54,227 nt of DNA from a virus (taxonomy: Duplodnaviria; Caudoviricetes), in the IMG/VR virus record IMGVR_UViG_3300032249_000551, positions 1 through 54,227 of that record; one strand, given 5' to 3'. This document shows, piece by piece, positions 1-54,227 of the stretch. The notes under the pieces are model-generated. The model was not told the DNA's origin, ran no database searches, and saw nothing but the letters and a program-made list of their open reading frames with translations. Within the stretch, counting starts at the first letter, position 1; the number at the start of each line of letters is the position of its first letter. The position numbers were made by a program, and so were the translations under genes.

Positions 1-168
1 AGGTGATTTCTTTGCTTGTTCTGATGACACGGGTGGCTTTAAATTGTGCCCTTGCGCTTTAGCAGAAGCTCTACCTTTAGCATTTAATCCGCCTTCAGGG
101 TTCTTACCCTCTTTGCGGGTCCATGCAGGGGTTGATTTTTTAGCAGGAGCTTTTTTCTTTGTAGCCAT
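1..168 (-). CDS. DUF6321-like small basic phage protein, truncated by window edge
   Basis: Manual translation MATKKKAPAKKSTPAWTRKEGKNPEGGLNAKGRASAKAQGHNLKPPVSSEQAKKSP; the AWTRKEGKNPxGGLNAKGR motif resembles the phage DUF6321 family; ATG overlaps the stop of the upstream ORF. Confidence 0.6.
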   Translation of the reverse strand, partial: MATKKKAPAKKSTPAWTRKEGKNPEGGLNAKGRASAKAQGHNLKPPVSSEQAKKSP

Positions 169-1016
169 TACTTCTTCTTAATCCCAATCATGCGACCAGT
201 CTTTGGGTCACGAGTGACTGTTGGTTGTCCTTTAGTAGGAGCAGATTTCTTTGCAGGAGATTTTTTAGCTGGTGCAGATGCAACTGGTGTGGTTGCATTC
301 TTTAAAGAAACCATTTTTCCACCAGGCCCACGAGTGACTGTTGGTTGTGGTCCTTTAGGAGCTGCAGGAGCTGCTGGTGTAGATGCACGGTTACCTGGCA
401 TACCAACAAATGACTTAGTTGGTCTTGGAGCAACGGTTGGTGTTGGGTTAGTTGCAGGACTTGGTGGGGTCTTTAGAGTAAAGCTGGCGCTAACGTTACC
501 GTGCTTAAGTGAAACGTCTGTTCCGCCTTGTCCAGCTGCAGCAATTCGGCTTAATAAATCACCAGCGTGCTTATGTGCAACTTTAGACTCGTTAATAGTG
601 TTTGAAGACGTGTTGTTTGCTTCTGTAACTCTAAGCCCAGACTCTGTACGAAGTTTATCTGTAGATAGGTGATGCTCTACAGCAGCTTTTTCTATCTCGT
701 TATTGTGAGTAAGAACAATCTTTTTAATTTCGTGACGACGACCTGCTGCATCTTCTTTAAGTCTTTGCCCATGCTCCTGCAAAGATAGCGCAGAAGTTTG
801 ACCGTGCTCTTGAGCAGAAAGTCCAGATTGAATGTTTCCTGCGTGTGTGGCGTAATCTTTTGCTAATTCATTTCCATGGTGCGCCGCTTCTAAGTTCATG
901 CCATGTTGAAGCACCATTTGCCCTGTTGTGTTGCTTCGGGAACCCATGTTGCCCAACTTATTAGAAAGGCTATTTACAGTTGGGGTGATGTTTCCATTGT
1001 ATCGGCTCAAGTCCAT
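168..1016 (-). CDS. Hypothetical protein with His-rich helical core and Pro/Ala/Lys-rich disordered C-terminus (possible virion protein)
   Basis: 282-aa ORF; leaderless-type GACTAT-6nt-ATG; internal duplication QPTVTRxPxxGxM. Confidence 0.7.
   Translation of the reverse strand: MDLSRYNGNITPTVNSLSNKLGNMGSRSNTTGQMVLQHGMNLEAAHHGNELAKDYATHAGNIQSGLSAQEHGQTSALSLQEHGQRLKEDAAGRRHEIKKIVLTHNNEIEKAAVEHHLSTDKLRTESGLRVTEANNTSSNTINESKVAHKHAGDLLSRIAAAGQGGTDVSLKHGNVSASFTLKTPPSPATNPTPTVAPRPTKSFVGMPGNRASTPAAPAAPKGPQPTVTRGPGGKMVSLKNATTPVASAPAKKSPAKKSAPTKGQPTVTRDPKTGRMIGIKKK
209..348. repeat. 20-bp direct repeat CACGAGTGACTGTTGGTTGT (209-228, 329-348)
   Basis: Read directly; encodes the duplicated QPTVTR peptide. 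Confidence 0.85.
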
Positions 1017-1030
1017 GTGCTAATAGTCCC

Positions 1031-1390
1031 TTACTTTTCTTCTTCTGTTTGGGTATTCACTAAGCAATTTTCAATATTGATAAGACGTTCGTGCATCTCT
1101 GTAAAAGCTTCCATAATCAAAGCTTGATTCTCGTAAAGACGGTCCACTCGGTCTTTCACAGTTGTAAACCCCCCATTTTGACTTAGTTCACCATCAACGT
1201 TATTAAGCCGTTCCATCACACCTGCAACACGGTCACGACCTGGAGATTCCTCTTCGCCTTCCCAGTCCCGCATAAAGCGTTCCATCCACTCAGCCCAACG
1301 CTTTGCACGTTTGTAAAACGGGTTTAGTAATATCCCAAGGCTAATGAGAGCACCAGCGACAATGCCGATAGTTGTAAAGGTACTAGTCAC
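1031..1390 (-). CDS. Membrane-anchored coiled-coil protein (lysis-cassette-associated type)
   Basis: N-terminal TM helix IGIVAGALISLGILL followed by GVMERL..V...L..NGG..VKD..DRL, typical of actinophage lysis-adjacent proteins. Confidence 0.6.
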   Translation of the reverse strand: MTSTFTTIGIVAGALISLGILLNPFYKRAKRWAEWMERFMRDWEGEEESPGRDRVAGVMERLNNVDGELSQNGGFTTVKDRVDRLYENQALIMEAFTEMHERLINIENCLVNTQTEEEK

Positions 1391-1408
1391 TGGTGCTACT
1401 CCTATAAA

Positions 1409-1606
1409 CTATTCTTCTGAACCTAGTCCGTATGCTTTGTAGGTTGGGTCAACCCACTTAAAAATAGGAGCTGCAAGTGAGCCCAAAAGAACTGCATATT
1501 CAGGCTTGATGTCTGCAACGAGTGCAAGCAAGACTGTGATTGTTGCTACTCCTACTGAGCGTAGGTATGACTGGATTTCAGATTTAGCTTTTGGTGAAAG
1601 TTTCAT
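1409..1606 (-). CDS. Putative holin
   Basis: 65 aa, two hydrophobic helices, SYLRS...KWVDP..YGLG pattern of small actinophage holins. Confidence 0.55.
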   Translation of the reverse strand: MKLSPKAKSEIQSYLRSVGVATITVLLALVADIKPEYAVLLGSLAAPIFKWVDPTYKAYGLGSEE

Positions 1607-1698
1607 TGGATTCCTAACCTGGAAATTAATGTCTTTTTTGCCCTTTGGTTAAGTGTGAATCAAGAATCTAATTTGTGCAGTCTAAGCGTAGATAAAAA

Positions 1699-1914
1699 TT
1701 ACATTGGCTTTCTTAGTTTATTAACGATTTGCTTTGAGCCAACATCTCCAGAAGAGTTTACTGACTCTCCTTGAACACCTCGTCCTCTACTTGCCCACGT
1801 AAATATTGATGCACGTGTTTCAGACTTTACAGTTGGTTTAGAAACTTGAAATCTTTGTTCAACACCTTTTCGGTTGTTAATTGTAAGAGGGCGTCGGTTT
1901 AGTTGCGGCTCCAT
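1699..1914 (-). CDS. Hypothetical basic protein
   Basis: 71-aa ORF translationally coupled (TAATG) to the upstream gene. Confidence 0.6.
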   Translation of the reverse strand: MEPQLNRRPLTINNRKGVEQRFQVSKPTVKSETRASIFTWASRGRGVQGESVNSSGDVGSKQIVNKLRKPM

Positions 1915-2234
1915 TAGTACCCGCCACCACCGCTGTCTGCACCTGCTCCGCCAACATCGCCGTAACTTCCAGCAGATGTTCCGCCCATTCCACTGTAGTC
2001 ACTTGCTGAAGCTCCTGAAGACGGCTCTAAGTTACCTGGAGTATTAGTTCCTGAAGAAGTTGTTTGTAAAACATTTCCAGCAATAAGTGCACCAGTCATG
2101 TATGGGTAAGAACCCCACCAGTATCCATTACCAACAAATCCTTGTTCTCTAGGGCGAGAAAAGCGTTGACGCTGTTGGTCTTCTGCAGTTTCAATAGCTC
2201 CGTCAAACTGACGACCTATGTTTCTATTCTTCAT
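1914..2234 (-). CDS. Hypothetical Gly/Ser-rich protein
   Basis: 106-aa ORF, coupled to neighbours. Confidence 0.6.
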   Translation of the reverse strand: MKNRNIGRQFDGAIETAEDQQRQRFSRPREQGFVGNGYWWGSYPYMTGALIAGNVLQTTSSGTNTPGNLEPSSGASASDYSGMGGTSAGSYGDVGGAGADSGGGGY

Positions 2235-2362
2235 GATGTTTTATCCAAATTCTCTTTGTTGTATGCACCCACGTCTTGCTTTACTGCTCCGTACATTCCT
2301 AGGCCATAAAACTGTTGACCAGAAATTGGTTGCCATAACTTGTAGTAATCAACCATTGTCAT
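2231..2362 (-). CDS. Small hypothetical protein (43 aa)
   Basis: Manual translation MTMVDYYKLWQPISGQQFYGLGMYG...; fills the gap, ATGA overlap with next gene. Confidence 0.5.
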   Translation of the reverse strand: MTMVDYYKLWQPISGQQFYGLGMYGAVKQDVGAYNKENLDKTS

Positions 2363-2366
2363 TGGG

Positions 2367-2564
2367 TTATCGGTCTGCATAGATAAACAATCCTTCTGGG
2401 TCATGAACTTGAACGGATTGTTGAACTAATGTGTAGCCAGTTTCTTTTGCATGATGACCGCAGAAATAAAGTTCTCCAGTTAACAATGTTGCACGAACCA
2501 TTGCTCGTGCAGCACACCTGTCGCAGCGGTCTAATGCCGTTAACTCTCGTTGTGCGTGTAACAT
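2367..2564 (-). CDS. Small actinobacterial-type Zn-finger protein (DRCDRC...LYFCGHH)
   Basis: LTALDRCDRCAARA...GELYFCGHH matches a conserved small actinobacterial family; leaderless promoter TAAACT-6nt-ATG. Confidence 0.7.
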   Translation of the reverse strand: MLHAQRELTALDRCDRCAARAMVRATLLTGELYFCGHHAKETGYTLVQQSVQVHDPEGLFIYADR

Positions 2565-2612
2565 GTCTTTAGTTTACCCCTTTCTCAGAATAAGTACGGG
2601 CATAATACGGAG

Positions 2613-2729
2613 ATGGAGTCTAAAGAGTTCCTTGAACGGTATACTTGCGCTCTATGCAATAAACGATACGTAGTACCTGATTTAGCACGTATGTGCGAGA
2701 AAAAACACTTGGAGAACTCTGATGCCTAA
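2613..2729 (+). CDS. Small Zn-finger protein (38 aa)
   Basis: Manual translation MESKEFLERYTCALCNKRYVVPDLARMCEKKHLENSDA; CATAAT-6nt-ATG. Confidence 0.55.
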   Translation: MESKEFLERYTCALCNKRYVVPDLARMCEKKHLENSDA

Positions 2730-2898
2730 ATATGAATATTCCTGCATACAATGCGATGTAGATTACGAAAAAGAACGCAGCATCCATGATGCAGAACCTA
2801 GGTATGTCTGCGACAAGTGTGGCTACGCTCTTCAACGGGTTTATAACTCTTTTGGCCTTCAATTCAAAGGCTCAGGGTTTTACAAGACTAGTAACTAA
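2722..2898 (+). CDS. FmdB-family (CxxC_CxxC) zinc-ribbon protein
   Basis: Manual translation MPKYEYSCIQC...CDKCG..LQRVY....QFKGSGFYKTSN, the canonical FmdB signature; GGAG RBS; too short for the ORF track. Confidence 0.85.
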   Translation: MPKYEYSCIQCDVDYEKERSIHDAEPRYVCDKCGYALQRVYNSFGLQFKGSGFYKTSN

Positions 2899-3197
2899 TC
2901 TTCTTTAGAGTATTCCTCAATAAGCTGTAAACAAATAGATTGCTCTGACATTAAGTAATTTTCAATTTCAGAACGACGAAGAGCTATTTGTTCTTCAGTT
3001 TGGGTAACAATCTCTTCTGAGAGCTCATCAAGGTGTTCCTTATACTGCTCAACCATGTAACCCAATACGGACTGCATAGTGGCTGCTTGTAGTTGTGCTT
3101 TTTCCCATCTATCTTCAATGGCTTTGCGTTTTTTTCCACGTAAGAAGTCTTTTTGCTCTGCTTGATTGATTGCGGCTTTATCTTGACGTTTGCTCAT
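2895..3197 (-). CDS. Hypothetical coiled-coil protein
   Basis: 100-aa ORF with AAGGT RBS-like element. Confidence 0.65.
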   Translation of the reverse strand: MSKRQDKAAINQAEQKDFLRGKKRKAIEDRWEKAQLQAATMQSVLGYMVEQYKEHLDELSEEIVTQTEEQIALRRSEIENYLMSEQSICLQLIEEYSKED

Positions 3198-3214
3198 GAC
3201 CTTACCTTATCAGA

Positions 3215-3769
3215 CTATTTGTATTGCTCAACAACCTGAATAGGACCAGAAGTATTTACATCTAGCTTTGCAGCAATCTCAATTGCTTTTTCGGGCTTTG
3301 CTCCTGCATGTAAAGCGCCTATTGCATAGTCAGAACCAGAGCCTACTCCGTAGATTCCATTTCCTGACCGAATTACAGATAAGTCATCACCGATGTCAAA
3401 CAACTCTCCACCAACAGCCATAATAAAGCTAAACCGATTGTCTTCCGCTTTTCCATCGCTTTTGCCTTCGTTAAAATCATAACCATTATCAGTTAAACAT
3501 TTTCTAAGAGAAGGCATTGCTTTGGTAATCATGAAATGATAAATGTCTTCAGAATCTTTTAAAGTTAGTTTTGGAGGTACCCAGAAATGCTGTACAACAT
3601 CACACGGTTGAACTTCACCACTTCCTGCGACTAAAAAAGCCCCACGTTGTGTAATTTTTTTCATGTCTGGATGGTTGTAACGACGCCCACCATCACCAGT
3701 TACCTGATTATCTGCGGCAATAACACACTTGTCTTTATATTGAACAGCAACGATGGTTGTCATACTCAC
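3215..3769 (-). CDS. HslV/proteasome beta-subunit-like Ntn-hydrolase peptidase
   Basis: MTTIVAV (N-terminal Thr nucleophile), AADNQVT, KK motif, GVGSGS..A.GAL, D..TSG motifs. Confidence 0.85.
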   Translation of the reverse strand: MSMTTIVAVQYKDKCVIAADNQVTGDGGRRYNHPDMKKITQRGAFLVAGSGEVQPCDVVQHFWVPPKLTLKDSEDIYHFMITKAMPSLRKCLTDNGYDFNEGKSDGKAEDNRFSFIMAVGGELFDIGDDLSVIRSGNGIYGVGSGSDYAIGALHAGAKPEKAIEIAAKLDVNTSGPIQVVEQYK

Positions 3770-3888
3770 CCCCAGGTAGAAGAACCCCCCTAGGTTACCA
3801 TCTAAAACAGCCTTTTGGGGAATGTCCGTTTTGGGTAATATAACCTAGACGGGGTTTAAAAGCCCCCTAGCGGTCCTTACGCTGCGGT

Positions 3889-4398
3889 TTAGGCGTCTAG
3901 GTACTTAGGACGTCCAAAACCCTCAATAAAGACTGAGAGGCCCTTAGAGTTCTTTTTATAGGCACGAATCTTCTTAGCGCATTCGCCGCCGTTGCGTTCG
4001 CTTGCTTTCTTCTTCTTTTCTCCAGAAGTGTTTCCTTCAACCGTAGTTACCGTTCCGTCACCGTTGTCTTTAACTACAATGCCTACGTGCTCAATAGGAG
4101 CTCCGCCTTCTGTAAAGTCAAAGTAAACAATGTCACCTGGTTTTGGGGTAGCTTTTGATGCTTCTGTCCAAGTCCCTAGTTTTTTAAATGCTGCTGCACC
4201 TGCAACTGTGGATACTGTGTTAGGAATCTTGACGCCAGCTTGATGGGCACACCACATCAGAAAACTACCGCACCAAGGTTGGAAATTTGCTTTAGTAAAA
4301 GCTCCATACTTAGTTTGGTTATCTTTTGGTCCTTCTACATACCCGACTTCTTTAAGGGCAACGTCAACGATTGCTTTAGCTGTTCCTAACTCTGTCAT
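3889..4398 (-). CDS. CHAP-domain peptidoglycan hydrolase (endolysin-like)
   Basis: PWCGSF (catalytic Cys), PKPGDIVYF, HVGIV (His), VEGN. Confidence 0.9.
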   Translation of the reverse strand: MTELGTAKAIVDVALKEVGYVEGPKDNQTKYGAFTKANFQPWCGSFLMWCAHQAGVKIPNTVSTVAGAAAFKKLGTWTEASKATPKPGDIVYFDFTEGGAPIEHVGIVVKDNGDGTVTTVEGNTSGEKKKKASERNGGECAKKIRAYKKNSKGLSVFIEGFGRPKYLDA

Positions 4399-4580
4399 TA
4401 TTTTGCCTTTTTTTCTGGTCGTTTTACAGTTCTAACTACAGGAGGTTGGGCATCTTCTTTCATTTGCTTTTCTTTTTTAAATGCCCGTACTTCTCTTGCT
4501 TTTTTATTCCGTACATCTTGTTTAATCTCTGGGCTCTGAATCCGTAGCTTCTTTACGCCCATCTTAGTTGACTTAGCCAT
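4398..4580 (-). CDS. Small basic hypothetical protein
   Basis: 60-aa Lys/Arg-rich ORF, TAATG-coupled on both sides. Confidence 0.55.
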   Translation of the reverse strand: MAKSTKMGVKKLRIQSPEIKQDVRNKKAREVRAFKKEKQMKEDAQPPVVRTVKRPEKKAK

Positions 4581-4846
4581 TACTTCTTCTTTCGGTTCTT
4601 ATTGCCTTTACCAATGTTTTTGGAGGCATCCATTACCTGTAAATTCTTCTTGCCATCATTGTGCTTGTTATTATCCTTGTGGTCAACGTGCTTGTTTTTA
4701 GGAAGCTTCTTGCCTAATTCTTTCTCTTTTTCATAGCGAGCTGCGTTAGTAGACTTAAACTTCTTAGTAACTGTGTTGTAGATAGTCATCTTTTTGCGAC
4801 CACCCTTGGACTTGTCTTCGTAAGGTCCATAAACTTTAACGGTCAT
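4580..4846 (-). CDS. HNH endonuclease-domain protein
   Basis: HVDHKDNNKHND..KNLQVM...N. Confidence 0.75.
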   Translation of the reverse strand: MTVKVYGPYEDKSKGGRKKMTIYNTVTKKFKSTNAARYEKEKELGKKLPKNKHVDHKDNNKHNDGKKNLQVMDASKNIGKGNKNRKKK

Positions 4847-4935
4847 TCGCTAACCTTCCATTCACAGATGCACTTGCAGGTGTCTACATCGCAGACACCG
4901 CTGCTCATATCGTGCTCACACTTTACGCATTTCAT
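4843..4935 (-). CDS. Tiny Cys-rich protein (30 aa)
   Basis: MKCVKCEHDMSSGVCDVDTCKCICEWKVSE; TACACT-6nt-ATG; ATGA overlap with next gene. Confidence 0.45.
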   Translation of the reverse strand: MKCVKCEHDMSSGVCDVDTCKCICEWKVSE

Positions 4936-4958
4936 GGTCATAGTGTATGGTGTCTGCT

Positions 4959-5333
4959 ATGCCATTTAAGGATAAAGTCAAGCAAAGAGAGTCGGCACGT
5001 AAACATTACGCCCGTAACTCAGAGGCAATACAGAAAAGAACGGCACAGAACAATCGCCTCATAAGACGACGTAATAAGTCTTACATTGATGGGGTTAAGG
5101 GCACGAATCCTTGTGCGGATTGCGGCGTCTCGTACCCACCTTACGTGATGCAATTTGACCACATAGTTGATGGCAAACGAGGCAACGTGGCTGATATGGC
5201 ACGCTCTGGGTTCTCCATTGAGAACCTTCAGGCTGAGATAGACAAGTGCGAGCTCGTGTGCGCTAATTGCCATGCTGAAAGAACGCACGGATACAAAGAC
5301 GAATTAGAAGAAGACTTTCCTAACGAAGCTTGA
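4959..5333 (+). CDS. HNH endonuclease
   Basis: CADCG....MQFDH...EIDKCELVCANCHAERT; start moved to MPFKDK (TATGGT -10 upstream). Confidence 0.85.
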   Translation: MPFKDKVKQRESARKHYARNSEAIQKRTAQNNRLIRRRNKSYIDGVKGTNPCADCGVSYPPYVMQFDHIVDGKRGNVADMARSGFSIENLQAEIDKCELVCANCHAERTHGYKDELEEDFPNEA

Positions 5334-5353
5334 ACGCCCAGGACGCTTTTTTC

Positions 5354-5845
5354 TCAGCGACCGCTTTTTAACTCATCAACTAAGGAAGCCCAAGTAGTCA
5401 GGTGCTTCTTATCAATCTTATAGAAGGTCTCGGTAATCTTGCGATAGGGGTCTTGCGTCGTGTGCTTAAACCAATGTTCCTTAGTGTTGGAGTGAACAAC
5501 CAACATATTGCCTGACTTCTGACTCACCATCACATAAGCGTAGGGCTTGACCTCTTTAGCTTCATAACCAGAGACTGTATCTACATAGAGATTAGATTGC
5601 CAGAATACAGATGGGTCCTCTGAGAAACCTAGGTTACGCGACTTCACCTCTAGAACTAAACCGTTATCTAGGATGATGTCTTTCTCTTCTTTTGTTAGGC
5701 GCCTGATATCAGCGTCCGAAGTGACAAGTTCTAACTCAGGGACGGTACAACCAATACCTTCTGCACGAAGACGTTGCGCAACTAACTCATTGAAGGTGTG
5801 ACCTTCTGTCATAGCTGCGTGGTAATCAAACTCTACGACGCCCAT
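5354..5845 (-). CDS. PD-(D/E)XK-superfamily nuclease
   Basis: G..FNELVA..L, KDIIL...LEVKSR motif. Confidence 0.6.
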   Translation of the reverse strand: MGVVEFDYHAAMTEGHTFNELVAQRLRAEGIGCTVPELELVTSDADIRRLTKEEKDIILDNGLVLEVKSRNLGFSEDPSVFWQSNLYVDTVSGYEAKEVKPYAYVMVSQKSGNMLVVHSNTKEHWFKHTTQDPYRKITETFYKIDKKHLTTWASLVDELKSGR

Positions 5846-6048
5846 AGTTGCTCCTCTAGTTGTAACTCTGCTTCAACAGTAGCAGGGTCTGGCTTTGGTT
5901 TCTTCACCTTCAGGGTTTGTTCGTGATACGTAGGGTCATAACTTATAGCACCTGTTGCACCCGTTAGACCTTTGTTCCAATTATCTTGTCGGTGATTACG
6001 GAATTGTTCTCTTTGTTTTTCATACTCTTTACGATATTTGTCATCCAT
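5833..6048 (-). CDS. Hypothetical protein
   Basis: 71-aa ORF with AAGGA RBS. Confidence 0.6.
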   Translation of the reverse strand: MDDKYRKEYEKQREQFRNHRQDNWNKGLTGATGAISYDPTYHEQTLKVKKPKPDPATVEAELQLEEQLWAS

Positions 6049-6050
6049 CG

Positions 6051-6152
6051 TTATTCCTTTGAGTTGTGATTTTTAAAATGTTCTGCGGCTTGGTCTTCAC
6101 GATAAGGTGCATTACATAGTACGCAGTTCTTTAGTATCTTAACTACTTGCAT
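6051..6152 (-). CDS. Tiny C2H2-like Zn-finger protein (33 aa)
   Basis: MQVVKILKNCVLCNAPYREDQAAEHFKNHNSKE; GGAG RBS. Confidence 0.45.
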   Translation of the reverse strand: MQVVKILKNCVLCNAPYREDQAAEHFKNHNSKE

Positions 6153-6154
6153 CT

Positions 6155-6439
6155 TTACTCTCCTTCAAAAATACTGTGTCTTCTCTTCCATAGATATAAC
6201 CTACCTAGGACCTTACCTCGTATGGCGAACTCAAGAAGCAACCGTGTTGTGTGGGTTTCACGGTCTAGCTGGTACATGCGAAATATACCTGTGCGCTTCA
6301 GGTGCCTTATTAAATACTTTTCAAGCTCTGAGCTTATCTCTTCTGTATTGCACTTGGGACATTGCTCTGTTGGATTGGCAACGCCGTACTCAACGTTGAA
6401 TGTCCCACCACAATCAAAGCAAAGGACTTTAGGACTCAT
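6155..6439 (-). CDS. Zn-ribbon protein
   Basis: CFDC...CPKC; AAAGGA RBS. Confidence 0.5.
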   Translation of the reverse strand: MSPKVLCFDCGGTFNVEYGVANPTEQCPKCNTEEISSELEKYLIRHLKRTGIFRMYQLDRETHTTRLLLEFAIRGKVLGRLYLWKRRHSIFEGE

Positions 6440-6479
6440 CGGGTATTCCTTTTCTCGGTAACAGCTACCCTGGAGCCTA

Positions 6480-6758
6480 CTACATACTTCTACGTATTTG
6501 GTCCATCTTGTATTGAGTCCCTGGGTCCTTCTGAATCTTGCCCCAGTTCTTTCTCATCATCTTTACCTGCTTCTTATCTGCTGCAGGCCAGTTGAACGAT
6601 TCGCCATTTTCAGGGGTGACTATAGAGATGCGTCCTGGTTCATCTGGGATTGTCTTACCGTTACGGGTAGCCATGCCAGATGGTGTCTTCACAATGCGAA
6701 ATGACTTCCCATGTTCTTTTCCGAATTGGATGTAGGAAAGTTTATCGGAAGCACTCAT
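6480..6758 (-). CDS. Hypothetical protein
   Basis: Start reassigned to MSASDKLSYIQF (ATGA overlap with upstream stop). Confidence 0.6.
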   Translation of the reverse strand: MSASDKLSYIQFGKEHGKSFRIVKTPSGMATRNGKTIPDEPGRISIVTPENGESFNWPAADKKQVKMMRKNWGKIQKDPGTQYKMDQIRRSM

Positions 6759-6961
6759 GCTTGCACCGTATGTCCGAAGTCTTCTGAGCATTGCCAGTAT
6801 GACTCTTTAGCCCCAACCGACTTCTTGTTCAAGTTGTACCCAGCGCCTTTGCGAGCAGTAACGCTAGTAACCTTCTTAGGAGTAAACTCTATCTTCTCCA
6901 TAGAGGAACCACATTGAGGACAAGCCTTCTGGTCTTTTCTAAACTCCTCGTTGCGACTCAT
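6755..6961 (-). CDS. Zn-ribbon protein
   Basis: CPQC...WQC....H. Confidence 0.6.
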   Translation of the reverse strand: MSRNEEFRKDQKACPQCGSSMEKIEFTPKKVTSVTARKGAGYNLNKKSVGAKESYWQCSEDFGHTVQA

Positions 6962-7350
6962 TGGCGGCTAAAGTCAATCATGCCACGCATCTGTGACTCT
7001 CGTGAACGAGCAACCCTCTCAGGCATTTCACCACCGACCTTCTTAGCCCAGCTTTCACCTGCCTCTGTCATCAAGTCAGAGTGCTTAGGTGAGATACCTG
7101 CATTTGCTGAGTTGCTTTTAGCGGTGTTCCACAACTTGGTTGCAAGACCCTTGTTACGGTGCTTTGGGTGTGTCTCAAGACCCATCACTTCGCCTTGGTG
7201 GTCTAAGGTCATGTTGGACATCAACTGACCGCTTTTAGAGTCAGACAAAACATAGAAGTGTGGGTGAGCTGGGGTGAACCAGGGGTAGTACTGAATCTTG
7301 TGAGTACCGTCGTCCCAAGACTTAGACTGTGGGCTACTTTGCTCGCTCAA
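6958..7350 (-). CDS. GNAT-family N-acetyltransferase
   Basis: LETHPKHRNKGLATKLW acetyl-CoA-binding motif A; T..G..W C-terminal motif. Confidence 0.75.
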   Translation of the reverse strand: MSEQSSPQSKSWDDGTHKIQYYPWFTPAHPHFYVLSDSKSGQLMSNMTLDHQGEVMGLETHPKHRNKGLATKLWNTAKSNSANAGISPKHSDLMTEAGESWAKKVGGEMPERVARSRESQMRGMIDFSRQ

Positions 7351-7471
7351 CTGGCACCTTCTTTACCTTCTTACGGTTGTACACCTTCTTTGAGGGTACG
7401 GCGCCTGCAGCGTTAGAGCGACGAAGCTCTTGAATACGCTGGACCTTGGATAAGTTGTCTGAAGCAGCCAT
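7334..7471 (-). CDS. Small basic protein (45 aa)
   Basis: MAASDNLSKVQRIQELRRSNAAGAVPSKKVYNRKK...; leaderless TACTAT-6nt-ATG. Confidence 0.6.
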   Translation of the reverse strand: MAASDNLSKVQRIQELRRSNAAGAVPSKKVYNRKKVKKVPVERAK

Positions 7472-7496
7472 GTGCTAATAGTAAGGCTACTGCCTT
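7472..7496 (-). promoter_or_regulatory. Leaderless promoter: AAGGCAGTAGCC box + TACTAT -10
   Basis: Box 14 nt upstream of ATG, same geometry as at 7940-7964. Confidence 0.6.
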
Positions 7497-7519
7497 GTCG
7501 TTACTGGATAAAAAAAATA

Positions 7520-7939
7520 TTAGATACGTCCGCCATCTCGTCCATTTTTGACGTAAGACTCTTTGCTAGGGTCAAACTCAGGAAAACTTCTTTTTATAGC
7601 TTTTAGATTATCATCTTGACCAAGTACTGAGGCGACTTGACCCTTAACTTTGAAAGCTTTGCCCGCAAAGATGGTCTTATCACCATGAGCGTTCTTAGGA
7701 AACTCAGTTCCCTCAGCAGGCTCTACCTCATAGACGTTGCCGTGGTGTACTGGGTACTCGCCACCGTCGTTTGCTCCGTAACCACTAATCACTCTACTTT
7801 GGGCGTGCTTAAGTGCGTAATCTAAATCAGAGGTAGCCCAAGCCGTTCCGTGCTCAGTTCTTGATTTAATAACATCCCCTGGCTTGAGAGTCTCAATGGT
7901 CCCGTGGAAGAGGGCGCTAGAGAGGTTATTCTGACTCAT
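7520..7939 (-). CDS. Arr-like (rifampin ADP-ribosyltransferase fold) ADP-ribosyltransferase
   Basis: LFHGT...LKPGDVI, AWATSDLDYA..HA, GNVYEVEP: motif order of the Arr-type ART fold. Confidence 0.7.
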   Translation of the reverse strand: MSQNNLSSALFHGTIETLKPGDVIKSRTEHGTAWATSDLDYALKHAQSRVISGYGANDGGEYPVHHGNVYEVEPAEGTEFPKNAHGDKTIFAGKAFKVKGQVASVLGQDDNLKAIKRSFPEFDPSKESYVKNGRDGGRI

Positions 7940-7964
7940 AAGCCAATATTACGGCTACTGCCTT
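7940..7964 (-). promoter_or_regulatory. Leaderless promoter: AAGGCAGTAGCC box + TAATAT -10
   Basis: Minus strand AAGGCAGTAGCC-G-TAATAT-TGGCTT-ATG. Confidence 0.6.
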
Positions 7965-8128
7965 ACTCTGTACCCCTCAACCATGGCTGAGCCCTGGGGG
8001 TTCCCTGCGGAAAACACGCTTAACTGTGGGGGTCATTTGTGCCAAAAGATTATTATTTATTAACGATTACATTCACAACTTGTTTCTTAAAGAAGTATTT
8101 ATTGTTCTATCTCCGCATAAATAATTAA

Positions 8129-8592
8129 AATAACTATTGTTTGATAGCAACTTTGATAGCGAGATTAAATAACTATTGGCTACTGCTTATTTTTATCGCA
8201 ATCTTTGTGCGGATACCACCAGACTAAACACCAACTTTGCAAGTTGTAATCAGGTATAAACAACTAACTAAATACATTGTGTATCACTAACTATTTACTA
8301 TGTGATTACAAGTTATGTATTCAATAGTTATGTAAATACATTCATTCATCACACTAATAACTATTCTCTTATCTATCTCTTATTACTTATTCTCTTATGT
8401 ATTTATTACTACTCATTGTTCTTTTGCATAAGGGGGCTACGCCCCCTTGCACCCCCACTCATTCGCAATAGTTATTAGCACTTGCAATCTGCAAACAGAT
8501 AGTTAAAGAAACAACTAACAATAAATAACTATTAACTAATCTTCTTTTACTTGACACTTCAGTTATTCCTGCACCTTCTATTAAATAACTAT
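8129..8592. repeat. Dispersed AATAACTAT repeats in AT-rich non-coding DNA
   Basis: Direct copies at 8129, 8168, 8356, 8524, 8584; inverted ATAGTTAT at 8324 and 8468. Confidence 0.7.
8430..8448. other. GC-rich hairpin AAGGGGGC-TAC-GCCCCCTT in AT-rich DNA
   Basis: Perfect 8-bp inverted repeat followed by GCACCCCC. Confidence 0.75.
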
Positions 8593-8785
8593 CTATAACT
8601 TCTTTTGTATTTGTTTCTTATTTAATTTATCTGTTACTACTTATGTTTATTTATTCTTTTGTTATTACTGAAAATAAATACACAAAATAACTTTGCGTTT
8701 CTTCTTTTGTATCTCTTATCTATCTACGGACAGCGCACCGAATTACTCATAAAAAATTGCGTTATTTATGCGTAAGACACGCGAG

Positions 8786-8815
8786 TTGCAGACCCCTGCC
8801 CCTATCTGTTACGCT
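8786..8815 (+). promoter_or_regulatory. Sigma-A/70-type promoter of the plus-strand block
   Basis: TTGCAG (8786) - 18 bp - TACGCT (8810) with extended TGn; predicted TSS near 8822. Confidence 0.6.
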
Positions 8816-8821
8816 TGCGCC

Positions 8822-9200
8822 AGCAAGTTGCTCTCCCGAATGGGACAGGCGGTTAGCGAAATAAACAAAAGTTAGTTTTGTTTTTTTATTTTGTATGCAA
8901 CGCAATCGTGTGCGTTATTAAATAAAACAAAATAAATAAATACAAACTTCTTTTGTGCAAACTCGCTACGAAATTATTTACTGCTTGTATGTATTACATA
9001 CAACACTTCAAGTGTGCAAGTGGTAAATAAAAATAGAAACTATAAATTGAATGATGTAATAACTACGCAACTGCGACAAACTCAAATGGTTATTACTAAG
9101 TGACATTGTTTCTATCTTGCAAATTATTTAATTACATTCTGCTATTCACTAATTGTTATGAGCGATTAGTGAATAGCGGTGTGCAATTAACTTGCACTAA
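8822..9200 (+). ncRNA. Putative structured leader/ncRNA (about 380 nt, four consecutive long stems)
   Basis: Stems 8854-8968, 8974-9030, 9033-9115 and 9118-9196; the last has a 17-bp core with G-U pairs on the plus strand; no ORF. Confidence 0.6.
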
Positions 9201-9231
9201 CAACTAACAACTAATACGAATGGAGTAACAA

Positions 9232-9621
9232 ATGACAACAACAACTATCGCACCTGTAATCACTAACACAACAACACGACAGACAGATAGAAAACAAAAA
9301 CACACAATTACTTTCAACGATAAGTTTCGTGTGAATGTTACAACTATTCACGACAAAGAACGCAAGGCGTATCGCACTTATGTTTCTGTTGTTACTTTTG
9401 AGATTAGTAACAACTTTGTTATTGAGAAGTCAATCGGTTCTATCTTTGGTGGTTTGTACGCAACTGTTATTCGCACTACGCCATGCAATCGTTTCTCTCA
9501 ATCTTCTTTTGACATTGAGTGTGCAAATGCTCGCAACGATTACAACGCACTTAGCGGTCACTATGAACAACAAATAACTGCACTACTAAACGACAAGGAG
9601 TTACTAAGTGAAACTAATTAA
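9232..9621 (+). CDS. Hypothetical protein, first gene of plus-strand block
   Basis: 129 aa; GGAG RBS preceded by CAACTAA repeats. Confidence 0.8.
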   Translation: MTTTTIAPVITNTTTRQTDRKQKHTITFNDKFRVNVTTIHDKERKAYRTYVSVVTFEISNNFVIEKSIGSIFGGLYATVIRTTPCNRFSQSSFDIECANARNDYNALSGHYEQQITALLNDKELLSETN

Positions 9622-9751
9622 ACGATTACTAATTGCAATCATCTTTATCGTTGTTATTGCTTTCTTGTTTGATGTAACAACACCTGCTGAGTGCAAAAAT
9701 AAATCGGTTGAACAACTATCTCAATTCTGCATTGACCTTCTTTATCCTTAA
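9608..9751 (+). CDS. Small membrane protein (47 aa)
   Basis: GTG start with AAGGAG RBS; MKLIKRLLIAIIFIVVIAFLFDVTTPAECKNKSVEQLSQFCIDLLYP. Confidence 0.65.
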   Translation: MKLIKRLLIAIIFIVVIAFLFDVTTPAECKNKSVEQLSQFCIDLLYP

Positions 9752-9797
9752 TCACTTGCAATCTTCTTTAACAACTAATAAGAAACGGAGTAAATAA

Positions 9798-9911
9798 ATG
9801 TCAGTACCTACCGCAACAATAGATGAACAAGGCGTGACTATTTTCTTTGATGAAGATGTTACTTCTTACTTCCAACTCGTATCGTTACTGAATAAAAAGG
9901 AGAATAAATAA
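9798..9911 (+). CDS. Small hypothetical protein (37 aa)
   Basis: ACGGAG RBS and the shared start-associated motif. Confidence 0.55.
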   Translation: MSVPTATIDEQGVTIFFDEDVTSYFQLVSLLNKKENK

Positions 9912-10172
9912 ATGCGAATTAAAATCGTTAAAGATAATCACCCAAGCAACGAAGAACTAATTACTTCAATGTTAATTGCAATTCAATTCTTAAATCCTGA
10001 ACACGAAAAAGAAGATGTGTTATCGGGTGTCTTGCAATTACTAAGTGAAATCGTTGATAGAAAGAAACTTCTTTTACTTGCAGATAGCGTGTGCAATTCT
10101 GCAAGTAATAAGTTTGATGAAGTTAAATCGCTATACGAAATGTTCCAACTAGACACCGACATAAACAACTAA
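9912..10172 (+). CDS. Hypothetical protein
   Basis: 86 aa, AAGGAG RBS. Confidence 0.7.
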   Translation: MRIKIVKDNHPSNEELITSMLIAIQFLNPEHEKEDVLSGVLQLLSEIVDRKKLLLLADSVCNSASNKFDEVKSLYEMFQLDTDINN

Positions 10173-10197
10173 CAACTAACAGAAACGGAATAAATAA

Positions 10198-11556
10198 ATG
10201 ACATACGCAATTCTTATCTCAGGTCAAGTAAATACAACAGATACAAAGCAAGTAATTATCGCAAGTCATAACGGCAACACTCATACCTTCATGCGTGTAA
10301 CAAATGGTGGTCGTGGTGAAAGTAATTCATGGAGTGCAAGAGAGTTAGATGAACACAACTCAATCGGCACACTTGATTACAACTTAATTGGTGAAGTGCT
10401 ATCAACACCACTAACAAGTGTTGATGAAGTTGCACTTAACAATAACGAGATACCAAATGTTTTAATACAGAAACTTACAAAGCAGTATCGCTTACGCAAT
10501 CTAACAATAGATACAACACGCACTATCCAAAGTGTTGTTGATGAAGTGCAGGTACTAATTGAACAAGACCCTGCACTATTAAGTAAGTATCGCTCTGACG
10601 GCAGAAGCGATAAGCACGCCACAACTAAGACCGAAGGGACAAAACAAATGACACCACGCAACACAATCAACCCAATCGCTAACGAAGCAATAGTGATTAA
10701 CAAAGTAGAACGCAACGATAAAGAAGAACGCACACTTGCGTTCATACCTTCTTTAACAAGTGAAGCGGTACGCACTTATGTACCACGCACTTTCGCTGGC
10801 AACTTAACAGAAGACCAACTCTATACATACGCATTGAAGTCAAAGAAGAATGTATCTATTCAAGGTCATGCAGGTACAGGCAAGACAACTTCTTTAATGA
10901 CATTCTCTGCAAAGAATGGTTTGGAGTTTGGTTCAATGAGTTGTAATGCAGGTGTAGAGCCTTCACAATTCTTTGGTCGTTATGTTCCAAATGCAGAAGG
11001 TAAGTTGGAATGGCGTGACGGATTATTTACGCACTTCTTTCGTAATGGTGGAGTGTTAGTAATTGACGAAGCGAACTTTCTTCCACAGAAAATTGCTTCT
11101 GTATTACATGGTGTTCTTGACGACCGCCGAGTATTAACTTTGTTAGAGCATGACGGCGAAGTTATTACTGCAAATGAAAACTTACTTATCGCTATGTGCT
11201 ACAACGACGGCTACAAAGGTACTTCTAAGTTTAACGAAGCGTTCGCAGACCGCTTTTGGATTAAGTTAAACTTTGAGTACGACACCGACATTGAAAAGAA
11301 GTTTATTCCTTCTAAAACTTTGTTGGAACTTGCAACTTCAATGCGAGCAGACACAATCGCTGGCACTTATGAAACACCTGTATCAACTCGTTTGCTAAAG
11401 CAGTTTGTTGATTTAGCACAGAACCTTAGTTACGACTTTGCAGTTGATAACTTTGTTAATAACTTCCGCGAAGATGAACGCTCTAGCGTGAAACTTCTTT
11501 TGGACTCTCAACGACACAACTTGGAACTAGAACTTATCGGAAAGGTGAGTGAGTGA
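10198..11556 (+). CDS. MoxR/CbbQ/CobS-type AAA+ ATPase
   Basis: Walker A GHAGTGKT, Walker B LVIDEAN, W.DG motif, NEAFADRF, VSTR sensor 2; about 150-aa N-terminal extension. Confidence 0.9.
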   Translation: MTYAILISGQVNTTDTKQVIIASHNGNTHTFMRVTNGGRGESNSWSARELDEHNSIGTLDYNLIGEVLSTPLTSVDEVALNNNEIPNVLIQKLTKQYRLRNLTIDTTRTIQSVVDEVQVLIEQDPALLSKYRSDGRSDKHATTKTEGTKQMTPRNTINPIANEAIVINKVERNDKEERTLAFIPSLTSEAVRTYVPRTFAGNLTEDQLYTYALKSKKNVSIQGHAGTGKTTSLMTFSAKNGLEFGSMSCNAGVEPSQFFGRYVPNAEGKLEWRDGLFTHFFRNGGVLVIDEANFLPQKIASVLHGVLDDRRVLTLLEHDGEVITANENLLIAMCYNDGYKGTSKFNEAFADRFWIKLNFEYDTDIEKKFIPSKTLLELATSMRADTIAGTYETPVSTRLLKQFVDLAQNLSYDFAVDNFVNNFREDERSSVKLLLDSQRHNLELELIGKVSE

Positions 11557-13535
11557 CAATGAGTACCTTCTTTATAGAACAACAAGCAGAACAAGAAAAG
11601 AAGCAAGCACTAAAGCGCAAGCGCGTTGGTGCGTTAGCAGGTGTGTTCTCTAAAACTCTTTCGGTATTAACAACTCACAAAATTAGTGTGAATGTTGTTG
11701 ATAGAAAAGACATTGGCGCACCTGCTTATTCATCTACAAAAGAAGTTTGGTTGAATGTTGCTCACATAAAAGATGACTTCACACCAAATGCAATCGCTAG
11801 TTACAACGGACTTGCGTTCCACGAATTAGCACACTTGCGATTTACTCCACGCAACGGCTCACGACTTGTTCAGAAGATTAAAGATGAACAAGCACAGAAT
11901 GAATTGTGGGAAGCGTTCAACTGTTTAGAAGATAGTCGTATTGAGTTTCTTCTTACAGGTTGGTTGCCTTCTACAAAAGCGTGGCTTGTTGCAACTATGT
12001 GTGACTACTTGCTCTCTGATGAAGAAGCAATAAGTCGTGCGTTCCCACTTGTTTATGGTCGCAAGTATTTACCTGTTGAATTGCGACAACTAGCAAGTGA
12101 CAACTTTATTAAGCCTGAGATACAACAAGAGATAGCAAATGTTATTGACAAATACAATGCGCTATCTCTTGTCGGTAATGAGAATGTTGATGTTGCTTTC
12201 AATCTCATAAAGAAGTTTGCAGAACTACTTAGTGAGTTACCTGCACTTCCACAATCACCACAAAGCGGTGAAGGTGAAGGCACAACAATTACTATCCGTA
12301 TCAAAAGCCCACATGGTCACGAAGGCAGACCAACACAAGGCTACGAGTCAAGTTCTGTGCGCCCTGCAACTAAAGAAGAACAAGAGCGTGCTAAGAAGAA
12401 CGCACAAAAGAATGTTGTTGAAGTAATCATAGATACAACACCAAAAGAAAATACAAAAGAAGATGTGTCCGAAGGGACAAACTCTGATACACCAACACAA
12501 TCAACACCAACACAATCAACACCAAAAGATAATTCTTTTGATGATGATTTTGAGTTTGATGATTTTGATTTTGATGATGATGTTGATGATGATGTTCAAT
12601 CACCTTCTACACCAAAAGAAGGTGGCAAGGGTATCGGTAACGAAGCAGGTAAAACAGGTAGCAACAATCAAGTAACTGATTTACTTAATGACATTCTTTC
12701 TGATGTTGTTAAAGAAGTTAGTAAAGGTATCAACGACATAGCAAAGCAACTCGGTGTTGATACACAACTTGACGGCGGTAACGCTAGAACTCCTAACAAA
12801 GCAGATTACAACGAAGTGCGTATTCCCGAAGAACTATCTTTGCTTGCAAAGAAGTTTGGACTTGAACTAGAACGCTTACAAGCAGAGTATGACCCTGCTT
12901 GGTTAAATGGTGAGCGTTCAGGAAAATTAAATGCAGGTCGTTACTTACGCGGTGACGAATTAGATACTGTGTTTGATGAATGGTCAGAGGGTCGTGATGA
13001 TGTTGTAAGTATTGAAGCGGTTATTCTTTTAGACCGAAGTGGGTCAATGAGTGGTCGTAATGCTGACAACGCTTACAAATCTATGTGGGCAATCAAGAAG
13101 GCACTAGAGCGTGTAGAAGCGCGAACAACTGTTGTTACTTTTGATAGTCGTACCAATCTTCTTTATGGTGCAGATGAAAAAGCAGGTACAACAATCAGAG
13201 ATGCTGGTGCTGACGGCGGTACAAATCCAAACGACTCACTTCTTTATGCAAAGCGTGTTCTTGCAGAGAGCGACAAAGCAATCAAGGTTCTATTCATGAT
13301 TACTGACGGCGCATGGAATACAGAAGAAGGCGAGAAGGCAGTTACAGACATGAAGAACGCAGGTGTTCTTACTTGTCAGGCACTTATCTCTAACTATGCA
13401 CACACCGCAGAGGACTTAGATAACTACCGACATTCTTTTGAGTTAATGACTTCAATGCAATCTGCAAAAGACATTCTCACTCTCGGTAAGAACTTAGTGC
13501 GACTTGCAATCACACGCAATCTAGTTAATGCGTAA
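11553..13535 (+). CDS. VWA-domain protein (CobT-like partner of the AAA+ ATPase) with N-terminal HExxH domain
   Basis: FHELAH and N.LED.RIE; acidic linker; MIDAS DRSGSM, GGT, ITDG. Confidence 0.88.
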   Translation: MTMSTFFIEQQAEQEKKQALKRKRVGALAGVFSKTLSVLTTHKISVNVVDRKDIGAPAYSSTKEVWLNVAHIKDDFTPNAIASYNGLAFHELAHLRFTPRNGSRLVQKIKDEQAQNELWEAFNCLEDSRIEFLLTGWLPSTKAWLVATMCDYLLSDEEAISRAFPLVYGRKYLPVELRQLASDNFIKPEIQQEIANVIDKYNALSLVGNENVDVAFNLIKKFAELLSELPALPQSPQSGEGEGTTITIRIKSPHGHEGRPTQGYESSSVRPATKEEQERAKKNAQKNVVEVIIDTTPKENTKEDVSEGTNSDTPTQSTPTQSTPKDNSFDDDFEFDDFDFDDDVDDDVQSPSTPKEGGKGIGNEAGKTGSNNQVTDLLNDILSDVVKEVSKGINDIAKQLGVDTQLDGGNARTPNKADYNEVRIPEELSLLAKKFGLELERLQAEYDPAWLNGERSGKLNAGRYLRGDELDTVFDEWSEGRDDVVSIEAVILLDRSGSMSGRNADNAYKSMWAIKKALERVEARTTVVTFDSRTNLLYGADEKAGTTIRDAGADGGTNPNDSLLYAKRVLAESDKAIKVLFMITDGAWNTEEGEKAVTDMKNAGVLTCQALISNYAHTAEDLDNYRHSFELMTSMQSAKDILTLGKNLVRLAITRNLVNA

Positions 13536-13540
13536 TCAAA

Positions 13541-13567
13541 TGGGGGCAATCAAATCGGTTGCCCCCA
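13541..13567 (+). terminator. Intergenic stem-loop (terminator or processing/stability hairpin)
   Basis: TGGGGGCAATC-AAATC-GGTTGCCCCCA; no U-tract on the plus strand. Confidence 0.5.
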
Positions 13568-13595
13568 ATAACAAAAACGAAACGGAGTAATACAA

Positions 13596-14177
13596 ATGAA
13601 ACTATCTGAAATTAAATTAAATGGTGAGTATGCAATCGTTCCTTCATGGACATACAACAATAAATCTTCAAGAGATGTAGATACTGTACGAGAGAATGAT
13701 GTTGTTAAAGCAACTATCTATTCACTTGATAAGTATGAGTACGAGCCAAGCAATCGCAAAGACTCACCCAACTTTACAAAAGCACAACAAGGCAATCGTT
13801 CTGTTGGAATTATTGTTAAGGCAGTAGATAACAATGGCAAAGAGTATTACTGGACTTCACGACTTGCAGATGTTATTGCAGAGTGGTCTGTGCTTGAACC
13901 TAAGTGGAACTCTGCAAAGTCTAAAGAAGAAGCAGAGCGACTCTTGCGTGAAGAAGCGCAACGCAAAGAGCGTGAGTTGCGCCGACAAGTAGAAGAAGAA
14001 GTAGAACGCTCTCGCGTATCTGTTGTTGCTACTTCTAAAGACTTGTTAGGAGAACAGACAACTGTTGAAGTAACTACAAATGGTTACGGATTAGATTACA
14101 AAGCAAGTGTAAATCTTTCTCTCAAAGAGTTTGAGTTGTTAATTGAAATGGCGTTCGCTGGTAAGGAGAACTACTAA
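13596..14177 (+). CDS. Hypothetical protein with central coiled coil
   Basis: 193 aa; GAAACGGAG RBS. Confidence 0.8.
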   Translation: MKLSEIKLNGEYAIVPSWTYNNKSSRDVDTVRENDVVKATIYSLDKYEYEPSNRKDSPNFTKAQQGNRSVGIIVKAVDNNGKEYYWTSRLADVIAEWSVLEPKWNSAKSKEEAERLLREEAQRKERELRRQVEEEVERSRVSVVATSKDLLGEQTTVEVTTNGYGLDYKASVNLSLKEFELLIEMAFAGKENY

Positions 14178-14320
14178 TGCAACTGGAACTAACTAACACA
14201 GAAATCGCAGTAATACTTGAAGCGTTAGGTAAGGAGAAGGCTTACCTAAATGCTCATGGTCACAAAGAGTCTGCTCACAAAGTGAGTGACCTTCAATCAA
14301 AGATAAAGAACGGAGAATAA
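14177..14320 (+). CDS. Small hypothetical protein (47 aa)
   Basis: MQLELTNTEIAVILEALG...; TAAGGAG RBS, TAATG coupling. Confidence 0.6.
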   Translation: MQLELTNTEIAVILEALGKEKAYLNAHGHKESAHKVSDLQSKIKNGE

Positions 14321-14321
14321 A

Positions 14322-14717
14322 ATGGGACAAGAACTATTAGAACGCACAGGTTGGGTCAAGAAGCCACGAAAGTATTTTGTTGCTACCAATAGCAAGGGAT
14401 ACAGAGTGATACGCGGTAGCGCAGATAGAGATTACTTCTATTGTGTAATCGCAAAAGAACTTAATGCGTGGGGTTCTATCTATGCCTCATTCTCTGCAAC
14501 AGAACACAACGCAAAGAAGTATTGCAAGACATGGAACAACAGAGAAGCAGACCGCTATGAGGTTGTGAAGTGTGTGCAGGTAACTGCTAAAGAAGTAAGA
14601 GCAATCAAAAAAGAAATTGCTTTAGAAGTAATCAAATACAAAGAAGAACAAGAACGACTACAACAAGAGTCCGCAGGGACAAACCCATGCACAGAATACG
14701 AAAAGGAGAATAACTAA
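14322..14717 (+). CDS. Hypothetical protein
   Basis: 131 aa; ACGGAG RBS. Confidence 0.75.
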   Translation: MGQELLERTGWVKKPRKYFVATNSKGYRVIRGSADRDYFYCVIAKELNAWGSIYASFSATEHNAKKYCKTWNNREADRYEVVKCVQVTAKEVRAIKKEIALEVIKYKEEQERLQQESAGTNPCTEYEKENN

Positions 14718-15424
14718 TGGCAACACTATCTACACACCGCACAGGCGGTGCAAGAGGCGCAAATGGATACGGAGAGTATCAAGTGCGCTATGCAAGTCCT
14801 AAGCAACAAATCTTCTTAAAGACACTACTGGAAACAAAGGCACATTCTTTTGGAGATGTAGATGTCGCAACACTTAATGTGCAAGGTGCTGGAGAACTAA
14901 TCACTAAGTTACTTGCACTACCTAACAAGGCTGGAGTTGTTGTTGCACCAAGTGAGAAGCAACTTTCTTTTGCAAAGTCGCTAACTGAAAAGAAAGAAGG
15001 CGGTGTTGATACTCTCAATCACTATCTACGCAATCGCAAAGTATCTTCTTTAGAAGAACTAGACCGCAAAGATGTGTCAGAGATTATTAACGCATTGAAG
15101 TTTGCAAAAGAAGTTACACCGCCAATCAAGATTACAGAAGTTGGTGCTTACATACTTGACGGAATTGTTTATTCAATCCGACAGAACTCTGAAACAAAGC
15201 GTTGGAGTGTTTGGACTTACTCTGATGTTGCAAAGAAGTATGTACGCAACGACAAAGAGTTTGGTGTTATCTACAAGTTAGATACAACAGACCGCTTAAC
15301 ACTAGAACTTGCTATTAAGTATTCTGCACAGGTTGGTATCTGTGTGCATTGTGGCAAGACCTTAACAGTATTGAAATCTGTTGCTGGTGGTATCGGACCA
15401 ATTTGTTCTAAAAGATACAACTAA
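14717..15424 (+). CDS. DUF6011-like Zn-finger protein
   Basis: C-terminal CVHCGKTLT...S...GIGPIC; two (A/P)S(P/E)KQ helical repeats. Confidence 0.7.
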   Translation: MATLSTHRTGGARGANGYGEYQVRYASPKQQIFLKTLLETKAHSFGDVDVATLNVQGAGELITKLLALPNKAGVVVAPSEKQLSFAKSLTEKKEGGVDTLNHYLRNRKVSSLEELDRKDVSEIINALKFAKEVTPPIKITEVGAYILDGIVYSIRQNSETKRWSVWTYSDVAKKYVRNDKEFGVIYKLDTTDRLTLELAIKYSAQVGICVHCGKTLTVLKSVAGGIGPICSKRYN

Positions 15425-15438
15425 GGAAGGAGTAACAA

Positions 15439-15750
15439 ATGTTAATAAGTGAGTTAAAAGAACTTATAGCAAATTACAAAGATAGTGACTCTGTTGTTGT
15501 TGCGCTATGGGATAAAGAATGTTTCAAGGCGTTAAATACAGAAGCACGAATAGTTACTGACAGAGAGTGGAACTATGTTGCCGAAAACTTTAGCGTGCAA
15601 ATGCACGACCAAATGTTAGGCGCAAGTATTCGCGGAGTGTTAGAAAACAAAATGCAATCAACTGATGAAGCAACAGAAGTGTTTATTGCTGACTTCATGG
15701 AACAGTACCGAACAGGTACAACAGAAGAACAACTATGGGACAAGGAGTAA
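15439..15750 (+). CDS. Hypothetical acidic protein (probable paralog of next gene)
   Basis: AAGGAG RBS; ends EQLWDKE. Confidence 0.75.
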   Translation: MLISELKELIANYKDSDSVVVALWDKECFKALNTEARIVTDREWNYVAENFSVQMHDQMLGASIRGVLENKMQSTDEATEVFIADFMEQYRTGTTEEQLWDKE

Positions 15751-15753
15751 CAA

Positions 15754-16080
15754 ATGAGAACAGTTAAAGAAGTTATAGATTATTTATCCACACTTAATCA
15801 AGACGATAAAATCTGGGCAATCTGGGTTGATAAAGAAGAACTAGCACAGATAATTACAGATACAGAGTACGAAGATGAAAACGGAAATCTACTTGAAGTC
15901 ACACCAAAAGAAATTAGTAATGACTTTCTTGAAGATGTAATGCAAAGCGTAGATAACGCGGAGTATGTGTGGGACAGGTTTTCAGATGAAGTAAGAGATG
16001 AAACAAGGAATAAGTGGGAAAAACTACATGAAAAAATAACCGAAGCAAAAGAAGATACAGACCTATGGGATAAGGAGTAA
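15754..16080 (+). CDS. Hypothetical acidic protein (probable paralog of previous gene)
   Basis: AAGGAG RBS; ends TDLWDKE. Confidence 0.75.
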   Translation: MRTVKEVIDYLSTLNQDDKIWAIWVDKEELAQIITDTEYEDENGNLLEVTPKEISNDFLEDVMQSVDNAEYVWDRFSDEVRDETRNKWEKLHEKITEAKEDTDLWDKE

Positions 16081-16084
16081 GTAA

Positions 16085-16513
16085 ATGACAACACTAGAGG
16101 TACAACAAGAAACGAAAGTAAGTGTAAGTGGCAATCTATCGTTCTATTGTTATGTGACACTAAAAGATAGTGAGCAGATAATCATAGACATTCCCGAAAA
16201 AGAATGGACAGGTGGAACTTACAAATCTACTGGTGTGATAAAGAAGGTTAGGTTAGAACAAATCTGTTACCAATCGGGATACGGAGATAATCCGCAAGTT
16301 TATCTTTACTCAATAGAGTTTCGTGGGTTTAGAAAAGACAAAGGGTTGCGGTACAGAACAGAACGACTACATAGCCCTGACCAAGAAGTGATAGACCAAA
16401 TACCTGATGAGTACCACACTTACGCGAGAGTCGCGTTTGTAAAGAAGGTAGCAGAACTACAAGAAGAACTAACGACTATGACTAATGGGGGAATACAAAT
16501 TGGAAAAAAATAA
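16085..16513 (+). CDS. Hypothetical protein
   Basis: 142 aa; TAAGGAG RBS. Confidence 0.75.
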   Translation: MTTLEVQQETKVSVSGNLSFYCYVTLKDSEQIIIDIPEKEWTGGTYKSTGVIKKVRLEQICYQSGYGDNPQVYLYSIEFRGFRKDKGLRYRTERLHSPDQEVIDQIPDEYHTYARVAFVKKVAELQEELTTMTNGGIQIGKK

Positions 16514-16535
16514 CACAACCGAAGGGACAAAAAGT

Positions 16536-17156
16536 ATGCGACTTACTAAGGGAATGAAACAACACAAAGAACAAATCTTGGTGGGTACAAGAGTACCTAA
16601 ATCAGATTTAACTTTACCAAAAGAAGTTTCAGACATTCTTATTGGACTACCACTAACAGAACGCAAAGCGTATGCAAGCGAGTTGCGTAAGGTTGGTTGG
16701 ACACTTCAATCTTTAGCGACACCGCTAAACCTAACGAGAGAGTCCATTCGTCTTTATACACTTGTGGAACACACAGGAGAAGTGTTAGCAAAGATTAGAC
16801 ACTTACCTATTGTTCAACCGCCTGTTATAGAAGTCTTTGTTGAAAGAGTGAAGCGTGTAAAGCCTGACCCAAAGGTGATAGCGCAACTAAAAGAACTTCA
16901 ACCTAAAGCGTTTATGGTTAGAGGTAAAGGCAAATCCAATCGTGAAGAAGCAGAACTTTATACACGACTTATCTATGAACTAATGGAGAGTGGTGTATCG
17001 GGTTATCGCATAGCAAAAGAACTTGGTGTTACCCATAGTGCGCTGGCGTTTCGTTTAGTGCGTTACGGATACACAACAAGCAACGGAACTTCTCGTTCAT
17101 ACAGACAACTAACACACCGAAAGACAGGAGAGGGAAATGCCGAACTGGTGCAGTAA
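16536..17156 (+). CDS. Double helix-turn-helix DNA-binding protein
   Basis: GWTLQSLATPLNLTRESIR and GVSGYRIAKELGVTHSAL; start reassigned to MRLTKG just after the 13-mer motif. Confidence 0.75.
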   Translation: MRLTKGMKQHKEQILVGTRVPKSDLTLPKEVSDILIGLPLTERKAYASELRKVGWTLQSLATPLNLTRESIRLYTLVEHTGEVLAKIRHLPIVQPPVIEVFVERVKRVKPDPKVIAQLKELQPKAFMVRGKGKSNREEAELYTRLIYELMESGVSGYRIAKELGVTHSALAFRLVRYGYTTSNGTSRSYRQLTHRKTGEGNAELVQ

Positions 17157-17775
17157 CGAATTAAAGATACAAGGTAGTCCTAAAGAACTTTCTAAACTTA
17201 TTAAGAAGGTTCAGATTACTAAAAGTGAAGCAACAGAAAATCATTGTGAGTCTGTGTTCTCTTGTCACAGAGTCATTCCAAGACCACTTGATAAAGAAGA
17301 TGAGTGGTACGAATGGAATGTTGCTAACTGGGGAAGTAAGTGGGACTTAAATGATGTTCGCTTTGACGGAGATGTAGATGATAAAGAAGTTTCTTATTAC
17401 TTTGAGAGTGCTTGGTCGCCTGTTGTACCTGTGATTGAAGCACTAGCAAAAGAGTTTAAGAAACTTTCTTTTACTTATACTTTCTATGAAACTGGTAGTG
17501 ATTACTGGGGCGAATTAGAGTATAAGAAAGGAGAACTGATAAGTGAAGATAGTGGTGATGTAAGTAGCGCAAGTTGCGAACGACTTGAATACTTAATGGG
17601 TAGTCACCACTACTGCGAAGATTGCTACGACCAAATAGAGTGCTACGGAGATAACACCGCAAAACTCTGTGAAGATTGTTTAGCAAAAGAAGATGAAGAA
17701 GATGTTTCTTTATGGGAAGGAGAAACAAGTGACTATCAAGCAAATAAATCTTTTGCAGATGTATCAAGTATCTAA
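17137..17775 (+). CDS. DUF1281/YubB ferredoxin-like domain protein
   Basis: MPNWC.N, WYEWNVANWGSKWD, FESAWSP motifs plus C-terminal CxxC..CxxC. Confidence 0.75.
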   Translation: MPNWCSNELKIQGSPKELSKLIKKVQITKSEATENHCESVFSCHRVIPRPLDKEDEWYEWNVANWGSKWDLNDVRFDGDVDDKEVSYYFESAWSPVVPVIEALAKEFKKLSFTYTFYETGSDYWGELEYKKGELISEDSGDVSSASCERLEYLMGSHHYCEDCYDQIECYGDNTAKLCEDCLAKEDEEDVSLWEGETSDYQANKSFADVSSI

Positions 17776-17968
17776 AGGTATTTATCAAACAAAAGATGAT
17801 TTGTTTCAGATAAAGAAGATAGACAACAAATGGAGTTGGTTCATACGAAGTGGCTCTGCTTGGGTAGCAAAAGACAAAAGACAATACAAAACAAAGTCGT
17901 GGTGCGAAAGGTGCATTGAAGTTGAAAGCGGTTTTGTTTATGATGATGAAACACTATGGGAAGGGTAA
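17729..17968 (+). CDS. Hypothetical protein
   Basis: GTG start after AAGGAG; ends DETLWEG. Confidence 0.6.
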   Translation: MTIKQINLLQMYQVSKGIYQTKDDLFQIKKIDNKWSWFIRSGSAWVAKDKRQYKTKSWCERCIEVESGFVYDDETLWEG

Positions 17969-17975
17969 AAGAAGA

Positions 17976-18164
17976 ATGGCAATTAAGTCGTACAAAGTAG
18001 AACTAACTACCGCGATTGCAGTAACACTAAACAATGACGAACACACCGCTAACAACTTGTGGGAAGTTATTGTAGGTAAAGCAAAAACTCAAATGATAGA
18101 CCAAGACATGAACGACAAGAACTATGTGTTGAAGGTTGTATCCGAAGTTACAGAAAGGGAATAA
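17976..18164 (+). CDS. Hypothetical protein
   Basis: Start reassigned to MAIKSYK. Confidence 0.55.
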   Translation: MAIKSYKVELTTAIAVTLNNDEHTANNLWEVIVGKAKTQMIDQDMNDKNYVLKVVSEVTERE

Positions 18165-18167
18165 AAA

Positions 18168-18341
18168 ATGATTTGCGATTATTGTTTGTCAAAAGAAACA
18201 GAGTTAATCTTCTGTAACTTATGCGAAACACACCAAGATAAAATGTCTAGCCTACTTGTTGTTTGCGCAAATCATAAAGAACTAGGACTAGCAAAAATAA
18301 AAAGGGAAGGAAGAAAAAATGGGAAAGTTATTCATTCGTAA
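18168..18341 (+). CDS. Small Cys-rich Zn-binding protein (57 aa)
   Basis: MICDYC...FCNLC...VCANH; AAGGGA RBS. Confidence 0.55.
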   Translation: MICDYCLSKETELIFCNLCETHQDKMSSLLVVCANHKELGLAKIKREGRKNGKVIHS

Positions 18342-18474
18342 GATTACAGAAGCAGATGAACTATGGTTCTGCGATAACTGTAATCAACAAGGTGTCCGAG
18401 CAAATGGCAAAGACATTGTGAGTGCTAAAGAAGTTGTGATGTGGGTCTGTTACAACTGTGTTGGCAAGGTATGA
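18319..18474 (+). CDS. Small Zn-finger protein (51 aa)
   Basis: WFCDNC...WVCYNC; GGAAGGA RBS. Confidence 0.55.
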   Translation: MGKLFIRKITEADELWFCDNCNQQGVRANGKDIVSAKEVVMWVCYNCVGKV

Positions 18475-18662
18475 AGTGCCAAGAGAAAACTGCTTACCCA
18501 ACTAAATACAAAGCAGAAAAAGCCATGAGTTTGATTTGGAAAAATCATTGGCTAAATAACAATAGAAAGAAACCTTGCGCTACTTACAAATGCGAAATCT
18601 GCGGTAAGTGGCACTTAACAAGCCAAGCCCGAAGGGACAAAACAAATAGCCCAAAGAACTAA
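18471..18662 (+). CDS. Small phage Zn-binding protein (YxCxxCGxWHLTS type)
   Basis: MKC.EK.AY...YKCEICGKWHLTS; ATGA coupling. Confidence 0.7.
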   Translation: MKCQEKTAYPTKYKAEKAMSLIWKNHWLNNNRKKPCATYKCEICGKWHLTSQARRDKTNSPKN

Positions 18663-19230
18663 GACCTGTATTGGTTGTTACAAGGCACTACCACTAACAA
18701 GGTTCAACAAGTATCCGCAAGGCTCATACGGCAGACGAGCAAGGTGTAAGTCGTGCCAAGCAATCCACCGCAAAGGTTCTGCCGATAGAACGGCAAAGCG
18801 TTTAGCGTTGGAGTCACAAGGTAAAAGACAATGTAGCAAGTGCGGAAAGAAGAAAGCCTTATCTTCTTTTCAACTTGCTACCCGCAAAGGCAGAACAAAA
18901 AGCAGAGAAGGTGTCTGCAAATCTTGTGTAAGTGAAAGACAAAAGAACAATCACTTGACTAAAAATCAAGAGATAAGGTTGTTCATCTACAACTACAAAA
19001 GAACTCACCCTTGCCAAGTGTGTGGTGAAACTGATGTAGAGATGTTGGAGTTTGACCACATTCACTCAAAGAAGTTTGACATTAGCAACGGAGTATCTAA
19101 AGGTGTGAGTATGCACTTGCTAAAGAAGGAACTTGCTAAGTGTGTTGTGTTATGTTCCAATCACCACCGCAAGAAAACGCACGCTGAACGCAACACTTGG
19201 TTGCACAGGCTTGCAAAAGAAGAAGCATAA
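18646..19230 (+). CDS. HNH endonuclease with two N-terminal Zn-knuckle repeats; no canonical start for the full-length frame
   Basis: Frame open from 18619; KTCIGC...CKSC and RQCSKC...CKSC, then CQVCG...LEFDH...KCVVLCSNHH; candidate ATA start at 18646. Confidence 0.7.
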   Translation: MAQRTKTCIGCYKALPLTRFNKYPQGSYGRRARCKSCQAIHRKGSADRTAKRLALESQGKRQCSKCGKKKALSSFQLATRKGRTKSREGVCKSCVSERQKNNHLTKNQEIRLFIYNYKRTHPCQVCGETDVEMLEFDHIHSKKFDISNGVSKGVSMHLLKKELAKCVVLCSNHHRKKTHAERNTWLHRLAKEEA

Positions 19231-19242
19231 AGAAACTACATT

Positions 19243-19288
19243 AAAGGGGATAGGTTGCCAACTGGCAATCTATCCCCTTTTTTGTTTT
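19243..19288 (+). terminator. Rho-independent terminator
   Basis: GGGGATAGGTTGCCA/TGGCAATCTATCCCC stem followed by T-tract. Confidence 0.85.
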
Positions 19289-19321
19289 GCCTTCTAAGTT
19301 ACTCGCTGGTAGGTTGTCCTT
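19287..19321 (+). promoter_or_regulatory. Leaderless sigma-A-type promoter of the recombinase
   Basis: TTGCCT - 17 bp - TAGGTT - 6 nt - ATG. Confidence 0.7.
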
Positions 19322-20674
19322 ATGGCTTACGCAATCAAACGCAAAGGGCGATTTACCGCCTATTACCGCCAAGACGGAAAAGTCAAATCCGTAGGCACAT
19401 TCTCATCTAGGGCTAAAGCAATTAACGCTGGATTACTCGCCGAAGAAGGCGAGTTTAATCTAATGCCCGAAAACCAAAAGACATTCAACACTTATTTAGA
19501 GCAATTAGCACTCTCACACGACATCAGAGTAATCACCCGTAAGAATTACATTACCCTGCTAAAGAAGTATGCCCAACCTTCTTTAGGGTCTAAGCGCATC
19601 TCCGCTATCACCAAGAAAGACATAAAGACCCTGTTTGATAATCTCGCAAATCAAGGGATTAGCCCAAGCACAATCTCACACCTAAAGACTTCTTTAGGTT
19701 CTCTATTCAGGCTCGCCGTTGATGATGACGCAATAGCCACAAACCCAACCCACCGCATAAGACTAAGCACGCCCAAGCCAGACCCCACATACACCCTAGA
19801 GCCTAAAGACTTTCAGGCTATCTTAAAGAACTTACCCACAGACGGAAGCCGTCTTTTAGCCCAGTTTCTTGTTGTTAGCGGCTGCCGATACGGAGAAGCC
19901 ACAGAACTTAGAGTCAAGGACTTTAACTTTGAGTCAAAGGAAGTCTATGTCAGACGCACAGTTTCAGATGTAGGCTACGCCTACCAGCCCGCAGGGACAA
20001 AGTCCGAGGGGACAAGATTTCTCATTGTGCCAGCTACCAAGAACGGCAATAAAAGAACTGTTGTTCTGAGCTCAGCTCTAGTATCAGAGATAAAGAAGTT
20101 TGTAAAGGCAAAAGCCTTAGCAAAAGAAGACCTAGTCTTCTCAAAGCACCTGGTTGAGAAGAAGAGTAAAATAGAAAGCCCTATCACAAGCGTAGGGAAG
20201 CCTTACACCATTGGAAGCAGGAGATTCCAACACGCAACGGCGTATTCATACAATGTCGGCGGTTGTAGGTGTGAAGCATGTAAAGAAGCGGTCAGGGAGT
20301 ACCGCAATCACTATAGAAAGGACAAGGGAAAGGGCAAGGTAGAAAGCCTTAGCAAAAGCACTAGCAAAAGCCTTAGCAAAAGCGAAAGCCCTAGCAAAAG
20401 CCTTAGCAAAAGCCTTAGCGAAAGACACCTACCTCGTGACAAGTGGCGAGCCATTTGGAACGAAGCCATCAACAAGTCAGGGATTGGTTGGTACCCCACT
20501 ACTCACGACCTTCGGCACGCTAACGCTACCCAGTTGTTAAAGAACGGGGTAGATGTGCATGAGGTCAAAGAGCGGTTAGGTCACCAGTCAATCGTAACTA
20601 CGGAGAGATACCTGCATCGTATCCGTCACCAGCAGTCAAACGCAGCCGAGGTTGTGAATGACTATTTGGAGTGA
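19322..20674 (+). CDS. Tyrosine recombinase/integrase with inserted Cys-rich module and SLSK repeats
   Basis: Catalytic R (GCRYGE), K (ATKNG), HxxR (HDLRH), H (LGHQ), Y (TERYLH). Confidence 0.92.
   Translation: MAYAIKRKGRFTAYYRQDGKVKSVGTFSSRAKAINAGLLAEEGEFNLMPENQKTFNTYLEQLALSHDIRVITRKNYITLLKKYAQPSLGSKRISAITKKDIKTLFDNLANQGISPSTISHLKTSLGSLFRLAVDDDAIATNPTHRIRLSTPKPDPTYTLEPKDFQAILKNLPTDGSRLLAQFLVVSGCRYGEATELRVKDFNFESKEVYVRRTVSDVGYAYQPAGTKSEGTRFLIVPATKNGNKRTVVLSSALVSEIKKFVKAKALAKEDLVFSKHLVEKKSKIESPITSVGKPYTIGSRRFQHATAYSYNVGGCRCEACKEAVREYRNHYRKDKGKGKVESLSKSTSKSLSKSESPSKSLSKSLSERHLPRDKWRAIWNEAINKSGIGWYPTTHDLRHANATQLLKNGVDVHEVKERLGHQSIVTTERYLHRIRHQQSNAAEVVNDYLE
20343..20424 (+). repeat. Tandem 12-bp repeat (AAAGCCTTAGCA)n, about 6-7 imperfect units
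   Basis: Read directly; related copies at 20108-20126 and 21219-21238. Confidence 0.85.
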
Positions 20675-21207
20675 TTATGAAACTAACAACAAAAGGAAAG
20701 ATAGTGTTTGGGTCGTTGTTTACAGCGATGTTTTTGATGGCAGGAATGTTGGCTTTACCGCCAGCATTTAGCCCAACAAAAGCCGAAGCACAAGCAATAG
20801 AGCAAGAAGCGCAAGAAGATGTACTAACCAAGTATGTCAATGCAGATGATTTAACTGACTCACAGTTAGTAGAGTTACTGCAAGCCGTAGGCTTCAAAGG
20901 TCACGACCTTAAAGAAGCATGGGCTATTGCGAAAAAAGAATCACATGGTAATCCGCTATCACACAACGGTAATCGTAAGACAGGAGACAACTCCTACGGT
21001 CTATTCCAAGTAAACATGCTTGGTTCATTAGGTGATGCAAGGCGAGATAAGTTCAATTTGGCTTCTAATGCTGAACTGTTCAACCCTGTGGTTAATGCCC
21101 AAATCGCTTATCACATGAGCGATGGTGGCACAGATTGGAGCGCATGGAAAGGTACTGAAACTGACGTAGTAAAGCGTTGGTTAAAGAAGTTTCCATCAGA
21201 GCAATAA
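20671..21207 (+). CDS. Secreted/membrane-anchored lysozyme-like lytic transglycosylase
   Basis: N-terminal TM/signal; AIAKKES (catalytic Glu), SYGLFQVN, NP..NA, DWSAW. Confidence 0.85.
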   Translation: MIMKLTTKGKIVFGSLFTAMFLMAGMLALPPAFSPTKAEAQAIEQEAQEDVLTKYVNADDLTDSQLVELLQAVGFKGHDLKEAWAIAKKESHGNPLSHNGNRKTGDNSYGLFQVNMLGSLGDARRDKFNLASNAELFNPVVNAQIAYHMSDGGTDWSAWKGTETDVVKRWLKKFPSEQ

Positions 21208-21252
21208 TCGTAGCCAAAGCAAAAGCCATAGCAAAAGCAGGTGCATAATAGG

Positions 21253-21285
21253 AAGCCCCCTCAGAAATGAGGGGGTTTTCTTTTT
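21253..21285 (+). terminator. Rho-independent terminator
   Basis: GCCCCCTCA-GAAA-TGAGGGGGT + T-tract. Confidence 0.85.
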
Positions 21286-21318
21286 GTGTTACACTCAGAG
21301 CAGGGAAGGGGGTAGTAA

Positions 21319-21477
21319 ATGGCAAAGCACCATGACAAAGTTGCAGCAGCACTAGCAACAAGAATTGCAAATATGCCGAAAGGCGATGGTTACAAGAAGC
21401 CTGGAAGTATGAATCCAAGAAAGACTGGATACATGAGCATTAAGGCTAATGAAGCAAAACGGATTTTAAGTAAGTAA
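21319..21477 (+). CDS. Small basic protein (52 aa)
   Basis: MAKHHDKVAAALATRIANMPKGDGYKKPGSMNPRK...; AAGGGGG RBS. Confidence 0.6.
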   Translation: MAKHHDKVAAALATRIANMPKGDGYKKPGSMNPRKTGYMSIKANEAKRILSK

Positions 21478-21481
21478 AGAT

Positions 21482-21510
21482 AAGCCCTGAGAAATCAGGG
21501 CTTTTTCTTT
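21482..21510 (+). terminator. Rho-independent terminator
   Basis: AGCCCTGA-GAAA-TCAGGGCT + T-tract. Confidence 0.85.
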
Positions 21511-21522
21511 ATCATTGTACTT

Positions 21523-21912
21523 ATGTCAATCCCATTAGCCACCTCATACCATGCAGGAGACCGTTCTTTTGAGCGAGATGTAGACTATCGCCTTGCTTCA
21601 AATGTAGTAAAACAAGGTCGTCAAACAATACAGGACAATGGAAACATTCTCCATGAAGACCGTGACCCTGACAATATTGACCATGTTATTAAAGTAATTA
21701 CAACGCCTCACCCAAAGAAGATTGTTACAGTTATTAGAGATAAGACTCGTCCTTTTGCGGAAGAGCAAGCACGAGCAAAAGCAGACAAGACTGCTAAAGG
21801 AGAAGCAAAAGCAAAAGCAGATACAACCGCTGCTCGTAAAGCGGCACAGAAAGCAAGAAAACAAGAACGTTCTGCAGCGGCTAGTAACAAACAGCCAAAA
21901 GGCAAGAAGTAA
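21523..21912 (+). CDS. DUF4258-like (RelE/BECR-like fold) protein with Lys/Ala-rich tail
   Basis: SYHA.DR..ER.V.......V..G...IKVI......IVTV pattern; TATCAT-7nt-ATG. Confidence 0.5.
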   Translation: MSIPLATSYHAGDRSFERDVDYRLASNVVKQGRQTIQDNGNILHEDRDPDNIDHVIKVITTPHPKKIVTVIRDKTRPFAEEQARAKADKTAKGEAKAKADTTAARKAAQKARKQERSAAASNKQPKGKK

Positions 21913-21915
21913 AAG

Positions 21916-21950
21916 AAGAAGCCCCCCAAATAACTGGGGGGCTTTTTCTT
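21916..21950. terminator. Bidirectional terminator between convergent gene blocks
   Basis: AAGAAGCCCCCCA-AATAAC-TGGGGGGCTTTTTCTT. Confidence 0.8.
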
Positions 21951-22034
21951 AGTCTCTACACGAGTAACAAATACCGTCAGAAGATTCTTTTGGTAGTTCT
22001 TCAAACTCTTCAAAACATTTTACGCACTTTATTT

Positions 22035-24152
22035 TCATTGACTATCCTTGATTAATTTGACCTCACAAGCGTCTGTTGTGCAGTAAGCCTCTCCGATAGC
22101 ATCGGCTGCCATACCTGCGTACACGCCTGATAAGTCAATAGGCATAAGGCTCATGCGACCTTCTTCATATTCTTCAGATGTAATCTGTGTGTAAGGCATC
22201 TGTGGATAGACCATGTTACCCATTGGTAGGAAACTAATCGTCTTTAGCTGACCATCGTGCATGTGCAAGATAGAAGCAATAGAGTCTGATTCCTTCTCAG
22301 GGTCAAAGGTTACAGTTACAGAGACAGAGTTATCTGACCAGTAACGCTGTACGACTACAGCGAGTGCAACCTTTTCATGAACTGAAACTTCTTTTTCTGC
22401 TCTCTTAGCGGTAGTCTCAATTGGGAAGAATACAACGCTTGTTGTTTCTGGAGATTCAGAAGCGGGTTCAACTCTGTAGTTTGCCATCTTAAATAGCGGA
22501 AGCATTGGGTCAGAGTTTGCAAAGCGGATTGCTCTGTTAAAGAACTTACCGCCTGATGCCCAGTGAACGCCAGGAGACTCTCCAGCAAGGATAGAGACAG
22601 TTCCCGATGGCTTTACTGTGGTCATCTTGATTGACTGACGGATGCCAAGCCACTCAGAGTAAGACTCGTCATACTTCTTTACGACTTCGTAGCCAGTGTT
22701 TAGCCAGTCACGCAATACAGTCCAGCCATTGTTATCTGCAAAGTTAGCAATACCAGAGATTGATGTTCCAATACGGCGGTTACGTTGCATGATTGCGTTG
22801 GTCTCTTCCCAGTGAGTTGGTAGAAGAGTTACAGTCTTGGCGTAAAGATAGGCAAACTTCAATGTTCTTTTGAAGTCTTCTAAATCAGTGTGGCGATTCA
22901 AGTAAGTCTCCACAAGTGTGCAACACTCATAAGACTCAAGAGATTGTTCAGCGCAAGGGTTGTATCCAGCGATTCGCCAATCTTTGTTGTTAGGTGGGTC
23001 AATAAGACGACCGTACTTGCGTGATACATCCATCCACACAACTCCAGGCTCACCATTACGAACGATGCCGTCAATAATCTTAGAGAAGTCTGAACCGACC
23101 TTTGCCTCTACAGAGTTGTTAGACATCCAAGCCCACCCTGGATTAGCAGGGTCATAAGAGTTACGCTCAGGAAAGACTTCTGGGTTCTTAAGGTTTAAAA
23201 AGGTGTCGTCATCAATCTGACCTATAAGAAGCTCAGCACTACGGCGTACATTTCCTGAAACAACACACACGCCAATCATGTTGCCAATGTCTGCTATGTC
23301 AGTCTTAGATAACTTCTCACCAACACGACCAGCAAACATCTTGTTGATGTGGTTGTGGAGTCTTAGGAGAGGTTCGTGTCCTGCTGCAGTTCCACCAAAG
23401 GTCTTGATTGGCGTACCTGCTGGGCGGATTTCTTCGTAATCAAATACTGGAGCCTTCGTATCTGGCTTGAGGTAGGCATTGATGAGGGCGGCTGTAGATT
23501 CAACCCATCCTTCTCTGGTGTCAGGGATTTTATATTCGTAAGTTTCTTTTGGTTCATAGATTGTGAAGTCCTTGTCTGCTCCCTTGTCATCAAAGCCAAC
23601 GCCCACTCCGAGCATTGAGGCTTCCATAAGGAAAGCGAATGGTTTTGCTGGGTCGGTTTTTACCATTGACCCAGTAGATACAAACGCACAGTTCTGCAAA
23701 GCAGCAGAGTTGCGTTGTTCATTAACGAGTGGGGTACCCATTACCCATAGTCCACGTCCAGGTGGAGTCCACTTCAGGTTGAAGAGACGGTCAAATGCTT
23801 CTTTAGCCGAGGCTGCTGCCTTAGCGTCTGACCAAGGAAGTCGCTGACGCTTGGCGTGGTCTTTCTGTAGGGAGTACATGCCGTTGATGACTCGCTCACA
23901 TACATCTACCCAAGTCTCCTTAGTACCATCTGCCTTAAGTCGTGAATAGGTACGAAGAAAAGTAATTTCTCCAACTGAGTTTCCAGCAGCATCCCTATAC
24001 CCGAAAGGAGCCTTCTTGTCCTTGTACGAAGCGACGAAGTCATTTGTTAATTCAAAAGAAAACAGACCCAATTCCTTACCACCATTTCTATGTTTATGTA
24101 AATACCCCTTAACAGGGAACCCTATTGTGCCGTGGCGAAACCTACCACGCAC
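22035..24152 (-). CDS. nrdJ: Class II (adenosylcobalamin-dependent) ribonucleotide reductase, monomeric RTPR type; true start probably near 24071
   Basis: TFLRTYSR, PPGRGLW, LQNC, GNVRRSA, NPCAEQ, TVKPSGT, C-terminal CxxxxC. Confidence 0.93.
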   Translation of the reverse strand: MRGRFRHGTIGFPVKGYLHKHRNGGKELGLFSFELTNDFVASYKDKKAPFGYRDAAGNSVGEITFLRTYSRLKADGTKETWVDVCERVINGMYSLQKDHAKRQRLPWSDAKAAASAKEAFDRLFNLKWTPPGRGLWVMGTPLVNEQRNSAALQNCAFVSTGSMVKTDPAKPFAFLMEASMLGVGVGFDDKGADKDFTIYEPKETYEYKIPDTREGWVESTAALINAYLKPDTKAPVFDYEEIRPAGTPIKTFGGTAAGHEPLLRLHNHINKMFAGRVGEKLSKTDIADIGNMIGVCVVSGNVRRSAELLIGQIDDDTFLNLKNPEVFPERNSYDPANPGWAWMSNNSVEAKVGSDFSKIIDGIVRNGEPGVVWMDVSRKYGRLIDPPNNKDWRIAGYNPCAEQSLESYECCTLVETYLNRHTDLEDFKRTLKFAYLYAKTVTLLPTHWEETNAIMQRNRRIGTSISGIANFADNNGWTVLRDWLNTGYEVVKKYDESYSEWLGIRQSIKMTTVKPSGTVSILAGESPGVHWASGGKFFNRAIRFANSDPMLPLFKMANYRVEPASESPETTSVVFFPIETTAKRAEKEVSVHEKVALAVVVQRYWSDNSVSVTVTFDPEKESDSIASILHMHDGQLKTISFLPMGNMVYPQMPYTQITSEEYEEGRMSLMPIDLSGVYAGMAADAIGEAYCTTDACEVKLIKDSQ

Positions 24153-24233
24153 TTGTTAACTTTGTTTACTTTAAAATCTATCTTGGCAGGGTGAACCCTG
24201 ATTCAGGTTAGAGGAAGTACTGTTATCAAGTAA

Positions 24234-25742
24234 CTAGTCTTCTAGTGAAGACTGAATAATTTTTGTGACTGTATCTTCTTTTAAGGCTTGAGGTAACTCT
24301 CTTAGAGCTTGAGCTTTGTCTCCGAAGATAGCGGAAAGAACTCCACCAGCGCCTTGACGCTGTGCTGTAATCTGAATGAACTCTTTGTCCGAGGCCATGT
24401 CGTTAACTTCTTTAACCATTTTGATTAGGCGGTCAACTTCTTGAGAGACGTTTGGGTCTGCGTATCCACCGTTCATTTCTTCAGCAAAACGCATAAAAGC
24501 AACTCTTTGACCCTGCATTTCAATCATTGAGGTCATCAAAGCCTTGAGTTGGTCTTTGGTTTTGACTTCAATAGGGAGGTTGAAGGCACACGTATTTAAG
24601 GGTTTGAAGGCTGGACAGTTGGCAGCTACAAAGCAAGTGTCACACTGTCTTAAAGAAGATTGCTGGGTTTGTACTACTGGGATATCCATCAGGACGTCTT
24701 TGCCGTCATCGTCTGTTTCAACAACAGTCTTCATCTTGTATCCAAAAACAGGTAGGTTCTGAACCTCTGAAGGGTCTCTTTGGACTACTTCTTGACGCTC
24801 AAGTTTCCGCATCTCAGAGACACTGTTATCAGAAAGTACCCCCCCTAGTTCCATCAAACCACTCATGAGTGGTGTGTCACTGTTATCAGATACTTTGCCT
24901 TCTTTACCCCCATCAATGATGTGGAAATTAGGTGTTTTCTTGTCCATGGATGCCTCTAACTGTAGGTATGACCAGACCGCAACTCTAGTCGCTTCAAGGG
25001 TGTTATCTTGGCTAAACCCCAAATAGTCTAACCCTGCCTTCTCTACAATGCGCTTGTAGCGAGGGCGTGCTTGGTCTTTCATGCGCTTTGGGTAACGCTT
25101 AATTTGGGCGCCATCCCATACAATTGTTTCGCCTCTTCGCATTGGGCTAAGCCATGACAATGTGCTGGCAGTGCTAAATGGTACCTGTCGGATGTTGTCT
25201 GGCTTGGCACAGGCAAGGGCGTGGTACTGAGTCCCAAACTGCCTCTGGTAGCCCCGTGTGAGGGCTGCTAGGCTGGTTACAGACTCAATCTCGTCGTTGG
25301 GTATAACTACGTTCTGGTAGGTCTGAGACATTAGTTTAAGGGATGGCAGACCGTACTCTTCATGCCAGACTACCCAGAACTTAGGGTCGTGCTCATAAAA
25401 GGGTCTCTGGGCTTCTACCCAATCCTTGCCTAAAACCATAGAGTCAAACTCCATAAAGGCTGATGCTCTCTCAGAGTTATCCACAAGGAACTCTTGGTAA
25501 TCAGCGGCTAAAGAAGTTAATTCTTCTTTTGACAGTCCTGCTTTGTCAGCTTGAGCTGCACCAGACTCAATGAACACCTGGGTGTCGGCATCAAAGTGCT
25601 CGCTAATCAACCATCTTTTGGTAGTGGGCAAACCTCTTTTGCGTAACGTCCAAAAGTTGAGTCCCATTGACTCAACCTTGGAACCAAAAAGAAGATTGCG
25701 GTTGGAGCCTACTTCAGCCCCGCTAAAGATGACACGCATCAA
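24234..25742 (-). CDS. Possible TGT/DpdA-like TIM-barrel protein (degenerate motifs) fused to a C-terminal Cys4 domain
   Basis: VFIESGA, EFDS, YHALAC and ASTLSW line up with the DSG, xD, HxxG and DSxSW motifs of phage queuine-tRNA-ribosyltransferase-like proteins; CDTC....CP......C. Confidence 0.45.
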   Translation of the reverse strand: MMRVIFSGAEVGSNRNLLFGSKVESMGLNFWTLRKRGLPTTKRWLISEHFDADTQVFIESGAAQADKAGLSKEELTSLAADYQEFLVDNSERASAFMEFDSMVLGKDWVEAQRPFYEHDPKFWVVWHEEYGLPSLKLMSQTYQNVVIPNDEIESVTSLAALTRGYQRQFGTQYHALACAKPDNIRQVPFSTASTLSWLSPMRRGETIVWDGAQIKRYPKRMKDQARPRYKRIVEKAGLDYLGFSQDNTLEATRVAVWSYLQLEASMDKKTPNFHIIDGGKEGKVSDNSDTPLMSGLMELGGVLSDNSVSEMRKLERQEVVQRDPSEVQNLPVFGYKMKTVVETDDDGKDVLMDIPVVQTQQSSLRQCDTCFVAANCPAFKPLNTCAFNLPIEVKTKDQLKALMTSMIEMQGQRVAFMRFAEEMNGGYADPNVSQEVDRLIKMVKEVNDMASDKEFIQITAQRQGAGGVLSAIFGDKAQALRELPQALKEDTVTKIIQSSLED

Positions 25743-26233
25743 TCAGACCAGAGTTCAGCCACTGTATCTTTTGGTCTTTGTGCTTGTTCTGAGCGTGCGA
25801 TGTTTACTTTGTTGATAGAGTCTTCAATGTCCGACCAGCGTCGTACTTTCTTTGGGGCATCTGGTCGGTTTTCAACCACAGCAAACCCAGGATGGCTGAA
25901 GAGAAGTGCTGGAACTCTTTGCTCCATAAAAACCCAAGCACACATAGTTGGGTCAGCATCTACGTACATCTCAATCGGAGCTCTGGAACGAGAGAGAGTG
26001 AACTGTCTCTTCTTTAGGTCCTCACCTGCCAGCTCAAAAGAAGAATCAATCAAGTCGTCGTAGTTAATGATTCCGTGCGAGTTTAACCATTGCTTGGCAT
26101 CTGCTTCTTTGCGGGAGGTCATGATGGCAACACGGTTATTGATATTTAGGGCGTAGTAAAGCGCCACTCCTGCACGGATTGGTTCTCCAGAATCCGAACT
26201 TAGTACGCCGTCTAGTGATACGAGTATGTTCAT
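25739..26233 (-). CDS. HAD-superfamily-like protein (motif I degenerate)
   Basis: ILVSLDGVL, IMTSR, WL..HG, LKK, YVDADP. Confidence 0.6.
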   Translation of the reverse strand: MNILVSLDGVLSSDSGEPIRAGVALYYALNINNRVAIMTSRKEADAKQWLNSHGIINYDDLIDSSFELAGEDLKKRQFTLSRSRAPIEMYVDADPTMCAWVFMEQRVPALLFSHPGFAVVENRPDAPKKVRRWSDIEDSINKVNIARSEQAQRPKDTVAELWSD

Positions 26234-26237
26234 TTAT

Positions 26238-26546
26238 TTATAGGCTATCTGCCCAAGCCTTTCCTTCTTTAGACTGAATGTTTGAGTGAATTGGTTTTAC
26301 TATTCCTTTTTGAGCATTTGCATGTAACAACATTCCTGTTGCAACACCTTTTCTTCTATGTTCTGGAAAAGTAGTTATTTGTAATATGTGACCACCAACT
26401 GGGTCCCATTCCATCATTCCTGCCATTTTATTGGTTGAAGAGTGAACAGCAGTAACTCTGTGGGCTTCTTCTCCGTACTCGTTTGGGTTACCTGGTTCAA
26501 AATCGTAGTCATACTTTCCAAGCTGTGTTTCGCTTAAGTTGCTCAT
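26238..26546 (-). CDS. GNAT-family N-acetyltransferase
   Basis: ITTFPEHRRKGVATGML; HS..QS.EG.AW. Confidence 0.75.
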   Translation of the reverse strand: MSNLSETQLGKYDYDFEPGNPNEYGEEAHRVTAVHSSTNKMAGMMEWDPVGGHILQITTFPEHRRKGVATGMLLHANAQKGIVKPIHSNIQSKEGKAWADSL

Positions 26547-27475
26547 CCTTTTGCCCTATACGTTGCTGCTCTCCTAATAAGAGTCTGAGTATCTGGCAGT
26601 TCAACACCGTAAGTCTCGTCTGCTTGTTGTGCTTTGTATGCTGACCAGTACTCAGACATCTTCTTTAGGGCAGGTACGGTTCCGTACTTCTTTCCAGCCT
26701 GCCATCTATAGTTGTAAAAATCTGCGTAACCTTCGCCCTCTGTACGAAAGGCAAACTTGCGTGCCCCGTGAATGTCTTCATACATTGCAGAACCCTGCGT
26801 TAGGGCTGCGTGCAGGCGTGCCTCTGCATTACGGCGTGCTGGGTCGTTCTGTGCAGCCTGTACGTCAGTTAACGCCTTGGTATAGCGTGTAACAATCTCG
26901 GTTGCTACTGATAGGTCACGCTTTGCTACTTCATCCCATACGCGATTTTCTGGAGCAGTTGTCTGCTCAGGATGGACTGTCCACTCATTGTGGGTTAGGT
27001 CGTATGCTGCATAAGGGTTGATAGTGCGAATGTCGGTAGCACCTGGGTTTACATAGAAGGTAACCTCATACCCGTTCCAGTCTTGTGTCTCTGGCTGTAG
27101 GTGAATGCGGAAATCTTCGTTTAACATACGGCTAATCTCTACATCACCAAGACCCATAAACTCTGGATGGGCTTTGCGGAACTGAATGTAGTTAACCCCA
27201 ATAAGAACGTCTAAGTCCCCAGGTTGGCGTGCTGCTGACCATTGATATGAGACACCAGAGCCTGCAATCCATACGTGCGCCCATAGGTTTGGGTTACGGT
27301 ATTTCTCATTTAAGAAACCAAACAGAAGTTGAAGTATCCCATTACGAACCCATCCCTTTAAAGTCTTTTCTGAGAATAACTTAGGGTCTAACTCTGTTTC
27401 AGGGGCAGAAAAATAGGAAGTAGCAGTTCCCTGAATGTGGACAGGGTTTGAGTTACTTCCTAAGTTCTTAAACAT
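26543..27475 (-). CDS. Pol-beta-superfamily nucleotidyltransferase
   Basis: IAGSGVSYQW....GDLDVLI (GS...DxD); leaderless TAAACT-6nt-ATG. Confidence 0.75.
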   Translation of the reverse strand: MFKNLGSNSNPVHIQGTATSYFSAPETELDPKLFSEKTLKGWVRNGILQLLFGFLNEKYRNPNLWAHVWIAGSGVSYQWSAARQPGDLDVLIGVNYIQFRKAHPEFMGLGDVEISRMLNEDFRIHLQPETQDWNGYEVTFYVNPGATDIRTINPYAAYDLTHNEWTVHPEQTTAPENRVWDEVAKRDLSVATEIVTRYTKALTDVQAAQNDPARRNAEARLHAALTQGSAMYEDIHGARKFAFRTEGEGYADFYNYRWQAGKKYGTVPALKKMSEYWSAYKAQQADETYGVELPDTQTLIRRAATYRAKG

Positions 27476-27494
27476 AGCCTTAGTTTAGAGCGTA

Positions 27495-27782
27495 TTAAGC
27501 TTTTGTTGGGTCTATCCCACGCTCAGATAATGCTTCTGCAATCTTTGCACGCTGTTGCTCGCTAGGAGGTACAGGCTGTAGGGCATCAACTACGGCTTTA
27601 GCAACACGCTCAGCCAGTAGGAAGTCATCAATCTCTGAGACTAGTTGCTTGCTAGTCTGATAAATATCGTAGGTACTAGCGGTACGCGTTACGTTCTCAG
27701 TAACAGGCACTGTTTCAAGTGTCCCATCTGACCTCATTATTACAGAGTACGCTGCTTGAATCTTAGGTGTTTCTTCAGTCAT
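27495..27782 (-). CDS. Hypothetical protein
   Basis: 95 aa, coupled. Confidence 0.65.
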   Translation of the reverse strand: MTEETPKIQAAYSVIMRSDGTLETVPVTENVTRTASTYDIYQTSKQLVSEIDDFLLAERVAKAVVDALQPVPPSEQQRAKIAEALSERGIDPTKA

Positions 27783-28330
27783 TAGTTTAGTCCTAACAGT
27801 TTTTGTTTGCGTTGGTTTACGGCGATAGATACTGGGCAGAAGTTACAGAGGTAGGTCTTTGGACCTGCTTCATCCTGGTAACGGCCCATACCCTCTGCTT
27901 TACGTTCTTTTGCAGTATTAGGTATGAGTAGCTTTTCTTTGATTTGCCAATCATTGCAACCATCTTTAGGTTTGTTGTGCTGTTGGTAGCAAGACATGGC
28001 GTCTTCAAGAAACATAGAGCGTGAGTCGTAAAAAGTATCATCTACTTCTGCAAGACCCTTAGAACCTCCGCCTTTAATCTGGCGAATGATTTCTTTCTTA
28101 GACTCTGTTTTTGCCCAAGCACGTAAAGGCAGAACAAACAGTTTGCCTTTGTGTGGCTCACCTGATGGAAATACGTGTGCTTCACAAGCAATCGCTAACA
28201 GGTGGTCTTGTTCTGGAGCGCCCTCGTATGGAGGAAGTTCATCTAAAGATTCGCAGACGAGACAGTACAACAACCGAAACATCGGTTCATTGTCCATCTT
28301 TTTTTCGCCCAAAATAGGTACGTTACTCAT
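27782..28330 (-). CDS. Hypothetical Cys/His-rich Zn-binding protein
   Basis: CLVC, H..H, C..H......C, YLCNFCP; AAGGAG RBS. Confidence 0.7.
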   Translation of the reverse strand: MSNVPILGEKKMDNEPMFRLLYCLVCESLDELPPYEGAPEQDHLLAIACEAHVFPSGEPHKGKLFVLPLRAWAKTESKKEIIRQIKGGGSKGLAEVDDTFYDSRSMFLEDAMSCYQQHNKPKDGCNDWQIKEKLLIPNTAKERKAEGMGRYQDEAGPKTYLCNFCPVSIAVNQRKQKLLGLN

Positions 28331-28365
28331 TGTGCTCCTTGTAGTAGTCCGATTATCTTAGCAGA

Positions 28366-28749
28366 TTATTGATTCCACAACCCTTGCTCTGCTGAGTCAG
28401 CCTTGGCTTTGCGCTTTGCTGCACGACGTTCCATAGTCTTTTCACGCTCACTCTTAACGCCAATTGCACGGCGAGTTACTGCCTGCTTCTGTGCAGTAGT
28501 TGGGCTGTGGTAAACATCTGGGTAATGCCATCCACCTTCGTGGTGTACAGCCAATGGTGTGTCAGAACGTGGGTCGTTAACTGTGTAGTCAATGTTCTTT
28601 AGGCCCTTTAGTGCCTCTGAAAACTGAGTACCAGATAACCAACCGTGTGAACGTGGTGCTCCTGCGTGTCCCTCAAAGTTGTTACCCTTGAATGGTTCAC
28701 GAGCTGCAATTAGTGGACCAGCATTTACGTTAGAAGTTCTTTTAGCCAT
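28366..28749 (-). CDS. Hypothetical protein
   Basis: 127 aa; TP.A....W.Y....SPTT..KQ pattern. Confidence 0.65.
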   Translation of the reverse strand: MAKRTSNVNAGPLIAAREPFKGNNFEGHAGAPRSHGWLSGTQFSEALKGLKNIDYTVNDPRSDTPLAVHHEGGWHYPDVYHSPTTAQKQAVTRRAIGVKSEREKTMERRAAKRKAKADSAEQGLWNQ

Positions 28750-28910
28750 TATCTTCCCATCGCTTTCTTATGGTTTTTACGTGCACATTTGCCGCATACT
28801 GTTCCTGCAAAATAACCTAATGCATCTTCATGACCGCATTTAGCAACCATTTTATTTTGAGGTGGTTGAATATTGCGGTTCTCTTGTGAGCGGTCTGGGA
28901 CATTAGCCAT
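28749..28910 (-). CDS. Small Zn-binding protein (53 aa)
   Basis: MANVPDR...KCGH.......VCGKC; fills the gap with coupling on both sides. Confidence 0.55.
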   Translation of the reverse strand: MANVPDRSQENRNIQPPQNKMVAKCGHEDALGYFAGTVCGKCARKNHKKAMGR

Positions 28911-28912
28911 GA

Positions 28913-29119
28913 TTACTTACCTGGGTTTACCTTGTTTGGAAACTCAGATGTGATGAAACCATAACCGTAAAAAGGATGAAGTGATTGACGATTGTCTAAC
29001 GTTGATTCGTCACCAAGACCAGGAATTACCTCTGTGTCTGGACGAGCTTTGCGATACTTACCATCTGTAGCACCATTGTTTAGTGATGCGTTCATTGAAC
29101 GTGATGAATTAACAGCCAT
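28913..29119 (-). CDS. Hypothetical protein
   Basis: 68 aa; AAGGA RBS. Confidence 0.65.
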   Translation of the reverse strand: MAVNSSRSMNASLNNGATDGKYRKARPDTEVIPGLGDESTLDNRQSLHPFYGYGFITSEFPNKVNPGK

Positions 29120-29121
29120 GA

Positions 29122-29400
29122 TTATTGACTCTTTCCTTTAGTTCTTGGTTGTGAACCTGGTTTGATTACTCTAAAACCATCATTTTTTTCTGTTGGCATA
29201 TCAGCAAACGCTTTTTCACTCGCTGGTTTTCCCCATGTGCGTGCGTTTTCAGAGCCATGTCCTGCTGCTATACGGTTTGCGTACTCGTTACCGCTGTTAG
29301 ACCACTGCGTAGTTGCTGGACGTGGATTCTTTAAACCCTTGCTTTTCATCCCTGTAATTTTGCCCAATGGCTTTTTATTACGGCGGTCGTTAAAAAACAT
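29122..29400 (-). CDS. Hypothetical basic protein
   Basis: 92 aa; GAGG RBS. Confidence 0.6.
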   Translation of the reverse strand: MFFNDRRNKKPLGKITGMKSKGLKNPRPATTQWSNSGNEYANRIAAGHGSENARTWGKPASEKAFADMPTEKNDGFRVIKPGSQPRTKGKSQ

Positions 29401-30318
29401 TTAATTACCTCTTTGTCTTTGTGCTCGCTGGGTTTCCATCTTTTTGCCCTCAGATAGTCTATCGGCAATTCCTGACTTAAGTTGGGTTATAACGCTAGAA
29501 GAATTGTGTTTAGGGTAAATGGTGTGATGAGCCATAGCCCCTAGTGCATGATGGATGGTTTTATCCATGTCTAAAATAGTAGGGTGAAGGGTGTTGAACG
29601 CCTCTACGTGACCATGGTAATCAGAGGTACCTTTGGTACGTCCCATATCGTCAATGTGCTTAATGGCTTGGTTTACTGCTGGAGCAATGACTTTGTGAGG
29701 CACTGCTAATCCCTTTAATTTACGAGTTGCTTTTTCTCCAGTAGGTTTTGACTCGTCAATGTAAACAGGCTCACGACGGGCACCTGCTCCTGGAGCAAGG
29801 GTAGGACGAGAGCGCTCAGGTGCTGGCGCTACTGGTTCTAATACAGTTGTTTTAAATTCTTGTGGTTTGGCAAATGGTAATTGAACTATGCGACCAGTTT
29901 TTGCATCTCGCACAACTTTGTTAGTTGGTTTTTTCTTTTTTCTTTTTGGTCCTGGTTCAACAATAGTTACTCCACGAGCAAGTTCTCCACGCTTTGGTGC
30001 TCTAATACCTTTTTGAGCTAACTTTTTTCCTGTACTAATTACAGGACCTGGTAATTGAACTTTAGGAGCAGCAGAGGGACCTTGGTCTTCATCTCCTGCA
30101 ACACGAGTAGTGTCTACACCTAATCCTATGCGCCCGCTCTTTTTATCACGTGCAAGTACTTTTTTAGCTTTAACGTCCTCAACGCTAACACGCTTATCAT
30201 CTGTTTCTTTTTCAGATTTAGCTTTTTCAGCAGCAGCAAGTTCAGCAGCGGAACCTTTTAGGCGTTTAGACTCCTCTAAAGATAAAGGTGTTTTTTTTCC
30301 TTTTTCGTCTTTAGGCAT
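29401..30318 (-). CDS. Hypothetical Lys/Pro-rich protein
   Basis: 305 aa, largely low complexity, two RDxKxGRI motifs. Confidence 0.7.
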   Translation of the reverse strand: MPKDEKGKKTPLSLEESKRLKGSAAELAAAEKAKSEKETDDKRVSVEDVKAKKVLARDKKSGRIGLGVDTTRVAGDEDQGPSAAPKVQLPGPVISTGKKLAQKGIRAPKRGELARGVTIVEPGPKRKKKKPTNKVVRDAKTGRIVQLPFAKPQEFKTTVLEPVAPAPERSRPTLAPGAGARREPVYIDESKPTGEKATRKLKGLAVPHKVIAPAVNQAIKHIDDMGRTKGTSDYHGHVEAFNTLHPTILDMDKTIHHALGAMAHHTIYPKHNSSSVITQLKSGIADRLSEGKKMETQRAQRQRGN

Positions 30319-30320
30319 GA

Positions 30321-30521
30321 TTAAACCATCTTCCGCTTTATACGGTCAGACATCTTTTGAGAGTAGCAAGATGCGCACATACCTTTGCTGTGCAATACCT
30401 GTACTGGGTTCATAATAATTCCGCAAGTTGAGCATGGATGTGAACCCTTGTACCGAGTTGCATTCTCAGCAATTTGACGTGCTTGAATTTCCATCATGAA
30501 TGAGCCGTCTCCATCATCCAT
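30321..30521 (-). CDS. Small Zn-finger protein
   Basis: CSTC...MCASC. Confidence 0.65.
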   Translation of the reverse strand: MDDGDGSFMMEIQARQIAENATRYKGSHPCSTCGIIMNPVQVLHSKGMCASCYSQKMSDRIKRKMV

Positions 30522-30523
30522 GG

Positions 30524-30718
30524 TTATTTCTCCTCTGGCTTATGCCAAGACGTCATTCCCTTTGGGTAATCTAACTTACCTTTTGGTGTGTTGCGGTTAA
30601 TTCCATGTCCTGTTGAAAACGCTGAGTACAAAGGCTCGCTTGATGCTGGACGACCACTACGGTCTGCAGGACCTTTTGCCCATCGTTTTGCCCAGTTTGA
30701 TGCGTTGCTATTACCCAT
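30524..30718 (-). CDS. Hypothetical protein
   Basis: 64 aa, coupled. Confidence 0.55.
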   Translation of the reverse strand: MGNSNASNWAKRWAKGPADRSGRPASSEPLYSAFSTGHGINRNTPKGKLDYPKGMTSWHKPEEK

Positions 30719-31089
30719 TAGATACCACCTAAGTCGTTACGAGATGCGGCTTGGAATCCTGCTACACCGCCTGAGAACCAGGATACACGTGGCTCTGCGT
30801 AAACTCTGTCTATAGTTACAACATCATCAATTCCTGGTTGTCCACGGAATCCATAACCAAAACGGTCAGGAAACAAACGAATCTGTGGAAGTGGTGGACG
30901 AACCATTGCTTGGATGTCTTTTCCAGGAACGTTCATAATCATGAGCGCTTGAGTTGTTAAACGCTCCATGTTGGATGTAAAAGGCCCATTATACTGCCAA
31001 CGTTTTGCTACTTGGTCAGGCTGTATTGGTGCACGCCATGGCTTTGTGTAATCGTAATTACCGTCAAATTTTTGCGTCATTATCGCCAC
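30718..31089 (-). CDS. Hypothetical protein
   Basis: About 120 aa, coupled; start likely MTQKFDG. Confidence 0.65.
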   Translation of the reverse strand: MAIMTQKFDGNYDYTKPWRAPIQPDQVAKRWQYNGPFTSNMERLTTQALMIMNVPGKDIQAMVRPPLPQIRLFPDRFGYGFRGQPGIDDVVTIDRVYAEPRVSWFSGGVAGFQAASRNDLGGI

Positions 31090-31613
31090 GCTGGTTTCAA
31101 GTATGCAAGCATTGCTTGACGACGCTCATTGATTTCACCAGGAGTATTAGCGATGGTATTTGCTTTACCATCATTAACAAGGTGAGGAGCTGGAACTAAA
31201 CTTACTTGAGGTGCATTACGCAATGTCTGGTAAACATTAACACCATTTACATTTACGTATGCAGCTTTCATTTGGCGTTCAATGCCAGACATGTCGTTGA
31301 TACCTTCAGGCCAAAAGTACATGGAGGGCTCAATGCGCTCACCCTTGTGTACGCCACGTTGATAGGCTTTCTGGTTGACGCGAGACTTGATACTATCCAG
31401 CAAACGGTCATCACGACGTGAGCGGATAGTGCCAAGGTATCCATCAGGATACTCGGCAGAAGGTACTCTGCCAACACCAATACGAGATGCATCCATCTCG
31501 TCACGGGCTACAGAAGTTCCTGAACCACCCTGATTATTATACCCATACACGCCACCAGACCCAAGGGACTGCCAGTTCTGTGAGGGTGAAAAGTTATTTG
31601 TTCCACCTGGCAT
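31080..31613 (-). CDS. Hypothetical protein (possible virion protein)
   Basis: 177 aa; AEYPDGYLGTI..RR.DRLL, YQRGVHKGERI. Confidence 0.7.
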   Translation of the reverse strand: MPGGTNNFSPSQNWQSLGSGGVYGYNNQGGSGTSVARDEMDASRIGVGRVPSAEYPDGYLGTIRSRRDDRLLDSIKSRVNQKAYQRGVHKGERIEPSMYFWPEGINDMSGIERQMKAAYVNVNGVNVYQTLRNAPQVSLVPAPHLVNDGKANTIANTPGEINERRQAMLAYLKPAWR

Positions 31614-32179
31614 TAGTTTACCTTTGGTGGACGGGGCTCTGTTATGCCGTGACGCTTGCGTGCTGCTTCGTTACGGATATTGCGCATATTGTGCATGTTC
31701 CAAACAGCATCTTCGTTGCGAGAAATCATTTTGCGTTCTGCTGTTTTTTTATACTTATGTCCTGTAGACAAATCAAGTTGAACGCCTTTTTCTTTTGCCT
31801 TGGAATCAACCCAACTTCCCATCACTGCTTTAGCGTCAGTTGCATGTCCTTGTAAACGCAAAAAATGAGATGCAAATTGTTTTGGGTTTAACTTCGGGGA
31901 TTTAGTTCCTGTACTTTCAAAGGCTGTGTCAACAGGTTGACCGCTGAGCTTAGAAGGCTCTTTACCTACTAAAAAAACTTTTTCTCCAGGCTGGATAACA
32001 TTGCCGCTGGTCAAGTTTATTGACGCTCCACCGTAGTTGTTTGTACTGTCTATGAACTCTTGAGCGCCCTTTGGGTTACTAGCCAGTAGGCGTGTTTCGT
32101 CTTTTGTGTACGAAGGTCTTGAGCTGTCTTTAGCAATGTCTTTTAGGCTATCAGGCATCTCACCAGGTCTAGGAGTCAT
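31613..32179 (-). CDS. Hypothetical protein
   Basis: 188 aa; GG.S, MGSW, V.LDLS, NEDAVW pattern. Confidence 0.7.
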   Translation of the reverse strand: MTPRPGEMPDSLKDIAKDSSRPSYTKDETRLLASNPKGAQEFIDSTNNYGGASINLTSGNVIQPGEKVFLVGKEPSKLSGQPVDTAFESTGTKSPKLNPKQFASHFLRLQGHATDAKAVMGSWVDSKAKEKGVQLDLSTGHKYKKTAERKMISRNEDAVWNMHNMRNIRNEAARKRHGITEPRPPKVN

Positions 32180-32229
32180 GTTACTATTTTCCTTCTTAGA
32201 ACGCTAAATGTCTGTATAAAGGAGACTAA

Positions 32230-32391
32230 ATGTCAGTAGAGGTTGTTGCCGTAGATTTTAACCCAACTATTTGGGCTGTCTTTTGTGAACTATGTACCTC
32301 GTACATTGGTGAACCAACCCAAAACGATGAGTTAGTTGACCAAATGTACGAAGAACATTGCGCCCTCCATGGGCTTGTTCCTGAGAACTAA
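32230..32391 (+). CDS. Small C2H2-like Zn-binding protein (53 aa)
   Basis: AAAGGAG RBS; ...FCELC...EEHCALH. Confidence 0.6.
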   Translation: MSVEVVAVDFNPTIWAVFCELCTSYIGEPTQNDELVDQMYEEHCALHGLVPEN

Positions 32392-32645
32392 TTCTTTAAG
32401 AAGTTTGCTCCAGTATCTGACTTTGGCAACGGAGTTGAAGAACTCGCGTCATCAAAGTTCAGCACGCTTCCAGCAGTTTGACGAGACAGTGATACTCCCT
32501 TTTTAGAACGCCAAGAAGTTTGTTGACCAACACTTGTGTTGGTTGCTTTACTTAATGACAAAGGAGCTTCAGTTTCTTCGTGGTACTGAAGGGGTTGCCC
32601 AGTTAAACTGGTAGAACCAAATTCTGAAGAAGAAATAATTGACAT
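32388..32645 (-). CDS. Hypothetical Ser/Thr-rich protein
   Basis: 85 aa. Confidence 0.55.
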   Translation of the reverse strand: MSIISSSEFGSTSLTGQPLQYHEETEAPLSLSKATNTSVGQQTSWRSKKGVSLSRQTAGSVLNFDDASSSTPLPKSDTGANFLKN

Positions 32646-32646
32646 A

Positions 32647-33105
32647 TTAGTATGAAGCGCTGTTTCCGTCGTTAAAGTTTGGTGCTTGACGACCAGCTAC
32701 TGAACGAACAACTCTGCCGTTTGCCATTGTCTCTGATGATGCTGGGTCGTGTCCTGCAGGAAACTTCACTGAGATACGGTGACGAGCACCCATACGCTCT
32801 GACTGTGCTGCATTACCTGCAGAAACATTTGAACGGTTTGCTTTTCCGCCAGATGTTGGGTCTCCAGCTTGTGTGTTTTTCTTTGGAATTTGTGTACCAA
32901 CAGTTGGAGTTCCGCTTACATTGTTAAACTTTGCAGCATCCATACCCATATAACGGCGTGGAGAACTTGCGTGTGCTGCAGAAGCTAAGATTTCTTCTGT
33001 TGTTGGAATATTTTTGCTCATACTTTTACCTGCTGACTCTAGATGTGATGAAGGGGCGCCCATGCGACGTCGCATTGCGTGACCCATGTCTGAGAAATTT
33101 GCCAT
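32647..33105 (-). CDS. Hypothetical low-complexity protein
   Basis: 152 aa; AAGGAG RBS. Confidence 0.65.
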   Translation of the reverse strand: MANFSDMGHAMRRRMGAPSSHLESAGKSMSKNIPTTEEILASAAHASSPRRYMGMDAAKFNNVSGTPTVGTQIPKKNTQAGDPTSGGKANRSNVSAGNAAQSERMGARHRISVKFPAGHDPASSETMANGRVVRSVAGRQAPNFNDGNSASY

Positions 33106-33141
33106 GATTACTCCTTGCTTTGGTATAAGGATACGACGGTT

Positions 33142-33432
33142 TTAGCTTGCTGTAATGTGAAAGACGATTGCAGAAATTTCGCCGTCTCGTGACTCAATGG
33201 TTGTAAACCCTGGCTTATCCGTTAAATCCATACCACGAGGGGCTACATACCCACGAGCAATTGCAATGGCTTTAACTGCTTGGTTTACTGCTCCTGCACC
33301 AACAGCACGAAGCTTTACTTCACGCTTGTCATAAATGGCATGGGCAATGGCTGAGGCTACGCTTTGAGGATTGGAGCTTGCGCTCACTCGCAAAAACGGC
33401 TCTTCTTGTGATACTTCTGGTGTGTTACTCAA
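33142..33432 (-). CDS. spoVS: SpoVS-family protein
   Basis: LRVSASSNPQSVASAIA...AVGAGAVNQAVKAIAIARG.VAP.G...PGF. Confidence 0.92.
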   Translation of the reverse strand: MSNTPEVSQEEPFLRVSASSNPQSVASAIAHAIYDKREVKLRAVGAGAVNQAVKAIAIARGYVAPRGMDLTDKPGFTTIESRDGEISAIVFHITAS

Positions 33433-33439
33433 TTGTTAG

Positions 33440-33480
33440 TCCTTTGGTTCGGTGTCGTGTGCCACTCCCGAATCAAAGGA
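33440..33480 (-). promoter_or_regulatory. Hairpin sequestering the spoVS ribosome-binding site
   Basis: TCCTTTG.TTCGG / CCGAA.CAAAGGA inverted repeat; the mRNA 3' arm contains AAAGGA 7 nt before the TTG start. Confidence 0.55.
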
Positions 33481-33485
33481 TAGGT

Positions 33486-34073
33486 CTAAAACCGTGCTTG
33501 GTCTCGGTATTTAGGGTCTGACATTTGCTCAGCTACTGCCTTTTCAACTTCGTTAATTGAAAATTTTCCTACAAGGCGTGCTAAAGCGTAGGAATCTGCA
33601 GCATTGTCGTCATTGAACTCTACGCCCCATCGTTTGTATATCTGTAACAACATCTCTTGTTTCTTGGCATTCCCTTTGCCCGATGCGTACTTCTTAAGGG
33701 TCATTGGAGGAACTTTTAAAGGAAATCTACGTGGGTCATCTTCCACATACATGTCGTAGATAGCTAATCGTACGGTTGCTGAAAGTTCTCCAAGAACTAA
33801 GGCTGCTTGGCTTGCAAGTACAGTTCCTTCCATTGCTATGTCTACAACTTCTAAATCATGTTCTTCTAGATACATTAAGTGGTCTGTTAACCATTGACGA
33901 ATATCTACAAGGCGTTCAATCCCAAAATAAGGAGACTTGTATACCCAAGTAAGGTGTTTCTTTGGGTCGTCTAGAGAAAGTGCAGTTAACGCAAACCCTG
34001 TAAGAGACTGGTCAATACCAACCGTTACATTGCCTGCAGTGTTTAGTCCGCCGTCTATTACTTTAGTTGTCAT
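33486..34073 (-). CDS. RuvC-like Holliday junction resolvase
   Basis: VGIDQSLTG, IAMEG, P.TLKKYASGKGNA.K, DNAADS. Confidence 0.85.
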   Translation of the reverse strand: MTTKVIDGGLNTAGNVTVGIDQSLTGFALTALSLDDPKKHLTWVYKSPYFGIERLVDIRQWLTDHLMYLEEHDLEVVDIAMEGTVLASQAALVLGELSATVRLAIYDMYVEDDPRRFPLKVPPMTLKKYASGKGNAKKQEMLLQIYKRWGVEFNDDNAADSYALARLVGKFSINEVEKAVAEQMSDPKYRDQARF

Positions 34074-34605
34074 GAGCGTAGGAGTCCATTCTTGTGTGGA
34101 CTAGTAACTCTAGTTCCTCAAGCGTGCCTCCGTTGCTTAAAATCTTATCTACTTTATACCCATCTAATTCCGACTCAGAAATATGAGCGTTAACAGCTTG
34201 TACTCCTGGTCGTTTTATACGCCATATTTGAGCGTCATCATACTTCTTAATTGCATCCGCTTCATTTGTAAAACGAACATCAGTAATAACATAGTTACCT
34301 TCAAAATGAACCTGACGCAAAGCTTGCTGTACCCAAAAGTTTTCACCAAAAATAGTTCGTGCGCCTACCCCTAAGCTTTGAAGTAAATAGCGTATTTCAG
34401 GAAACAGCACCTTTGCTTGGTCCCAACCGTACGCACTAACTACGCTTTCAACTCTAAACCCGTCTCTAATTAATGGGTTTGTTTCAATTAACAACTCTCT
34501 AATCTTGTCTGCAAATGCAACACGAGTGTACCCATACTTCTCCACAAGTGTTTGTGCAACGCTGTCTTTACCTGATTGTGCATAACCTGTTAGGCCGATA
34601 ATCAT
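34063..34605 (-). CDS. Deoxynucleoside monophosphate kinase
   Basis: IIGLTGYAQSGKD, FAD, R..LQ..G, VITDVRF.NE, H.SE. Confidence 0.9.
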   Translation of the reverse strand: MIIGLTGYAQSGKDSVAQTLVEKYGYTRVAFADKIRELLIETNPLIRDGFRVESVVSAYGWDQAKVLFPEIRYLLQSLGVGARTIFGENFWVQQALRQVHFEGNYVITDVRFTNEADAIKKYDDAQIWRIKRPGVQAVNAHISESELDGYKVDKILSNGGTLEELELLVHTRMDSYAHDN

Positions 34606-35108
34606 GCTGAGAACTTATCTTTTCGTGTTGCACGAAAGTCATTGGTGCGACGAGTAATCTCACGAGAAACTAACGCCACATCTCTCTCAAAGTTGTTTGC
34701 TACAACCTCTACCATTTTTCGGTACGCATAGGCGTGAGTAAGCTGGTCTTCTAAATCCATAATTTTTGGGTCAGCAGCAACCTGAGCTTTGATGAGGGTT
34801 ACTCTCTCGCCTTTAACTTTTGAATTATCTTTAGCTAAAAACAATTGAGCTTCTAAAGAGTCTTTCTTTTTATTCAGTACATGCTCATCAACTTGAGCTG
34901 CAGCTAACTGACCTGCAACAAAGTTAGACCAAGCTGTTAATTGAGTAAATAAAGCACTCAACTCATCGCTATCTAATATGGAAATGTCTCTTGGCATTTT
35001 TGGTTGTTCTGATTGGTCAGGCCACATACTAATGTTTTGTTCTGCCATACGCTTTACTGCCAAGCCTGACATTGGTCCTAAATTAAGCACCCCAACCCTC
35101 CAAATCAA
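34602..35108 (-). CDS. Coiled-coil protein, possibly a recombination mediator; start uncertain
   Basis: Helical heptads, SREITRR ending; located among recombination genes. Confidence 0.5.
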   Translation of the reverse strand: MIWRVGVLNLGPMSGLAVKRMAEQNISMWPDQSEQPKMPRDISILDSDELSALFTQLTAWSNFVAGQLAAAQVDEHVLNKKKDSLEAQLFLAKDNSKVKGERVTLIKAQVAADPKIMDLEDQLTHAYAYRKMVEVVANNFERDVALVSREITRRTNDFRATRKDKFSA

Positions 35109-35940
35109 CTACTGAATTACAAGACTTGCAACCATCTGGGTTGACATTGCACTCAGGCATTTTCTTTTCATTTACGGCTTTCATTAATTTCTGTGCACTA
35201 AAGAAAATACGCTCAACCATTTCGTAGTCTGCTTTAACTGTAAATTCTTTAGTTGCTTGGTCTGCCTTGTTCTCGTATAAAAAAACAATTTCTTTTGGCG
35301 CTTCTTCACCGTACATACGGTGTGCTAATTCTAAATACATCTGACCCTGCAGTAAATGGCTGCGGAATGGACGACGAATGTTGTTGAATGCTTTGGCAAT
35401 GTCTCCGCCAGCATCTGCAAGAATGTCGGGGGCTTCAAAGCGTAGGGTTCCTGCGCCAATAGACTTGATTTCAATTAAGCAATCATCTCCGATGTCTTTA
35501 ATCCAACCATCTGTGTGCCCTGCGATGCGTAAGTTGTCATCTACAAGAGTAACTTCTCGGTACTCCATAACGTCTTTACGACCACAGTCTTTGCAAGCTG
35601 GAGAGATACCTATGGTCATTACTTGACAAGCTAAGCACTCAAACTTCCCATAAAGAACATTCATTTCCTGGAAACGAGACTGCCACTTAGCGTGGATGTA
35701 ATGGCCTTCATCAAAGATGTTTTGCAATCTAAGATTTGGTTTGTTTCTATTCGCTTCTCCACCCGTTAGTAAATGATAAGCATAACGGTGACACCAATCA
35801 GGTTTGATTATTTCTGACGGGTGGAGTACATCTTGGCGACGGTCGTCTAACGGACGGCGCATAAGGTGCCGTTCAACATCACCCAATAAGCGTGTTGTCG
35901 TCTTCTTTGCATCTAAGAACTTCTTTAGTTCTGTAGCCAT
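35083..35940 (-). CDS. Cas4-like PD-(D/E)XK exonuclease
   Basis: HPSE...C.R, G..IH, GHTDG, IEIKS, Q..MY, C-terminal Cys cluster. Confidence 0.85.
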   Translation of the reverse strand: MATELKKFLDAKKTTTRLLGDVERHLMRRPLDDRRQDVLHPSEIIKPDWCHRYAYHLLTGGEANRNKPNLRLQNIFDEGHYIHAKWQSRFQEMNVLYGKFECLACQVMTIGISPACKDCGRKDVMEYREVTLVDDNLRIAGHTDGWIKDIGDDCLIEIKSIGAGTLRFEAPDILADAGGDIAKAFNNIRRPFRSHLLQGQMYLELAHRMYGEEAPKEIVFLYENKADQATKEFTVKADYEMVERIFFSAQKLMKAVNEKKMPECNVNPDGCKSCNSVVDLEGWGA

Positions 35941-35941
35941 G

Positions 35942-36274
35942 TTAGTCCTTACTGAAAATAAACTCCTTAAGAGTCATCTTCTTAGCGAATGATTTTTTCC
36001 ACTTACGTATTAAAGCATTTCTTTCTCTGTGGCTCAATCCTCCCCAGATTCCGTGTGGTTCGTCACGAGTGACTGCATCCCACAAACAACCTTTTAGTAC
36101 AGGGCATGGACTTTTACCATTTTCACCAAGGCAATACACCTTAGCTTTATCGGCAATTAATTTATATCGGTCCTTATCTCTTGGAGGATAGAAAATGTCT
36201 TCTTCCTCTTGGCTTTTAGGAGCGGCTCCAAAGCAACGTGCTTTAGACCACCACGGCGATTCATTTTCATACAT
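35942..36274 (-). CDS. whiB: WhiB-family transcription factor
   Basis: W..ARC, FYP, AK..C, CPV...CL..A, GIWGGLS..ER. Confidence 0.9.
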   Translation of the reverse strand: MYENESPWWSKARCFGAAPKSQEEEDIFYPPRDKDRYKLIADKAKVYCLGENGKSPCPVLKGCLWDAVTRDEPHGIWGGLSHRERNALIRKWKKSFAKKMTLKEFIFSKD

Positions 36275-36277
36275 GTA

Positions 36278-36595
36278 TTAAGCATCCTTTAGACGGTCCC
36301 TCATCTCTAGAAAGTCGTCTTCAAGAAGAATTACGTAATTCTCCCCATCTAGATGAACGCCCAATACTGGTATACGTCCATCAAGGATGGCCTCTGTCGT
36401 TATTTTTTTCAACACCTCTGACTTTACAGAAAAAGATTTCTTCCCTGTAAACTTATGTTCAATCAAGAGGTCGCTTGACCGAACATCTCCCTTATGAGAC
36501 CAAAACGCTCCAGATGCAGCCATAGTTTTACCGCCAATTTTCTTAGCAAGTCTCTTCTCGTGCTTCTGAGATTGTTTTTGCCCTTCAGTCTTCAT
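36278..36595 (-). CDS. PD-(D/E)XK nuclease (Holliday-resolvase-like)
   Basis: HEKRLAK..GG....SGA....GDV....LIEHK; start reassigned to MKTEGQ. Confidence 0.7.
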   Translation of the reverse strand: MKTEGQKQSQKHEKRLAKKIGGKTMAASGAFWSHKGDVRSSDLLIEHKFTGKKSFSVKSEVLKKITTEAILDGRIPVLGVHLDGENYVILLEDDFLEMRDRLKDA

Positions 36596-37631
36596 CAATT
36601 GCCAATGGTGCTGCATCTGATGAAAGTACCGCTGCTTGTATAGCTTCTTTAAGGTCAACTTCTTCACGGATGCTTGCAATGACAGACTCAATACCCTGCC
36701 ACTTACGCTCACCGTGATAAAACCAACCACCTTTGCGTTCAATAACTCCCATGATTACACCGAGAGAGGCAATTTCTTTAGCGAAATCAAACTCCCCAGG
36801 TTCACAGGCGCCACCTGGCGCAAAGTAGAAATCAAAGTATGCAACACGCTGTGGTGGTGCAGTCTTGTTCTTTAATGTACGAACAACAATTTGTTGCCCT
36901 ACTCGTACTTTGTTTGTTCCTGAACCAATTTCAATCCATTCCTTACGACGTACTTCGCAACGAGTAAAGAACGCATAGTTCTTTCCTTCTCCTCCAGGAG
37001 TTGTGCGGGGGTCACCATGCATTACGCCGATTTTCATTCGGTACTGGTTGATAATCAACCCAAGAACAGGACGCTCATCTTCAGTTAGAGAACGTTTCAT
37101 TGCTGTACCAACTACACGAAAAAACTTGTTTGTAAGAAGTGCTCCACGACCAACGGTTGCCTCACTCATATCTTTTTCCATCTCTGGCATTGGAGACAGT
37201 GCTGGCAGTGAATCAATAACAATTGCGTCTACAGACTTGGACTCAGCAAACTCAATGACTGCTTGGTATGCCTCCTCCATAATAGAGGTTTCAATAACAA
37301 TAACGCGAGACGTGTCTACGCCACACATTACTGCATACTCTGGCACCCATTGCTCAGCAGCTACCCAAACAGTTGTGTAGTCAGGGTTCAGTGCTTGATT
37401 CGCTGCAATAGTTTTAAGAGCGAGAGCTGTCTTGCCGTGCGACGGTTCCCCAATAAGTTCGTTCCATTGATTCCCAGGGAAACCACCGCCCAGTACAAAA
37501 TCAAGGGTAGTAGAGCCACTAGTAATACGAGGGATGATATCACTACGAATATCCGACGCCATAACAACAACGTCACCTTTAAACTTTTTGTTAAGTTGTG
37601 CAATAAGTTTGCGTGCTTCAGCATTTATCAA
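36585..37631 (-). CDS. recA: RecA/UvsX recombinase
   Basis: SGS..LD..LGGG.P, GEPSHGKT, VIDSL, INQYR, TPGG...F. Confidence 0.93.
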   Translation of the reverse strand: MINAEARKLIAQLNKKFKGDVVVMASDIRSDIIPRITSGSTTLDFVLGGGFPGNQWNELIGEPSHGKTALALKTIAANQALNPDYTTVWVAAEQWVPEYAVMCGVDTSRVIVIETSIMEEAYQAVIEFAESKSVDAIVIDSLPALSPMPEMEKDMSEATVGRGALLTNKFFRVVGTAMKRSLTEDERPVLGLIINQYRMKIGVMHGDPRTTPGGEGKNYAFFTRCEVRRKEWIEIGSGTNKVRVGQQIVVRTLKNKTAPPQRVAYFDFYFAPGGACEPGEFDFAKEIASLGVIMGVIERKGGWFYHGERKWQGIESVIASIREEVDLKEAIQAAVLSSDAAPLAIDED

Positions 37632-38002
37632 TTTACTCTCCCAATAATTCCCTGTGGATTCCAGTTACTTTGAACATCATTACCTTGCGCAGATTTTGCA
37701 CTGCCTTCTACTTTGGCTCCAGTCAATGAGCCGTAACGACTGCCTGCTTGTGTTATTGGATATCCACAGTCGTAACATCTGGCTGCAGCGTTCTGTACTG
37801 CCATGTAGTTGTTGCCACCGCACTCAGGACAAGATTGAGTTTGACTTGCGCTTTGTGCTTTAGAAAGCGGTTGAGTGTATGCGGGTTGTGGCATTGGAGC
37901 CATCGGCTGTTGTGATGGTGGCATTGGTACATCTGCAGGGCGAGCAACAGGCTGTGCAGGTTGCGCTCCCAGTTGTTTAGCCCACCAGTCGGCACTACTC
38001 AT
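37628..38002 (-). CDS. Pro/Gln-rich Zn-ribbon protein
   Basis: CPECGG.NY...RCYDCGYP; start MSSADWW. Confidence 0.7.
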   Translation of the reverse strand: MSSADWWAKQLGAQPAQPVARPADVPMPPSQQPMAPMPQPAYTQPLSKAQSASQTQSCPECGGNNYMAVQNAAARCYDCGYPITQAGSRYGSLTGAKVEGSAKSAQGNDVQSNWNPQGIIGRVN

Positions 38003-39999
38003 TTTGCTTCTCCCCACTTGTCTACAATCTTTACTTCAGCAATTAAAGGAACTGTAATTTCTTGCAAGTTAATTCCTTCCATAGATAACCGAATGGCTTC
38101 GGCTGTCTCTTCTGCTAAATCTTCACGTGCAACTGTAACGAGTTCGTCGTGCACCGTCAACACCACATTAACATCTGGTTCGTCTATAAAACAAGAATGT
38201 GCTCTAACAATGGCAAGTTTCATCAAATCTGCTGCAGAACCTTGAATAACAGTGTTAAATGCTTGTCGGTCTGCTCTGCTACGGAGCCCTTTGTCTGTGG
38301 ACTTTAGGTCAGGGATGTAACGACGGCGACCAAAAACAGTCTCTACGAAAGGGGTTGGAGATTGTTGACTAGCTAATCGTGTTACCTTTGCTTTGTACTT
38401 AGCAATGTCGTTAAATCTTTCAGTGAAATCATTAAGAAGTTTTCTTGCTGCGTCCACAGTTAGCCCAAGAGACGAAGCAATTTTGTCAGGGCCTACACCG
38501 TAGGTCATAGCTAACACCAATACTTTACCTGCTTTACGGTCAAGTCCAACTGTGTCACCAATAGTTGTGTAAATGTCTTTACCATTTAAATAGTTGTCCA
38601 TCATAATTGGGTCGTTAGAGAATGAAGCAACAATACGAGGTTCAATCTGAGAGTAATCAGCAACTACTAACTTATAGCCTGGAGGTGCTACAAAGAGATT
38701 ACGAATAAGCTTTCCATACTGACCACTGCTTGGAATATTCTGTAGATTTGGGTCACTGCTGGAGAAACGTCCTGTCTCTGCTCCGTGTGACTTAAAGCTT
38801 GTGTGTACTTTGCCGTTAATTAAAAGCGATTTCTTTTCAAGAATACGTGACTTACCTGCGTTAGTACGAACAATGTCTCCACCTAAGTACGGCATTACAT
38901 ATGTAGTCATAAGCTTATTTAAATCTTGATACTCAAGAATTGCATCAACCAACTCATCTTTAGCGCGATAAAACTCTAGTGCCTCTGATGAAACAGAATA
39001 CTGATTAATAGTTAACGGCAATCTTGCAGCTAACATATCTTGCCCTTTAGTAGTCAGAGCAATCTTAATCTTAATGTTAGGAGTAATGCCACGACCACCT
39101 TCTTCTTTAGGTGAGAACAATATCTTTTGTTTTTCTTGCACCGAGTTCATTGGGAATGGTTTTCCTGCAAGCCTATACGCACGAGCAACTGCGGCATCAA
39201 TATCTATTTCAAGGCGTTTTTTTAAATTAGTTAACTCTTCAACGTCAACAGTTGCTCCAGCTAACTCCATATCACATAAAGCGCCAACAATATCCATCTC
39301 TAGTCCCCATACACGGGCAAGACTTCCCGTTAATTTAGGGGCTAACTCTTTATACAACTTCCAAGTAACCTCGGAGTCAAACCCTGAATAGTGTGCTACC
39401 TCTGAAAAAGAATGGACCTCAACCATTGCTCCAATACCTTTTTCAACTTTAATCTTTAAATACTTTTCAGAGCAATCTTTTAATCCAAGCTTTCCACGAT
39501 TACGATTATCAATAACAAATGCAGCCATCAAAGTGTCAAAGAAAGGTTTTTTAGGTACTACGCCTCGGTAATACTTAGCAATTGATTTAAGGTCAAACTT
39601 TATGTTATGACCAACCTTTAACTGGTCACTAAAGAACAAAGGTTTTAAGGCTTTAAACACATCTCCAGGTAACAACTGCTCTGGTGGCGCATCAAATACT
39701 GGAGTCCACTTAGCTTGGTTCTTTGAGTAGTCTGTTTCTTTTAGCTCTTTACCTGCAGCAACTTTCTTTTGACCACTTAGAAGCAACTCTTTATCCCAGT
39801 GTAAGAAGTCACCATTTGGGTGCCCCATAGGGATTACATCAGTACGACCTTCAGTAGCTAATGACAGCCACAACACATCATTTACAACAGGTTGGATTCT
39901 ATTTTCTCCAACTGTTTCCACGTCAAATGCAAAACCATCTACCTTGGAGTAAAACTCAACAAGTTCTTCAAGCTGTTTCTTAGTTGTAATTATGTTCAT
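37999..39999 (-). CDS. polA: Family A DNA polymerase with 3'-5' exonuclease domain
   Basis: FDVET, HNIKFD, TGRFSSSDPNLQNIP, DYSQIE, R...K...L...YG, IQGSAAD, VHDE. Confidence 0.95.
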   Translation of the reverse strand: MNIITTKKQLEELVEFYSKVDGFAFDVETVGENRIQPVVNDVLWLSLATEGRTDVIPMGHPNGDFLHWDKELLLSGQKKVAAGKELKETDYSKNQAKWTPVFDAPPEQLLPGDVFKALKPLFFSDQLKVGHNIKFDLKSIAKYYRGVVPKKPFFDTLMAAFVIDNRNRGKLGLKDCSEKYLKIKVEKGIGAMVEVHSFSEVAHYSGFDSEVTWKLYKELAPKLTGSLARVWGLEMDIVGALCDMELAGATVDVEELTNLKKRLEIDIDAAVARAYRLAGKPFPMNSVQEKQKILFSPKEEGGRGITPNIKIKIALTTKGQDMLAARLPLTINQYSVSSEALEFYRAKDELVDAILEYQDLNKLMTTYVMPYLGGDIVRTNAGKSRILEKKSLLINGKVHTSFKSHGAETGRFSSSDPNLQNIPSSGQYGKLIRNLFVAPPGYKLVVADYSQIEPRIVASFSNDPIMMDNYLNGKDIYTTIGDTVGLDRKAGKVLVLAMTYGVGPDKIASSLGLTVDAARKLLNDFTERFNDIAKYKAKVTRLASQQSPTPFVETVFGRRRYIPDLKSTDKGLRSRADRQAFNTVIQGSAADLMKLAIVRAHSCFIDEPDVNVVLTVHDELVTVAREDLAEETAEAIRLSMEGINLQEITVPLIAEVKIVDKWGEAK

Positions 40000-40021
40000 T
40001 TAATACCCCTCAAATTAGTGT

Positions 40022-40060
40022 GTAGTAGGGGCCTGGAAACGGAAGACAGGCCCCTACTAC
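40022..40060. terminator. 14-bp perfect stem-loop between SSB and polA
   Basis: GTAGTAGGGGCCTG / CAGGCCCCTACTAC. Confidence 0.6.
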
Positions 40061-40070
40061 TGTGGAAGTT

Positions 40071-40721
40071 TTACGCTATTGAACGTGCGATTTCAAGAAG
40101 TTCAGAGCGAGGGGTCTCTCGGACTACTTCGTCTGCTGTAAATAATTCAGCAGATGCAATCTGTTCGTTAACGTTTTCAAGGTCTAACTTCCACTCCTCG
40201 GCAAGGTCACGACCACGTACATAGTTGAGGGTGTACTGTGTCGTTGGGCCTGTTCCCATGCGAGAAATTTCCCAGAACTCACGGTCAAGTGGTCCCTTAC
40301 GCTCATCGTCATGAGCTTTCTTAATCTGACGAGCCAATGATGGTGGAGCAGTTAAAACCTGCACACCTGTAGTCTCGCCAACAATAACGAGAATGTTAAA
40401 AGCAAATTTGCCACGAGGCTTATCCCCAAGGATGTCGCAAAGTGGGCATGTGTCTCCGATACAAACAAAGGACTTCTTGCCCTTTGGACGTTCAATCCAG
40501 TGCTGCTCGTAAGTAGCGAATGGACGGTCTTGGAGGAACTTGATGAGCTGTGGCTCATCTGAGAAACGGAAATCAGTTGGGAACTCTGAGTTGTCTGTCT
40601 TTAACAGAGCATCTACTGCATCCCAACCTTCTTGTACGGTTGTTCCAACCTTTGGCTGGATTGTTTCGCTGTCTTCAGCGAGGTATGTGTCAGCATCAAC
40701 TGACGGTTTTGCAATCGGCAT
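40071..40721 (-). CDS. Single-stranded DNA-binding protein (gp32-like, Zn-binding)
   Basis: IKFL, QHW, FVC...CPLC, ISR.GTG..T.Y; located next to polA. Confidence 0.7.
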   Translation of the reverse strand: MPIAKPSVDADTYLAEDSETIQPKVGTTVQEGWDAVDALLKTDNSEFPTDFRFSDEPQLIKFLQDRPFATYEQHWIERPKGKKSFVCIGDTCPLCDILGDKPRGKFAFNILVIVGETTGVQVLTAPPSLARQIKKAHDDERKGPLDREFWEISRMGTGPTTQYTLNYVRGRDLAEEWKLDLENVNEQIASAELFTADEVVRETPRSELLEIARSIA

Positions 40722-40743
40722 TTGGTTCCTTTGGTAATGAGGC

Positions 40744-41220
40744 CTAACGGCTCTCGGTGGATGTGATGTCCTTCCAGCGGCTAATTAGTGCCTCTGTAAG
40801 GTCTTCGTGCTGGCCCCACTCTACACGAGCAGTGCCTATCAAGCCTCTCTTGGCGAACTCGTCAACAGTGGCTTCAATCAGCGCTCTAGTATACACCCGA
40901 TTGCCACCAGTTTTCTTACCGCCAAGTGTTTTGGCACGAAGTCTGTATGGCGCTCTGGGGATGTAACCTTTGCGTTCCCATAGACGAATAGTCACAATTT
41001 GCTTTTCCAACGCTAGTGCTAATGCACCGATTGTAAAGACCTCTGTATCTTCTCCGCCTAATCGTTTAATGATTGGGTTTGCATCCCAGCCATTTGTTTC
41101 TCCCGCCTTACGACGAGAAACCTTTGGGTCCGCCTCACGGCGTTTCTTCTTGGAGCCAGGGATGTACTCTAAATCGGCAAATGCCTTTTCAATTTCGTCC
41201 TGCCCTCTTAGTCCAGCCAT
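40744..41220 (-). CDS. MerR-like HTH DNA-binding protein
   Basis: FTIGALA.AL.K..VTIR.WERKG.IP...R.YT. Confidence 0.75.
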   Translation of the reverse strand: MAGLRGQDEIEKAFADLEYIPGSKKKRREADPKVSRRKAGETNGWDANPIIKRLGGEDTEVFTIGALALALEKQIVTIRLWERKGYIPRAPYRLRAKTLGGKKTGGNRVYTRALIEATVDEFAKRGLIGTARVEWGQHEDLTEALISRWKDITSTESR

Positions 41221-41221
41221 G

Positions 41222-41659
41222 TTACTTCTTCAGCACCAATGCCCAAGTAATTGATTGTGGATACATGTCATCTACTTCTTCTTCAGTAAGCACATCTTCG
41301 TAGAGAGCAGCCATAAGAGCGTCTTCATCTACAACACGGATTGTTTTATACAGAACATCTTCAAGTCCATGTTTAATAATAATCTCTTCTGCTAGTGCCT
41401 CATCAATTTTGCGAGATACACGGCGTTGTTTAACTACTGAGGAGTAACCTTCTACTTCTTCTGGAAGTTCAATAACAACATTACCTTTGTCATCTTCTTC
41501 GCCAATTTCATCAAGGTTCTCAAACAACAATGCACGAAGTGCTTTCTGTTCTTTTTCTAAATAATCTAATTGTGCTTTTAAAAAAGCATACTTTTTAGTG
41601 CGAGAAATTAAATCGTTCTCGTCAGAAAAACGTGGTTCTTCATTTTTTACTCTTGCCAT
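41222..41659 (-). CDS. Hypothetical acidic coiled-coil protein
   Basis: 145 aa, in replication cluster. Confidence 0.65.
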   Translation of the reverse strand: MARVKNEEPRFSDENDLISRTKKYAFLKAQLDYLEKEQKALRALLFENLDEIGEEDDKGNVVIELPEEVEGYSSVVKQRRVSRKIDEALAEEIIIKHGLEDVLYKTIRVVDEDALMAALYEDVLTEEEVDDMYPQSITWALVLKK

Positions 41660-43287
41660 TATTCCCCCTTTAAGAAATTCAAAAGACTTCCTACTGTTAA
41701 GTCTACACCGCCTTTTACATTAATGCCAGTTCCATCCATAACAGCGTCTGCTACAGCGTTTTTTTGCATTAACATTTGGTGTTGTCGTTCTTCAATAGAG
41801 TTTAACACGAGGAAGTCTTGTATGACAACATGGGACCACTCACTAGAAGCACGACGAATTCTAGAGTTACGTTGAACGGCTGTGCCAGAAGACCAGGGTA
41901 AGTCAAAGTTAACCAGTAAGTTTGCTTGAGGTAGGTCTACTCCGTAGCCGCCTGCATCAGACGATACAAGTACCCTAACTTCTTTAGAGGTTTGAAAAGA
42001 AGTTTTAGATTCTTCTTTTTCTTTTGCGTTTAGCAGTCCTGAGTAGAGAGTGCTAACTATCTTCTTTGCCGTAAGTGCTTCTTGGATAAGGGGAAGCATA
42101 CCTAAGTAGCAAGTAAAGATAACAACCTTATGGTCTTCGTTTGCTTCTATGTGTTCTACTACATAGTTTATTACAGCGTCTAGCTTCGGAGATTTCGTCG
42201 CCTTTGCAAGAGCTCCAGAAGCTTCAAGACCAGCCACGTAAACACTGCCGCCTTTAGAACCTTCAAGGTTGACTTTTTCACCATCAATCTCCTGCCATCC
42301 ATTATGAAACTTAGTTGAACTTTCAACTAAAAGCTGTGGGGAATCACATAACATCCTTAAAGAAGTTATCTTAGACATTATGGAACCACGTATCTTATCA
42401 GCTGGTCCTCCTGCTTTGTGGCCTTGTCCATAGTGGGCGTCTAAAGAAAAGGAACCCCCTAGCAGCTCTTGTGCATCCATAAGCTCTTGTATCAAGTCTG
42501 AAGAAATCTTGGCATAAAGTTCTGCGCCAGCTTTGTCTAGTGGTATTAGGTACGGTTCTAAGTGGATTGTCTCAGGCAAGTATGGGGACACATCTGGGTC
42601 TTTCTGAGTCTTTCGTACGGCAACCTGTTTCATTTTCTCATGGAAGATGGGTAGGTTTCGGTAGCGCTGTACTCCACCAAAATGGTTACGCACTATAAAG
42701 GTCTGGTCAAACAAATCAAAGCGTCCAAGAACGGTTGAATCAACAAACTGCATAATGCTGTATAACTCTTCTGGGCGCCCGTTCTCAATTGGCGTACCTG
42801 TTAAAGCAAAACGAATAGGTACCTTACGTGCAAGTTCTTTAACTTTTTTTGAACGTTGAGAACGAAAACTTTTAATGGCAGTTGCTTCGTCGCAAACTAC
42901 TGCACCCCACTCATAGTCTTTAATAATGTCCCAATCAGCAACGATAGTTTCGTAGTTAGCAATAATGTAACCAGTGTGGTCTTCCCACGTCATATCTCGT
43001 TCCCAACGGATGTAACGGGTTCCTTTAGAGCCATCAATTACGGAAGAGTAATCATCTGAAAACTTGTTAATTTCTTTTTGCCATTGGTACTTCAAGCTAG
43101 ACAGAGCAATGACGAGTGTTGGCTTCGTTAACTCTCCGTCTTCTTTTAGTTTTTCTAACGCTGCAATAGTCATACAGGTTTTTCCTAAACCCATCTCATA
43201 AGCAACAAGCATTTTTTGACGAGAAGCCATTTTGGTAACGTCGTCTACTTGATACGGTTTTAACTCACCTTTGAACATCTGGGTCAT
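41659..43287 (-). CDS. SNF2-family helicase
   Basis: EMGLGKT, VCDEA, LTGTPIEN, SDAGGYG.DL, DLPW, QRNSRIRR. Confidence 0.92.
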   Translation of the reverse strand: MTQMFKGELKPYQVDDVTKMASRQKMLVAYEMGLGKTCMTIAALEKLKEDGELTKPTLVIALSSLKYQWQKEINKFSDDYSSVIDGSKGTRYIRWERDMTWEDHTGYIIANYETIVADWDIIKDYEWGAVVCDEATAIKSFRSQRSKKVKELARKVPIRFALTGTPIENGRPEELYSIMQFVDSTVLGRFDLFDQTFIVRNHFGGVQRYRNLPIFHEKMKQVAVRKTQKDPDVSPYLPETIHLEPYLIPLDKAGAELYAKISSDLIQELMDAQELLGGSFSLDAHYGQGHKAGGPADKIRGSIMSKITSLRMLCDSPQLLVESSTKFHNGWQEIDGEKVNLEGSKGGSVYVAGLEASGALAKATKSPKLDAVINYVVEHIEANEDHKVVIFTCYLGMLPLIQEALTAKKIVSTLYSGLLNAKEKEESKTSFQTSKEVRVLVSSDAGGYGVDLPQANLLVNFDLPWSSGTAVQRNSRIRRASSEWSHVVIQDFLVLNSIEERQHQMLMQKNAVADAVMDGTGINVKGGVDLTVGSLLNFLKGE

Positions 43288-43450
43288 CCACTGGGCAGGG
43301 AACTGTCAGTAAAGTTCCGCAGTCGTCACACTCTCCATCAACAAACCATAGAGAAATGTCGTAATCTTCAAACATCGCTTTAATATTAAATATTAAATGA
43401 CCACACAAAGGACAAGCATGTGTTGGAACTCCTCGTGCATCTAATGCCAT
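43265..43450 (-). CDS. Small Zn-finger protein
   Basis: PTHACPLCG...ECDDCG..LTVP.P.D. Confidence 0.65.
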   Translation of the reverse strand: MALDARGVPTHACPLCGHLIFNIKAMFEDYDISLWFVDGECDDCGTLLTVPCPVDDPDVQR

Positions 43451-44379
43451 ACGTAAGCTGCTTTTCCATAAATCATGTCACGAGCAGTATCAATGCCTTG
43501 ACGAATCTCTTGCTCTGTCATGTCTCCTGGGTCCTTAACATCAATTCCTGTGTAGTTGAAGTAGGCCAATTCAATACCATATTTGCGAGCAAAACCACGC
43601 ATAAGTTCATTGGCATGTATTCCAGCATCGTCCTTATCAAATGCTGCAATTACTTTGTTGGCTCTACGCATAATCTTCGCTTGTTCTTCGCTTATGATGG
43701 CGCCGTAAGTTGAGATTGCACCTTCAACCCCTGCTGAAGCAAGGCGTGCCACATCTAGTGGGGACTCAACGACAACAAGAGTCTCCGTGCTCATTACCTC
43801 TACACCAAAGACGGTTCTAGATTTCTTAACACCTTGCGGCTGGTTACGGAAGAAACGACCACGTGCACCTTTTTCTTGCCATCCCCATAGAGAGTAATCG
43901 TTAGGGTCACGGATTGGGACAATCCAGGCTTCGTTATTAACATCCCATAGGACTCCGTGATGCTTTGCTGCTTCTGCACTGATGAACCTCTTTCGTAGTT
44001 CTTTCTCTGGTGGCTCTGTATAGACAGCAAGACGAGCCTCTGACATCGCTATTGGTTCTTCAATGGTGACATACTGTGGCAATTCACGGATACGCTTTAA
44101 CAGTACATCAACATCAAGCTCTGCACTAGAAGTTACATAATCTTTTGCATCAAAATAATCAATGCCCTTGATGTCTGCAACCAACGTATACACGTTGCCT
44201 TTGTAACCACAGGAGAAGCAGATGTGTGCTCCAGTTACGGAGTTAATCCACCACGACGGATTGTGGTCTTCTTTTCCAGTGCGAGCTTTGTGCATTGGAC
44301 ATAGCCCTTGTACCTCTTCACCTCTCTGAGAAACAAGGGGTATATCTAATGAAAGTAAAACTTTTTCTACATCAACCAT
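43441..44379 (-). CDS. DNA primase (CHC2 Zn finger + TOPRIM)
   Basis: LCPMH..CFSCG; VVESPLD; FDKDDAG; KDPGD. Confidence 0.9.
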   Translation of the reverse strand: MVDVEKVLLSLDIPLVSQRGEEVQGLCPMHKARTGKEDHNPSWWINSVTGAHICFSCGYKGNVYTLVADIKGIDYFDAKDYVTSSAELDVDVLLKRIRELPQYVTIEEPIAMSEARLAVYTEPPEKELRKRFISAEAAKHHGVLWDVNNEAWIVPIRDPNDYSLWGWQEKGARGRFFRNQPQGVKKSRTVFGVEVMSTETLVVVESPLDVARLASAGVEGAISTYGAIISEEQAKIMRRANKVIAAFDKDDAGIHANELMRGFARKYGIELAYFNYTGIDVKDPGDMTEQEIRQGIDTARDMIYGKAAYVWH

Positions 44380-45625
44380 TGTTATCCCAGTTAGAGCAGA
44401 ACTCACAGCTCATCATCGCTGACTCATCGTGGAAGCAACCTGTCTCCCATTTCCAGGTAAGGGATGTCTCTTTAGGTGGGCAGTTACGGGAAGCAACAAC
44501 TTTTAATAAACGAATGGAATCATCTTCTTCTACAGGTTCTAGACCCAAAATAACATCTGAGTCTTGGAAGAAGGAAGATGAGTACCCAATAGAGTCTGCA
44601 GTAACTTTTCCAGCACGCATCTTCCAAAGCAAAGTCTGAGTAGTAATAACAATTGGCTTATCAATCTTCTGCGCTAAGCGCTTTAGAGCACGAGTGATGT
44701 TAGTAATTGCTTGAGGCGTATTCATCTCACCAGTTAAATCATCAAGCATCAAATACACACCGTCTACAAAAACAATGTCTGGCTTTAACTGCTCAATCTT
44801 TGCTGACAAAGACGAGACCGTAATACCGTTTACTGCATCTACTAGATGGAATGGGTGCTCTGTCTCCATAGTGTTAAGCATGTCAATATAACGGGCTTCT
44901 TCTTTCGGTAAAAGCTTTCCACGTCGTAATCGTCCGTGGTCAATATGTGAGCGCATTGCGTCGTGACGCTGTTGTTGCTCATGATTGTTCATTTCAAAAG
45001 ATTGAAACATAGGAGTCTTACCTAGTTTGTGAATGTTAATAGCAACCTGCAATGCAACCTGAGACTTACCTGTCTTAGGTGGAGCAATGATTGTAACTAA
45101 CTGACCGCCCTGTAATCCTGCAGTTGCTTCATCAATATCTTTAAACCCTGTCGGTATACCTAAGAACTCTTGGTTCTGAATTGCTTGGTACTCCTTGTAA
45201 CGTTCTTCTGTATTCTTAGTTAAATCAATCTCATGTGTTCCTAAAACGCCTTGCTCATTAACTTTAGAAACAGTTTGTTCCATAGCAAGTATTGCAGCGT
45301 TGTGATTGTTGTCCTGTAACTGCTCAACCGCACTCTCTAAACCCTGTCGTGTGAGCATACGACGGCGAAAATCCACCATCGTGTCCAGCAAGTAATCCAT
45401 GCTGTCTTCAACATTAAGAACTTTGTAGTTTGGGTAATGGTCAAGAACAGTTGTTGCCGTAGGCACTTCGCTGTACTCGCTGTAGTGCTTACGTACAAAC
45501 GCCCAAACTTTCTTGTTGTCGTCGTCTAAGAACCAGACATCTGTTATACCGCGTTGAAGTACAGGGGTAATCTCACGTTCCTTGATTACCTTGCTAACTA
45601 GTCTGTGTTCGTTATCTGCTGCCAA
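44372..45625 (-). CDS. DnaB-like replicative helicase
   Basis: IPTGF..ID....GLQ.GQL, APPKTGKS, SFEM, VFVDG, LKRLA, QDSD. Confidence 0.92.
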   Translation of the reverse strand: MAADNEHRLVSKVIKEREITPVLQRGITDVWFLDDDNKKVWAFVRKHYSEYSEVPTATTVLDHYPNYKVLNVEDSMDYLLDTMVDFRRRMLTRQGLESAVEQLQDNNHNAAILAMEQTVSKVNEQGVLGTHEIDLTKNTEERYKEYQAIQNQEFLGIPTGFKDIDEATAGLQGGQLVTIIAPPKTGKSQVALQVAINIHKLGKTPMFQSFEMNNHEQQQRHDAMRSHIDHGRLRRGKLLPKEEARYIDMLNTMETEHPFHLVDAVNGITVSSLSAKIEQLKPDIVFVDGVYLMLDDLTGEMNTPQAITNITRALKRLAQKIDKPIVITTQTLLWKMRAGKVTADSIGYSSSFFQDSDVILGLEPVEEDDSIRLLKVVASRNCPPKETSLTWKWETGCFHDESAMMSCEFCSNWDNNG

Positions 45626-45742
45626 TTACTTCCACCGCTCCCCACATGTTTGACACTGTAAAAAAGAGTTACCGTTTACCCAAAGACGTGCAATGTCATT
45701 TGAACGACACATCGGACAATTAGTGTTTGCAATACTGAACAT
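45626..45742 (-). CDS. Tiny Zn-ribbon protein (38 aa)
   Basis: MFSIANTNCPMC...LQCQTCGERWK; GGGAGG RBS. Confidence 0.55.
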   Translation of the reverse strand: MFSIANTNCPMCRSNDIARLWVNGNSFLQCQTCGERWK

Positions 45743-45760
45743 AGCGCCCTCCCTCAAGGA

Positions 45761-46177
45761 CTAGATATTATCTAACTGTACCCCTGCAGAGCCATACATA
45801 GCGACTCGGCCTGGAACATCTATTACAGCCTTAAGATTAGCACGGTATGGCAGAGCTCCTACCAGCTCATGTGGGTCCTCGTAGAGTTGCCAGTAGTTGA
45901 ATGGGTTGACAACCCTGCGCTCAAGTTTTTCAAAGGCTTTATCAAGTAGTTCTTCTGTCCAGCCTTCGCTTTCAAAGCCAGCTAGCTCTAAAGAAAATGC
46001 GTAGTTGTTAGACAGGTGCCACAGCTTGTTAGCTGCAAGTAAGTCAATCTCTCCGATTGCAAAAGAAGTCTTCTTTACCAAAAGACGTTTAGAGACTTCT
46101 TCTTTTAGTTTCAGTGTGACGTCTGTCACACACACAACTTGCGGAGAGGAGACGTTGGAAATGTCTCCGTTTTTCAT
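45761..46177 (-). CDS. Hypothetical protein
   Basis: 138 aa, MKNGDISN start, coupled. Confidence 0.7.
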   Translation of the reverse strand: MKNGDISNVSSPQVVCVTDVTLKLKEEVSKRLLVKKTSFAIGEIDLLAANKLWHLSNNYAFSLELAGFESEGWTEELLDKAFEKLERRVVNPFNYWQLYEDPHELVGALPYRANLKAVIDVPGRVAMYGSAGVQLDNI

Positions 46178-46479
46178 ATAACTTCTATCGTTGCGTAGTT
46201 TACTACAAACTCACGGAACTTCTTAGGGTCTTCACTAGCCTCGTATGCCCACTCTTCTGGAACTGAGTTAGGTACGTTGATTGAGTAGTGACCTGTGTTT
46301 TTAATCTTGTTGTTTACAAAAGAGGTGTGTTTGCAGTTCTGCTTCTTTACCCACACTGGGCAGTTGCAACGGGTCTGCTTAGACTTAGTTTCTAACTCAA
46401 CCTCAAATACACCAACGCCTTGAGCAGAGATAAACTGCTGAACAGTCATCCACTCTGCACTCATGCTTGGTCCTTTCAT
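46174..46479 (-). CDS. SWIM zinc-finger protein
   Basis: CNCP......CKH. Confidence 0.75.
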   Translation of the reverse strand: MKGPSMSAEWMTVQQFISAQGVGVFEVELETKSKQTRCNCPVWVKKQNCKHTSFVNNKIKNTGHYSINVPNSVPEEWAYEASEDPKKFREFVVNYATIEVI

Positions 46480-47198
46480 TGGGCACCTCTTAGGTCTGAA
46501 CCTAGTATAGGCACTCTTATAAACGCTTCGTTAGCAAAACTCGCCATTGCTTCGCTGTATTGTGATTCCCAATTTTCTAAACGAACATTGGTAGTAACAA
46601 TTGTAGGCAATCCCTTGTCATAGCGCAGTCTTAGAATCTCATCAAAAGATGTGTCGTCATACTTAGAGCCGTATTCTTTACCTAAATCATCAAGGATTAA
46701 TACTCTGACGTTTAGCCAGTCAAAACGGCAACGACCATGAAACCCATCTAACTCATAACTCATCTCTCGCTTATCTTCACCGTCCATGTCAAAGGTTGAT
46801 TTCTTACGAGATAAAAACTCTGGATAGGTCATGTAGTACACAGGACGAAACTTTAACCCGTACTCAGTTGCATTTAGCCCTAGCAGTTTGCTTGCTAAAG
46901 CATCGTCGTCTGGCAAGTTACGGACAATTTCCATAGCCGCAACAACAGCGTGTGTTGTCTTACCAAGACCAGGACCGCCATCAAACACAAGCCCTACGCC
47001 GTTTACGCCGATGTTTCCAATGCTCTTAATAACCTGACCTGAAGTAACGTCCTCAACCCAGGAAAAAACCTCTCCTGGAAATGACCCTACTTTCTCAGTA
47101 ATGTCACTTGGTTCTAAACCAATAAACCTACGCGGTATGTTTGAAGTACGTAGTAGCCAGTGCTTTTTCAATGGAGACAAAGTATTGATGTCATACAT
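46476..47198 (-). CDS. DnaC/IstB-like ATPase (helicase loader)
   Basis: IPRRF, GGPGLGKT, LILDDLGKE, R.RY....PTIVTTN. Confidence 0.88.
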   Translation of the reverse strand: MYDINTLSPLKKHWLLRTSNIPRRFIGLEPSDITEKVGSFPGEVFSWVEDVTSGQVIKSIGNIGVNGVGLVFDGGPGLGKTTHAVVAAMEIVRNLPDDDALASKLLGLNATEYGLKFRPVYYMTYPEFLSRKKSTFDMDGEDKREMSYELDGFHGRCRFDWLNVRVLILDDLGKEYGSKYDDTSFDEILRLRYDKGLPTIVTTNVRLENWESQYSEAMASFANEAFIRVPILGSDLRGAQ

Positions 47199-47346
47199 CT
47201 GTGTTACCCCCTAATTCTTTGTCTAACTTTATTCGGCCCTCATCCGTTATACCAAACCGAGGATTTAAATCTTCATCGTAGTCAACAGAAACAAGCCCTA
47301 ACTCAAATAAATGCATTAGGGCTTGCTCTAGTTGGTCTTCTTCCAA
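47191..47346 (-). CDS. Small winged-helix-like protein (51 aa)
   Basis: TTG start; L..L.E.GLV..DYD.......IT.EG pattern. Confidence 0.45.
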   Translation of the reverse strand: MEEDQLEQALMHLFELGLVSVDYDEDLNPRFGITDEGRIKLDKELGGNTDV

Positions 47347-47493
47347 TTACTTGTCTTCGTTTTCCTTAAGCCAAGCAGCAAAAGCAATCTGTGTTTCTTC
47401 TTCTGGGACTGAGTGTTCTTCAAGGTATTCCAAGAAGTCTTCGTCTTTCATTAAATCAGGTGTGTCTTTAAATGTAAAACTTAGTATGTTCAT
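47347..47493 (-). CDS. Small acidic protein (48 aa)
   Basis: MNILSFTFKDTPDLMKDEDFLEYL...; TAATG coupling. Confidence 0.5.
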   Translation of the reverse strand: MNILSFTFKDTPDLMKDEDFLEYLEEHSVPEEETQIAFAAWLKENEDK

Positions 47494-47801
47494 TATGCTT
47501 TAAACTCCAGTACTCCAACGAAAGCTGTTGGCTTGTCAGTTGTTTTATCAACTCTAGTTGTTTCTAACTTTACGCTTTTGCGAGGTGTCATTGCTAGCAC
47601 CTGTGATTTAATCCAACGCTTACCTGCTGATGCATTTTTCCAAGCTGCTTCTGCACTTACAGCCTCTGCTGGTTGCATTGAGTTTAGATTGTCATCATCA
47701 ATCATTGGAGTAAGAAGGCTGACATTAGCCAACCATGCGCCACCTTGTTCAGTGTTTAGTGTAAGTGTTGCTGTGAACTTCTTTGTAATTTTCTTTGCCA
47801 C
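47493..47801 (-). CDS. Hypothetical protein
   Basis: 102 aa; AAGGAG RBS, GTG start. Confidence 0.7.
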   Translation of the reverse strand: MAKKITKKFTATLTLNTEQGGAWLANVSLLTPMIDDDNLNSMQPAEAVSAEAAWKNASAGKRWIKSQVLAMTPRKSVKLETTRVDKTTDKPTAFVGVLEFKA

Positions 47802-47803
47802 GT

Positions 47804-48787
47804 TTAGTTCTCCTTGCCTTTCAATCGTTTTTCATGTCGCTCTAGTTGTGCACGTCCACTCAAAGAGTTCTGGAACACACGACCGTCACTGGAGATGAGA
47901 GTACCAGATGCTGGAGCCGTCTCAATCTTAGCAGTAACTTTGTTAAGTCCTAGGTTTTCTCTTGCTTGGTTCATCTTCGTGCCGAAGGAGGCTAGGTACT
48001 TCTTGTAAAGGTGAGGAGCCTCGTCCCCAATGTCTTTGAAGTTACGCTCATCCTGCAGGAACAGCCGAAGCAATTCAAGCTCTATGAGCGGGGTTGTTCC
48101 GTACTGTGAGCGGAACTTTCGGAGTGCGCCTGATAGCGATTTGACGGATACAGTTCCTGGAAGTAGCGGGTATTTACGGCCCACTTGGTAACTAAACTCT
48201 GCAGCAACGTCCATCGCTGTCCACTCGTGCTCTGGTCGCTTTCCACGGGTCTTTGGGTCTGACTTACGGACTTTAGGCTGTGGCGCATCCTTGGGTTCAA
48301 TAAGCCCAAAGCCAACCAAATCTTCCGAATCATCGGCGTAGTTTCTCATAGGAACCTTTATTTCTTTAGTGAAACCTTCGGTTTCAGATTCTTTTAATTT
48401 ATAACTAGCTTTACTACTATGGCTATTAGGTACTAATGGTCTAGTAGCTATATAGCTAGGGTGGCTATTAGTCACGTAGTCATGTGAGGTGCGGTAATTT
48501 TTTACCAACTTCTCATCCACATGTTGGTAATTTTTTACCAATATCTTTTTCTTTCCTTGGTAACCGTTTGCCCGCTTACTGGTCTGTGTGGCTATTAGCC
48601 CAACACCCTCTAGCCCCTTGAGGGCGCTACGGACCGTCTTGTCGCTTGATTTGCCAGTCTCTACACAGAGCTGGGCTACTGTGGTCTCTACGAGCCCGCC
48701 AGGGCCCGCAAAACGGCACAGTATGGCAAAGAGACGGAACTGAAAATCAGTTATCTTGGCTGAATAAGCCTCTAGCGGGATGTACAC
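47804..48787 (-). CDS. Putative replication initiator (N-terminal winged HTH, lambda O-like arrangement)
   Basis: LFAILC...T..QL..ETG..SDKTVRSALKGLE..GLI; internal DNA repeats; upstream of a DnaC-like loader. Confidence 0.65.
   Translation of the reverse strand: MYIPLEAYSAKITDFQFRLFAILCRFAGPGGLVETTVAQLCVETGKSSDKTVRSALKGLEGVGLIATQTSKRANGYQGKKKILVKNYQHVDEKLVKNYRTSHDYVTNSHPSYIATRPLVPNSHSSKASYKLKESETEGFTKEIKVPMRNYADDSEDLVGFGLIEPKDAPQPKVRKSDPKTRGKRPEHEWTAMDVAAEFSYQVGRKYPLLPGTVSVKSLSGALRKFRSQYGTTPLIELELLRLFLQDERNFKDIGDEAPHLYKKYLASFGTKMNQARENLGLNKVTAKIETAPASGTLISSDGRVFQNSLSGRAQLERHEKRLKGKEN
48372..48599. repeat. Iteron-like repeats and palindromes inside the initiator gene (putative origin)
   Basis: GGTAATTTTTTACCAA at 48493 and 48526, variant GGTAACCGTTTGCCC at 48559 (33-bp period); GGCTATTAG x3; TAGCTATATAGCTA palindrome; GAAACC-TTC-GGTTTC. 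Confidence 0.6.
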
Positions 48788-48796
48788 AGGCTTAGC

Positions 48797-49390
48797 CTAC
48801 TCCTCATCTTCAAATGGCGATATGTCCTTTTTGTCCAATTGCTCGTTGAGGTGCTGCACAACGGCTTGACCTAACGACTCCATGACCGTGGTGGCTATGA
48901 AGGCGCTCATCATATCCACAAAGACTCCAAGAGCCTTGTGCATCCCATCATGTAGTTCGTCTGGGTCCATACCTAAAAAGGGATTCTCATCCAATTCAAT
49001 CGGGTCCATTCCGTCAGTTACATCCCAAATATCTAATGCCAAGTCTTCAACGGTGTGGATGATTAGATGGTCAGTAAGGCTGTCTGTCCAAACAATTCCA
49101 ATGGCATCTCCAGGAGACAGTTGTCTTAGCAAGTCATTGACTGGGTCTTCACAGACCACAAATGCATCAACCTGTTTGATGATGTGCCCTACATCTGTAG
49201 CGTCACTTAGGAAAGCAGTTACTTTAACTTTGTTCTCTAAGCACTTTCGTATAATGCTTTGAGAGAAGTCATCGTAGTCTGTCTTTACTGGAAAAAGTAC
49301 TTCGGGCGATTGTTCAGAATATTTCGTGAGCAGTTCGTCAATTCCATGTGATACATCCAAATCATCTTCTGAAAAAACAGCGATTTTCAT
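48797..49390 (-). CDS. Hypothetical acidic protein
   Basis: 197 aa; AGGAG RBS. Confidence 0.7.
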   Translation of the reverse strand: MKIAVFSEDDLDVSHGIDELLTKYSEQSPEVLFPVKTDYDDFSQSIIRKCLENKVKVTAFLSDATDVGHIIKQVDAFVVCEDPVNDLLRQLSPGDAIGIVWTDSLTDHLIIHTVEDLALDIWDVTDGMDPIELDENPFLGMDPDELHDGMHKALGVFVDMMSAFIATTVMESLGQAVVQHLNEQLDKKDISPFEDEE

Positions 49391-49397
49391 TGTGCTC

Positions 49398-49673
49398 CTA
49401 AATAGGTGGTAGTCGTCGTGGAGTAGTTAAAACCAATGGTTTATTGATGTATTTGTTTATGATTAGCACAATAAAAGATATTGCTGGTACAGCAACTACA
49501 AACTTTAAATTGATTTCATAGAAGCATGTTAATGCGCCAAAGCTTAACGGCAATGACAGGATGGAGTAAATCTTTTCCTTACCAAGAAACATCTTTAAAC
49601 CAATAGAGACAAGCTCTATAGCAAAAGTTACTGCAAGACTTGAAAGGATTATTGATATAAGTAGGTTAACCAT
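49398..49673 (-). CDS. Small membrane protein (3 TM)
   Basis: Hydrophobic helices; leaderless TAGTAT-6nt-ATG. Confidence 0.7.
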   Translation of the reverse strand: MVNLLISIILSSLAVTFAIELVSIGLKMFLGKEKIYSILSLPLSFGALTCFYEINLKFVVAVPAISFIVLIINKYINKPLVLTTPRRLPPI

Positions 49674-49682
49674 GGGCGCATA

Positions 49683-51947
49683 CTACACCGCCGTGAGGTT
49701 TGTGTACTCTGGTGGATAGGATTTTTCGTAACTTCTAATACGCCAGAATGAGTTTTGAGGCATCCAGTCCTTTAAGGTGTAACCTAAGCGTGGCACCTTT
49801 AGTGGTTTGCTATTGTACACTGAAGAGTATGAGTTACCAACTGTACCTTGCCACACCGCACCAAATGGATTACCGCTAATTGCTGAAAGACTTCCATCAA
49901 AGTAGTCTGTTGACTTAGGGGCTTTCTCTGCTTGTATAGAGTCCAAATAGATTGTGTTTGCTCCAGTACCTGAGAACACAACTTCAAGAGTTGCTATTCC
50001 AGAACCAATACCTACAAGAGCAGTTCCAGGAGTTGCAGCCGAACTACGTACTGTATCTATGTATTCGTCTTGTAACCAAGAAGCAGATGAGGTGACAGTG
50101 TAAGGGGTAGGAGCGTCAGTAGAGACAACTGTTCCTAGGGAGTCTCTTCCTACAAATGTTACGGTGAAATCTGCAGTTGCTTTTTTATAGAAAGACAATG
50201 CATAGTACTGACCCTCTTCAACTGGGAATGAGTTAGAGGTGTATGACCAAGCACCGCTTGTGTTTACTAACTTTGCGCTGTGTGTACCTGAGTAAGACTC
50301 TTCTGGGTAACTCACGTCTTGTGTAACAGTGAGGTTAGTGCCTACTTTTGTCCAACTGTTTGTTACGTTTGTTTCAAAGGTTGGGTTTTTAATAAAGTTT
50401 GTTTTATCAGGATTTAAAAAGATATCTACTGCACGTGCCTCGTCATAGGAAACTGTTTGTCCACTTTGGACGCAAACCATATCTACATAGTACGTTCCAG
50501 CCGCAGACCAAGCAAGTTTAACAGAGGCATACACAGCATCTGTTTTACCGTTTTCAACTAAACCTGTAGTAGTTGTAGTACCAGTAGCTGCTCCGCTTGT
50601 TACAGTAAAAGTGGTTGTTGTCGGTGTTGCAGCAATGGTTGCTCCAGTAAGGTTGAACGCTGTATCTGGGCTTAAAAAACCTGAGATGGTCACTGTTTCT
50701 CCTGCAACCAAATTATGAGCCGAAGAAGTTGTGTACGTAATAGTTCCTGAAGCACCAGTAGCTGTAGACACAGCAACTGACACGTTCTTTGTTGTTCTTG
50801 CGCTAATAGATGCTTGTGCCCAGGTATTTGTAGCTGAAGTTGCTGAGCCAGATGATGCGCTACCAATTTGTACGCCTTTGCCATCGTGGTAAGTGATGGT
50901 TGGAGTTATTGTTCCAGCACTTGCTGGAGACTTTACCTGAGCAGAAAGCGTGTAGTAAGTAGCTGGGTTTACAGGCACACCTTTTCTAACTGGGTCGTCT
51001 AACCCTAGAATCATTGAACCAGCTCCTGTTGCAACAATTTTACAGGTGTAGGTTAAATCAATATTGTTTGAGTTTGTAGGCGGTGTTTGTCCTGTAGATG
51101 AAACAAATTCTGAGGTGTTTGTGCTTATCCAATTACCTGTTGATTGGTAGAAGGTTGAGTCTTGTGCGGTTAGCATAAGGTTATTGGATACGGTTATAGT
51201 TGGTGCATAACCTGTAAGTGCTTCAACATAGGTGCTTAACCCATTTTCTGTTCCTTTATGGGTGTACATATAGATAGCTTCACGTATAAGTTGTTTTTGA
51301 TTTTTAACTGGCAATCCAAGTTCTGGTAAAAGCCCGTAGTTTGCATTTTCCAAAGGAAGCATTGAAGCCACAGTTGAAATGCGAGTGTGGTCTGGCAATA
51401 ACAAATCTAAATAAGTTATTGTTTCTTCTAAGTCAAAAGCAAAAGCATCTATAAAAATTGATAAAGCGGAGTTTGGGTCTACTGGTGATAAAGGGCTTTG
51501 TTCTTTGCTTGTGTAAACTCTTGGTAAATAGCTCAAAAGTTTTTCTGATGTGCTGTGGTTTGTAGGAACTACCGCAGAAATAGAACCTGCAATCACCCAA
51601 GATTGAGCAGATGTAAACAAAAAGATTCTGTAATAAAGTGGTTTACCTGGCACTAAAGGTGGAGTGTTTGGTAAGTCTTCTACCCCACCTCCATCGTTAA
51701 ATGAAGTTTTTGTAAATGAGTCTGTTGCTGATTCATAGACTACAGTTCCGTCTTCTGCAGTTTCTGGGTAAGAATTTTGATTACGGACTATGCGAACACG
51801 ACTGTAAGTTCCTGTTGGAGTTTGCCAGTACAGGTATGCCTCATAAAAGTCAGTAACAAGCAACGACATAGGTTCAACAGAGTACGCAAGTAGTGGGTTG
51901 ATACCGTACTTAGATATTCCATATACCGCGTTACCATAATTAGCCAT
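49683..51947 (-). CDS. Baseplate wedge/tail protein (P2 gpI-like core) with carbohydrate-binding-like domains
   Basis: LP.VY...R.LIREA..MY..KGT..GL...AL.G; N.I.NP.FE CBM-like repeats; H.L.AG.TV.I module. Confidence 0.75.
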   Translation of the reverse strand: MANYGNAVYGISKYGINPLLAYSVEPMSLLVTDFYEAYLYWQTPTGTYSRVRIVRNQNSYPETAEDGTVVYESATDSFTKTSFNDGGGVEDLPNTPPLVPGKPLYYRIFLFTSAQSWVIAGSISAVVPTNHSTSEKLLSYLPRVYTSKEQSPLSPVDPNSALSIFIDAFAFDLEETITYLDLLLPDHTRISTVASMLPLENANYGLLPELGLPVKNQKQLIREAIYMYTHKGTENGLSTYVEALTGYAPTITVSNNLMLTAQDSTFYQSTGNWISTNTSEFVSSTGQTPPTNSNNIDLTYTCKIVATGAGSMILGLDDPVRKGVPVNPATYYTLSAQVKSPASAGTITPTITYHDGKGVQIGSASSGSATSATNTWAQASISARTTKNVSVAVSTATGASGTITYTTSSAHNLVAGETVTISGFLSPDTAFNLTGATIAATPTTTTFTVTSGAATGTTTTTGLVENGKTDAVYASVKLAWSAAGTYYVDMVCVQSGQTVSYDEARAVDIFLNPDKTNFIKNPTFETNVTNSWTKVGTNLTVTQDVSYPEESYSGTHSAKLVNTSGAWSYTSNSFPVEEGQYYALSFYKKATADFTVTFVGRDSLGTVVSTDAPTPYTVTSSASWLQDEYIDTVRSSAATPGTALVGIGSGIATLEVVFSGTGANTIYLDSIQAEKAPKSTDYFDGSLSAISGNPFGAVWQGTVGNSYSSVYNSKPLKVPRLGYTLKDWMPQNSFWRIRSYEKSYPPEYTNLTAV

Positions 51948-51956
51948 TTATAATCC

Positions 51957-52640
51957 TTATCGGATGTCGCCTAGTACAAACCATGTGTCAGTCTCTGTCT
52001 TTATGCAGGTTGCTGCAGAATACTGAACACGGGTATATGGAGCTGCAACGGTTGCTCCTGCAGAAACAATAGTTGTTGTACCAGGTGTCACAGCAGAGAT
52101 GGTTGTTGTTCCAGCTCCAAATTGAGCTACATTTAATTTTGTGCCAATTGGATAAGCAACCGAAGCATTTGTTGGGATTGAAAAAATATTTGCAGTTGCA
52201 ACTGTCATAGTTACTAGCTTGTCTGCATCTGAAAGAACTGCTGTATACGATGCTGTTCGTGCGTTAATACCGATGTAGATTTTTGCATCGTTCAATACTG
52301 GTGCAGTACCAAAAGAAGTTAAAGATGAGCCAGTAATTGTTGATTTAAGAGTAGTTCCAGCAAGAGTTTCTGCAGCAATAGCTGCTACTTGAGCACGGGT
52401 ATTCGCAATACCGATTTCAATATTATTAATGCGGTCTTTAACGGTTGACCAGGTAGTAGTAGTAGTATCAAACCCAGTTGTCCCCCACCCAGAGCTAGTT
52501 AACGGAAAAGTTCCAAGAGTAGTTTCAATAGATGTAACTTCACCCTGAAGGTCATTGATGTGAGACGCAATAACGGTATCTGTAAAGTCAACTTTAGAGC
52601 TAAAGTCGTTCTTAATATTCCCTGGGTAATAGACTGCCAT
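51957..52640 (-). CDS. Tail fibre/baseplate-associated protein
   Basis: A.HIN.LQ.EV..IE..LG N-terminus; SYT.VLSDA.KLV...IP.NASVAYPIGT...W.V.GD module common in fibres. Confidence 0.65.
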   Translation of the reverse strand: MAVYYPGNIKNDFSSKVDFTDTVIASHINDLQGEVTSIETTLGTFPLTSSGWGTTGFDTTTTTWSTVKDRINNIEIGIANTRAQVAAIAAETLAGTTLKSTITGSSLTSFGTAPVLNDAKIYIGINARTASYTAVLSDADKLVTMTVATANIFSIPTNASVAYPIGTKLNVAQFGAGTTTISAVTPGTTTIVSAGATVAAPYTRVQYSAATCIKTETDTWFVLGDIR

Positions 52641-52696
52641 GAGTTACCTTTCCATCGTAATGTTGTATTTTCTCTGGTTTACGTGCTAATTACTGC

Positions 52697-53173
52697 CTAA
52701 ACGTGAGTGTGACTAGTGCTTGCCTTTGTAGCCATCTGTGCTTCCAAAGTATTAATCCGTGTTTCGTGATCTTTTAACTTGTTTGCAATAGTTAAAAGAG
52801 TTTTTGTAAGGTCAACTACTTGAGTACCATCAGGCTCTGTTGCGATAATGAGGTAAGGTGCTAAACCAGATAAAGAGATTGAGTTTGAAAGTGGGGTTAC
52901 TAAGTAGGGTTTACTAGCATCCTGATGTTTTCCAAATGACCCTACCCAAACAGGGTATTCCGAATCTCCAGAAACGTAAGAAACCCAAACACCTTGACCA
53001 ACCTTTGGTGGCTCAGAATGAATGCCATGAGGTTCAACAGGCCAAACCCAGTCAGTAACTTCAACACCTGTTGTTTGAGGAACTAGAACCTGTAACCTAC
53101 GTTGATTAAGTGGGTCTCTGTTATTTTGAACAATCCCTCTATAGAACCCAACATTTTTACGAACATTATCCAC
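52697..53173 (-). CDS. gp5/VgrG-like OB-fold baseplate spike-associated protein
   Basis: YRGIV.NN.DP...RL.V.VP...W......P.VG.GVWV....GD..YPVW.G. Confidence 0.8.
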   Translation of the reverse strand: MDNVRKNVGFYRGIVQNNRDPLNQRRLQVLVPQTTGVEVTDWVWPVEPHGIHSEPPKVGQGVWVSYVSGDSEYPVWVGSFGKHQDASKPYLVTPLSNSISLSGLAPYLIIATEPDGTQVVDLTKTLLTIANKLKDHETRINTLEAQMATKASTSHTHV

Positions 53174-54227
53174 TGTAAGCGCCGATGTTCATGTTGGTTT
53201 CTTTAAACCTAAATATTTCATTGGCAAACCCTGTAAGAGGTGCAAGCCCTGTAACAACTCCTGTTCCAGAAGCTGTTCCAGTAGTTGCGTTAGCTACTAC
53301 GATTCGGTAGTCATCAACAGCTACTACAGGTGCATTTGAAACGTTAAATCCAGCAGCAGATAACGATGTAATTGTAACCGTTCCACCAGCTTTCATAGCA
53401 TGGCGTTGGTTTGTGGTGTAAGTAATGTACCCAGACGCGACTGTGTCTAAGTTGTAACCTACTTTTACATTTGTTGCATTTCCAGTAATGGTAGTACCAT
53501 TTTTATACAACGCAGTTAACTTCGCTGTCTTTACACCTTCAGTTTGATTTAAAATATACTCAATATCTTGAGGATAAATGGTGTCTTGAAATTGCATTCC
53601 AGTGTATCCATAGACTGTAAGTAAAGACTTTTTAATGTTTACATCTACTTCAGTCTGTGTGTATTGACTTAGTTTTACGTACTGAACAGTTACAATTAAA
53701 TCAGAGTACGAAGGAGGTTGCACCGTTACGGTGCTTCCTATCAAAACTTTATCTGACAAATAGTCAGAAACATTGCTTGCTAACTCTGTGTATTCAGAAG
53801 TAACCGTTCCTGAGCTATTTAATCCAGGTTGTTCGTCAGTGTCATTTATACCTCTAGAGGGTGCAATGTATACGGTTACAGAAGTCCAAGTTGAAGCATA
53901 AGCGTTTGCTTTACCAATCCCAGTAACTGACACAGCTAAGTCTTCATAATCTTTTAACGTTACAGCTCTGTTTGACGCTCTTAGAGCAAGTGGTGCAGAC
54001 GCTCTAATCTCATCATTACTTTCAGGTTCTGCCCCACCTACAGCGGCAGCACCGTTAGACACCGTAATAGCAGAGGCAAGAGCGGTGGTAGCAGCTGTTG
54101 TGCTTCCTGGGATATAAGAAATTGTGTCAATTACGTTTGAAGAGATGTTACCTAAGTTTCCTCCGCCTACTGTGTACATTGCTTTAATCACAGAACTAGC
54201 TACTGGTATTGCTCCAGAAACTCCGTC
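53166..54227 (-). CDS. Baseplate J/gp6-like wedge protein, 5'-truncated by window edge
   Basis: Y.VGGG..GN, A.GGAEPES..EIR..AP......RAVT..DYE. Confidence 0.88.
   Translation of the reverse strand, partial: DGVSGAIPVASSVIKAMYTVGGGNLGNISSNVIDTISYIPGSTTAATTALASAITVSNGAAAVGGAEPESNDEIRASAPLALRASNRAVTLKDYEDLAVSVTGIGKANAYASTWTSVTVYIAPSRGINDTDEQPGLNSSGTVTSEYTELASNVSDYLSDKVLIGSTVTVQPPSYSDLIVTVQYVKLSQYTQTEVDVNIKKSLLTVYGYTGMQFQDTIYPQDIEYILNQTEGVKTAKLTALYKNGTTITGNATNVKVGYNLDTVASGYITYTTNQRHAMKAGGTVTITSLSAAGFNVSNAPVVAVDDYRIVVANATTGTASGTGVVTGLAPLTGFANEIFRFKETNMNIGAYSG

Follow-up and report, generated by a model that had tools for sequence, protein, structure and literature searches.

A 12-kb site-free block in an uncultured phage of approximately 100 kb: ongoing purging of restriction-type words and a probable role as first-entering DNA

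Why should one 12-kb stretch of a phage genome be free of short words that are common on both sides of it? The question is raised by an uncultured phage of approximately 100 kb, of which we analysed 54,227 nt (IMGVR_UViG_3300032249_000551, referred to as the window). The words AGCT, ACGT, ATAT, GGCC and CCWGG occur 466 times in the window, and all of these sites lie outside positions 7994-20031, a common site-free zone of 12,038 bp in which 133 sites are expected at the outside density. Taken singly, AGCT (155 in the window) is absent between 7655 and 20032, ACGT (132) between 7734 and 21164, ATAT (83) between 7946 and 21371, CCWGG (69) between 7993 and 20149, and GGCC (27) between 6586 and 24393. 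A first-pass annotation had found these gaps by manual reading, and every coordinate that it gave was correct on recount; so were its statements that the words are common in the flanks, that AGCT reappears at 20032, 20069 and 20074, and that GATC, TCGA and CCGG are scarce throughout the window (1, at 52768; 0; 0). The tandem 13-mer that it placed at 19989-20016 turned out to be just a weak and imperfect repeat, which Tandem Repeats Finder does not report at score 30. The loss of palindrome types is a larger fact than the few words named in that annotation: 60 of the 64 possible 6-bp palindromes are absent from the zone (0 observed versus 103 expected).

The block consists of an untranslated spacer of 1.2 kb and the only plus-strand operon of the genome, which reads inward from the left edge, and all genes beyond the block lie on the opposite strand. 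The features are as follows.

7994..20031, no strand, purged zone without AGCT, ACGT, ATAT, GGCC, CCWGG, GATC, TCGA, CCGG and 60 of the 64 6-bp palindromes
7950..8330 (~380 bp), no strand, conserved non-coding edge element (aligned across 8 and across 16 relatives)
8040..9231 (~1.2 kb), no strand, untranslated spacer rich in AT (GC about 32%) and in direct and inverted repeats
9232..9621, plus, first operon gene, 129 aa, pI 8.6, no known family; homologues in the related loci L005, L006 and L013
10198..11556, plus, AAA_5 (MoxR/CobS-like) ATPase (PF07728, E=1.1e-18; phrog_249, E=2.6e-40)
11553..13535, plus, von Willebrand A (VWA; CobT-like) protein, 660 aa (PF13519, PF00092)
14717..15424, plus, DUF6011 protein (DUF6011 match; phrog_636)
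15439..16080, plus, tandem pair of acidic paralogues of 103 and 108 aa (pI 4.4 and 4.2; up to 30% D+E)
16485..17156, plus, basic protein with a weak helix-turn-helix match (below curated cut-offs)
17137..17775, plus, acidic protein (pI 4.4) with an Api92-like ferredoxin-like domain, DUF1281_C (PF18406, E=1.9e-12)
18808..19230, plus, HNH endonuclease (phrog_2255, E=2.3e-29)
19322..20674, plus, tyrosine integrase (PF00589, E=2.2e-25), inside which the site-free zone stops, at 20031
20671..21207, SLT lysozyme
21523..21912, 129-aa ORF
22035..24152, minus, ribonucleotide reductase, convergent
20032..24152, no strand, partially depleted ramp, from the integrase C-terminus through the SLT lysozyme and the 129-aa ORF to the ribonucleotide reductase

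An obvious suspicion is that codon usage, amino-acid content or base composition alone produces the gaps; the first-pass annotation had itself named codon and dinucleotide composition. We compared the block with 300 synonymous-codon shuffles of its genes, in which the mean (minimum) counts were 31.1 (22) for AGCT, 32.2 (20) for ACGT, 34.3 (25) for ATAT, 26.4 (18) for GATC and 30.3 (18) for TCGA, each against 0 observed. Some words are weak singly under this null, which expects just 2.9 CCWGG (minimum 0), 6.5 GGCC (1) and 4.1 CCGG (1) in the block, and these leave some room for a compositional reading. However, not one of the 300 shuffles approaches the data, since the zone holds 24 copies of 6-bp palindromes belonging to 4 types, compared to 130.2 copies (minimum 106) and 44.6 types (minimum 38) in the shuffles, and a Markov-2 model agrees. 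The effect is also highly specific: contiguous 6-bp palindromes stand at 0.19 of the null, compared to 0.78 with a gap of 1, 0.83 with a gap of 2 and 0.94-1.12 with gaps of at least 3, and the control classes behave normally (mirror repeats 0.94, direct repeats 1.22). The surviving hexamers include TTGCAA (16 versus 14.1) and TAATTA (6 versus 6.1), both at null level. Eight merged non-palindromic 5-mers are purged as well (0 observed versus 9-14.5 expected each; 433 words have a median ratio of 1.01). Per gene, the observed/expected score for the five words is 0.00 in 12 of 12 block genes and 0.5-1.5 in flank genes. Furthermore, the purge extends to the untranslated spacer, hence selection works at the DNA level; ATAT, as noticed in the first pass, is missing even from this AT-rich spacer. 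Shuffles, Markov-2 model, control words and per-gene scores together refute the compositional reading, to which we attach a negligible probability. What the data display directly is selection against restriction-type words, limited to the block.

This selection is conserved among relatives and still operating. With the 660-aa VWA protein as probe, 11 related loci were found, nine of which lack all five words of the window throughout the block, while the other two (L011 and L013) have word sets of their own. The site-free zone was seen in all relatives with enough block sequence, including two complete genomes of ~100 kb (G001 and G006), each of which has exactly one such block, beginning at the edge element; among the testable contigs that carry this element, site density drops in 10 of 11. 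The purged word sets differ by lineage. The clearest case is TGCA, present 35 times in the window versus 0 times in L004 (4.5 kb, 90.6% identity), where all 35 sites were altered by 21 non-synonymous and 15 synonymous changes. When the observed substitutions were re-placed randomly, forbidden words arose (36-113 on average and at least 20 every time), versus 0 in the real sequences, in five of five pairwise comparisons. Sites in the flanks turn over freely among relatives. In nucleotide identity to close relatives the block equals its flanks, and therefore it was inherited vertically along with them. At greater distance, block proteins are 40-64% identical to those of G001 and right-flank proteins 88-92%. 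AGCT, CCGG, CGCG and GATC are absent from the entire genomes of G001 and G006; as some words are thus missing, or almost so, from the whole window and from all of G001 and G006, DNA entering later would not be immune to everything.

The two edges of the block are of different kinds. The left one is a sharp step at the conserved element, beyond which the left flank has its full density at once (10-19 sites/kb) and the relatives become unalignable. The element, whose length is comparable to that of a short terminal repeat, carries GGCTACTGCCT, CCCTCAACC, CCTGG, GTGGGG, ACTTGTTT, TTGTTCTATCT, GTTTGATAGC-N5-TGATAGC and GGCTACTG, the last with three copies at the edge and one elsewhere both in the window and in G001. 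It is kept even in G001 and L011, despite block proteins that are only 44-60% identical. The adjoining spacer contains no ORF of note, no match to an Rfam family and no consensus DnaA box (TTWTNCACA occurs 3 times in the window versus 8.05 expected), and is presumed to be the leader and promoter region of the operon. At the right edge a step is followed by a ramp, along which sites recover gradually, and the right flank has 3-7 sites/kb over 3-4 kb in the window, L009, L011 and L013. Observed/expected ratios in the ramp are 0.49 for the integrase C-terminus, 0.17 for the SLT lysozyme, 0.26 for the 129-aa ORF and 0.36 for the ribonucleotide reductase, summing to 17 observed versus 49.9 expected sites, compared to ratios of 0.61-0.88 immediately to the left of the edge and about 0.7 in other places. 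In G001 the left edges agree within 50 bp for three words, and the right edges are staggered over 10 kb.

Regarding gene content, family searches of the block proteins found no known anti-restriction family. ArdA was not found, and the first gene is not a recognizable DNA mimic of the Ocr type, as its product is basic and belongs to no family. The tandem acidic paralogues end in L-W-D-K-E at the C-terminus, and their fold model is of low confidence (pLDDT 67). The integrase, whose N-terminal part is 62% and C-terminal part 92% identical to its G001 counterpart, has a low-complexity SKSL insert encoded by a 12-nt tandem repeat (20343-20424). No tRNA genes were found in the window, and no relaxase or transfer genes among the scanned window proteins.

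The nearest cultured relatives are the Streptomyces phages of the Borockvirus group (BRock, LuckySocke, Alone3, GiJojo and pSt2308), with identities of 53-54% for the terminase and 36-37% for PolA. The large terminase of G001 is 54% identical to those of BRock and LuckySocke over 92% of its length, tblastx comparison with Borockvirus-like phages gives 60-79% for the capsid and 62% for the portal, and G001 is collinear from 24.9 to 97.2 kb with LuckySocke from 99.2 to 24.0 kb. The backbone is that of a Borockvirus-like myovirus, distantly related and not of the same genus. BRock and LuckySocke have exact terminal repeats (221 and 344 bp), and in both the sole opposite-strand block lies directly inside one physical end and reads inward; in BRock the end is followed by 0.87 kb of non-coding DNA and then by gp1-27 at 869-12128. 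Their layout comprises an end with a short repeat, a non-coding leader, an inward block of 10-12 kb as the only opposite-strand unit, and a remainder of the genome convergent to that block; our phage has the same succession of non-coding stretch, inward block and convergent remainder, and probably an end of this kind. However, the terminal-block genes of these relatives are not homologous to the present ones (at most 32 bits), BRock and LuckySocke show no palindrome purge there, tRNA genes are many in contrast to the window, and the GC content is 53% versus 43%. From the synteny with BRock and LuckySocke, we infer that a physical end of the present genome probably lies at or in the 7.95-8.3 kb element; the repeats of these phages and the repeat-sized element suggest a direct terminal repeat that is short, a few hundred bases long. 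Both G001 and G006 were assembled into circles, with the same 123-bp overlap located differently in the two genomes. A collapsed short terminal repeat would explain this, but so would headful packaging with circularly permuted ends, and in the latter case there would be no fixed leading end.

Taken together, we consider it reasonably probable, and not more, that the block enters the cell first and is under pressure from Type II restriction, resembling the early regions of T5 and T7 while belonging to neither family. It would then be the leading end of a linear genome with fixed ends, with early promoters in the spacer and the 12-kb operon read inward from the physical end. Its DNA would lie naked in the host cytoplasm before any phage-encoded function acts, and a single cut there would kill the infection, so that selection would have removed nearly all contiguous palindromes of 4-6 bp and several asymmetric 5-mers. 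The selecting agents would be the numerous restriction enzymes of Type II (and Type IIS-like) in the host population, with each lineage following the enzymes of its own hosts. The rest of the genome may enter later or more slowly, after a block-encoded function has made restriction ineffective, and could therefore keep its near-normal site density; the right-hand ramp would reflect exposure that falls with distance from the end. The first-pass annotation had already proposed that the block enters first. This proposal is partly supported: word selection confined to the block is directly visible, and entry order is supported only indirectly, by the step at the conserved element, the inward operon, the far-side ramp and the ends of BRock and LuckySocke. 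That a protective function exists, and which one it is, is likewise conjectural.

Other readings of the same facts have to be weighed. The block could enter first but leftward, as in T5, from an end near its right side (about 20-27 kb, perhaps variable), with entry halting at the element and spacer as an injection-stop signal; the spacer promoters would then be inside the cell and the operon expressed. For T5, the proposed stop signal is an untranslated stretch of repeats, 1.2 kb long, on the inner side of the first-step-transfer (FST) DNA, which is highly conserved although the coding DNA beside it is not (10.1101/866236; PMC10644984). The spacer of the same length and the conserved element at a sharp edge, beside unalignable flank genes, recall this arrangement, and a variable right-hand end would also produce a ramp. 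Nevertheless, we regard opposite entry as unlikely, because the cultured relatives have their end on the promoter side of the block, the spacer lacks the DnaA boxes of a T5-like stop, and an end near 20 kb would cut the integrase gene in two. The ends of contigs near 20 kb spread over about 1 kb, which a shift in conservation and a tandem repeat explain. Alternatively, entry order may be irrelevant, and a covalent modification or co-injected protein may shield everything except the block. A 502-aa gene beside the block (24234-25742) has a PHROG annotation as queuine tRNA-ribosyltransferase (E=2.4e-57), and the nearest named atlas cluster of its product is DpdA (score 0.75). But the protein has no sequence match in Pfam, NCBIfam or PDB, its 120 best homologues contain no Pfam domain and are named 'hypothetical protein' wherever the source gives a name, and a guanine modification could not shield ATAT, TTTAAA and AATATT, all of which are common outside the block. 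Moreover, we know of no mechanism that leaves a single 12-kb segment unmodified, and selective shielding is in our view quite improbable. 7-Deazaguanine DNA of the DpdA system was rejected as a candidate, as the PHROG annotation stands by itself and no Que-type families for preQ0 synthesis were found next to the 502-aa gene.

The block might also avoid early endonucleases of the phage itself, which would degrade host DNA while the block alone is inside. An HNH endonuclease is indeed encoded in the block, the words missing window-wide (GATC, TCGA, CCGG) could be sites of such nucleases, and avoidance of this kind has been put forward for T5 as Davison's idea on protein A1 (10.1101/866236). Yet approximately 60 hexamers, seven tetramers and several 5-mers are too many specificities for a few phage nucleases, word sets that differ between relatives of about 90% identity fit changing host enzymes better, and staged entry would still be needed, which makes self-avoidance a very doubtful account. 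Finally, the block could have been acquired from another phage lineage as a mosaic import, bringing along that lineage's history of site avoidance, and play no leading role at present; its lower GC (32-41% versus 41-49%) and the stronger divergence of its proteins from G001 would agree with this. Such an import is, however, contradicted by the equal identity of block and flanks, by the same position of the block in all relatives and both complete genomes, and by the lineage-specific selection evident from the TGCA loss in L004 and the substitution simulation; we rejected it as extremely improbable.

If the block is indeed first-entering DNA, its closest functional counterparts are found in T5-like phages, in which restriction is described as working only via sites in the FST DNA (PMC10644984). 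The segment of T5 that is exposed first makes up about 8-15% of the genome, and the rest tolerates many sites (PMC10644984; 10.1101/866236), a pattern matched here by a putative leading segment with none of the 466 sites. In T5 a conserved, untranslated, repeat-rich region of ~1.2 kb borders the FST DNA beside poorly conserved genes (PMC10644984; 10.1101/866236), much as the conserved untranslated region of that length does here. Membership in the T5 type, the other half of the earlier analogy, was rejected on the long repeat, the DnaA boxes and the pre-early genes. T5 is a siphovirus with its FST DNA in a terminal repeat of ~10 kb, whereas the present phage is a myovirus and its relatives have repeats of 221-344 bp. 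The source run (X1) showed no doubling of depth over the block, a weak test with one figure per contig (10.2 for the contig covering 3810-17377, 10.7 and 11.4 for flank contigs, 4.7-8.0 for block-only contigs). The stop region of T5 has paired DnaA boxes, unlike the spacer, and no block protein, compared with PHROG and Pfam families, fell into one annotated as A1, A2 or dmp. For T5, our literature search found no report of a purge as complete as this one.

In Autographiviridae, only motifs in the first-injected region are reported to set restriction sensitivity (PMC12455610). With T7 and Murciavirus the phage would share a short terminal repeat and early genes that read inward from the leading end. 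In contrast, all genes of T7-type phages are co-oriented with entry, and here everything beyond the block lies on the other strand; Ocr and ArdA were not found here, and the motifs dealt with in PMC12455610 belong to Type I systems instead of Type II palindromes. PF00940 (T7-type RNA polymerase) had no match in G000, G001 and G006, with control genomes equally silent. Leading regions of conjugative plasmids are described as enriched in anti-defence genes and, in certain groups, depleted in palindromes of 4-8 bp (10.1101/2025.04.03.647016), but they enter single-stranded by conjugation, and the depletion is confined to those groups. That phages avoid Type II palindromes as a means of escaping restriction was reported by Rusinov et al. 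(2018; PMC6286503, cited in PMC12455610), and the window-wide dearth of GATC, TCGA and CCGG resembles the genome-wide avoidance of that type. The block differs from it by a second, far deeper tier of avoidance with a step-like edge, confined to 12-15% of the genome; its apparent purpose is to leave nothing to cut in the DNA that the host meets first.

The zone from 7994 to 20031 of the window contains none of the window's 466 AGCT, ACGT, ATAT, GGCC and CCWGG sites, although 133 would be expected there from the outside density, and all word-gap coordinates read by eye in the first-pass annotation proved correct on recount. The nulls it had called for gave the same picture. Under a second-order Markov model, the block should hold 26.7 AGCT, 30.4 ACGT, 44.7 ATAT and 8.5 GGCC, and in the remaining window these four words occur at 0.38-0.86 of the second-order Markov expectation. 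In 300 synonymous shuffles of the block genes, the minima were 22 for AGCT, 20 for ACGT and 25 for ATAT. CCWGG, GGCC and CCGG are indeed missing from the block, but they do not hold as separate signals, because only 2.9, 6.5 and 4.1 copies, respectively, are expected from the codon shuffle, so that their absence says little alone. The tandem 13-mer claimed near the right end turned out to be a weak, imperfect repeat, which is unreported by Tandem Repeats Finder.

The depletion extends far beyond the five words. Of the 64 types of 6-bp palindromes, the zone contains only four (TTGCAA 16, TAATTA 6, TCATGA 1, TGCGCA 1), compared to 44.6 types in codon shuffles (minimum 38), and their copies total 24, where the shuffles average 130.2 (minimum 106). 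The 60 missing types have a summed expectation of 103. TTGCAA and TAATTA are present at their expectations of 14.1 and 6.1, and we know of no restriction enzyme for either hexamer. Gapped palindromes showed observed/expected ratios of 0.78 (gap 1), 0.83 (gap 2) and 0.94-1.12 (gaps 3-9), and the control classes were at 0.94 for mirror repeats and 1.22 for direct repeats. Eight non-palindromic 5-mers (complements merged), namely GGATG, GTCTC, CCATC, GAWTC, CASTG, ACSGT, CGATG and GGAGG, are absent from the zone, where 9-14.5 copies are expected, and frequent outside; several of them are known as recognition sites of Type IIS enzymes. Taken over 433 words, the ratio had a median of 1.01. Since gapped palindromes and mirror repeats are near normal and the 5-mers are absent, the purge is aimed at particular restriction-enzyme-type DNA words, not at palindromes or hairpins in general. 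The 1.2-kb untranslated spacer is likewise purged, hence the selection acts on DNA.

The window is an entire contig from the IMG/VR virus records (54,227 bp, record class linear, completeness estimate 54%), whose minus strand encodes ribonucleotide reductase, DNA polymerase A, helicases, a DnaB-type helicase and a baseplate protein. Its complete relatives G001 (99,799 bp) and G006 (98,099 bp) supply the large terminase, portal, major head protein and tail sheath, which identify the phage as a myovirus of approximately 100 kb. In both relatives the large genes all lie on one strand with the exception of a single block, which is composed in the window as follows.

Features of the block
~7950-8330: conserved non-coding element
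Up to 9231: repeat-filled, AT-rich spacer
Plus strand: operon with clear Shine-Dalgarno sites, products:
129-aa protein without family
MoxR/CobS-like AAA_5 ATPase and VWA protein
DUF6011 protein
Two very acidic paralogues
Helix-turn-helix protein (weak match)
Api92-like protein, acidic
HNH endonuclease
Tyrosine integrase, the right end of the zone lying inside its gene
Last genes: SLT lysozyme, then a 129-aa ORF

No known anti-restriction family was found among the block proteins. The window gave no Rfam match at the gathering threshold and no tRNA, a search for T7-type RNA polymerase found no match (control genomes were silent, too), megablast of positions 7000-22000 against the cultured phage collection found none either, and the protein atlas returned no usable lead for the operon's first gene. 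Sigma-70-type promoters number 3 in the spacer compared to 9.8 in shuffles, a count that is uninformative. The AlphaFold model of an acidic paralogue reached a pLDDT of 67 and a pTM of 0.43, which is too low a quality for comparing folds. Both acidic paralogues (ends at 15736-15753 and 16066-16084) share an invariant C-terminal L-W-D-(K-E), and the tail codons TGG GAC AAG GAG TAA also provide the following gene with its Shine-Dalgarno site, so that protein and ribosome-site constraints overlap. The VWA gene carries short, TGA-rich tandem repeats with periods of 3-27 (12489-12596), and contigs from numerous other organisms accumulate there, giving a depth spike at 12338-13004 in the sequencing runs X2 and X4. 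Small minus-strand ORFs resembling GNAT-type acetyltransferases flank the block, one reaching the Pfam cut-off (6958-7350) and one below it (26238-26546).

The profile along the genome was calculated per gene as observed/expected for the five words against within-gene synonymous shuffles. It is 0.00 in all 12 block genes, 0.61-0.88 in the genes immediately left of the edge and approximately 0.7 in the remaining window. Right of the zone, four units show 0.49, 0.17, 0.26 and 0.36 (17 sites observed, 49.9 expected), followed by three units at 0.64, 0.70 and 0.44. Site density thus changes abruptly on the left, whereas on the right an abrupt change leads into a gradual recovery (a ramp). Three related loci (L009, L011, L013) are asymmetric in the same way, and in G001 three frequent words end on the left within 50 bp (8248-8296) and resume on the right at 20233, 23008 and 27022. 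At the left edge, three same-strand copies of GGCTACTG lie within 0.5-0.7 kb in the window (7485, 7953, 8178) and in G001 (8168, 8441, 8646), and each genome has one further copy in another place. In the window, two copies precede minus-strand start codons by 13-14 nt, and the motif is probably a protein-binding or regulatory site. At the other edge, the integrase shifts sharply from variable to conserved within its gene, with 62% identity to G001 before the point at about 20 kb and 92% after it. A 12-nt tandem repeat (20343-20424, 7.3 copies) codes for a low-complexity SKSLSKS insert that separates the N-terminal part of the integrase from its catalytic part; relatives differ here by 6- and 18-nt insertions.

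The purge is conserved among relatives. With the VWA protein as probe, 11 related loci were found (54-88% identity), and the five words are absent across the block in nine of them; the other two, L011 (without ACGT, AGCT, CATG, GTAC and TGCA) and L013 (without CCGG and GGCC), have their own sets. Further lineage differences are the additional lack of TGCA in L004, the lack of CATG in L008 and of GANTC in G006, and the tolerance of TCGA in the G001 block. Both G001 and G006 contain a single block of this kind, beginning at the conserved non-coding element. A probe for this element matched 32 viral contigs, of which 17 are true relatives and carry it in full, and site density drops at it in 10 of the 11 contigs with enough sequence on both sides. 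On metagenome contigs, relatives made up only two of the 80 loci returned, one probably a duplicate, which is too few for contig-end statistics.

Closely related pairs permit a view on the substitutions themselves. Over a 4.5-kb alignment (90.6% identity), 35 TGCA sites in the window stand against none in L004; all 35 sites are changed in L004, 21 of the changes are non-synonymous, and 43 of the 424 mismatches fall within the 140 TGCA columns. When substitutions were re-scattered at random in five pairwise comparisons (424-1,547 substitutions), 36-113 forbidden words arose on average and at least 20 at minimum, compared to 0 in the relatives. In the flanks of the compared genomes, sites are freely gained and lost. 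Nucleotide identity to close relatives is the same in block and flanks, so the block was inherited with the genome. Taken together, these findings rule out both composition and a recent import of the block. The data show strong, continuing and lineage-specific selection confined to the block.

The avoidance has two tiers, of which the genome-wide one is shallower and varies in its word sets by lineage. The 54-kb window contains one GATC and neither TCGA nor CCGG, with 106, 62 and 43 expected outside the block. AGCT, CCGG, CGCG and GATC are wholly absent from G001 and G006, and G001 has only 2 GCGC. Such whole-genome absences imply that protection of late-entering DNA is incomplete. Separately, the structural-gene region of G006 has a 16.8-kb gap in TCGA (65602-82420, rotated coordinates), a word with 113 sites genome-wide at a mean spacing of 867 bp; the gap may be a second single-word-free zone. 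Smaller TCGA gaps exist in G001 (62747-70470, 82198-88686).

The first-pass annotation had already suggested that the block enters first and is exposed before protection is set up. The best reading of this pattern is that the block would be the leading end of the genome and would meet host Type II restriction before any phage defence is possible, and that the remaining genome would enter later or be shielded by a block-encoded function. A more far-reaching version appears rather doubtful to us at present: these contractile-tailed phages, an uncultured and abundant group, would deliver their genome in stages, a leading segment of 12-15 kb, freed of practically every Type II and IIS target, would be expressed first, and its genes would shield the other ~85 kb from most restriction enzymes independently of sequence, which would be a new general mechanism against restriction. 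Candidates for shield genes, none from a known anti-restriction family, would then be the pair of MoxR-type ATPase and VWA protein, the two acidic paralogues and the Api92-like protein, and the comparison of block-only with genome-wide purged words would reveal which enzymes are neutralised and which are not. Less probably, the DNA may enter from the right and halt at the spacer, for which the T5 stop signal offers a parallel (10.1101/866236). DNA modification is a weak rival. It draws on the single PHROG label 'queuine tRNA-ribosyltransferase' of a 502-aa protein encoded beside the block (24234-25742, minus strand), for which the nearest lead in the protein atlas is DpdA (score 0.75); however, the label lacks support from Pfam, NCBIfam and PDB, and an enzyme of that type would leave A/T-only sites unprotected. 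This protein is very conserved and marks an abundant phage group: at least 1,641 homologues exist, with identities of 73-93% among the best 120, and many are found on contigs of 90-105 kb, so the group appears to be common.

The leading-end reading requires a look at where the genome ends lie. All 20 sequencing runs listed consist of assembled contigs, and four runs were examined. In the source run X1, with one depth figure per contig, depth was 10.2 across the left edge, 4.7-8.0 inside the block and 10.7-11.4 in the flanks; the block depth is not doubled, which is weak evidence against a long terminal repeat as in T5. The 123-bp 'terminal repeats' of G001 and G006 were rejected as real ends, because they are assembly overlaps at unrelated genome positions, in G001 within the homologue of a window gene. 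Contig ends do accumulate at both block edges. Among 18 contigs bearing the conserved element (17 with the full element and the borderline L026), seven end at various points 8-954 nt past the motif. Of 80 contigs with the 502-aa gene, 39 stop 2.8-6.0 kb past it on the block side, and 23 of 38 mappable independent IMG/VR contigs (58 examined) have block-side ends at 19,849-20,906, a spread of ~1 kb; contigs of three runs break at 20008-20022. The positions are scattered at both edges. These pile-ups were rejected as physical ends and are read as breaks in the assembly at the transition from conserved sequence to strain-variable sequence and the tandem repeat at 20343-20424.

Cultured relatives are more informative. 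The G001 terminase is 54% identical to those of the Streptomyces phages BRock and LuckySocke, which also give the best PolA matches, and the backbone is collinear with them from the 502-aa gene to the terminase. Their GenBank records have exact terminal repeats of 221 bp (BRock) and 344 bp (LuckySocke), and their sole opposite-strand block adjoins one end and reads inward, in BRock in the order end, 0.87 kb non-coding, gp1-27 and convergent remainder. By this shared architecture, a physical end would lie at the sharp left edge, an argument from position. The conserved element of ~380 bp matches the terminal repeats in size. Our literature search on the BRock genome ends found nothing relevant.

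In the literature searched, the principle is in print, and a regional purge this complete is not reported, nor any in a myovirus. For T5-like and T7-like phages it is established, mostly by single-site experiments, that restriction sites need to be avoided only in the DNA that enters first, and the block would be a natural extreme of this principle. The word sets shift between relatives of ~90% identity, so that selection by host restriction enzymes can be seen directly in the sequences. Such a signature could locate leading ends and early regions of uncultured phages from sequence alone, point to recognition sequences that matter in their hosts, and flag operons likely carrying new general anti-restriction functions.

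The block differs from its closest counterparts in several respects. The opposite-strand block genes of BRock and LuckySocke are non-homologous to those of the block, and these phages show no palindrome purge. Compared to T5, the phage gives no sign of a long terminal repeat, the spacer contains no DnaA boxes, and no pre-early gene family was found in the block. Compared to T7-like phages, the genes beyond the block point the opposite way, and Ocr and ArdA were not found. Hence, the block belongs to neither the T5 first-step-transfer DNA nor the T7-like early-region family, and what is new relative to both is the different phage group and a segment of 12-15 kb with sharp bounds that has lost 60 of the 64 palindromic hexamers. 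In experimental studies on T5-like and T7-like phages, sites had an effect only when they lay in the DNA that enters first (PMC10644984, PMC12455610), and we propose that the block works on the same principle as first-step-transfer DNA in T5 and the early-injected region in T7-like phages.

Follow-up and report, generated by a model that had tools for sequence, protein, structure and literature searches.

Gene content and layout of the locus

The window, that is, the whole 54,227-nt stretch of viral DNA that was analysed, contains a region with a rightward early operon comprising a MoxR/VWA pair, small acidic proteins, an HTH-like protein and an HNH-like ORF. The following features were recorded:

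7735..20031 (12,297 nt), no strand: zone without ACGT, AGCT and GGCC, from tetranucleotide counts
7940..9231, no strand: AT-rich non-coding spacer separating divergent gene blocks
7953..8260, no strand: conserved non-coding element at the left edge of the zone, 70-91% nucleotide identity in 11 relatives
9141..9177, + strand: 13-bp perfect inverted repeat with an 11-nt loop (arms 9141-9153/9165-9177), from sequence reading and fold
10198..11556, + strand: MoxR-type AAA+ ATPase (AAA_5, E 1.1e-18)
10631..10643, + strand: site 1, CCGAAGGGACAAA, within the MoxR ORF linker; predicted break 10634/10635
11553..13535, + strand: VWA-domain protein with an acidic low-complexity linker, from a domain match
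12469..12481, + strand: site 2, within the VWA ORF linker; predicted break 12472/12473
14671..14683, + strand: site 3, CCGCAGGGACAAA, 46 nt 5' of the gene starting at 14717
14717..15424, + strand: protein with a C-terminal DUF6011 domain (phrog_636), from profile matches
15439..16080, + strand: two small acidic proteins, 15439-15750 (pI 4.4) and 15754-16080 (pI 4.2)
16485..17156, + strand: basic protein with sub-threshold HTH matches, likely start ATG 16536
16519..16531, + strand: site 4, just 5' of ATG 16536 of the HTH-like gene
18628..19230, + strand: Cys-rich HNH-like ORF, with no ATG, GTG or TTG before 18808
18629..18641, + strand: site 5, at the place of the Shine-Dalgarno sequence of the HNH gene in relative L012
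19243..19280, + strand: strong intrinsic-terminator-like hairpin, 17 pairs and a T run
19322..20674, + strand: Xer/IntI-like tyrosine recombinase, from Xer/IntI-type matches, with the full catalytic set
19989..20016, + strand: sites 6 and 7 (19989, 20004), in tandem with a 15-nt period, in the recombinase ORF at PAGTK-SEGTR
20343..20424, + strand: 12-bp tandem array, coding for a Ser/Lys linker of the recombinase, SLSKSTSKSLSKSESPSKSLSKSLSE

The MoxR (AAA_5)/VWA pair named in a first-pass annotation of this DNA was confirmed by domain matches, and its small acidic proteins were found as described (pI 4.2-4.7). For its double-HTH protein, all HTH matches were sub-threshold. No family matches were found for the two small acidic proteins in 15439..16080, which are put forward, by inference only, as candidate anti-restriction DNA mimics. 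A DpdA-like gene (24234-25742; phrog_887, E 2.4e-57) adjoins the block, and genes for a primase and a DnaB-like helicase are also present in the phage genome. A freshwater actinobacterium is the probable host, and the virion is probably of the myovirus type.

The AT-rich repeat spacer proved real, with a GC content of 0.33 in 7940-9231 vs ~0.43. Five forward copies of AATAACTAT (8129, 8168, 8356, 8524 and 8584) and one reverse copy (8468) lie within 8129-8592, and the window holds no other. Homology with relatives starts at ~7937-7953. The conserved element carries an invariant GGCTACTGCCT at 7953, repeated as GGCTACTGC at 8178, together with CCCTCAACC, TAACTGTGGGGG, ACTTGTTTC and two copies of TTGATAGC. 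The leader at 8850-9231 folded with a z of -6.9, and 0/100 shuffles folded as well. Its fold is driven by long inverted repeats, mainly the one at 9141..9177, ~55 nt 5' of the first gene on the + strand; the alignment of the leader to the close relative L015 is restricted to ~9125-9217. Of the promoter with a 380-nt structured leader that had been proposed, the structure thus stood. A convincing promoter was not found, as a scan gave 17 promoter-like sites vs 29.7 in shuffles.

A zone free of restriction sites

ACGT, AGCT and GGCC were absent from 7735-20031, where 43, 43 and 18 were expected, and ATAT was present once vs 100 expected; these expectations were already corrected for composition. 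Outside the zone, the density of ACGT, AGCT and GGCC was ~8 sites per kb. Among hexamer palindromes, 57/64 were absent in 9232-21207. TGCA and TTAA showed no depletion in the window. The block has a strong purine skew. The zone is purged of short palindromic restriction targets, and the remaining genome tolerates them. Depletion was therefore strongly confirmed, with edges sharper than first annotated: the final ACGT is at 7734 and the earliest AGCT at 20032. The right edge lies 17 nt past the last 13-mer copy, at about residue 237 of the recombinase. In run X1, depth was 7.8-10.2 inside the zone and thus not above the 11.4 outside, so the zone is no long terminal repeat of the T5 kind.

An oriented array of 13-mers

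CCGNRGGGACAAA is present in seven copies, all on the + strand, between 10631 and 20016. The exact CCGNRGGGACAA occurs in the window seven times on the + strand and never on the - strand, a count that 0/100 shuffles reached; the strand-specific 13-mer of the first-pass annotation was thereby verified. The first six copies are spaced by 1838, 2202, 1848, 2110 and 1360 nt, and sites 6 and 7 are 15 nt apart. The motif, CCGN^RGGGACAAA, is on the sense (non-template) strand in every case and lacks an inverted-repeat architecture. Most copies lie within ORFs and not at gene starts. Conservation of the motif is at the nucleotide level: all seven copies use GGG, a codon that accounts for just 5% of Gly codons.

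The recombinase gene was found at the same position in every relative and always contains a motif copy in the relatives compared. Its peptide changes to carry the motif, appearing as SEGTRF, SEVQRF, SEGKRF or SDLRRF. L011 and L012 lack the 15 nt of site 6, which are inserted in frame. Relatives numbered 250 in IMG/VR vs only three weak partial matches in 185,579 species genomes, among which no prophage copies were found; the recombinase is thus probably not for lysogeny. The tandem 13-mer and the 12-bp array both exist as annotated. Both are inside the recombinase ORF, and the array is ~310 nt outside the depleted zone and differs in length among relatives. This coding, length-variable linker is not the stop or switch, and it is the tandem 13-mer that marks the edge.

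Contig ends at the motif

In several independent assemblies, contigs have their first base precisely at position 5 of the motif (CCGN^). In the sequencing runs, such starts were at 16523 (X20), 18633 (X1) and 20008 (X1 and X2). Among the 86 left contig ends examined, four were base-5 starts (L021, L033, L035 and L116), with L021 and L033 starting at site 2 and L035 at site 3. By our own arithmetic, fewer than 0.05 exact starts were expected by chance. They were seen with different assemblers, samples and motif versions. Neighbouring contigs ended between 4 nt before and 15 nt after the predicted break, at 10630 (X2), 18631 (X1), 12482 (X2), 20013 and 20021 in the runs and, among the 76 right ends examined, in L015, L048, L090 and L043. 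L061 starts 8 nt past the predicted break of site 4. Most motif copies were bridged by contigs, and X1 record 1 covers sites 1-4.

The contig ends point to a DNA-strand break at the motif. Its 5' end is fixed and its 3' side variable, and the fixed starts at CCGN^ with variable neighbouring ends are consistent with a nick in one specific strand, like those of T5, phiKMV-like phages and tf. This reading is based on assembled contig ends, not reads. The first-pass annotation had a leader RNA or antitermination factor act at the 13-mers. This was not supported, as the leader contains no complement of the motif, a small hairpin is not kept across lineages and the contig ends suggest a broken DNA strand.

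Conservation in uncultured relatives

The zone, the motif array and both edges were found again in many uncultured relatives. The shared boundaries and the co-occurrence of the signals were borne out by this comparison, and the block is no recent horizontal insert. Zones of 11.7-13.5 kb were present in the lineages of L057, L058, L053, L032 and L031. In G009, a complete 98-kb relative, the zone is the sole stretch of its kind. The right edge lies 14-280 nt past the recombinase-internal motif copy in L070, L057, L060, L065, L053, L032 and L099. Avoided tetranucleotides were ACGT, GTAC, TGCA and TTAA in L099, ACGT, GGCC and TGCA in L120, and ACGT, AGCT and CCGG in L075. Such lineage-dependent sets are what host-specific restriction pressure would produce.

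The motif has lineage-specific versions at orthologous positions (GGGACAAA, GCTGACAAA, GGAAAAAA, GTGCAAAA, CGCAACAAAAA, TCCGACCTGCGAA and TTCGGGATAGAAA), which vary in the few bases directly after the break. For the type-G motif, reverse copies were absent at 25/25 loci with at least two copies (17 contigs). The copies in G009 track gene orientation and use both genome strands, with 10/10 on the sense strand, five inside the zone and five outside.

Comparison with known phages

Localised nicks have precedents in T5, phiKMV-like phages and tf. T5 and BF23 carry site-specific nicks in one strand only, and they are restricted only when sites fall in the first-step-transfer region. Their pre-early segment of ~10 kb must be free of restriction sites, whereas the remainder tolerates them, and a conserved non-coding region is located at a boundary (PMC10644984, 10.1101/866236). 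The locus resembles them in these respects, its nicks being predicted from contig ends. It differs from T5 and BF23 in that no homology at the sequence level was detected, the zone ORFs scanned included no homologue of A1, A2 or Dmp, and the zone is not a long terminal repeat, judging by X1 depth. The distal edge is in a recombinase gene at a nick motif, whereas that of T5 is non-coding and rich in repeats and DnaA boxes. The presumed freshwater actinobacterial host and myovirus virion set it apart from T5 as well, as does the T5 nick consensus R/GCGCRGG, which is unlike the 13-mer (cited in PMC3517423).

Phage tf has one-strand nick consensus sites at positions similar to those in its relatives but with a changed consensus. 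In tf/LUZ24-like and phiKMV-like phages, a 9-19-nt consensus is confined to one strand, and co-evolution of nickase and site has been proposed for the kept positions with differing consensus. Clustering is uneven in tf too, with 11/14 copies in one genome half (PMC3517423). Those phages differ in being podoviruses of 40-46 kb with biochemically mapped nicks and no reported restriction-free zone, whereas the nicks here are deduced from contig ends and the copies in G009 track gene orientation on both strands. In T7-like Autographiviridae, whether restriction motifs are present in or absent from the leading region likewise decides sensitivity to restriction, even with motifs elsewhere in the genome (PMC12455610). 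However, those are Type I motifs without a nick array, and the leading region is set by a known genome end and transcription-driven entry.

The earlier claim that nothing comparable exists in actinophages needs qualifying, since oriented 13-mers are known there. The start-associated sequences of cluster K are asymmetric multi-copy 13-mers, oriented with transcription and lineage-specific. The same holds for the stoperators of cluster A mycobacteriophages, which are bound by a two-domain repressor (PMC9283540). These elements work by way of a repressor in lysogens or at the start of translation and involve no DNA breaks; here, prophages were not found and most copies are within ORFs.

Alternative explanations

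It is unlikely that the zone is simply the part outside a genome-wide protection for a reason other than entry order. Protection could be a base modification, for example by the DpdA-like enzyme, or a co-injected protein. This protection might work poorly on nicked DNA, and the zone itself would therefore have to avoid restriction sites. The adjoining DpdA-like gene and the coincidence of the zone with a cluster of nick motifs agree with this, and no genome end would be required at the left edge, in line with contigs running on there without a break. However, the tetranucleotides avoided in the zone alone include ATAT (window) and TTAA (L099), which have no G, so guanine modification cannot protect those sites elsewhere. 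The edge is also sharp to within tens of bases of a motif copy, and we know of no mechanism that spares a defined 12 kb. A transcription-level code is rather unlikely. The 13-mers would be oriented sites for a phage DNA-binding protein that blocks or modulates elongation, as at stoperators, which are asymmetric and oriented (PMC9283540), or start-associated or antitermination sites, with the zone as an unrelated feature of the early operon. The constant sense-strand placement, also in G009, would fit, as would the HTH-like gene in the block as a candidate binder, the lineage-specific versions, which suggest co-evolution with a protein, and the copies just 5' of start codons (sites 1, 4 and 5; 39661, 57641 and 97317 in G009). 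Yet this leaves the exact base-5 starts of DNA-assembly contigs unexplained. Most copies are away from gene starts, sites 6 and 7 lie within an ORF past a strong terminator, the hairpin is not conserved across lineages, and the zone edge interrupts a gene and does not coincide with the end of a transcription unit. With no prophage copies found, a lysogenic state that would need silencing is missing.

That the motifs are target sites of the recombinase, with the breaks as cleavage intermediates or products and the array serving site-specific recombination such as resolution, excision or inversion of the segment, is distinctly unlikely. The complete set of catalytic residues, the Xer/IntI-type matches, the constant position of the gene with its internal motif copy, and lineage-variable bases right after the break, reminiscent of an overlap region, are in its favour. 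The site has no inverted-repeat architecture, however, and recombination between its copies, which are direct repeats, would remove essential early genes. Overall recombinase identity does not follow motif type, being 86% both to L010 (same type) and to L012 (different type), and this reading does not by itself explain the zone. Little credence is given to the fixed 5' ends being starts of discontinuous DNA synthesis, left unsealed where priming is preferred, rather than endonuclease nicks. Bacterial Okazaki fragments match the ~2 kb motif spacing in length, primase and helicase are phage-encoded, and the fixed 5' end with a variable 3' side would be expected; but the copies are mostly in one 12-kb block and always follow gene orientation, not fork direction, and to our knowledge primase sites are far shorter than a 13-base recognition sequence. 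An artefact, in which composition and assembly behaviour alone create the zone and the contig ends, is very unlikely and the least credible of these readings. The purine skew and the short, broken Logan contigs could suggest it, but composition-corrected expectation is still 43 vs 0 observed, palindromes such as TGCA and TTAA escape depletion in the window, the same edges are kept in other lineages, and exact base-5 starts recur across assemblers, samples and motif versions. The copies have at most 19 nt in common, below the word length of assemblers.

A possible leading segment with a proposed nick in the non-template strand

We give about an even chance to the ~12-kb region, which forms a single domain at the DNA level, being the leading, first-exposed genome segment, as in T5 first-step transfer, nicked on the non-template strand and analogous, not homologous, to T5. 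A zone with sharp edges and no restriction sites is the expected look of a first-entering segment in T5-type phages (PMC10644984, 10.1101/866236, PMC12455610). Several observations count against it. At the left edge, 12/12 contigs continue without a break, none of the 86 left ends examined starts there, and near-complete relatives assemble as circles with arbitrary starts. The motif occurs without the zone in the lineages L111, L105 and L110, and the zone without an identified motif in L120 and L129. Half of the G009 copies are outside the zone, X1 depth gives no T5-like long terminal repeat, and the scanned zone ORFs yielded no A1, A2 or Dmp homologue. The right edge is in coding sequence, whereas the stop region of T5 is non-coding and repeat-rich, and the support for nicks from contig ends is indirect. 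The observations of the first-pass annotation were partly confirmed and mostly hold, and its interpretation is partly supported: of staged entry or antitermination, the former fits the sharp-edged site-free zone, and the leader-RNA and antitermination part is not supported.

Under the leading-segment reading, the 13-mer would be the recognition site of a candidate nicking activity specified by the phage, with a fixed 5' end left behind CCGN. Transcription of the incoming DNA would not be blocked by nicks in the non-template strand. The specificity of the nicking enzyme and its sites may have changed together between lineages. The segment would enter, or be exposed, before the protection of the phage from restriction is in place, and the distal motif copy would mark where this exposure ends.

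Genome organisation and relatives

The window comprised 54,227 bases without end repeats, with a CheckV completeness estimate of 54%. Genes on the - strand (1-7939 and 22035-54191) flanked a + strand block at 9232-21912, and the divergent blocks were set apart by a 1.3-kb non-coding gap. The - strand genes encoded DNA polymerase I, helicases, a primase, a UvsX-like recombinase, a class II ribonucleotide reductase, a DpdA-like transglycosylase, an endolysin and baseplate proteins. No tRNA genes were found by ARAGORN. The features discussed below are:

7735-20031, stretch free of ACGT, AGCT and GGCC (the zone)
8850-9231, folded leader
10198-11556, MoxR ATPase gene
11553-13535, VWA protein gene
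10631, 12469, 14671, 16519, 18629, 19989 and 20004, +, starts of motif sites 1 to 7
18628-19230, +, HNH-like open reading frame (ORF)
19322-20674, +, tyrosine recombinase gene
24234-25742, -, DpdA-like transglycosylase gene (phrog_887, E 2.4e-57), adjoining the class II ribonucleotide reductase gene

The transglycosylase gene suggests possible incorporation of 7-deazaguanine into the phage DNA. The window region had no DNA match among 50,697 phage records searched with megablast. By protein, the nearest named phages infect actinobacteria: the MoxR ATPase matched Gordonia Chidieberevirus at 42% and the DNA polymerase matched Streptomyces phage BRock at 37%. Gordonia phage ChisanaKitsune showed the same layout, with a 1.16-kb divergent gap, three small genes and a pair of AAA-ATPase and CobT-like genes. 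Close relatives, collected through protein searches, were uncultured contigs, many with a freshwater label, and the + block was syntenic across the IMG/VR and JGI contigs. The label 'actinophage' of the first-pass annotation is therefore plausible, with actinobacteria as putative hosts.

The AT-rich repeat spacer described in that annotation was confirmed. The gap had a GC content of 0.33 and carried AATAACTAT five times forward and once reverse, and this repeat was absent from the rest of the window. The proposed promoter with a 380-nt structured leader was borne out in part. A strong fold was present at 8850-9231 (z -6.9 against shuffles), mainly due to perfect inverted repeats, but no promoter could be placed. 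A consensus promoter scan returned fewer sites than shuffles, none accounting for a 380-nt leader. Leader conservation in a close relative was confined to the last ~100 nt.

A zone cleared of restriction sites

Restriction-site depletion was the strongest of the five signals from which a first-entry module had been proposed. Between 7735 and 20031, ACGT, AGCT and GGCC were absent (expected 43, 43 and 18) and ATAT occurred once (expected 100); the flanks held ~8 such sites per kb. From 9232-21207, 57 of the 64 hexamer palindromes were missing. The zone recurred in several lineages with a length of 11.7-13.5 kb, and in the complete 98-kb relative G009 it was the only stretch of that kind. The cleared set varied among the related contigs: L099 had no ACGT, GTAC, TGCA or TTAA in its zone (expected 37, 37, 37 and 82) and normal numbers outside, L120 lacked ACGT, GGCC and TGCA, and L075 lacked ACGT, AGCT and CCGG. 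Some more distant lineages and ChisanaKitsune had no zone. The zone is very likely a selected feature, and the lineage-specific cleared sets, as site counts, fit host restriction systems selecting on one exposed segment. A modified guanine cannot be the shield of the genome outside the zone, since the sites avoided solely inside it include TTAA and ATAT.

Other tetranucleotides were nearly missing from the whole 54 kb (CCGG 0, TCGA 0, GATC 1), and CGCG was strongly depleted outside the zone. Genome-wide avoidance varied among relatives: L031 contained TCGA and lacked AGCT, and L017 was rich in GATC and TCGA. TTGCAA was the sole hexamer palindrome thriving in the zone, with 16 copies at 8237-19211, often as ACTTGCAA or GTGCAA..TTGCAC. 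Relatives were enriched in akin words such as TTACTTGC and ACACTTGC. TTGCAA may act as a promoter or operator element.

At the left edge, the zone and a non-coding element (7953 to ~8250) began together. Across 11 relatives with different leftward genes, this element showed 70-91% identity. The right edge, at 20032, followed the last motif copy by 17 nt and a strong terminator by 750 nt, which places it near residue 237 of the recombinase. In relatives it was likewise inside the recombinase gene, soon after a motif copy. These positions therefore define the domain at the DNA level and not by genes or transcription units. The left edge was abrupt in the window, as were both edges in G009. Beyond the right edge of the zone in the window, ACGT, AGCT and GGCC together occurred at 2-3 per kb for ~4 kb (20032-24000) and then at 6-11 per kb. 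The left-edge element held a 9-nt partial motif copy, CCGCAGGGA, at 8008-8018 (-), which alone is no more than expected by chance.

An oriented 13-mer motif

A strand-specific 13-mer had also been reported, and this observation held. The exact sequence CCGNRGGGACAA occurred seven times between 10631 and ~20015, always on the + strand. No copy was found elsewhere in the window or on its other strand, the count exceeded that of each of 100 shuffles, and 25 loci with the motif version of the window (type G) had no reverse copy. G009 carried five copies in the + block on the + strand and five elsewhere on the - strand, which is the gene strand there; antisense-strand copies of the motif were not found. 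Other lineages carried their own versions at the same positions.

Motif versions and the contigs carrying them
CCG[AC][AG]GGGACAAA: window, L009, L010 and 14 further contigs
CCG[TC]GCTGACAAA: L033, L015
C[CA][GA]AAGGAAAAAA: L012, L013
CCGNNGTGCAAAA: L011, L014, L023
CCGCAACAAAAA: L031, L049 and others
TCCGACCTGCGAA: L088
TTCGGGATAGAAA: L099

In distant lineages the motif escaped crude k-mer enrichment; a mismatch-tolerant search recovered it for L088 and L099 and returned none for L120, L129 or L017.

The motif was kept while its flanks diverged and gained indels. Of the Gly codons in the block only 5% are GGG, but 7/7 motif copies used this codon. At the site inside the recombinase gene, the peptide tracked the motif (SEGTRF, SEVQRF, SEGKRF, SDLRRF). 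A role as a peptide [STP][EA]GT[KN], for instance a protease site, was rejected, since the rare GGG was used throughout and the peptide varied by lineage. Judged from codon use and alignments, motif conservation acts on nucleotides. A small hairpin, CC-GNR-GG, was rejected as the signal because it was not kept in other lineages. No support was found for the suggested action of leader RNA or an antiterminator at the 13-mers. The 2-4-bp stem of the window version was gone in those of L014, L049 and L088. A conserved RNA stem-loop of the nut or put type was not found, and Rfam searches of 7000-22000 gave four matches, every one under its gathering score.

Two other repeated words were observed. 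The 8-mer AAGAAGTT was very frequent in the whole window (23 forward, 15 reverse), and all relatives examined had akin 11-mers such as GCTAAAGAAGT at 10-15 copies per 11 kb. In the homologous + block of ChisanaKitsune (11995-28650), CCGGGTG was present 23 times forward and once reverse, often within intergenic gaps as CTCCGGGTG with a hairpin after it. This distant relative may thereby have an oriented signal analogous to the motif.

Contig ends at the motif

Evidence for strand breaks came from the ends of assembled contigs. Public Logan contigs placed on the window started at 16523, 18633 and 20008 (twice), in each case base 5 of a motif copy, and neighbouring Logan contigs ended at 10630, 18631, 12482, 20013 and 20021. 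Each motif site of the window had at least one coincident contig end, the tandem pair being counted as one place. Among JGI and IMG/VR contigs, 4/86 left ends fell exactly at base 5 of the motif of their own lineage (L021, L033, L035, L116). These four spanned three motif versions and included 54-kb and 48-kb contigs. One further left end (L061) lay 8 nt past base 5, and 4/76 right ends stopped 4-15 nt beyond the predicted break (L015, L048, L090, L043). Our own arithmetic puts the number of exact starts due to chance at <0.05.

Repeats were rejected as the cause: no more than 19 nt are common to the motif copies, and breaks due to a repeat would fall elsewhere than at base 5. Considering library construction, a nick on the + strand followed by end-repair would produce a fixed 5' end and a variable opposite end. 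Most motif copies were nevertheless spanned by contigs, so either the breaks would be incomplete or the intact strand would usually bridge them. On this evidence, strand breaks at the motif are likely. No break was seen at the left edge of the zone, where 12/12 contigs ran across and none of the contig starts examined fell.

The recombinase and other proteins of the zone

The tandem 13-mer and the 12-bp repeat array noted at the end of the module were both present, but both lay inside the recombinase ORF. The array codes for a Ser/Lys-rich linker whose length differs among relatives, which argues against its proposed function as a stop. The recombinase matched Phage_integrase (E 2.2e-25); matches to the XerA, XerD and IntI models were below their cut-offs. 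Its catalytic set was invariant (R189, TKNGNKR hairpin, H395-R398, H421, Y430), and the enzyme is predicted to be catalytically complete and Xer/IntI-like. In IMG/VR, 250 relatives were found. In 185,579 species genomes no close relative was found, and only three weak partial matches were returned. The enzyme probably has a role other than lysogeny. It is tied to the motif by position alone.

The HNH gene was rejected as specificity determinant for want of support: the L010 protein was 55% identical with the same motif versus 85% for L012 with a different motif. L033, with another motif version at sites 2-4, was collinear with the window at ~86% nucleotide identity, with no replaced gene in 12.5-19.7 kb. 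In type-G lineages the HNH-like ORF had no ATG, GTG or TTG before 18808. At the corresponding position, L012 showed a Shine-Dalgarno sequence and ATG; the window and its relatives had the motif there, and ATA or ATC after it. An upstream ORF at 18441-18662 overlaps in another frame and also contains CxxC motifs. The HNH-like ORF may use a non-canonical start or a frameshift.

The HTH-like protein had no significant match among PDB sequences and the small zone proteins had no NCBIfam match. In the window (12489-12596) and in relatives, the VWA linker contained variable microsatellites: CACAAT-type repeats coding QSQS, which differed in length (13 copies in L021), and acidic GAT/GAG runs. Many contigs of other organisms piled up on this linker.

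Comparison with known systems and interpretation

The one-strand consensus, clustering, kept positions and consensus changes in relatives resemble the localized nicks of T5/BF23, phiKMV-like phages and tf (PMC3517423); in the relatives of the window, too, positions were kept and the consensus differed. In T5/BF23, the first-step-transfer region is the only place where restriction sites bring sensitivity (PMC10644984, 10.1101/866236). Sites are tolerated there outside and not inside the segment, a pattern seen here at the level of sequence only. The leading region of T7-like phages (PMC12455610) is also among the closest known systems.

Other comparisons separated the window from known systems. 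In T5, the first-step region occupies one fixed end of the genome and forms part of a long terminal repeat. Such a repeat was rejected for the zone, since depth in sequencing run X1 was not doubled there; a short terminal repeat is possible. No homologues of A1, A2 or dmp were found in Pfam, PHROGs and NCBIfam searches of zone ORFs, with some of the small ORFs covered by part of these libraries. Cluster A stoperators are sites of temperate phages, bound in the prophage by the immunity repressor; here no repressor was identified, and the recombinase had no close relative in the species genomes. Start-associated sequences of cluster K sit bases before start codons, whereas only 3/7 motif copies (sites 1, 4 and 5) lay within 10 nt of a possible one.

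Because localized nicks, T5/BF23 first-step transfer and the T7-like leading region are the closest systems, the block is read as a leading, first-exposed segment free of restriction targets and nicked on the non-template strand, with the last nick site as its far end. Nicks on this strand would not stop RNA polymerase, and the last site would mark the far end of the leading segment. This reading supports the analogy with two-step T5 injection drawn in the first-pass annotation. We consider the composite reading evenly balanced between true and false, because the left edge is unbroken, there is no long terminal repeat, no T5 pre-early homologue was found, HNH identity does not follow motif type and the recombinase is tied to the motif by position alone.

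A more elaborate version, a self-contained first-step module, is unlikely. It would belong to a large, uncultured clade whose hosts are probably freshwater actinobacteria. A phage enzyme would write nicks on the non-template strand at CCGN^NNNN-ACAAA (^, break); this might be the conserved Xer-like recombinase, working as a site-specific nicking-closing enzyme. Just past the cut, a few bases would form a specificity code, and from one lineage to another all sites would switch it together. The tandem last site, inside the enzyme's own gene, would serve as injection stop. Only the restriction-proof 12 kb would be exposed at first; the MoxR/VWA pair and the acidic proteins would then disarm the host and so free the remaining genome.

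A search of the available literature returned no description of the zone or motif of this clade, and nothing relevant on zone-restricted palindrome avoidance or on nicks in actinobacteriophages. The kind of system is already known from T5. New are the unrelated lineage, the edge within a gene at a nick site, the lack of a long terminal repeat and the concerted switches beside the cut. To our knowledge, two-step entry with a restriction-proof leading segment is essentially confined to T5-like coliphages, and we are aware of no explanation, after sixty years, for the purpose of site-specific nicks. On the leading-segment reading, an abundant environmental clade unrelated to T5 would join both features, a nick array limited to the protected segment and a nick site exactly at its far edge. 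The combination would link the two puzzles and offer many natural variants for testing nick function. As to method, the contig ends of public assemblies can expose where DNA strands of uncultured viruses are broken. As lineages vary in motif version and avoided set, they would form a natural record of restriction systems shaping phage genomes.

Follow-up and report, generated by a model that had tools for sequence, protein, structure and literature searches.

A modular chain of hairpins, very likely a structured plus-strand leader RNA, precedes the rightward operon of an uncultured freshwater phage

In phages T7, T3 and lambda, the early transcript starts at a host-type promoter and runs through a few hundred nucleotides that are not translated. 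A long double-stranded hairpin then stands close before the ribosome site of a small early gene, the first of a polycistronic operon. The early RNase III sites of this kind (T7 R0.3, or the lambda N leader) are double-stranded RNA helices of about two turns that lie between the promoter and the first cistron. Other structured RNAs can be compared with such leaders. The put element of HK022 consists of two adjacent stem-loops, about 70 nt in all, right after the promoter, and acts on downstream terminators. In the rrn and nut leaders, boxA (E. coli consensus TGCTCTTTAACAA) is single-stranded and stands beside a boxB hairpin. A promoter joined to a folded pre-primer or to an A/T-rich unwinding element is seen in ColE1 RNA II, in the T4 origins oriF and oriG and in the primary origins of T7, and 6S RNA, about 180 nt long, forms a rod whose large central bubble imitates an open promoter. 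Much less has been catalogued of the structured RNAs that phages make than of phage proteins.

We examined a region of this kind in an uncultured freshwater phage. The window (the whole stretch of DNA that was analysed, 54,227 nucleotides of the IMG/VR record IMGVR_UViG_3300032249_000551) belongs to a lineage without a cultured relative, the best match of its polymerase being 36.7% identical, and it encodes a PolA-type polymerase, a primase and a DnaB-like helicase. An earlier note, made from the sequence, had described positions 8786-9200 as a promoter-driven leader composed almost wholly of long hairpins. The folded region sits at a divergent switch of transcription, which is also a mosaic junction, and leads into a rightward operon that is probably an early operon. 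The first gene of this operon is an ORF of 129 aa on the plus strand (9232-9621), without a family, whose protein had no Pfam or PHROG match. Homologues of this gene, 45-85% identical, were present in seven viral loci, and other relatives carry a different small gene directly after the leader. Pfam searches with the flanking small proteins at E up to 0.5 gave nothing informative.

The earlier note recognized no Rfam family in the leader, and this was borne out. Using Rfam 15 at gathering score, we observed no match in the whole window, and the loci of eight relatives gave only a tRNA elsewhere. At E up to 10, the region 8700-9300 yielded only hairpin-like matches to miRNA precursors and snoRNAs (9-23 bits, as against gathering scores of 50-211). 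A tRNA/tmRNA scan found none, and a distant-mode blastn search with 7900-9700 against 50,697 phage records returned no match. A narrow check of the literature gave no description of such an element.

We then estimated how well the region folds. All the stems named in the earlier note were present in the sequence and in the minimum-free-energy fold, and the structural observation was thereby confirmed: the plus-strand RNA of 8786-9231 folded at -129.9 kcal/mol, compared with -86.7 +/- 5.4 kcal/mol for 100 dinucleotide shuffles (z -8.0), none of which was as good. The minus-strand RNA of the same segment had a z of -3.7. Controls of the same size gave z -0.7 (plus) and -0.3 (minus) at 7940-8385, +1.1 in the coding segment 9232-9677 and -4.6 on the plus strand of 8340-8785.

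Homologous leaders were sought by pattern in viral, metagenome and prokaryote sequences. A 19-mer pattern of the rod clamp (see below) matched seven stretches in viral contigs. A pattern of the last long hairpin, which we call H5, matched 64 stretches in metagenome contigs, of which 12 were homologues by context (L034, L038, L040, L041, L043, L060, L065, L068, L072, L077, L084 and L087) and 52 were chance matches. In one genome per prokaryote species the same pattern gave two stretches; both were unrelated by context, and they therefore provide no prophage and no clue to the host. One viral stretch, L028, was discarded as a homologue, its rod-clamp match being a chance one inside a GC-rich coding region. 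In L017, L018 and L011 a quick look revealed no upstream GC hairpin, and no obvious counterpart appeared when L018 was folded in sliding windows. Altogether, 15 full-length homologous leaders and one distant relative (L009) were found in viral and metagenome contigs. All the homologues show a promoter, then 330-545 nt without a conserved ORF (no small ORF is conserved across the 15 leaders), then H5, and then a CA-rich leader with GGAG. Folding was evaluated for 11 of the 15 leaders (omitting L040, L068 and L087, which nearly duplicate L024 and L041), separately for the leader in the window, and for L009. In all 13, the plus strand gave z between -3.7 and -10.6 despite their differing sequences.

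The candidate promoter (8786-8815, plus strand) has a -35 element TTGCAG (8786-8791), an 18-nt spacer and a -10 element TACGCT (8810-8815), with a transcription start predicted near 8822. Each of the 15 full-length homologues has a promoter at this position, with an invariant TTG in the -35 element and a spacer of 17-18 nt; the -10 element reads TAnnnT in ten of them, CATAAT or CATACT in three and TCAATT in two. L003 has TTGACA-18-TACGCT, and L009 keeps the position with TTGCAT-18-GAGAAT. The promoter claim of the earlier note is supported by this conserved position; however, a strict sigma-70 scan did not list it, only six of twelve consensus positions matching, and the support for this candidate is purely comparative. 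Twenty sequencing runs were available, only one of them recorded as RNA (0.07 share), and their contigs show presence, not strand, start or level, gaps in coverage being uninformative. The RNA-library run contained a 452-nt contig of a relative, covering 8593-8714 and 8805-8973. This contig spans the proposed promoter, and its depth is about that of contigs lying on the genes; it may therefore stem from DNA carried over into the library or from a transcript that starts further upstream.

The chain begins with a small 5' hairpin, TCCC-GAAT-GGGA (M1, 8834-8845), which folds and is 96.9% paired in eight type-A sequences. Its loop is variable within type A (GAAT, TCGC), and an equivalent CCC...GGG hairpin is seen in types B and D and in L009. 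It is followed by an interrupted, GC-clamped, A/T-rich rod of 115 nt (M2, 8854-8968), with the clamp TAGCGA (8854-8859)/TCGCTA (8963-8968, the latter figure in the earlier note being the end coordinate) and the apex AACGCA/TGCGTT. The clamp is invariant and 100% paired in 8/8 type-A sequences. The apex, as read from the alignment, is changed to AACGAA/TTCGTT in five of these, and pairing falls to 73.4% in the A/T-rich middle when the sequences are aligned with MAFFT. GC-clamped rods of other sequence are present in types B and D and in L009. These rods and that of type A are about 90% A/T over 70-110 nt; type C (L003) is without a rod.

One of the functions suggested in the earlier note was that of a 6S-like decoy for RNA polymerase, which this rod would have to form. 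A long rod-shaped RNA near a promoter would agree with such a role. However, no Rfam 6S match was obtained even at E up to 10, and the rod, at 115 nt and almost wholly A-U, has no large central bubble resembling an open promoter; it is a near-continuous helix with only small internal loops and one 11-nt bulge near the apex. Its middle is also poorly conserved in register, and type C does without it. The suggestion found no support in these data, and we consider a 6S-like function exceedingly improbable.

The rod is followed by a branched stem (M3, 8974-9030), in which the outer helix TTATTTAC (8974-8981)/GTAAATAA (9023-9030) encloses TTGTATG/CATACAA and CACTT/AAGTG. The outer helix is 88.9% paired, with three pairs changed on both sides. 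In five of the eight type-A sequences the interior is swapped for another hairpin set while the outer stem is kept, ACACC/GGTGT becoming ACACT/AGTGT. Next comes a nested stem (M4, 9033-9115), with an outer helix ATAGAAAC (9033-9040)/GTTTCTAT (9108-9115) and an inner one GTAATAAC/GTTATTAC. In the aligned sequences M4 behaves as an insertion/deletion module: it is missing from L006 and L068, it is shortened in L041 and L087 to a hairpin TAGAAAG-loop-CTTTCTA, and in L008 the inner stem is replaced by ACAATAAC/GTTATTGT, two pairs being changed on both sides.

Downstream of H5, the DNA-parameter fold and the alignment place a further small hairpin, H6 (9181-9197), with GTGCAA (9181-9186) and TTGCAC (9192-9197) around a TTAAC loop. 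H6 is 83.3% paired in a fixed register, and its variants have other sequences that still pair (GTGTGT/ACACAC in L003, GAGTAG/CTACTC in L024). We take H6 to be an alternative pairing, since in the minimum-energy RNA fold of 8786-9231 it is H5 that is lengthened at its base, to a helix of about 26 bp with internal loops. The folds stop, as the earlier note had stated, at an unstructured C/A-rich leader, CTAACAACTAACAACTAATACGAAT (9198-9231), which is predicted to be unpaired and carries a Shine-Dalgarno sequence GGAG (9222-9225) ahead of the ATG at 9232. In 15/15 leaders an unstructured linker bearing GGAG or GGAA stands before the first gene, and similar linkers lie between the downstream small genes.

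H5 itself (9139-9179, plus strand) is a 19-bp hairpin with a 3-nt loop; the 17-bp stem described in the earlier note (9141-9157/9161-9177) is present and is extended by our analysis. It is the most conserved element of the leader and always lies just 5' of the unstructured segment, here 53 nt before the ATG. Among 17 distinct sequences, 99.4% of the cells of H5 were paired, and 6 of its 19 pairs were changed on both sides. When the partners were slid by 1-3 columns, only 35-54% were paired, and 0/500 shuffles reached either the paired share or the covariation score. The base of H5 changes in sequence and stays complementary, and the apical part is a near-perfect palindrome of conserved sequence (CACTAATTG...CAATTAGTG).

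The same was evaluated for the larger structures. The fold of the leader in the window, placed on eight type-A sequences (129 pairs), was 89.8% paired (35-48% when slid) with 9 pairs changed on both sides, and the fold of the four type-B leaders (75 pairs) was 99.0% paired (30-41% when slid) with 17 changed on both sides; both structures were derived from the same sequences on which they were tested, which biases these figures in their favour. A long-range helix of type B has eight pairs changed on both sides, its sequence changing while its complementarity stays. A measure of further pair types did not exceed the shuffles (427/500 for H5, 88/500 for type B and 500/500 for type A). The earlier note had proposed folding energy and covariation as checks on its claim, and neither contradicted it: no shuffle matched the plus-strand fold, and paired changes were seen at 6/19 (H5), 17/75 (type B) and 9/129 (type A) pairs.

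Hairpins of this kind could also be palindromes that matter at the level of DNA, as cruciforms, symmetric protein sites or junctions for cassette recombination, or could be kept up by template switching without selection on RNA. Under DNA parameters both strands of the leader fold well and about equally (z -7.4 and -6.7), the region is a mosaic junction, and the apex of H5 has the conserved palindromic sequence described above. L041 and L068 carry the loop of H5 in opposite orientations, which indicates that template-switch-type events at the DNA level do occur here. Template-switch mutation in quasi-palindromes can produce paired changes without selection. Nevertheless, the wobbles of H5 are almost all G-T on the plus strand: there are about 49 G-U cells against 2 non-pairs, and these G-U pairs would be A-C mismatches on the other strand. 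The consensus-fold energies favour the plus strand in 3/3 alignments (plus/minus, -69.8/-50.6, -32.0/-12.3 and -67.0/-51.4), and a conserved promoter is directed into the element. Protein sites would not need the base of H5 and the type-B long-range helix to change and yet stay complementary, and in L009 the H5 position is occupied by a 16-20 bp hairpin of different sequence. We therefore regard a DNA-level explanation as highly doubtful.

The strand deserves a further remark. The earlier note had argued that G-U pairs favour a plus-strand RNA. This holds within H5, whereas over whole minimum-energy folds the G-U pairs show no consistent plus-strand bias (3 vs 9 in L041; 5 vs 10 in L024). The argument for the plus strand consequently rests on H5, on the consensus energies and on most of the z-scores, the plus strand being the more extreme in 10 of the 13 leaders, tied in one and less extreme in two. 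Together, these observations establish that the folds exist, that they beat chance and that they are maintained across diverged relatives with a plus-strand signature, the position of the promoter being conserved as well. Since the folds persist in relatives in which other sequence has taken their place, we conclude that this is very probably a real, selected and uncatalogued structured leader RNA of the plus strand. The interpretation given in the earlier note is thus supported by comparison as far as a structured, uncatalogued plus-strand leader is concerned, and only in part for the functions that it suggested.

What might such a leader do? H5 is not a terminator, since it is followed by GGTGTGC and has no U-tract, whereas the clear terminators of this phage (19243-19280 and 21250-21281) both carry T-runs. 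As there were also 0 terminator-like sites in 7800-9400, an intrinsic (Rho-independent) terminator or attenuator was rejected. By analogy with the phage early leaders, H5 may quite possibly be a hairpin that, in the manner of an RNase III site, governs processing or stability of the message of the rightward operon. A host-type promoter would start the plus-strand transcript near 8822, and about the first 300 nt would fold co-transcriptionally into the small GC hairpin, the GC-clamped A/U-rich rod, the branched stem and the nested stem. The chain would end in the long, perfect H5 before the start codon. H5 would then act as a determinant of double-stranded-RNA processing, of stability or of both, either splitting the folded leader from the message or capping the message on its 5' side. 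The unstructured C/A-rich segment would keep the ribosome site open, and the upstream folds may shield the long untranslated RNA from nucleases or Rho.

H5 provides an uninterrupted 19-bp helix between the promoter and the first gene, as an RNase III site would, and the helix is kept in all 17 distinct sequences. Of the four functions suggested in the earlier note, an RNase III site fits H5 best. Cleavage itself is proposed by analogy only, because no RNase III gene of the phage was found (no RNase III domain over cut-off in the phage record and in the records of three relatives).

The earlier note had also suggested an antiterminator, that is, a nascent leader that binds RNA polymerase as put does or recruits Nus factors as the rrn and nut leaders do. 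The element stands immediately behind a promoter, as put and nut sites do, the operon here being some 10 kb long, and it would be a long untranslated RNA open to Rho. The motif CTTCTTT(T/A) recurs, and an intercistronic copy (9763-9775) resembles the rrn boxA of E. coli, with agreement in 10-11 of 12-13 positions. This best boxA-like copy, however, is outside the leader, and the consensus is that of E. coli and may not be the host's; the copy of the CTTCTTTTG motif within the leader (8946-8955) is base-paired in the rod and matches boxA poorly. Small hairpins do follow the promoter (the one at 8834-8845 and the rod), but the element is 5 to 7 times as long as put. It has no Rfam match, and its sequence varies between types, whereas sites that bind polymerase or Nus factors are usually conserved. 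We observed no strong intrinsic terminator on the plus strand between 9.2 and 19.2 kb, the first 10 kb of the operon, and this weakens the suggestion. Processive antitermination is accordingly a role that we think quite unlikely.

The A/T-rich rod raises a different possibility, namely a transcript-primed replication origin in which a folded pre-primer, or an R-loop in the rod, primes rightward synthesis by a Pol I-type polymerase. In every type except C (L003), and in L009 as well, a promoter is followed by an A/T-rich rod. A pre-primer would also need structure at the RNA level, and the phage has the PolA-type polymerase, primase and DnaB-like helicase mentioned above. Six AATAACTAT copies form an iteron-like array 200-650 bp upstream, where 0.57 would be expected in the whole window. 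The region is a divergent switch of transcription with the minimum of the cumulative GC skew nearby, at about 10 kb; but this minimum coincides with the switch in gene orientation, and as GC skew follows gene orientation here, it cannot by itself locate an origin. Against this reading, a replication-initiator-like gene lies about 39 kb away (47804-48787), close relatives (ATPase 96% identical) drop or replace whole modules, and the element passes directly into a ribosome site and a gene. An origin at this place appears unlikely.

This turnover of modules is a feature of its own. Modules are swapped, lost or shortened as whole hairpins, and each remains a hairpin. It is close relatives, with the neighbouring ATPase 96% identical, that lose or replace them, while a relative with a neighbouring gene only 45% identical has the same order of elements in other sequences. 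An architecture that is kept while its sequence turns over cassette-wise among close relatives resembles arms-race or specificity loci, and could point to a self-standing RNA acting in trans, released for example by a cut at H5, as a sponge, as a decoy for defence or RNA-binding proteins, or as an immunity or compatibility RNA. A long-range helix of type B and of L009 encloses the first 260-370 nt as a single domain, and in size and complexity the element resembles other large phage RNAs of unknown function. However, any target, partner protein or released species would be hypothetical, the sequence shows neither a terminator nor a defined 3' end, and nothing here sets this reading apart from a purely cis-acting leader. 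We find such an RNA improbable, and equally improbable that the sequence types mark its different specificities. A modular RNA, a closed domain of about 300-400 nt, that is released at H5 and acts in trans in any of several ways (as pre-primer, compatibility RNA or decoy) is conceivable but speculative. The same may be said of the accompanying idea that specificity among competing phages or hosts depends on which of the interchangeable cassettes of hairpins (types A-D) is present. If the leader did prime replication or act in trans, it would represent a new RNA-based function.

Whichever role applies, this leader of 330-545 nt has kept its architecture through deep divergence, even as close relatives exchange whole hairpin modules. 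With its naturally occurring compensatory variants, the 19-bp H5 makes it a compact case for testing.

When compared with known systems, the element shares with GOLLD and ROOL, the large ornate RNAs of Rfam, that it is large, multi-helix and phage-borne and that it is found in lake metagenomes. It differs from them in that neither the gathering score nor a limit as loose as E 10 gave a match, in being smaller and a simple chain of hairpins, and in having a fixed position as an operon leader. With the origins of ColE1 (RNA II), T4 and T7 it has in common a stem-loop-rich RNA of several hundred nucleotides, or a promoter with an A/T-rich stretch, and a transcript that may double as message; here, no RNase H site or antisense regulator was identified, and the initiator-like gene is distant. 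HK022 put and the rrn and nut leaders likewise place a structured nascent RNA right after an early promoter. Those, however, are about 70 nt long or consist of short conserved motifs, whereas the present leader has 330-545 nt of variable sequence, no convincing boxA in its unpaired part and no strong internal terminators in the first 10 kb of the operon. With the early leader of T7 and T3 (R0.3) and the pL N-leader of lambda, which has an RNase III-sensitive hairpin, the element agrees in the order of its parts. There is no sequence similarity to these leaders, RNase III cleavage is putative here, and in this phage nearly the whole leader is made up of conserved hairpins, a GC-clamped A/U rod and closing helices of long range among them. 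If H5 does act in processing or stability, the logic by which T7 and lambda control their early messages would extend to a very different group of phages.

We observed that the stretch 8786-9231, folded as plus-strand RNA, reached -129.9 kcal/mol, against -86.7 +/- 5.4 kcal/mol for 100 dinucleotide shuffles, none of which did as well (z -8.0). The minus strand gave a z of only -3.7, and with DNA parameters the two strands of the leader folded alike. Same-size controls gave -0.7 (plus) and -0.3 (minus) at 7940-8385 and +1.1 in coding sequence at 9232-9677; the adjoining upstream stretch (8340-8785) gave -4.6. The stems listed in an earlier note, which had proposed a promoter-driven leader of long hairpins, were all found in place or within 1-2 bases, and all belong to the minimum-energy fold. 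Its 17-bp stem is present, but its true length is 19 bp (9139-9179; hereafter H5), and a small hairpin follows directly (9181-9197, plus strand). As described there, the stems end at an unstructured leader: the RNA is predicted to be open from 9198 to the ATG at 9232, a segment that holds the ribosome site GGAG (9222-9225, plus strand).

Homologous regions were gathered from viral and metagenome contigs using neighbouring-protein searches and two conserved DNA patterns. Once chance matches had been discarded by reading their context, the set comprised 15 leaders of full length, plus several incomplete ones. The region has a mosaic make-up: alignment holds in nearly all relatives for the left part of the gene-free stretch and for its last 90 bases, and the middle splits into sequence types A (the window and loci L006, L008, L041, L065, L068, L084 and L087), B (L012, L015, L016 and L072), C (L003) and D (L024 and L040), with L009, a more distant relative whose neighbouring gene is only 45% identical, standing separate. 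The leaders have 356-545 untranslated bases downstream of a promoter-like site, and a scan of this part found no conserved ORF. The order of elements is identical in types A, B, D and L009: a small CCC...GGG hairpin; a rod (8854-8968 in the window) with a G+C clamp of 5-8 bp and long A/T-rich arms; several more hairpins, which in type B and L009 sit inside a long-range helix; H5 and then a small hairpin; and an open C/A-rich leader that carries the ribosome site. Strong folding is seen in type C too, without the A/T-rich rod. In the 13 leaders folded (the window, eleven leaders and L009, three near-duplicates being left out), plus-strand z ranged from -3.7 to -10.6, and was more extreme than that of the minus strand in 10, tied in one (L006) and less extreme in two (L008 and L041).

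The clearest answer on selection for structure, and on strand, comes from H5. Its 19 pairs were 99.4% formed over 17 distinct sequences, and six had changed on both sides; none of 500 shuffles reached the observed pairing or covariation score, and slid controls (partner moved 1-3 columns) paired at 35-54%. Its non-Watson-Crick cells comprised about 49 G-U on the plus strand versus 2 non-pairs; the opposite strand would have A-C mismatches in their place. The earlier argument that G-U pairs point to plus-strand RNA holds for H5, but whole-fold G-U counts had no steady strand bias. L009 has, at the same place, a hairpin of similar length and other sequence.

The consensus fold of the four type B leaders, predicted from the same alignment on which it was tested, had 75 pairs, 99.0% formed (slid controls 30-41%); 17 had changed on both sides, eight of them in one long-range helix. 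On the eight type A sequences, the window's fold of 129 pairs was kept at 89.8%, versus 35-48% when slid, and nine pairs had changed on both sides. Changes visible in the alignment itself include the rod apex (AACGCA/TGCGTT to AACGAA/TTCGTT) and, in the nested module at 9033-9115, the inner stem (GTAATAAC/GTTATTAC to ACAATAAC/GTTATTGT); this module is missing in two type A sequences, and in two others only a short hairpin is left of it, in which a C-G pair has become G-C. In the fixed type A alignment, pairing in the rod's A/T-rich middle was only 73.4%. Consensus energies were better on the plus strand in all three alignments, and the 'further pair types' measure was never above shuffles in any of them (H5, type B, type A). 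That these are purely DNA-level palindromes is disfavoured, since the wobble pattern is that of the plus strand, both the long-range helix and the basal part of H5 contain covarying pairs, and a candidate promoter is present. Between the otherwise near-identical L041 (2341-2424) and L068 (6737-6820), the apical 13 bases of H5 are inverted (TTGCTAATAACAA versus TTGTTATTAGCAA), a flip typical of palindrome or template-switch events, which shows that DNA-level palindrome events occur here.

The promoter-like site lies at the same position in all 15 leaders, with an invariant TTG in the -35 and a spacer of 17-18; the -10 is TAnnnT in ten, CATAAT or CATACT in three and TCAATT in two. L003 has TTGACA-18-TACGCT and L009 has TTGCAT-18-GAGAAT. 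The window's own site agrees with the consensus at only 6 of 12 positions, and a strict consensus scan did not list it, so that the promoter call rests on conserved position, not on strength. In a single RNA-library run, a 452-base contig of a relative crosses the promoter at a depth similar to genes; DNA carry-over or read-through from upstream could explain it equally. Just upstream of the -35, most relatives (e.g. L008, L024, L065) have a pair of CACGCTCA boxes spaced by one helical turn, or alternatively a CCCAAAT...ATTTGGG hairpin; the window (8741-8785) and L084 have unrelated sequence there. Type A has a palindrome, CTTGCG-NN-AGCAAG, over the -10 and predicted start (8813-8826). These may be regulator sites. 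Some 350-400 bp upstream of the promoter, a GC-rich hairpin (AAGGGGGCTACGCCCCCTT, 8430-8448) with no T-run on either side is kept in nearly all relatives, including L009, and may be an upstream transcript's end or a protein site.

No Rfam family matched the window or eight relatives at curated or permissive thresholds, in line with the earlier note, and the element is outside every catalogued RNA family. Nothing supported the 6S-like polymerase decoy also proposed there. H5 was rejected as a canonical terminator: no U-tract follows it and no terminator was called, unlike the phage's evident terminators, which carry T-runs. The latter, which show canonical intrinsic terminators to be read by the host, lie at 19243-19280 (plus; the first strong U-tract terminator of the rightward operon), 21250-21281 (plus) and 21919-21944 (minus); together they bracket the integrase region and mark the end of the operon of about 10 kb. 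Processive antitermination by the leader, another earlier suggestion, loses support because 10 kb pass without a strong internal terminator and no convincing unpaired boxA is seen. The motif (A/T)CTTCTTT(T/A) occurs on the plus strand at 8598, 8700, 8946, 9502, 9763 and 10067, in the gene-free stretch and intergenic gaps. The copy at 9763-9775 (TCTTCTTTAACAA) resembles the E. coli rrn boxA. Window-wide there are 50 copies versus 9.3 expected (one mismatch), mostly because the motif is antisense to Lys/Glu codons. An RNA acting in trans, a less likely reading, would fit these data as well as a cis-acting leader does.

The record (54,227 bases; estimated completeness 54%) is by gene content a large tailed phage, with a Pol I-type polymerase, primase, DnaB-like helicase, UvsX-like recombinase, class II ribonucleotide reductase, DpdA-like transglycosylase, baseplate proteins, endolysin and integrase. 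The closest polymerase match, from a Streptomyces phage, is 36.7% identical, and the phage has no close cultured relative. A queuine tRNA-ribosyltransferase homologue of 502 aa (24234-25742, minus strand; PHROG 887, E 2.4e-57) suggests a putative DpdA-type 7-deazaguanine modification of its DNA. The gene-free stretch (7940-9231; 1.3 kb, 32% G+C), whose right-hand third holds the element, lies between a leftward block ending at 7939 and a rightward operon, beginning at 9232, that includes an AAA_5 ATPase/VWA pair besides small genes of unknown function.

This setting bears on the most serious rival, a transcript-primed replication origin. The A/T-rich rod sits behind a promoter, the divergent gene switch has a GC-skew minimum near 10 kb, and the Pol I-type polymerase would fit. 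Six exact copies of AATAACTAT (five plus, one minus; 0.57 expected in the whole window), are confined to 460 bp inside the gene-free stretch (8129-8592) and, with looser copies, form an iteron- or operator-like array; a direct repeat, TTTGATAGC, occurs twice at about 8141-8165. Against this, gene direction confounds the GC skew, the initiator-like gene lies far off, the rod is missing in type C, and modules are gained and lost among close relatives. In G001, the complete L024 record (99,750 bases, direct terminal repeats), the element is at about 80.3-84.5 kb, some 16-19 kb from one end, so that it does not occupy a terminus of the genome.

The first genes after the leader (9232-10200 in the window) vary between close relatives: in the window, L008, L012, L015, L016 and L084, small genes have been inserted or swapped for others, and each stands behind a similar linker (...CTTGCA..., CAACTAA repeats, then GAAACGGAG). 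The pattern resembles that of a hypervariable early region in which shuffling takes place at conserved linkers.

Together, these sequence comparisons lead us to conclude that the element is genuine, exceeds chance expectation, and has a structure conserved throughout a phage lineage for which metagenomes are the only source. Most likely, we infer, it is a structured 5' leader RNA; its terminal hairpin, H5, would act as a processing and/or stability site, while the upstream folds would shield the long untranslated RNA. No phage-borne RNase III gene was found in the four records searched. This reading follows from the order of parts: a promoter, a few hundred folded untranslated bases, a double-stranded hairpin of two turns, a ribosome site left open, and small, variable, early-type genes. 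The same order is seen at the T7 left end (promoters A1-A3, leader, RNase III site R0.3, gene 0.3) and in the lambda pL N-leader. As a kind, structured early leaders that bear a double-stranded hairpin of the processing type have precedents; what is new here is the size, the architecture of hairpin chain and clamped rod, and the modular turnover.

Follow-up and report, generated by a model that had tools for sequence, protein, structure and literature searches.

Introduction

Repeated asymmetric words are known from actinobacteriophage genomes as stoperators, as SAS and as the Cluster EC motif, and to our knowledge a function has been demonstrated only for the stoperators among them. Stoperators belong to temperate phages, in which they serve immunity, and their cognate monomeric repressor combines an HTH with a stoperator domain that co-varies with the motif. 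Other phages carry sequence elements that resemble these words in part. T7-group promoters and the MotA boxes of T4 are co-oriented repeated words with a specificity that differs between related phages, as is the case for the promoters of T7, T3 and SP6, and the nick sites of T5 are strand-specific and lie kilobases apart.

As far as described in the portions of the published accounts available to us, the stoperators of Cluster A phages are asymmetric 13-mers that all face the same way with respect to transcription, each recognised by a two-domain monomer, and their motifs differ between related phages; phage L5 carries more than 20 of them, distributed over its genome in short gaps between genes and in promoter regions (PMC9283540, PMC6550527). 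The accessible descriptions of SAS, from Cluster K mycobacteriophages and Cluster EF Microbacterium phages, report a 13-bp sequence in one orientation and of unknown function, virtually every copy of which lies 3–7 bp upstream of a start codon and about half of which are accompanied upstream by the inverted-repeat ESAS (PMC3203893, PMC7302621).

Here we analyse a repeated 13-mer, CCGMAGGGACAAA, in a 54,227-nt stretch of DNA (hereafter, the window), which is a fragment of the roughly 100-kb genome of an uncultured freshwater phage encoding WhiB. We found no description of this motif in the accessible parts of the literature on stoperators, SAS, freshwater WhiB actinophages and asymmetric repeats within coding sequences.

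Results

A sense-strand repeat within one gene block

An exact scan of the window recovered all six copies reported in the initial annotation, each on the plus strand and none on the minus strand (Table 1), and the gaps listed there (1838, 2202, 1848, 2110 and 1360) were correct on recomputation. No exact match occurred in 100 dinucleotide shuffles, for an expectation of 0. With up to two mismatches allowed, the window holds eight matches against 1.57 expected, the two additional ones being the tandem copy CCGAGGGGACAAG at 20004 and CCGAAGTGACAAG at 5716, which is antisense to a leftward gene and compatible with chance. The motif is found only inside the rightward block (~9.2–21.9 kb), with no copy beyond it in the window and none in a promoter region of the window, and no full copy elsewhere emerged from scans of the 54-kb window and of relatives' records of 65 kb, 54 kb and 21 kb. 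These three records of relatives contain 4, 4 and 5 copies, in each record on one strand and in the block only. Within the block, a terminator-like hairpin divides sites A–E, in a unit of ~10 kb, from site F, which belongs to an integrase–lysozyme unit. A second over-represented word, the 9-mer AAAGAAGTT, switches strand near 11.4 kb.

Table 1. Coordinates of the 13-mer copies and of associated features in the window.
Feature	Sequence	Position	Strand	Context or basis
Rightward gene block		9232..21912	+	ORF map and skews; the window's only such block, 12.7 kb
13-mer copy starts	CCGMAGGGACAAA	10631, 12469, 14671, 16519, 18629, 19989	+	exact-match scan
Site A	CCGAAGGGACAAA	10631..10643	+	linker before AAA+ module, CobS/MoxR-like ATPase gene 10198-11556; read TEGTK
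Site B	CCGAAGGGACAAA	12469..12481	+	low-complexity linker of VWA-domain gene 11553-13535; read SEGTN
Site C	CCGCAGGGACAAA	14671..14683	+	within last 16 codons of gene 14322-14717
Site D	CCGAAGGGACAAA	16519..16531	+	codons 7-11 of double-HTH gene (TTG 16500 to 17156)
Double-HTH protein		16500..17156	+	two sigma-70-region-4-like HTH modules; 32/59 family members match PF04545
Site E	CCGAAGGGACAAA	18629..18641	+	overlaps last 11 codons of zinc-ribbon ORF 18441-18662 (read ARRDK)
Hairpin and T run		19243..19280	+	terminator-like, strong
Site F	CCGCAGGGACAAA	19989..20001	+	15-nt in-frame insertion in tyrosine recombinase gene 19322-20674
Site F'	CCGAGGGGACAAG	20004..20016	+	degenerate tandem copy; old integrase coding sequence

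Lineage-specific cores at shared positions

The motif is bipartite and asymmetric, consisting of CCG, two free bases and an 8-base core, and all relatives carry their copies in one orientation, as in the window. Type 1, with the core GGGACAAA, comprises the window plus 16 other loci; GTGCAAAA (type 2) is found in L009, L012 and L139, GGAAAAAA (type 3) in L010 and L011, two contigs counted as one lineage because their sites are identical, and GTAAAAAA (type 4) in L243 and L228; another core, CTGACAAA, occupies two sites of a single contig. Shuffles predict 0 to 0.05 matches to the type motifs. Within a genome the same core is found at 4–7 unlinked places, and it shifts at these places together between lineages. 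At the position homologous to site B, L007, L008, L009, L010, L012, L139, L225, L243 and L228 all bear the core of their own lineage. Sites C and D of L216 are both CCGYGCTGACAAA, so that the sites change together, and L227 has kept the genes and lacks the motif.

Individual sites turn over while their position is kept. Site C has moved by ~80 nt in type 2, where a 12/13 copy located ~35 nt inside the DUF6011 gene, in another phase, replaces it in L009 and L012, and in L243 and L228 the upstream gene takes its stop codon from the TAA of the site-C motif. Site F arose by an insertion that the window shares with L008 and that L009 and L010 lack. The neighbouring tandem variant at 20004, reported earlier as a further copy, does match on the plus strand with up to two mismatches, but it belongs to the older integrase coding sequence and the copy at 19989 is the insertion; the 20004 sequence, which reads SEGTR in the window and SEGKR in relatives, also occurs in relatives devoid of 19989. 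The looser copy noted at 8836 (CCGAATGGGACAG) is a different element, located in a conserved hairpin with a terminator-like part, and was discarded as a copy because its loop, which varies between relatives, does not follow the motif type.

Because relatives carry their own versions of the sense-strand repeat at the same places, sequence comparison indicates that it is a real control signal. The motif types may simply be clade markers. A tree of the VWA protein does not recover T1 and T2 as clades, but the AU test rejects neither (p 0.20 and 0.07), and we do not claim that switches occurred independently within a motif type. At greater distance, an exact 14-mer scan of viral contigs returned single matches only, at chance level, with three of the contigs identified as relatives on later evidence, and a de novo search for repeated words, run on 60 distant loci with a double-HTH homologue, uncovered many (e.g. 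CCTGATATAAT), none of them related to the 13-mer.

Spacing and strand specificity

Copies follow each other at distances of 1.4–2.2 kb in the window, with a coefficient of variation (CV) of 0.175 for the five gaps. For six random points within 9100–21950, limits chosen after seeing the data, the probability of a minimum gap of at least 1360 is 0.011 and that of a CV no larger than observed is 0.0013; the corresponding values are 2.8e-4 and 4e-5 when the block ends are counted too. The even spacing suggested by the initial annotation is therefore more regular than random placement (P about 0.001–0.01) and is kept in relatives: regular spacing repeats in L008, L218 and L219, and near-regular spacing is conserved down to relatives at 43–46% protein identity.

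Strand-specific sites at a spacing of ~2 kb, the size of Okazaki fragments, could also reflect DNA metabolism on one strand, in the form of T5-like nicks, lagging-strand priming or helicase loading, or guides for recombination or a translocase. The block encodes an HNH nuclease and a recombinase, the strand switch of the 9-mer could mark a replication origin, and the ends of some public contigs coincide with sites A, B, D and F, a weak indication as contigs cannot show molecule ends. The 20 sequencing runs listed, one of them labelled RNA, all consist of assembled contigs; four of them, aligned to the window, gave no starts, ends or strand information, and neither their uncovered stretches nor their ends at these sites count as evidence. 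Against a role in DNA metabolism, the copies stop at the borders of the transcription block and do not follow replication polarity, site A lies to the left of the 9-mer switch point, and HNH similarity is not distributed by motif type, the identity to the window protein being 84% in L010 (type 3) and 53% in L008 (type 1). Moreover, known primase sites are trinucleotides. We consider such a role improbable.

Reading frame and nucleic-acid constraint

Each of the six window copies falls within a long ORF and all share a single codon phase, which removes the ARRDK reading of site E, described initially as being in another frame, as an argument for constraint on nucleic acid; site E is also in frame with the downstream HNH-like gene. 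Nor is the copy at 16519 between genes, as had been proposed: it is intragenic, because the TTG start at 16500 and the GGAG upstream of it are kept in five of five compared phages. Among distinct site positions, 8/10 share one codon phase (P about 0.01 by simple binomial arithmetic).

The claim that nucleic acid, and not peptide, is under constraint holds on other grounds, because in type 1 the third positions of GGG/ACA are invariant while positions 4–5 are free (AA, AG, CA, CT, AT). The encoded peptides differ by type (EGTK, EVQK, EGKN and AVKN), and no conserved flank was detected among 42 distinct type-1 instances. The wobble pattern and the type-specific peptides also led us to reject a peptide motif or protease site. 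That the repeats have no present function, as relics of short in-frame duplications or as a peptide motif, would accord with the origin of site F as an insertion beside similar sequence and with the in-frame position of all copies, yet we deem it very improbable given wobble bases that stay invariant while the second base of a codon varies, peptides that change with type, a core kept at unlinked places in each genome and the near-zero shuffle expectation.

The CC-GNA-GG mini-hairpin pointed out in the initial annotation is not conserved. Folded as ssDNA under an energy model with no special triloop bonus, four of the six window sites are no more stable than their shuffles. The GAG loop is common in type 1, and GCT and other loops are also seen; the other types (CCGCTGTG, CCGCAGTA) are unable to form the hairpin, and in types 2 and 4 its arms do not pair.

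Position relative to start codons

Some copies precede start codons and others do not, as first described: sites A, D and E end 4 nt before a start, with the motif in the place of the Shine-Dalgarno sequence, and the other three do not. At site A the start is an in-frame ATG at 10648 (+17 from the motif start), and relatives have GTG (L007, L225), ATG (L008, L010), ATC (L012) or ATT (L139) at +17, or no start codon at this position (L009, L243, L228). Site D is followed by an in-frame ATG at 16536, and site E by ATA 18646, the sole plausible start of the HNH-like gene (ending at 19230); this start is ATA in 7/8 type-1 loci and ATC in 1/8, and ATC also in L216. Where the motif is absent from these places, a canonical AAGGAG stands in its stead, at sites A and D in L227 and at site E in L010; an ATG follows it at A in L227 and at E in L010. 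The DUF6011 gene (14717-15424), with an AAGGAG of its own, has its ATG 46 nt downstream of site C. No start codon is found downstream of site B, and the mid-gene sites B and F lack one in every phage examined. Putative Shine-Dalgarno cores (AAGGG, GAGGGG, GAGGTG, AAGGA) are present in types 1–3 and absent from CCGCAGTAAAAAA and CCGCTGTGCAAAA.

These positions raise a possible, if somewhat unlikely, alternative: an SAS-like operator at the RNA level, in which a phage RNA-binding protein, alone or jointly with the ribosome, would read the motif in mRNA and so control how selected genes are initiated in translation, and perhaps also their stability or processing. Every copy is on the sense strand, AAGGAG takes over where the motif is missing at A, D or E, the HNH gene of type-1 phages has no canonical start, site C precedes the DUF6011 start by 20–46 nt, types 1–3 hold a Shine-Dalgarno-like AAGG or GAGG, and most distinct positions share a codon phase. 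The published SAS, as far as the accessible accounts describe them, are likewise 13-bp, asymmetric and in one orientation, in the non-structural half of the genome and at the ribosome-binding position (PMC3203893, PMC7302621). Against an RNA operator, no start is ever close to site B or site F, and neither the main type-4 form (CCGCAGTAAAAAA) nor that of L012 (CCGCTGTGCAAAA) resembles a Shine-Dalgarno sequence. In L227 the internal start at A is kept although the motif is missing, so that start sites may do no more than tolerate a purine-rich signal. In addition, there is no ESAS-like flank, regular spacing has no obvious use at the RNA level, and no complementary RNA partner is encoded on the same strand.

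The search for such a partner covered same-strand 7-mers in the block of the window, L008, L009, L010, L139, L219 and L243, where no complement was found; the few complementary 7-mers lie outside the block or are single. An antisense or cis RNA partner was rejected on this basis and on the lack of co-variation of the 8836 element. No tRNA was found and no Rfam family was assigned, with a single match below the gathering threshold.

Candidate readers

The double-HTH protein whose gene carries site D had been named among the proteins to try for binding; a role as the co-varying reader is not supported, its recognition helices being identical across motif types. Its structural model (pLDDT 82.9) has no PDB fold match with E <= 0.001, and the solved stoperator repressor fold is absent from its top 50 PDB matches. 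No relative of this protein family was detected in 185,579 species genomes, and lysogeny, together with a role in immunity, is for that reason unsupported despite the integrase.

Other genes of the block were examined in turn. The product of 14322-14717 was discarded because type-1 L218 carries the other allele (34% identity), and that of 17693-17968 because the motif-less L227 has a type-2-like copy. Gene 15439-15750 is restricted to type-1 loci, but it was set aside as an acidic member of a variable paralogue array, and the HNH, integrase, DUF6011 and zinc-ribbon ORFs show no pattern by motif type. Neither 16085-16513 nor 13596-14177 gave a usable ESM Atlas match. No co-varying reader was identified among the block proteins tested, in records that span all but ~20% of the genome.

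A search for Sigma70_r2 in the window and two larger relatives' records was negative, with a working control; a search with PF00940 for a T7-like polymerase also gave no match, but its control was silent too, making it uninformative. These results bear on the notion that the sites are promoters of one temporal class, used by a phage-specific RNA polymerase or sigma-like factor of the T7 type or of the T4 middle or late type. The sites are co-oriented with the genes and limited to one block, several precede genes, and lineage-specific recognition has its parallel in T7, T3 and SP6. Even so, this is hardly probable, as only 4 nt separate motif and start at A, D and E, B and F lie mid-gene, there is no conserved second element or initiation region, no Sigma70_r2 was found in the three records, and neither HTH module of the adjacent protein co-varies with the motif.

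Discussion

The 13-mers are most likely, by prediction, binding sites for a fast-evolving phage factor and serve direction-dependent control of block expression. Our preferred, still tentative reading, to which we assign a probability of roughly 0.35, is that they are stoperator-like DNA sites acting on transcription through the block. We infer a protein as the reader, DNA rather than RNA as the target, and an effect on transcription elongation. The 13-mer would be a cis-acting recognition site read by a factor specific to the phage lineage, with copies fitted in frame into tolerant linkers and gene ends because the block has almost no non-coding space. As dsDNA sites bound by a monomeric protein with two DNA-binding parts, they would act by their orientation on RNA polymerase crossing the block, as roadblock, pause or re-loading sites in the manner of Cluster A stoperators, and their spacing would leave no long stretch uncontrolled. 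Sites B and F are never near starts, and a role at the level of transcription therefore fits better than one in translation. Contrary hints of an RNA or translation level come from the three sites at the Shine-Dalgarno place and from the shared codon phase.

Less probable than a stoperator-like action, and in our view doubtful, is that the sites meter the block, with a spacing that is itself under selection. A fast-evolving factor would then be loaded or renewed every ~2 kb along the 12.7-kb operon block, sitting on the transcription complex, the displaced sense strand or the nascent RNA, at sites hidden in frame within genes; type-1 phages would have added E and F, extending the series. If true, such control of processivity or silencing would be without a described precedent among phages.

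What is new here is the presence of such repeats in uncultured freshwater phages of ~100 kb, with sites written in frame into proteins, together with no fewer than four clear-cut changes of specificity at constant positions. The matched series of types 1–4, joined by L225 (mixed), L216 (switched at C and D and not at E) and L227 (siteless), could make the reader findable by co-variation from complete genomes, and could show how a phage alters a recognition code spread over many sites while the genes bearing these sites stay intact.

Among the known systems, T5 nick sites share strand specificity and kilobase distances with the present repeats, which unlike them follow a transcription block and not the whole genome. 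T7-group promoters and MotA boxes are similar as co-oriented, lineage-specific repeated words; they differ in that the motif described here lies too near start codons and has no initiation region or -10 partner, and that no sigma region 2 was found in the three records searched. Compared with SAS, as far as these are described in the accounts accessible to us, the motif is equally a 13-nt asymmetric word in one orientation, restricted to non-structural genes, found at a ribosome-binding position and conserved beyond what rRNA pairing explains. In contrast to SAS, only three of six copies (A, D and E) precede a start, and two of these three starts are either internal or non-canonical (ATA); an ESAS partner is lacking, copies lie inside ORFs and not in gaps of >50 bp, and the core varies by lineage, with one type not Shine-Dalgarno-like. 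The stoperators, on the available descriptions, differ from these repeats in several respects: here, 6–7 copies are all in-frame coding sequence, nearly evenly placed in one 12.7-kb block with none at a promoter, no repressor was found among the proteins tested, and lysogeny is unsupported. Yet, on the same accounts, the repeats resemble the stoperators of L5 and TipsytheTRex in being 13-nt, asymmetric, multicopy words in one orientation, bipartite with an internal degenerate position, and in having a motif that differs between related phages.

Strand, spacing and coding frame of the 13-mer

The 13-mer CCGMAGGGACAAA occurs six times in the window, always on the plus strand (sites A–F), and not once in 100 shuffles, bearing out the initial annotation on both number and strand. 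A tandem variant at site F' differs by one mismatch from CCGNNGGGACAAA, and scanning both strands identified no further copies elsewhere in the window. The ORF map reveals a single block of rightward transcription, and the records of relatives (65, 54 and 21 kb) contain no copies outside the homologous block. Were the copies sites in DNA metabolism, their confinement to one transcription block would go unexplained, and we regard this reading as improbable. The regular spacing noted initially also withstood comparison with six points scattered at random over the block: a series as regular (CV of inter-copy gaps, 0.175) arose in 0.13% of placements and a minimum gap as large in 1.1%, figures that are indicative since the block limits were set after the data had been seen.

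All six copies and F' occupy one common phase within a long open frame: xCC GNN GGG ACA AAx. The type-1 relatives defined below show this phase in every copy; one window copy had initially been placed in another frame. Site D, described as intergenic, falls inside the gene for a protein with two helix-turn-helix modules (double-HTH), because this gene starts at a conserved TTG with an upstream GGAG, kept in five compared phages and five more loci. The wobble base is fixed in both GGG and ACA, the second and third bases of the preceding codon vary, and the encoded peptide differs by motif type, upholding the proposal that constraint acts on the nucleic acid. The shared phase is a bias and not a rule (8/10 distinct site positions; P about 0.01 by our own binomial arithmetic), and is sufficiently explained, we infer, by its encoding small hydrophilic residues that linkers tolerate.

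Coordinates of the 13-mer copies and other features in the window
Feature	Position	Strand
Repeated leader (about 30 nt)	8501, 9190, 9754, 10155	
Conserved stem element	about 8790–8895	
Promoter-like site	9100–9127	
Inverted repeat arms	9128–9153, 9165–9190	
Rightward block	about 9.2–21.9 kb	+
Sites A, B, C	10631, 12469, 14671	+
Sites D, E, F	16519, 18629, 19989	+
Site F'	20004	+
LWDKE/LWEG proteins	15439–15750, 15754–16080, 17693–17968 region	
Double-HTH gene	16500–17156	
DUF1281_C gene	17137–17775	
HNH-like gene	18646–19230	
Terminator-like hairpins	19243–19280, 21250–21281	
12-nt tandem repeats	20330–20436, 21197–21249	
AAAGAAGTT, six copies	7585–11492	-
AAAGAAGTT, next 13 consecutive copies	11295–21183	+
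AAAGAAGTT, following copies	22386, 24405	-
DpdA-like gene	24234–25742	-
WhiB-family gene	35942–36274	-

Motif types among related phages

Relatives recruited via the CobS-like and double-HTH proteins have the element at corresponding positions, with a core that is specific to each lineage. Type 1 (CCG-MR-GGGACAAA) is found in the window and 16 loci; type 2 (CCR-NN-GTGCAAAA) in L009, L012 and L139; type 3 (CCR-AA-GGAAAAAATC), a pattern derived post hoc from data already seen, in L010 and L011, which count as one lineage because their sites are identical; and type 4 (CCG-NN-GTAAAAAA) in L243 (five copies, 0.01 expected) and L228, whose double-HTH proteins share only 43–46% identity with that of the window. 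The gene trees are compatible with a single origin of each motif type.

The A–B (1.82–1.92 kb) and B–C (2.18–2.28 kb) distances are common to types 1, 2 and 4. Sites E and F are exclusive to type 1, F having originated in a 15-nt in-frame insertion. At site C, type 2 has instead a 12-of-13 copy about 80 nt downstream in a different phase, and in type 4 the TAA of the motif also terminates the preceding gene. Locus L225 has a mixed motif set, and L227 lacks the motif, with ordinary AAGGAG and ATG at A and D. Locus L216 (86% DNA identity to the window) carries CCGYGCTGACAAA at C and D and the type-1 form at E (copies at 2208, 4049 and 6337, reading CCGTGCTGACAAA and CCGCGCTGACAAA at C and D and CCGAAGGGACAAA at E), a pattern that would reflect two classes of site or a motif set that has switched in part. 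We consider it close to certain that the 13-mer is a functional, co-evolving recognition site; that the copies are relics without function is very improbable.

Relation to translation starts

As initially described, some copies precede starts and others do not: a start codon follows 4 nt after the motif at A, D and E, site C lies 20–46 nt upstream of the DUF6011 start, and neither B nor F has a start nearby in any phage compared. At site A, 7/10 phages with the motif have an in-frame ATG, GTG, ATC or ATT at equal distance, and type-2 phages also have GGAG and an in-frame GTG within the motif. At site E, none of eight type-1 loci offers a canonical start: seven have ATA and L131 has ATC; L216 also has ATC, and L010, lacking the motif here, has AAGGAG and ATG. 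The HNH-like gene has a conserved N-terminal zinc-ribbon and no ATG, GTG or TTG before 18808; its translation may begin at a non-canonical codon, or may be reached from the overlapping ORF upstream by a +1 slip on an AAAA run. Given these differing relations to starts, the motif can replace the Shine-Dalgarno sequence, yet this cannot be its general job. An RNA-level operator, akin to start-associated sequences (SAS), would fit the exclusively sense-strand copies, the Shine-Dalgarno substitution, the codon phase bias and the lack of a canonical start at E, and is a possible explanation, only slightly less probable than the one favored below. Promoters fit the site positions poorly and are unlikely.

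Search for a reader of the motif

The double-HTH protein model has a confident fold (pLDDT 82.9) with two similar, sigma-70-region-4-like modules and no significant PDB match. Phages with different motif types share identical recognition helices in this protein, which was rejected as the co-varying reader, the putative factor recognising the motif. Three other genes that seemed type-linked each failed on a single counter-example. Sigma region 2 is not encoded in the window or in the records of two larger relatives. Several contigs from public assemblies start or stop only a few bases away from sites A, B, D and F (10630, 12482, 16523 and 20008–20013); contig ends are no guide to the ends of molecules, and assemblies could be broken by strain variation at positions 4–5.

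Other elements of the block, genome and host

Besides the double-HTH, DUF6011, DUF1281_C and HNH-like proteins, the block encodes a CobS/MoxR-like AAA+ ATPase, a VWA protein, several zinc-ribbon ORFs, a tyrosine recombinase, whose catalytic domain forms two separate stretches in the Pfam match, and an SLT lysozyme. Two strong terminator-like hairpins divide it in two: one unit spans about 10 kb, and the other carries the integrase and lysozyme genes. Within the recombinase gene, and again at and just past the end of the lysozyme gene, there are tandem repeats (AGCAAAAGCCTT-like). Several small, mostly acidic proteins have a C-terminal LWDKE or LWEG, also present close to the C-terminus of the DUF1281_C protein; paralogue number varies among relatives (three in L010), and this ending may be a shared docking tail. 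Ahead of the first rightward gene, directly downstream of a promoter-like site, an inverted repeat with 26-nt arms (85% complementary) looks like an operator, and a leader (ACTTGCA.TAACAACTAACAACTAA...) is repeated upstream of the first rightward genes.

The mini-hairpin first attributed to the 13-mer is not common to all sites and motif types, and the looser copy reported at 8836 belongs to a separate hairpin that does not track motif type. This conserved stem (CTCTCCC ... GGGACAG), whose loop varies, precedes a terminator-like hairpin and T run in an AT-rich divergent intergenic region; it has no Rfam match and could be a small RNA. A second word, AAAGAAGTT, occurs 28 times in the window (1.55 expected) and, in relatives of every motif type, is one of the most frequent 9-mers. 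Plus-strand copies translate in two phases (KEV, KKF), so the word belongs to the nucleic acid. Its strand switch near 11.4 kb, independent of gene direction, might mark a replication origin or other polar feature.

The window, a full IMG/VR record of 54,227 nt, has a CheckV completeness of 54%, and near relatives reach 99–107 kb. Products of the leftward genes include ribonucleotide reductase, a DpdA-like transglycosylase, exonuclease, RecA/UvsX-like protein, PolA, helicases, primase, DnaB and DnaC-like proteins, and tail and baseplate proteins. With its DpdA-like queuine/tRNA-ribosyltransferase homologue, the phage may carry 7-deazaguanine modifications in its DNA. A low-GC actinobacterial host is predicted from WhiB, also encoded by one distant relative, together with 42% G+C. 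A search of 185,579 species genomes returned no relative of the double-HTH family, and lysogeny is accordingly unsupported.

Interpretation

The repeat identified initially is real, and richer than first described. We tentatively favor, with a probability of roughly one in three, DNA sites that would act directionally on transcription, because of their bipartite asymmetric form, mid-gene positions, spacing and fast specificity changes, and the precedent of stoperators. The 13-mer represents a new form among the repeated asymmetric motifs of actinobacteriophages.
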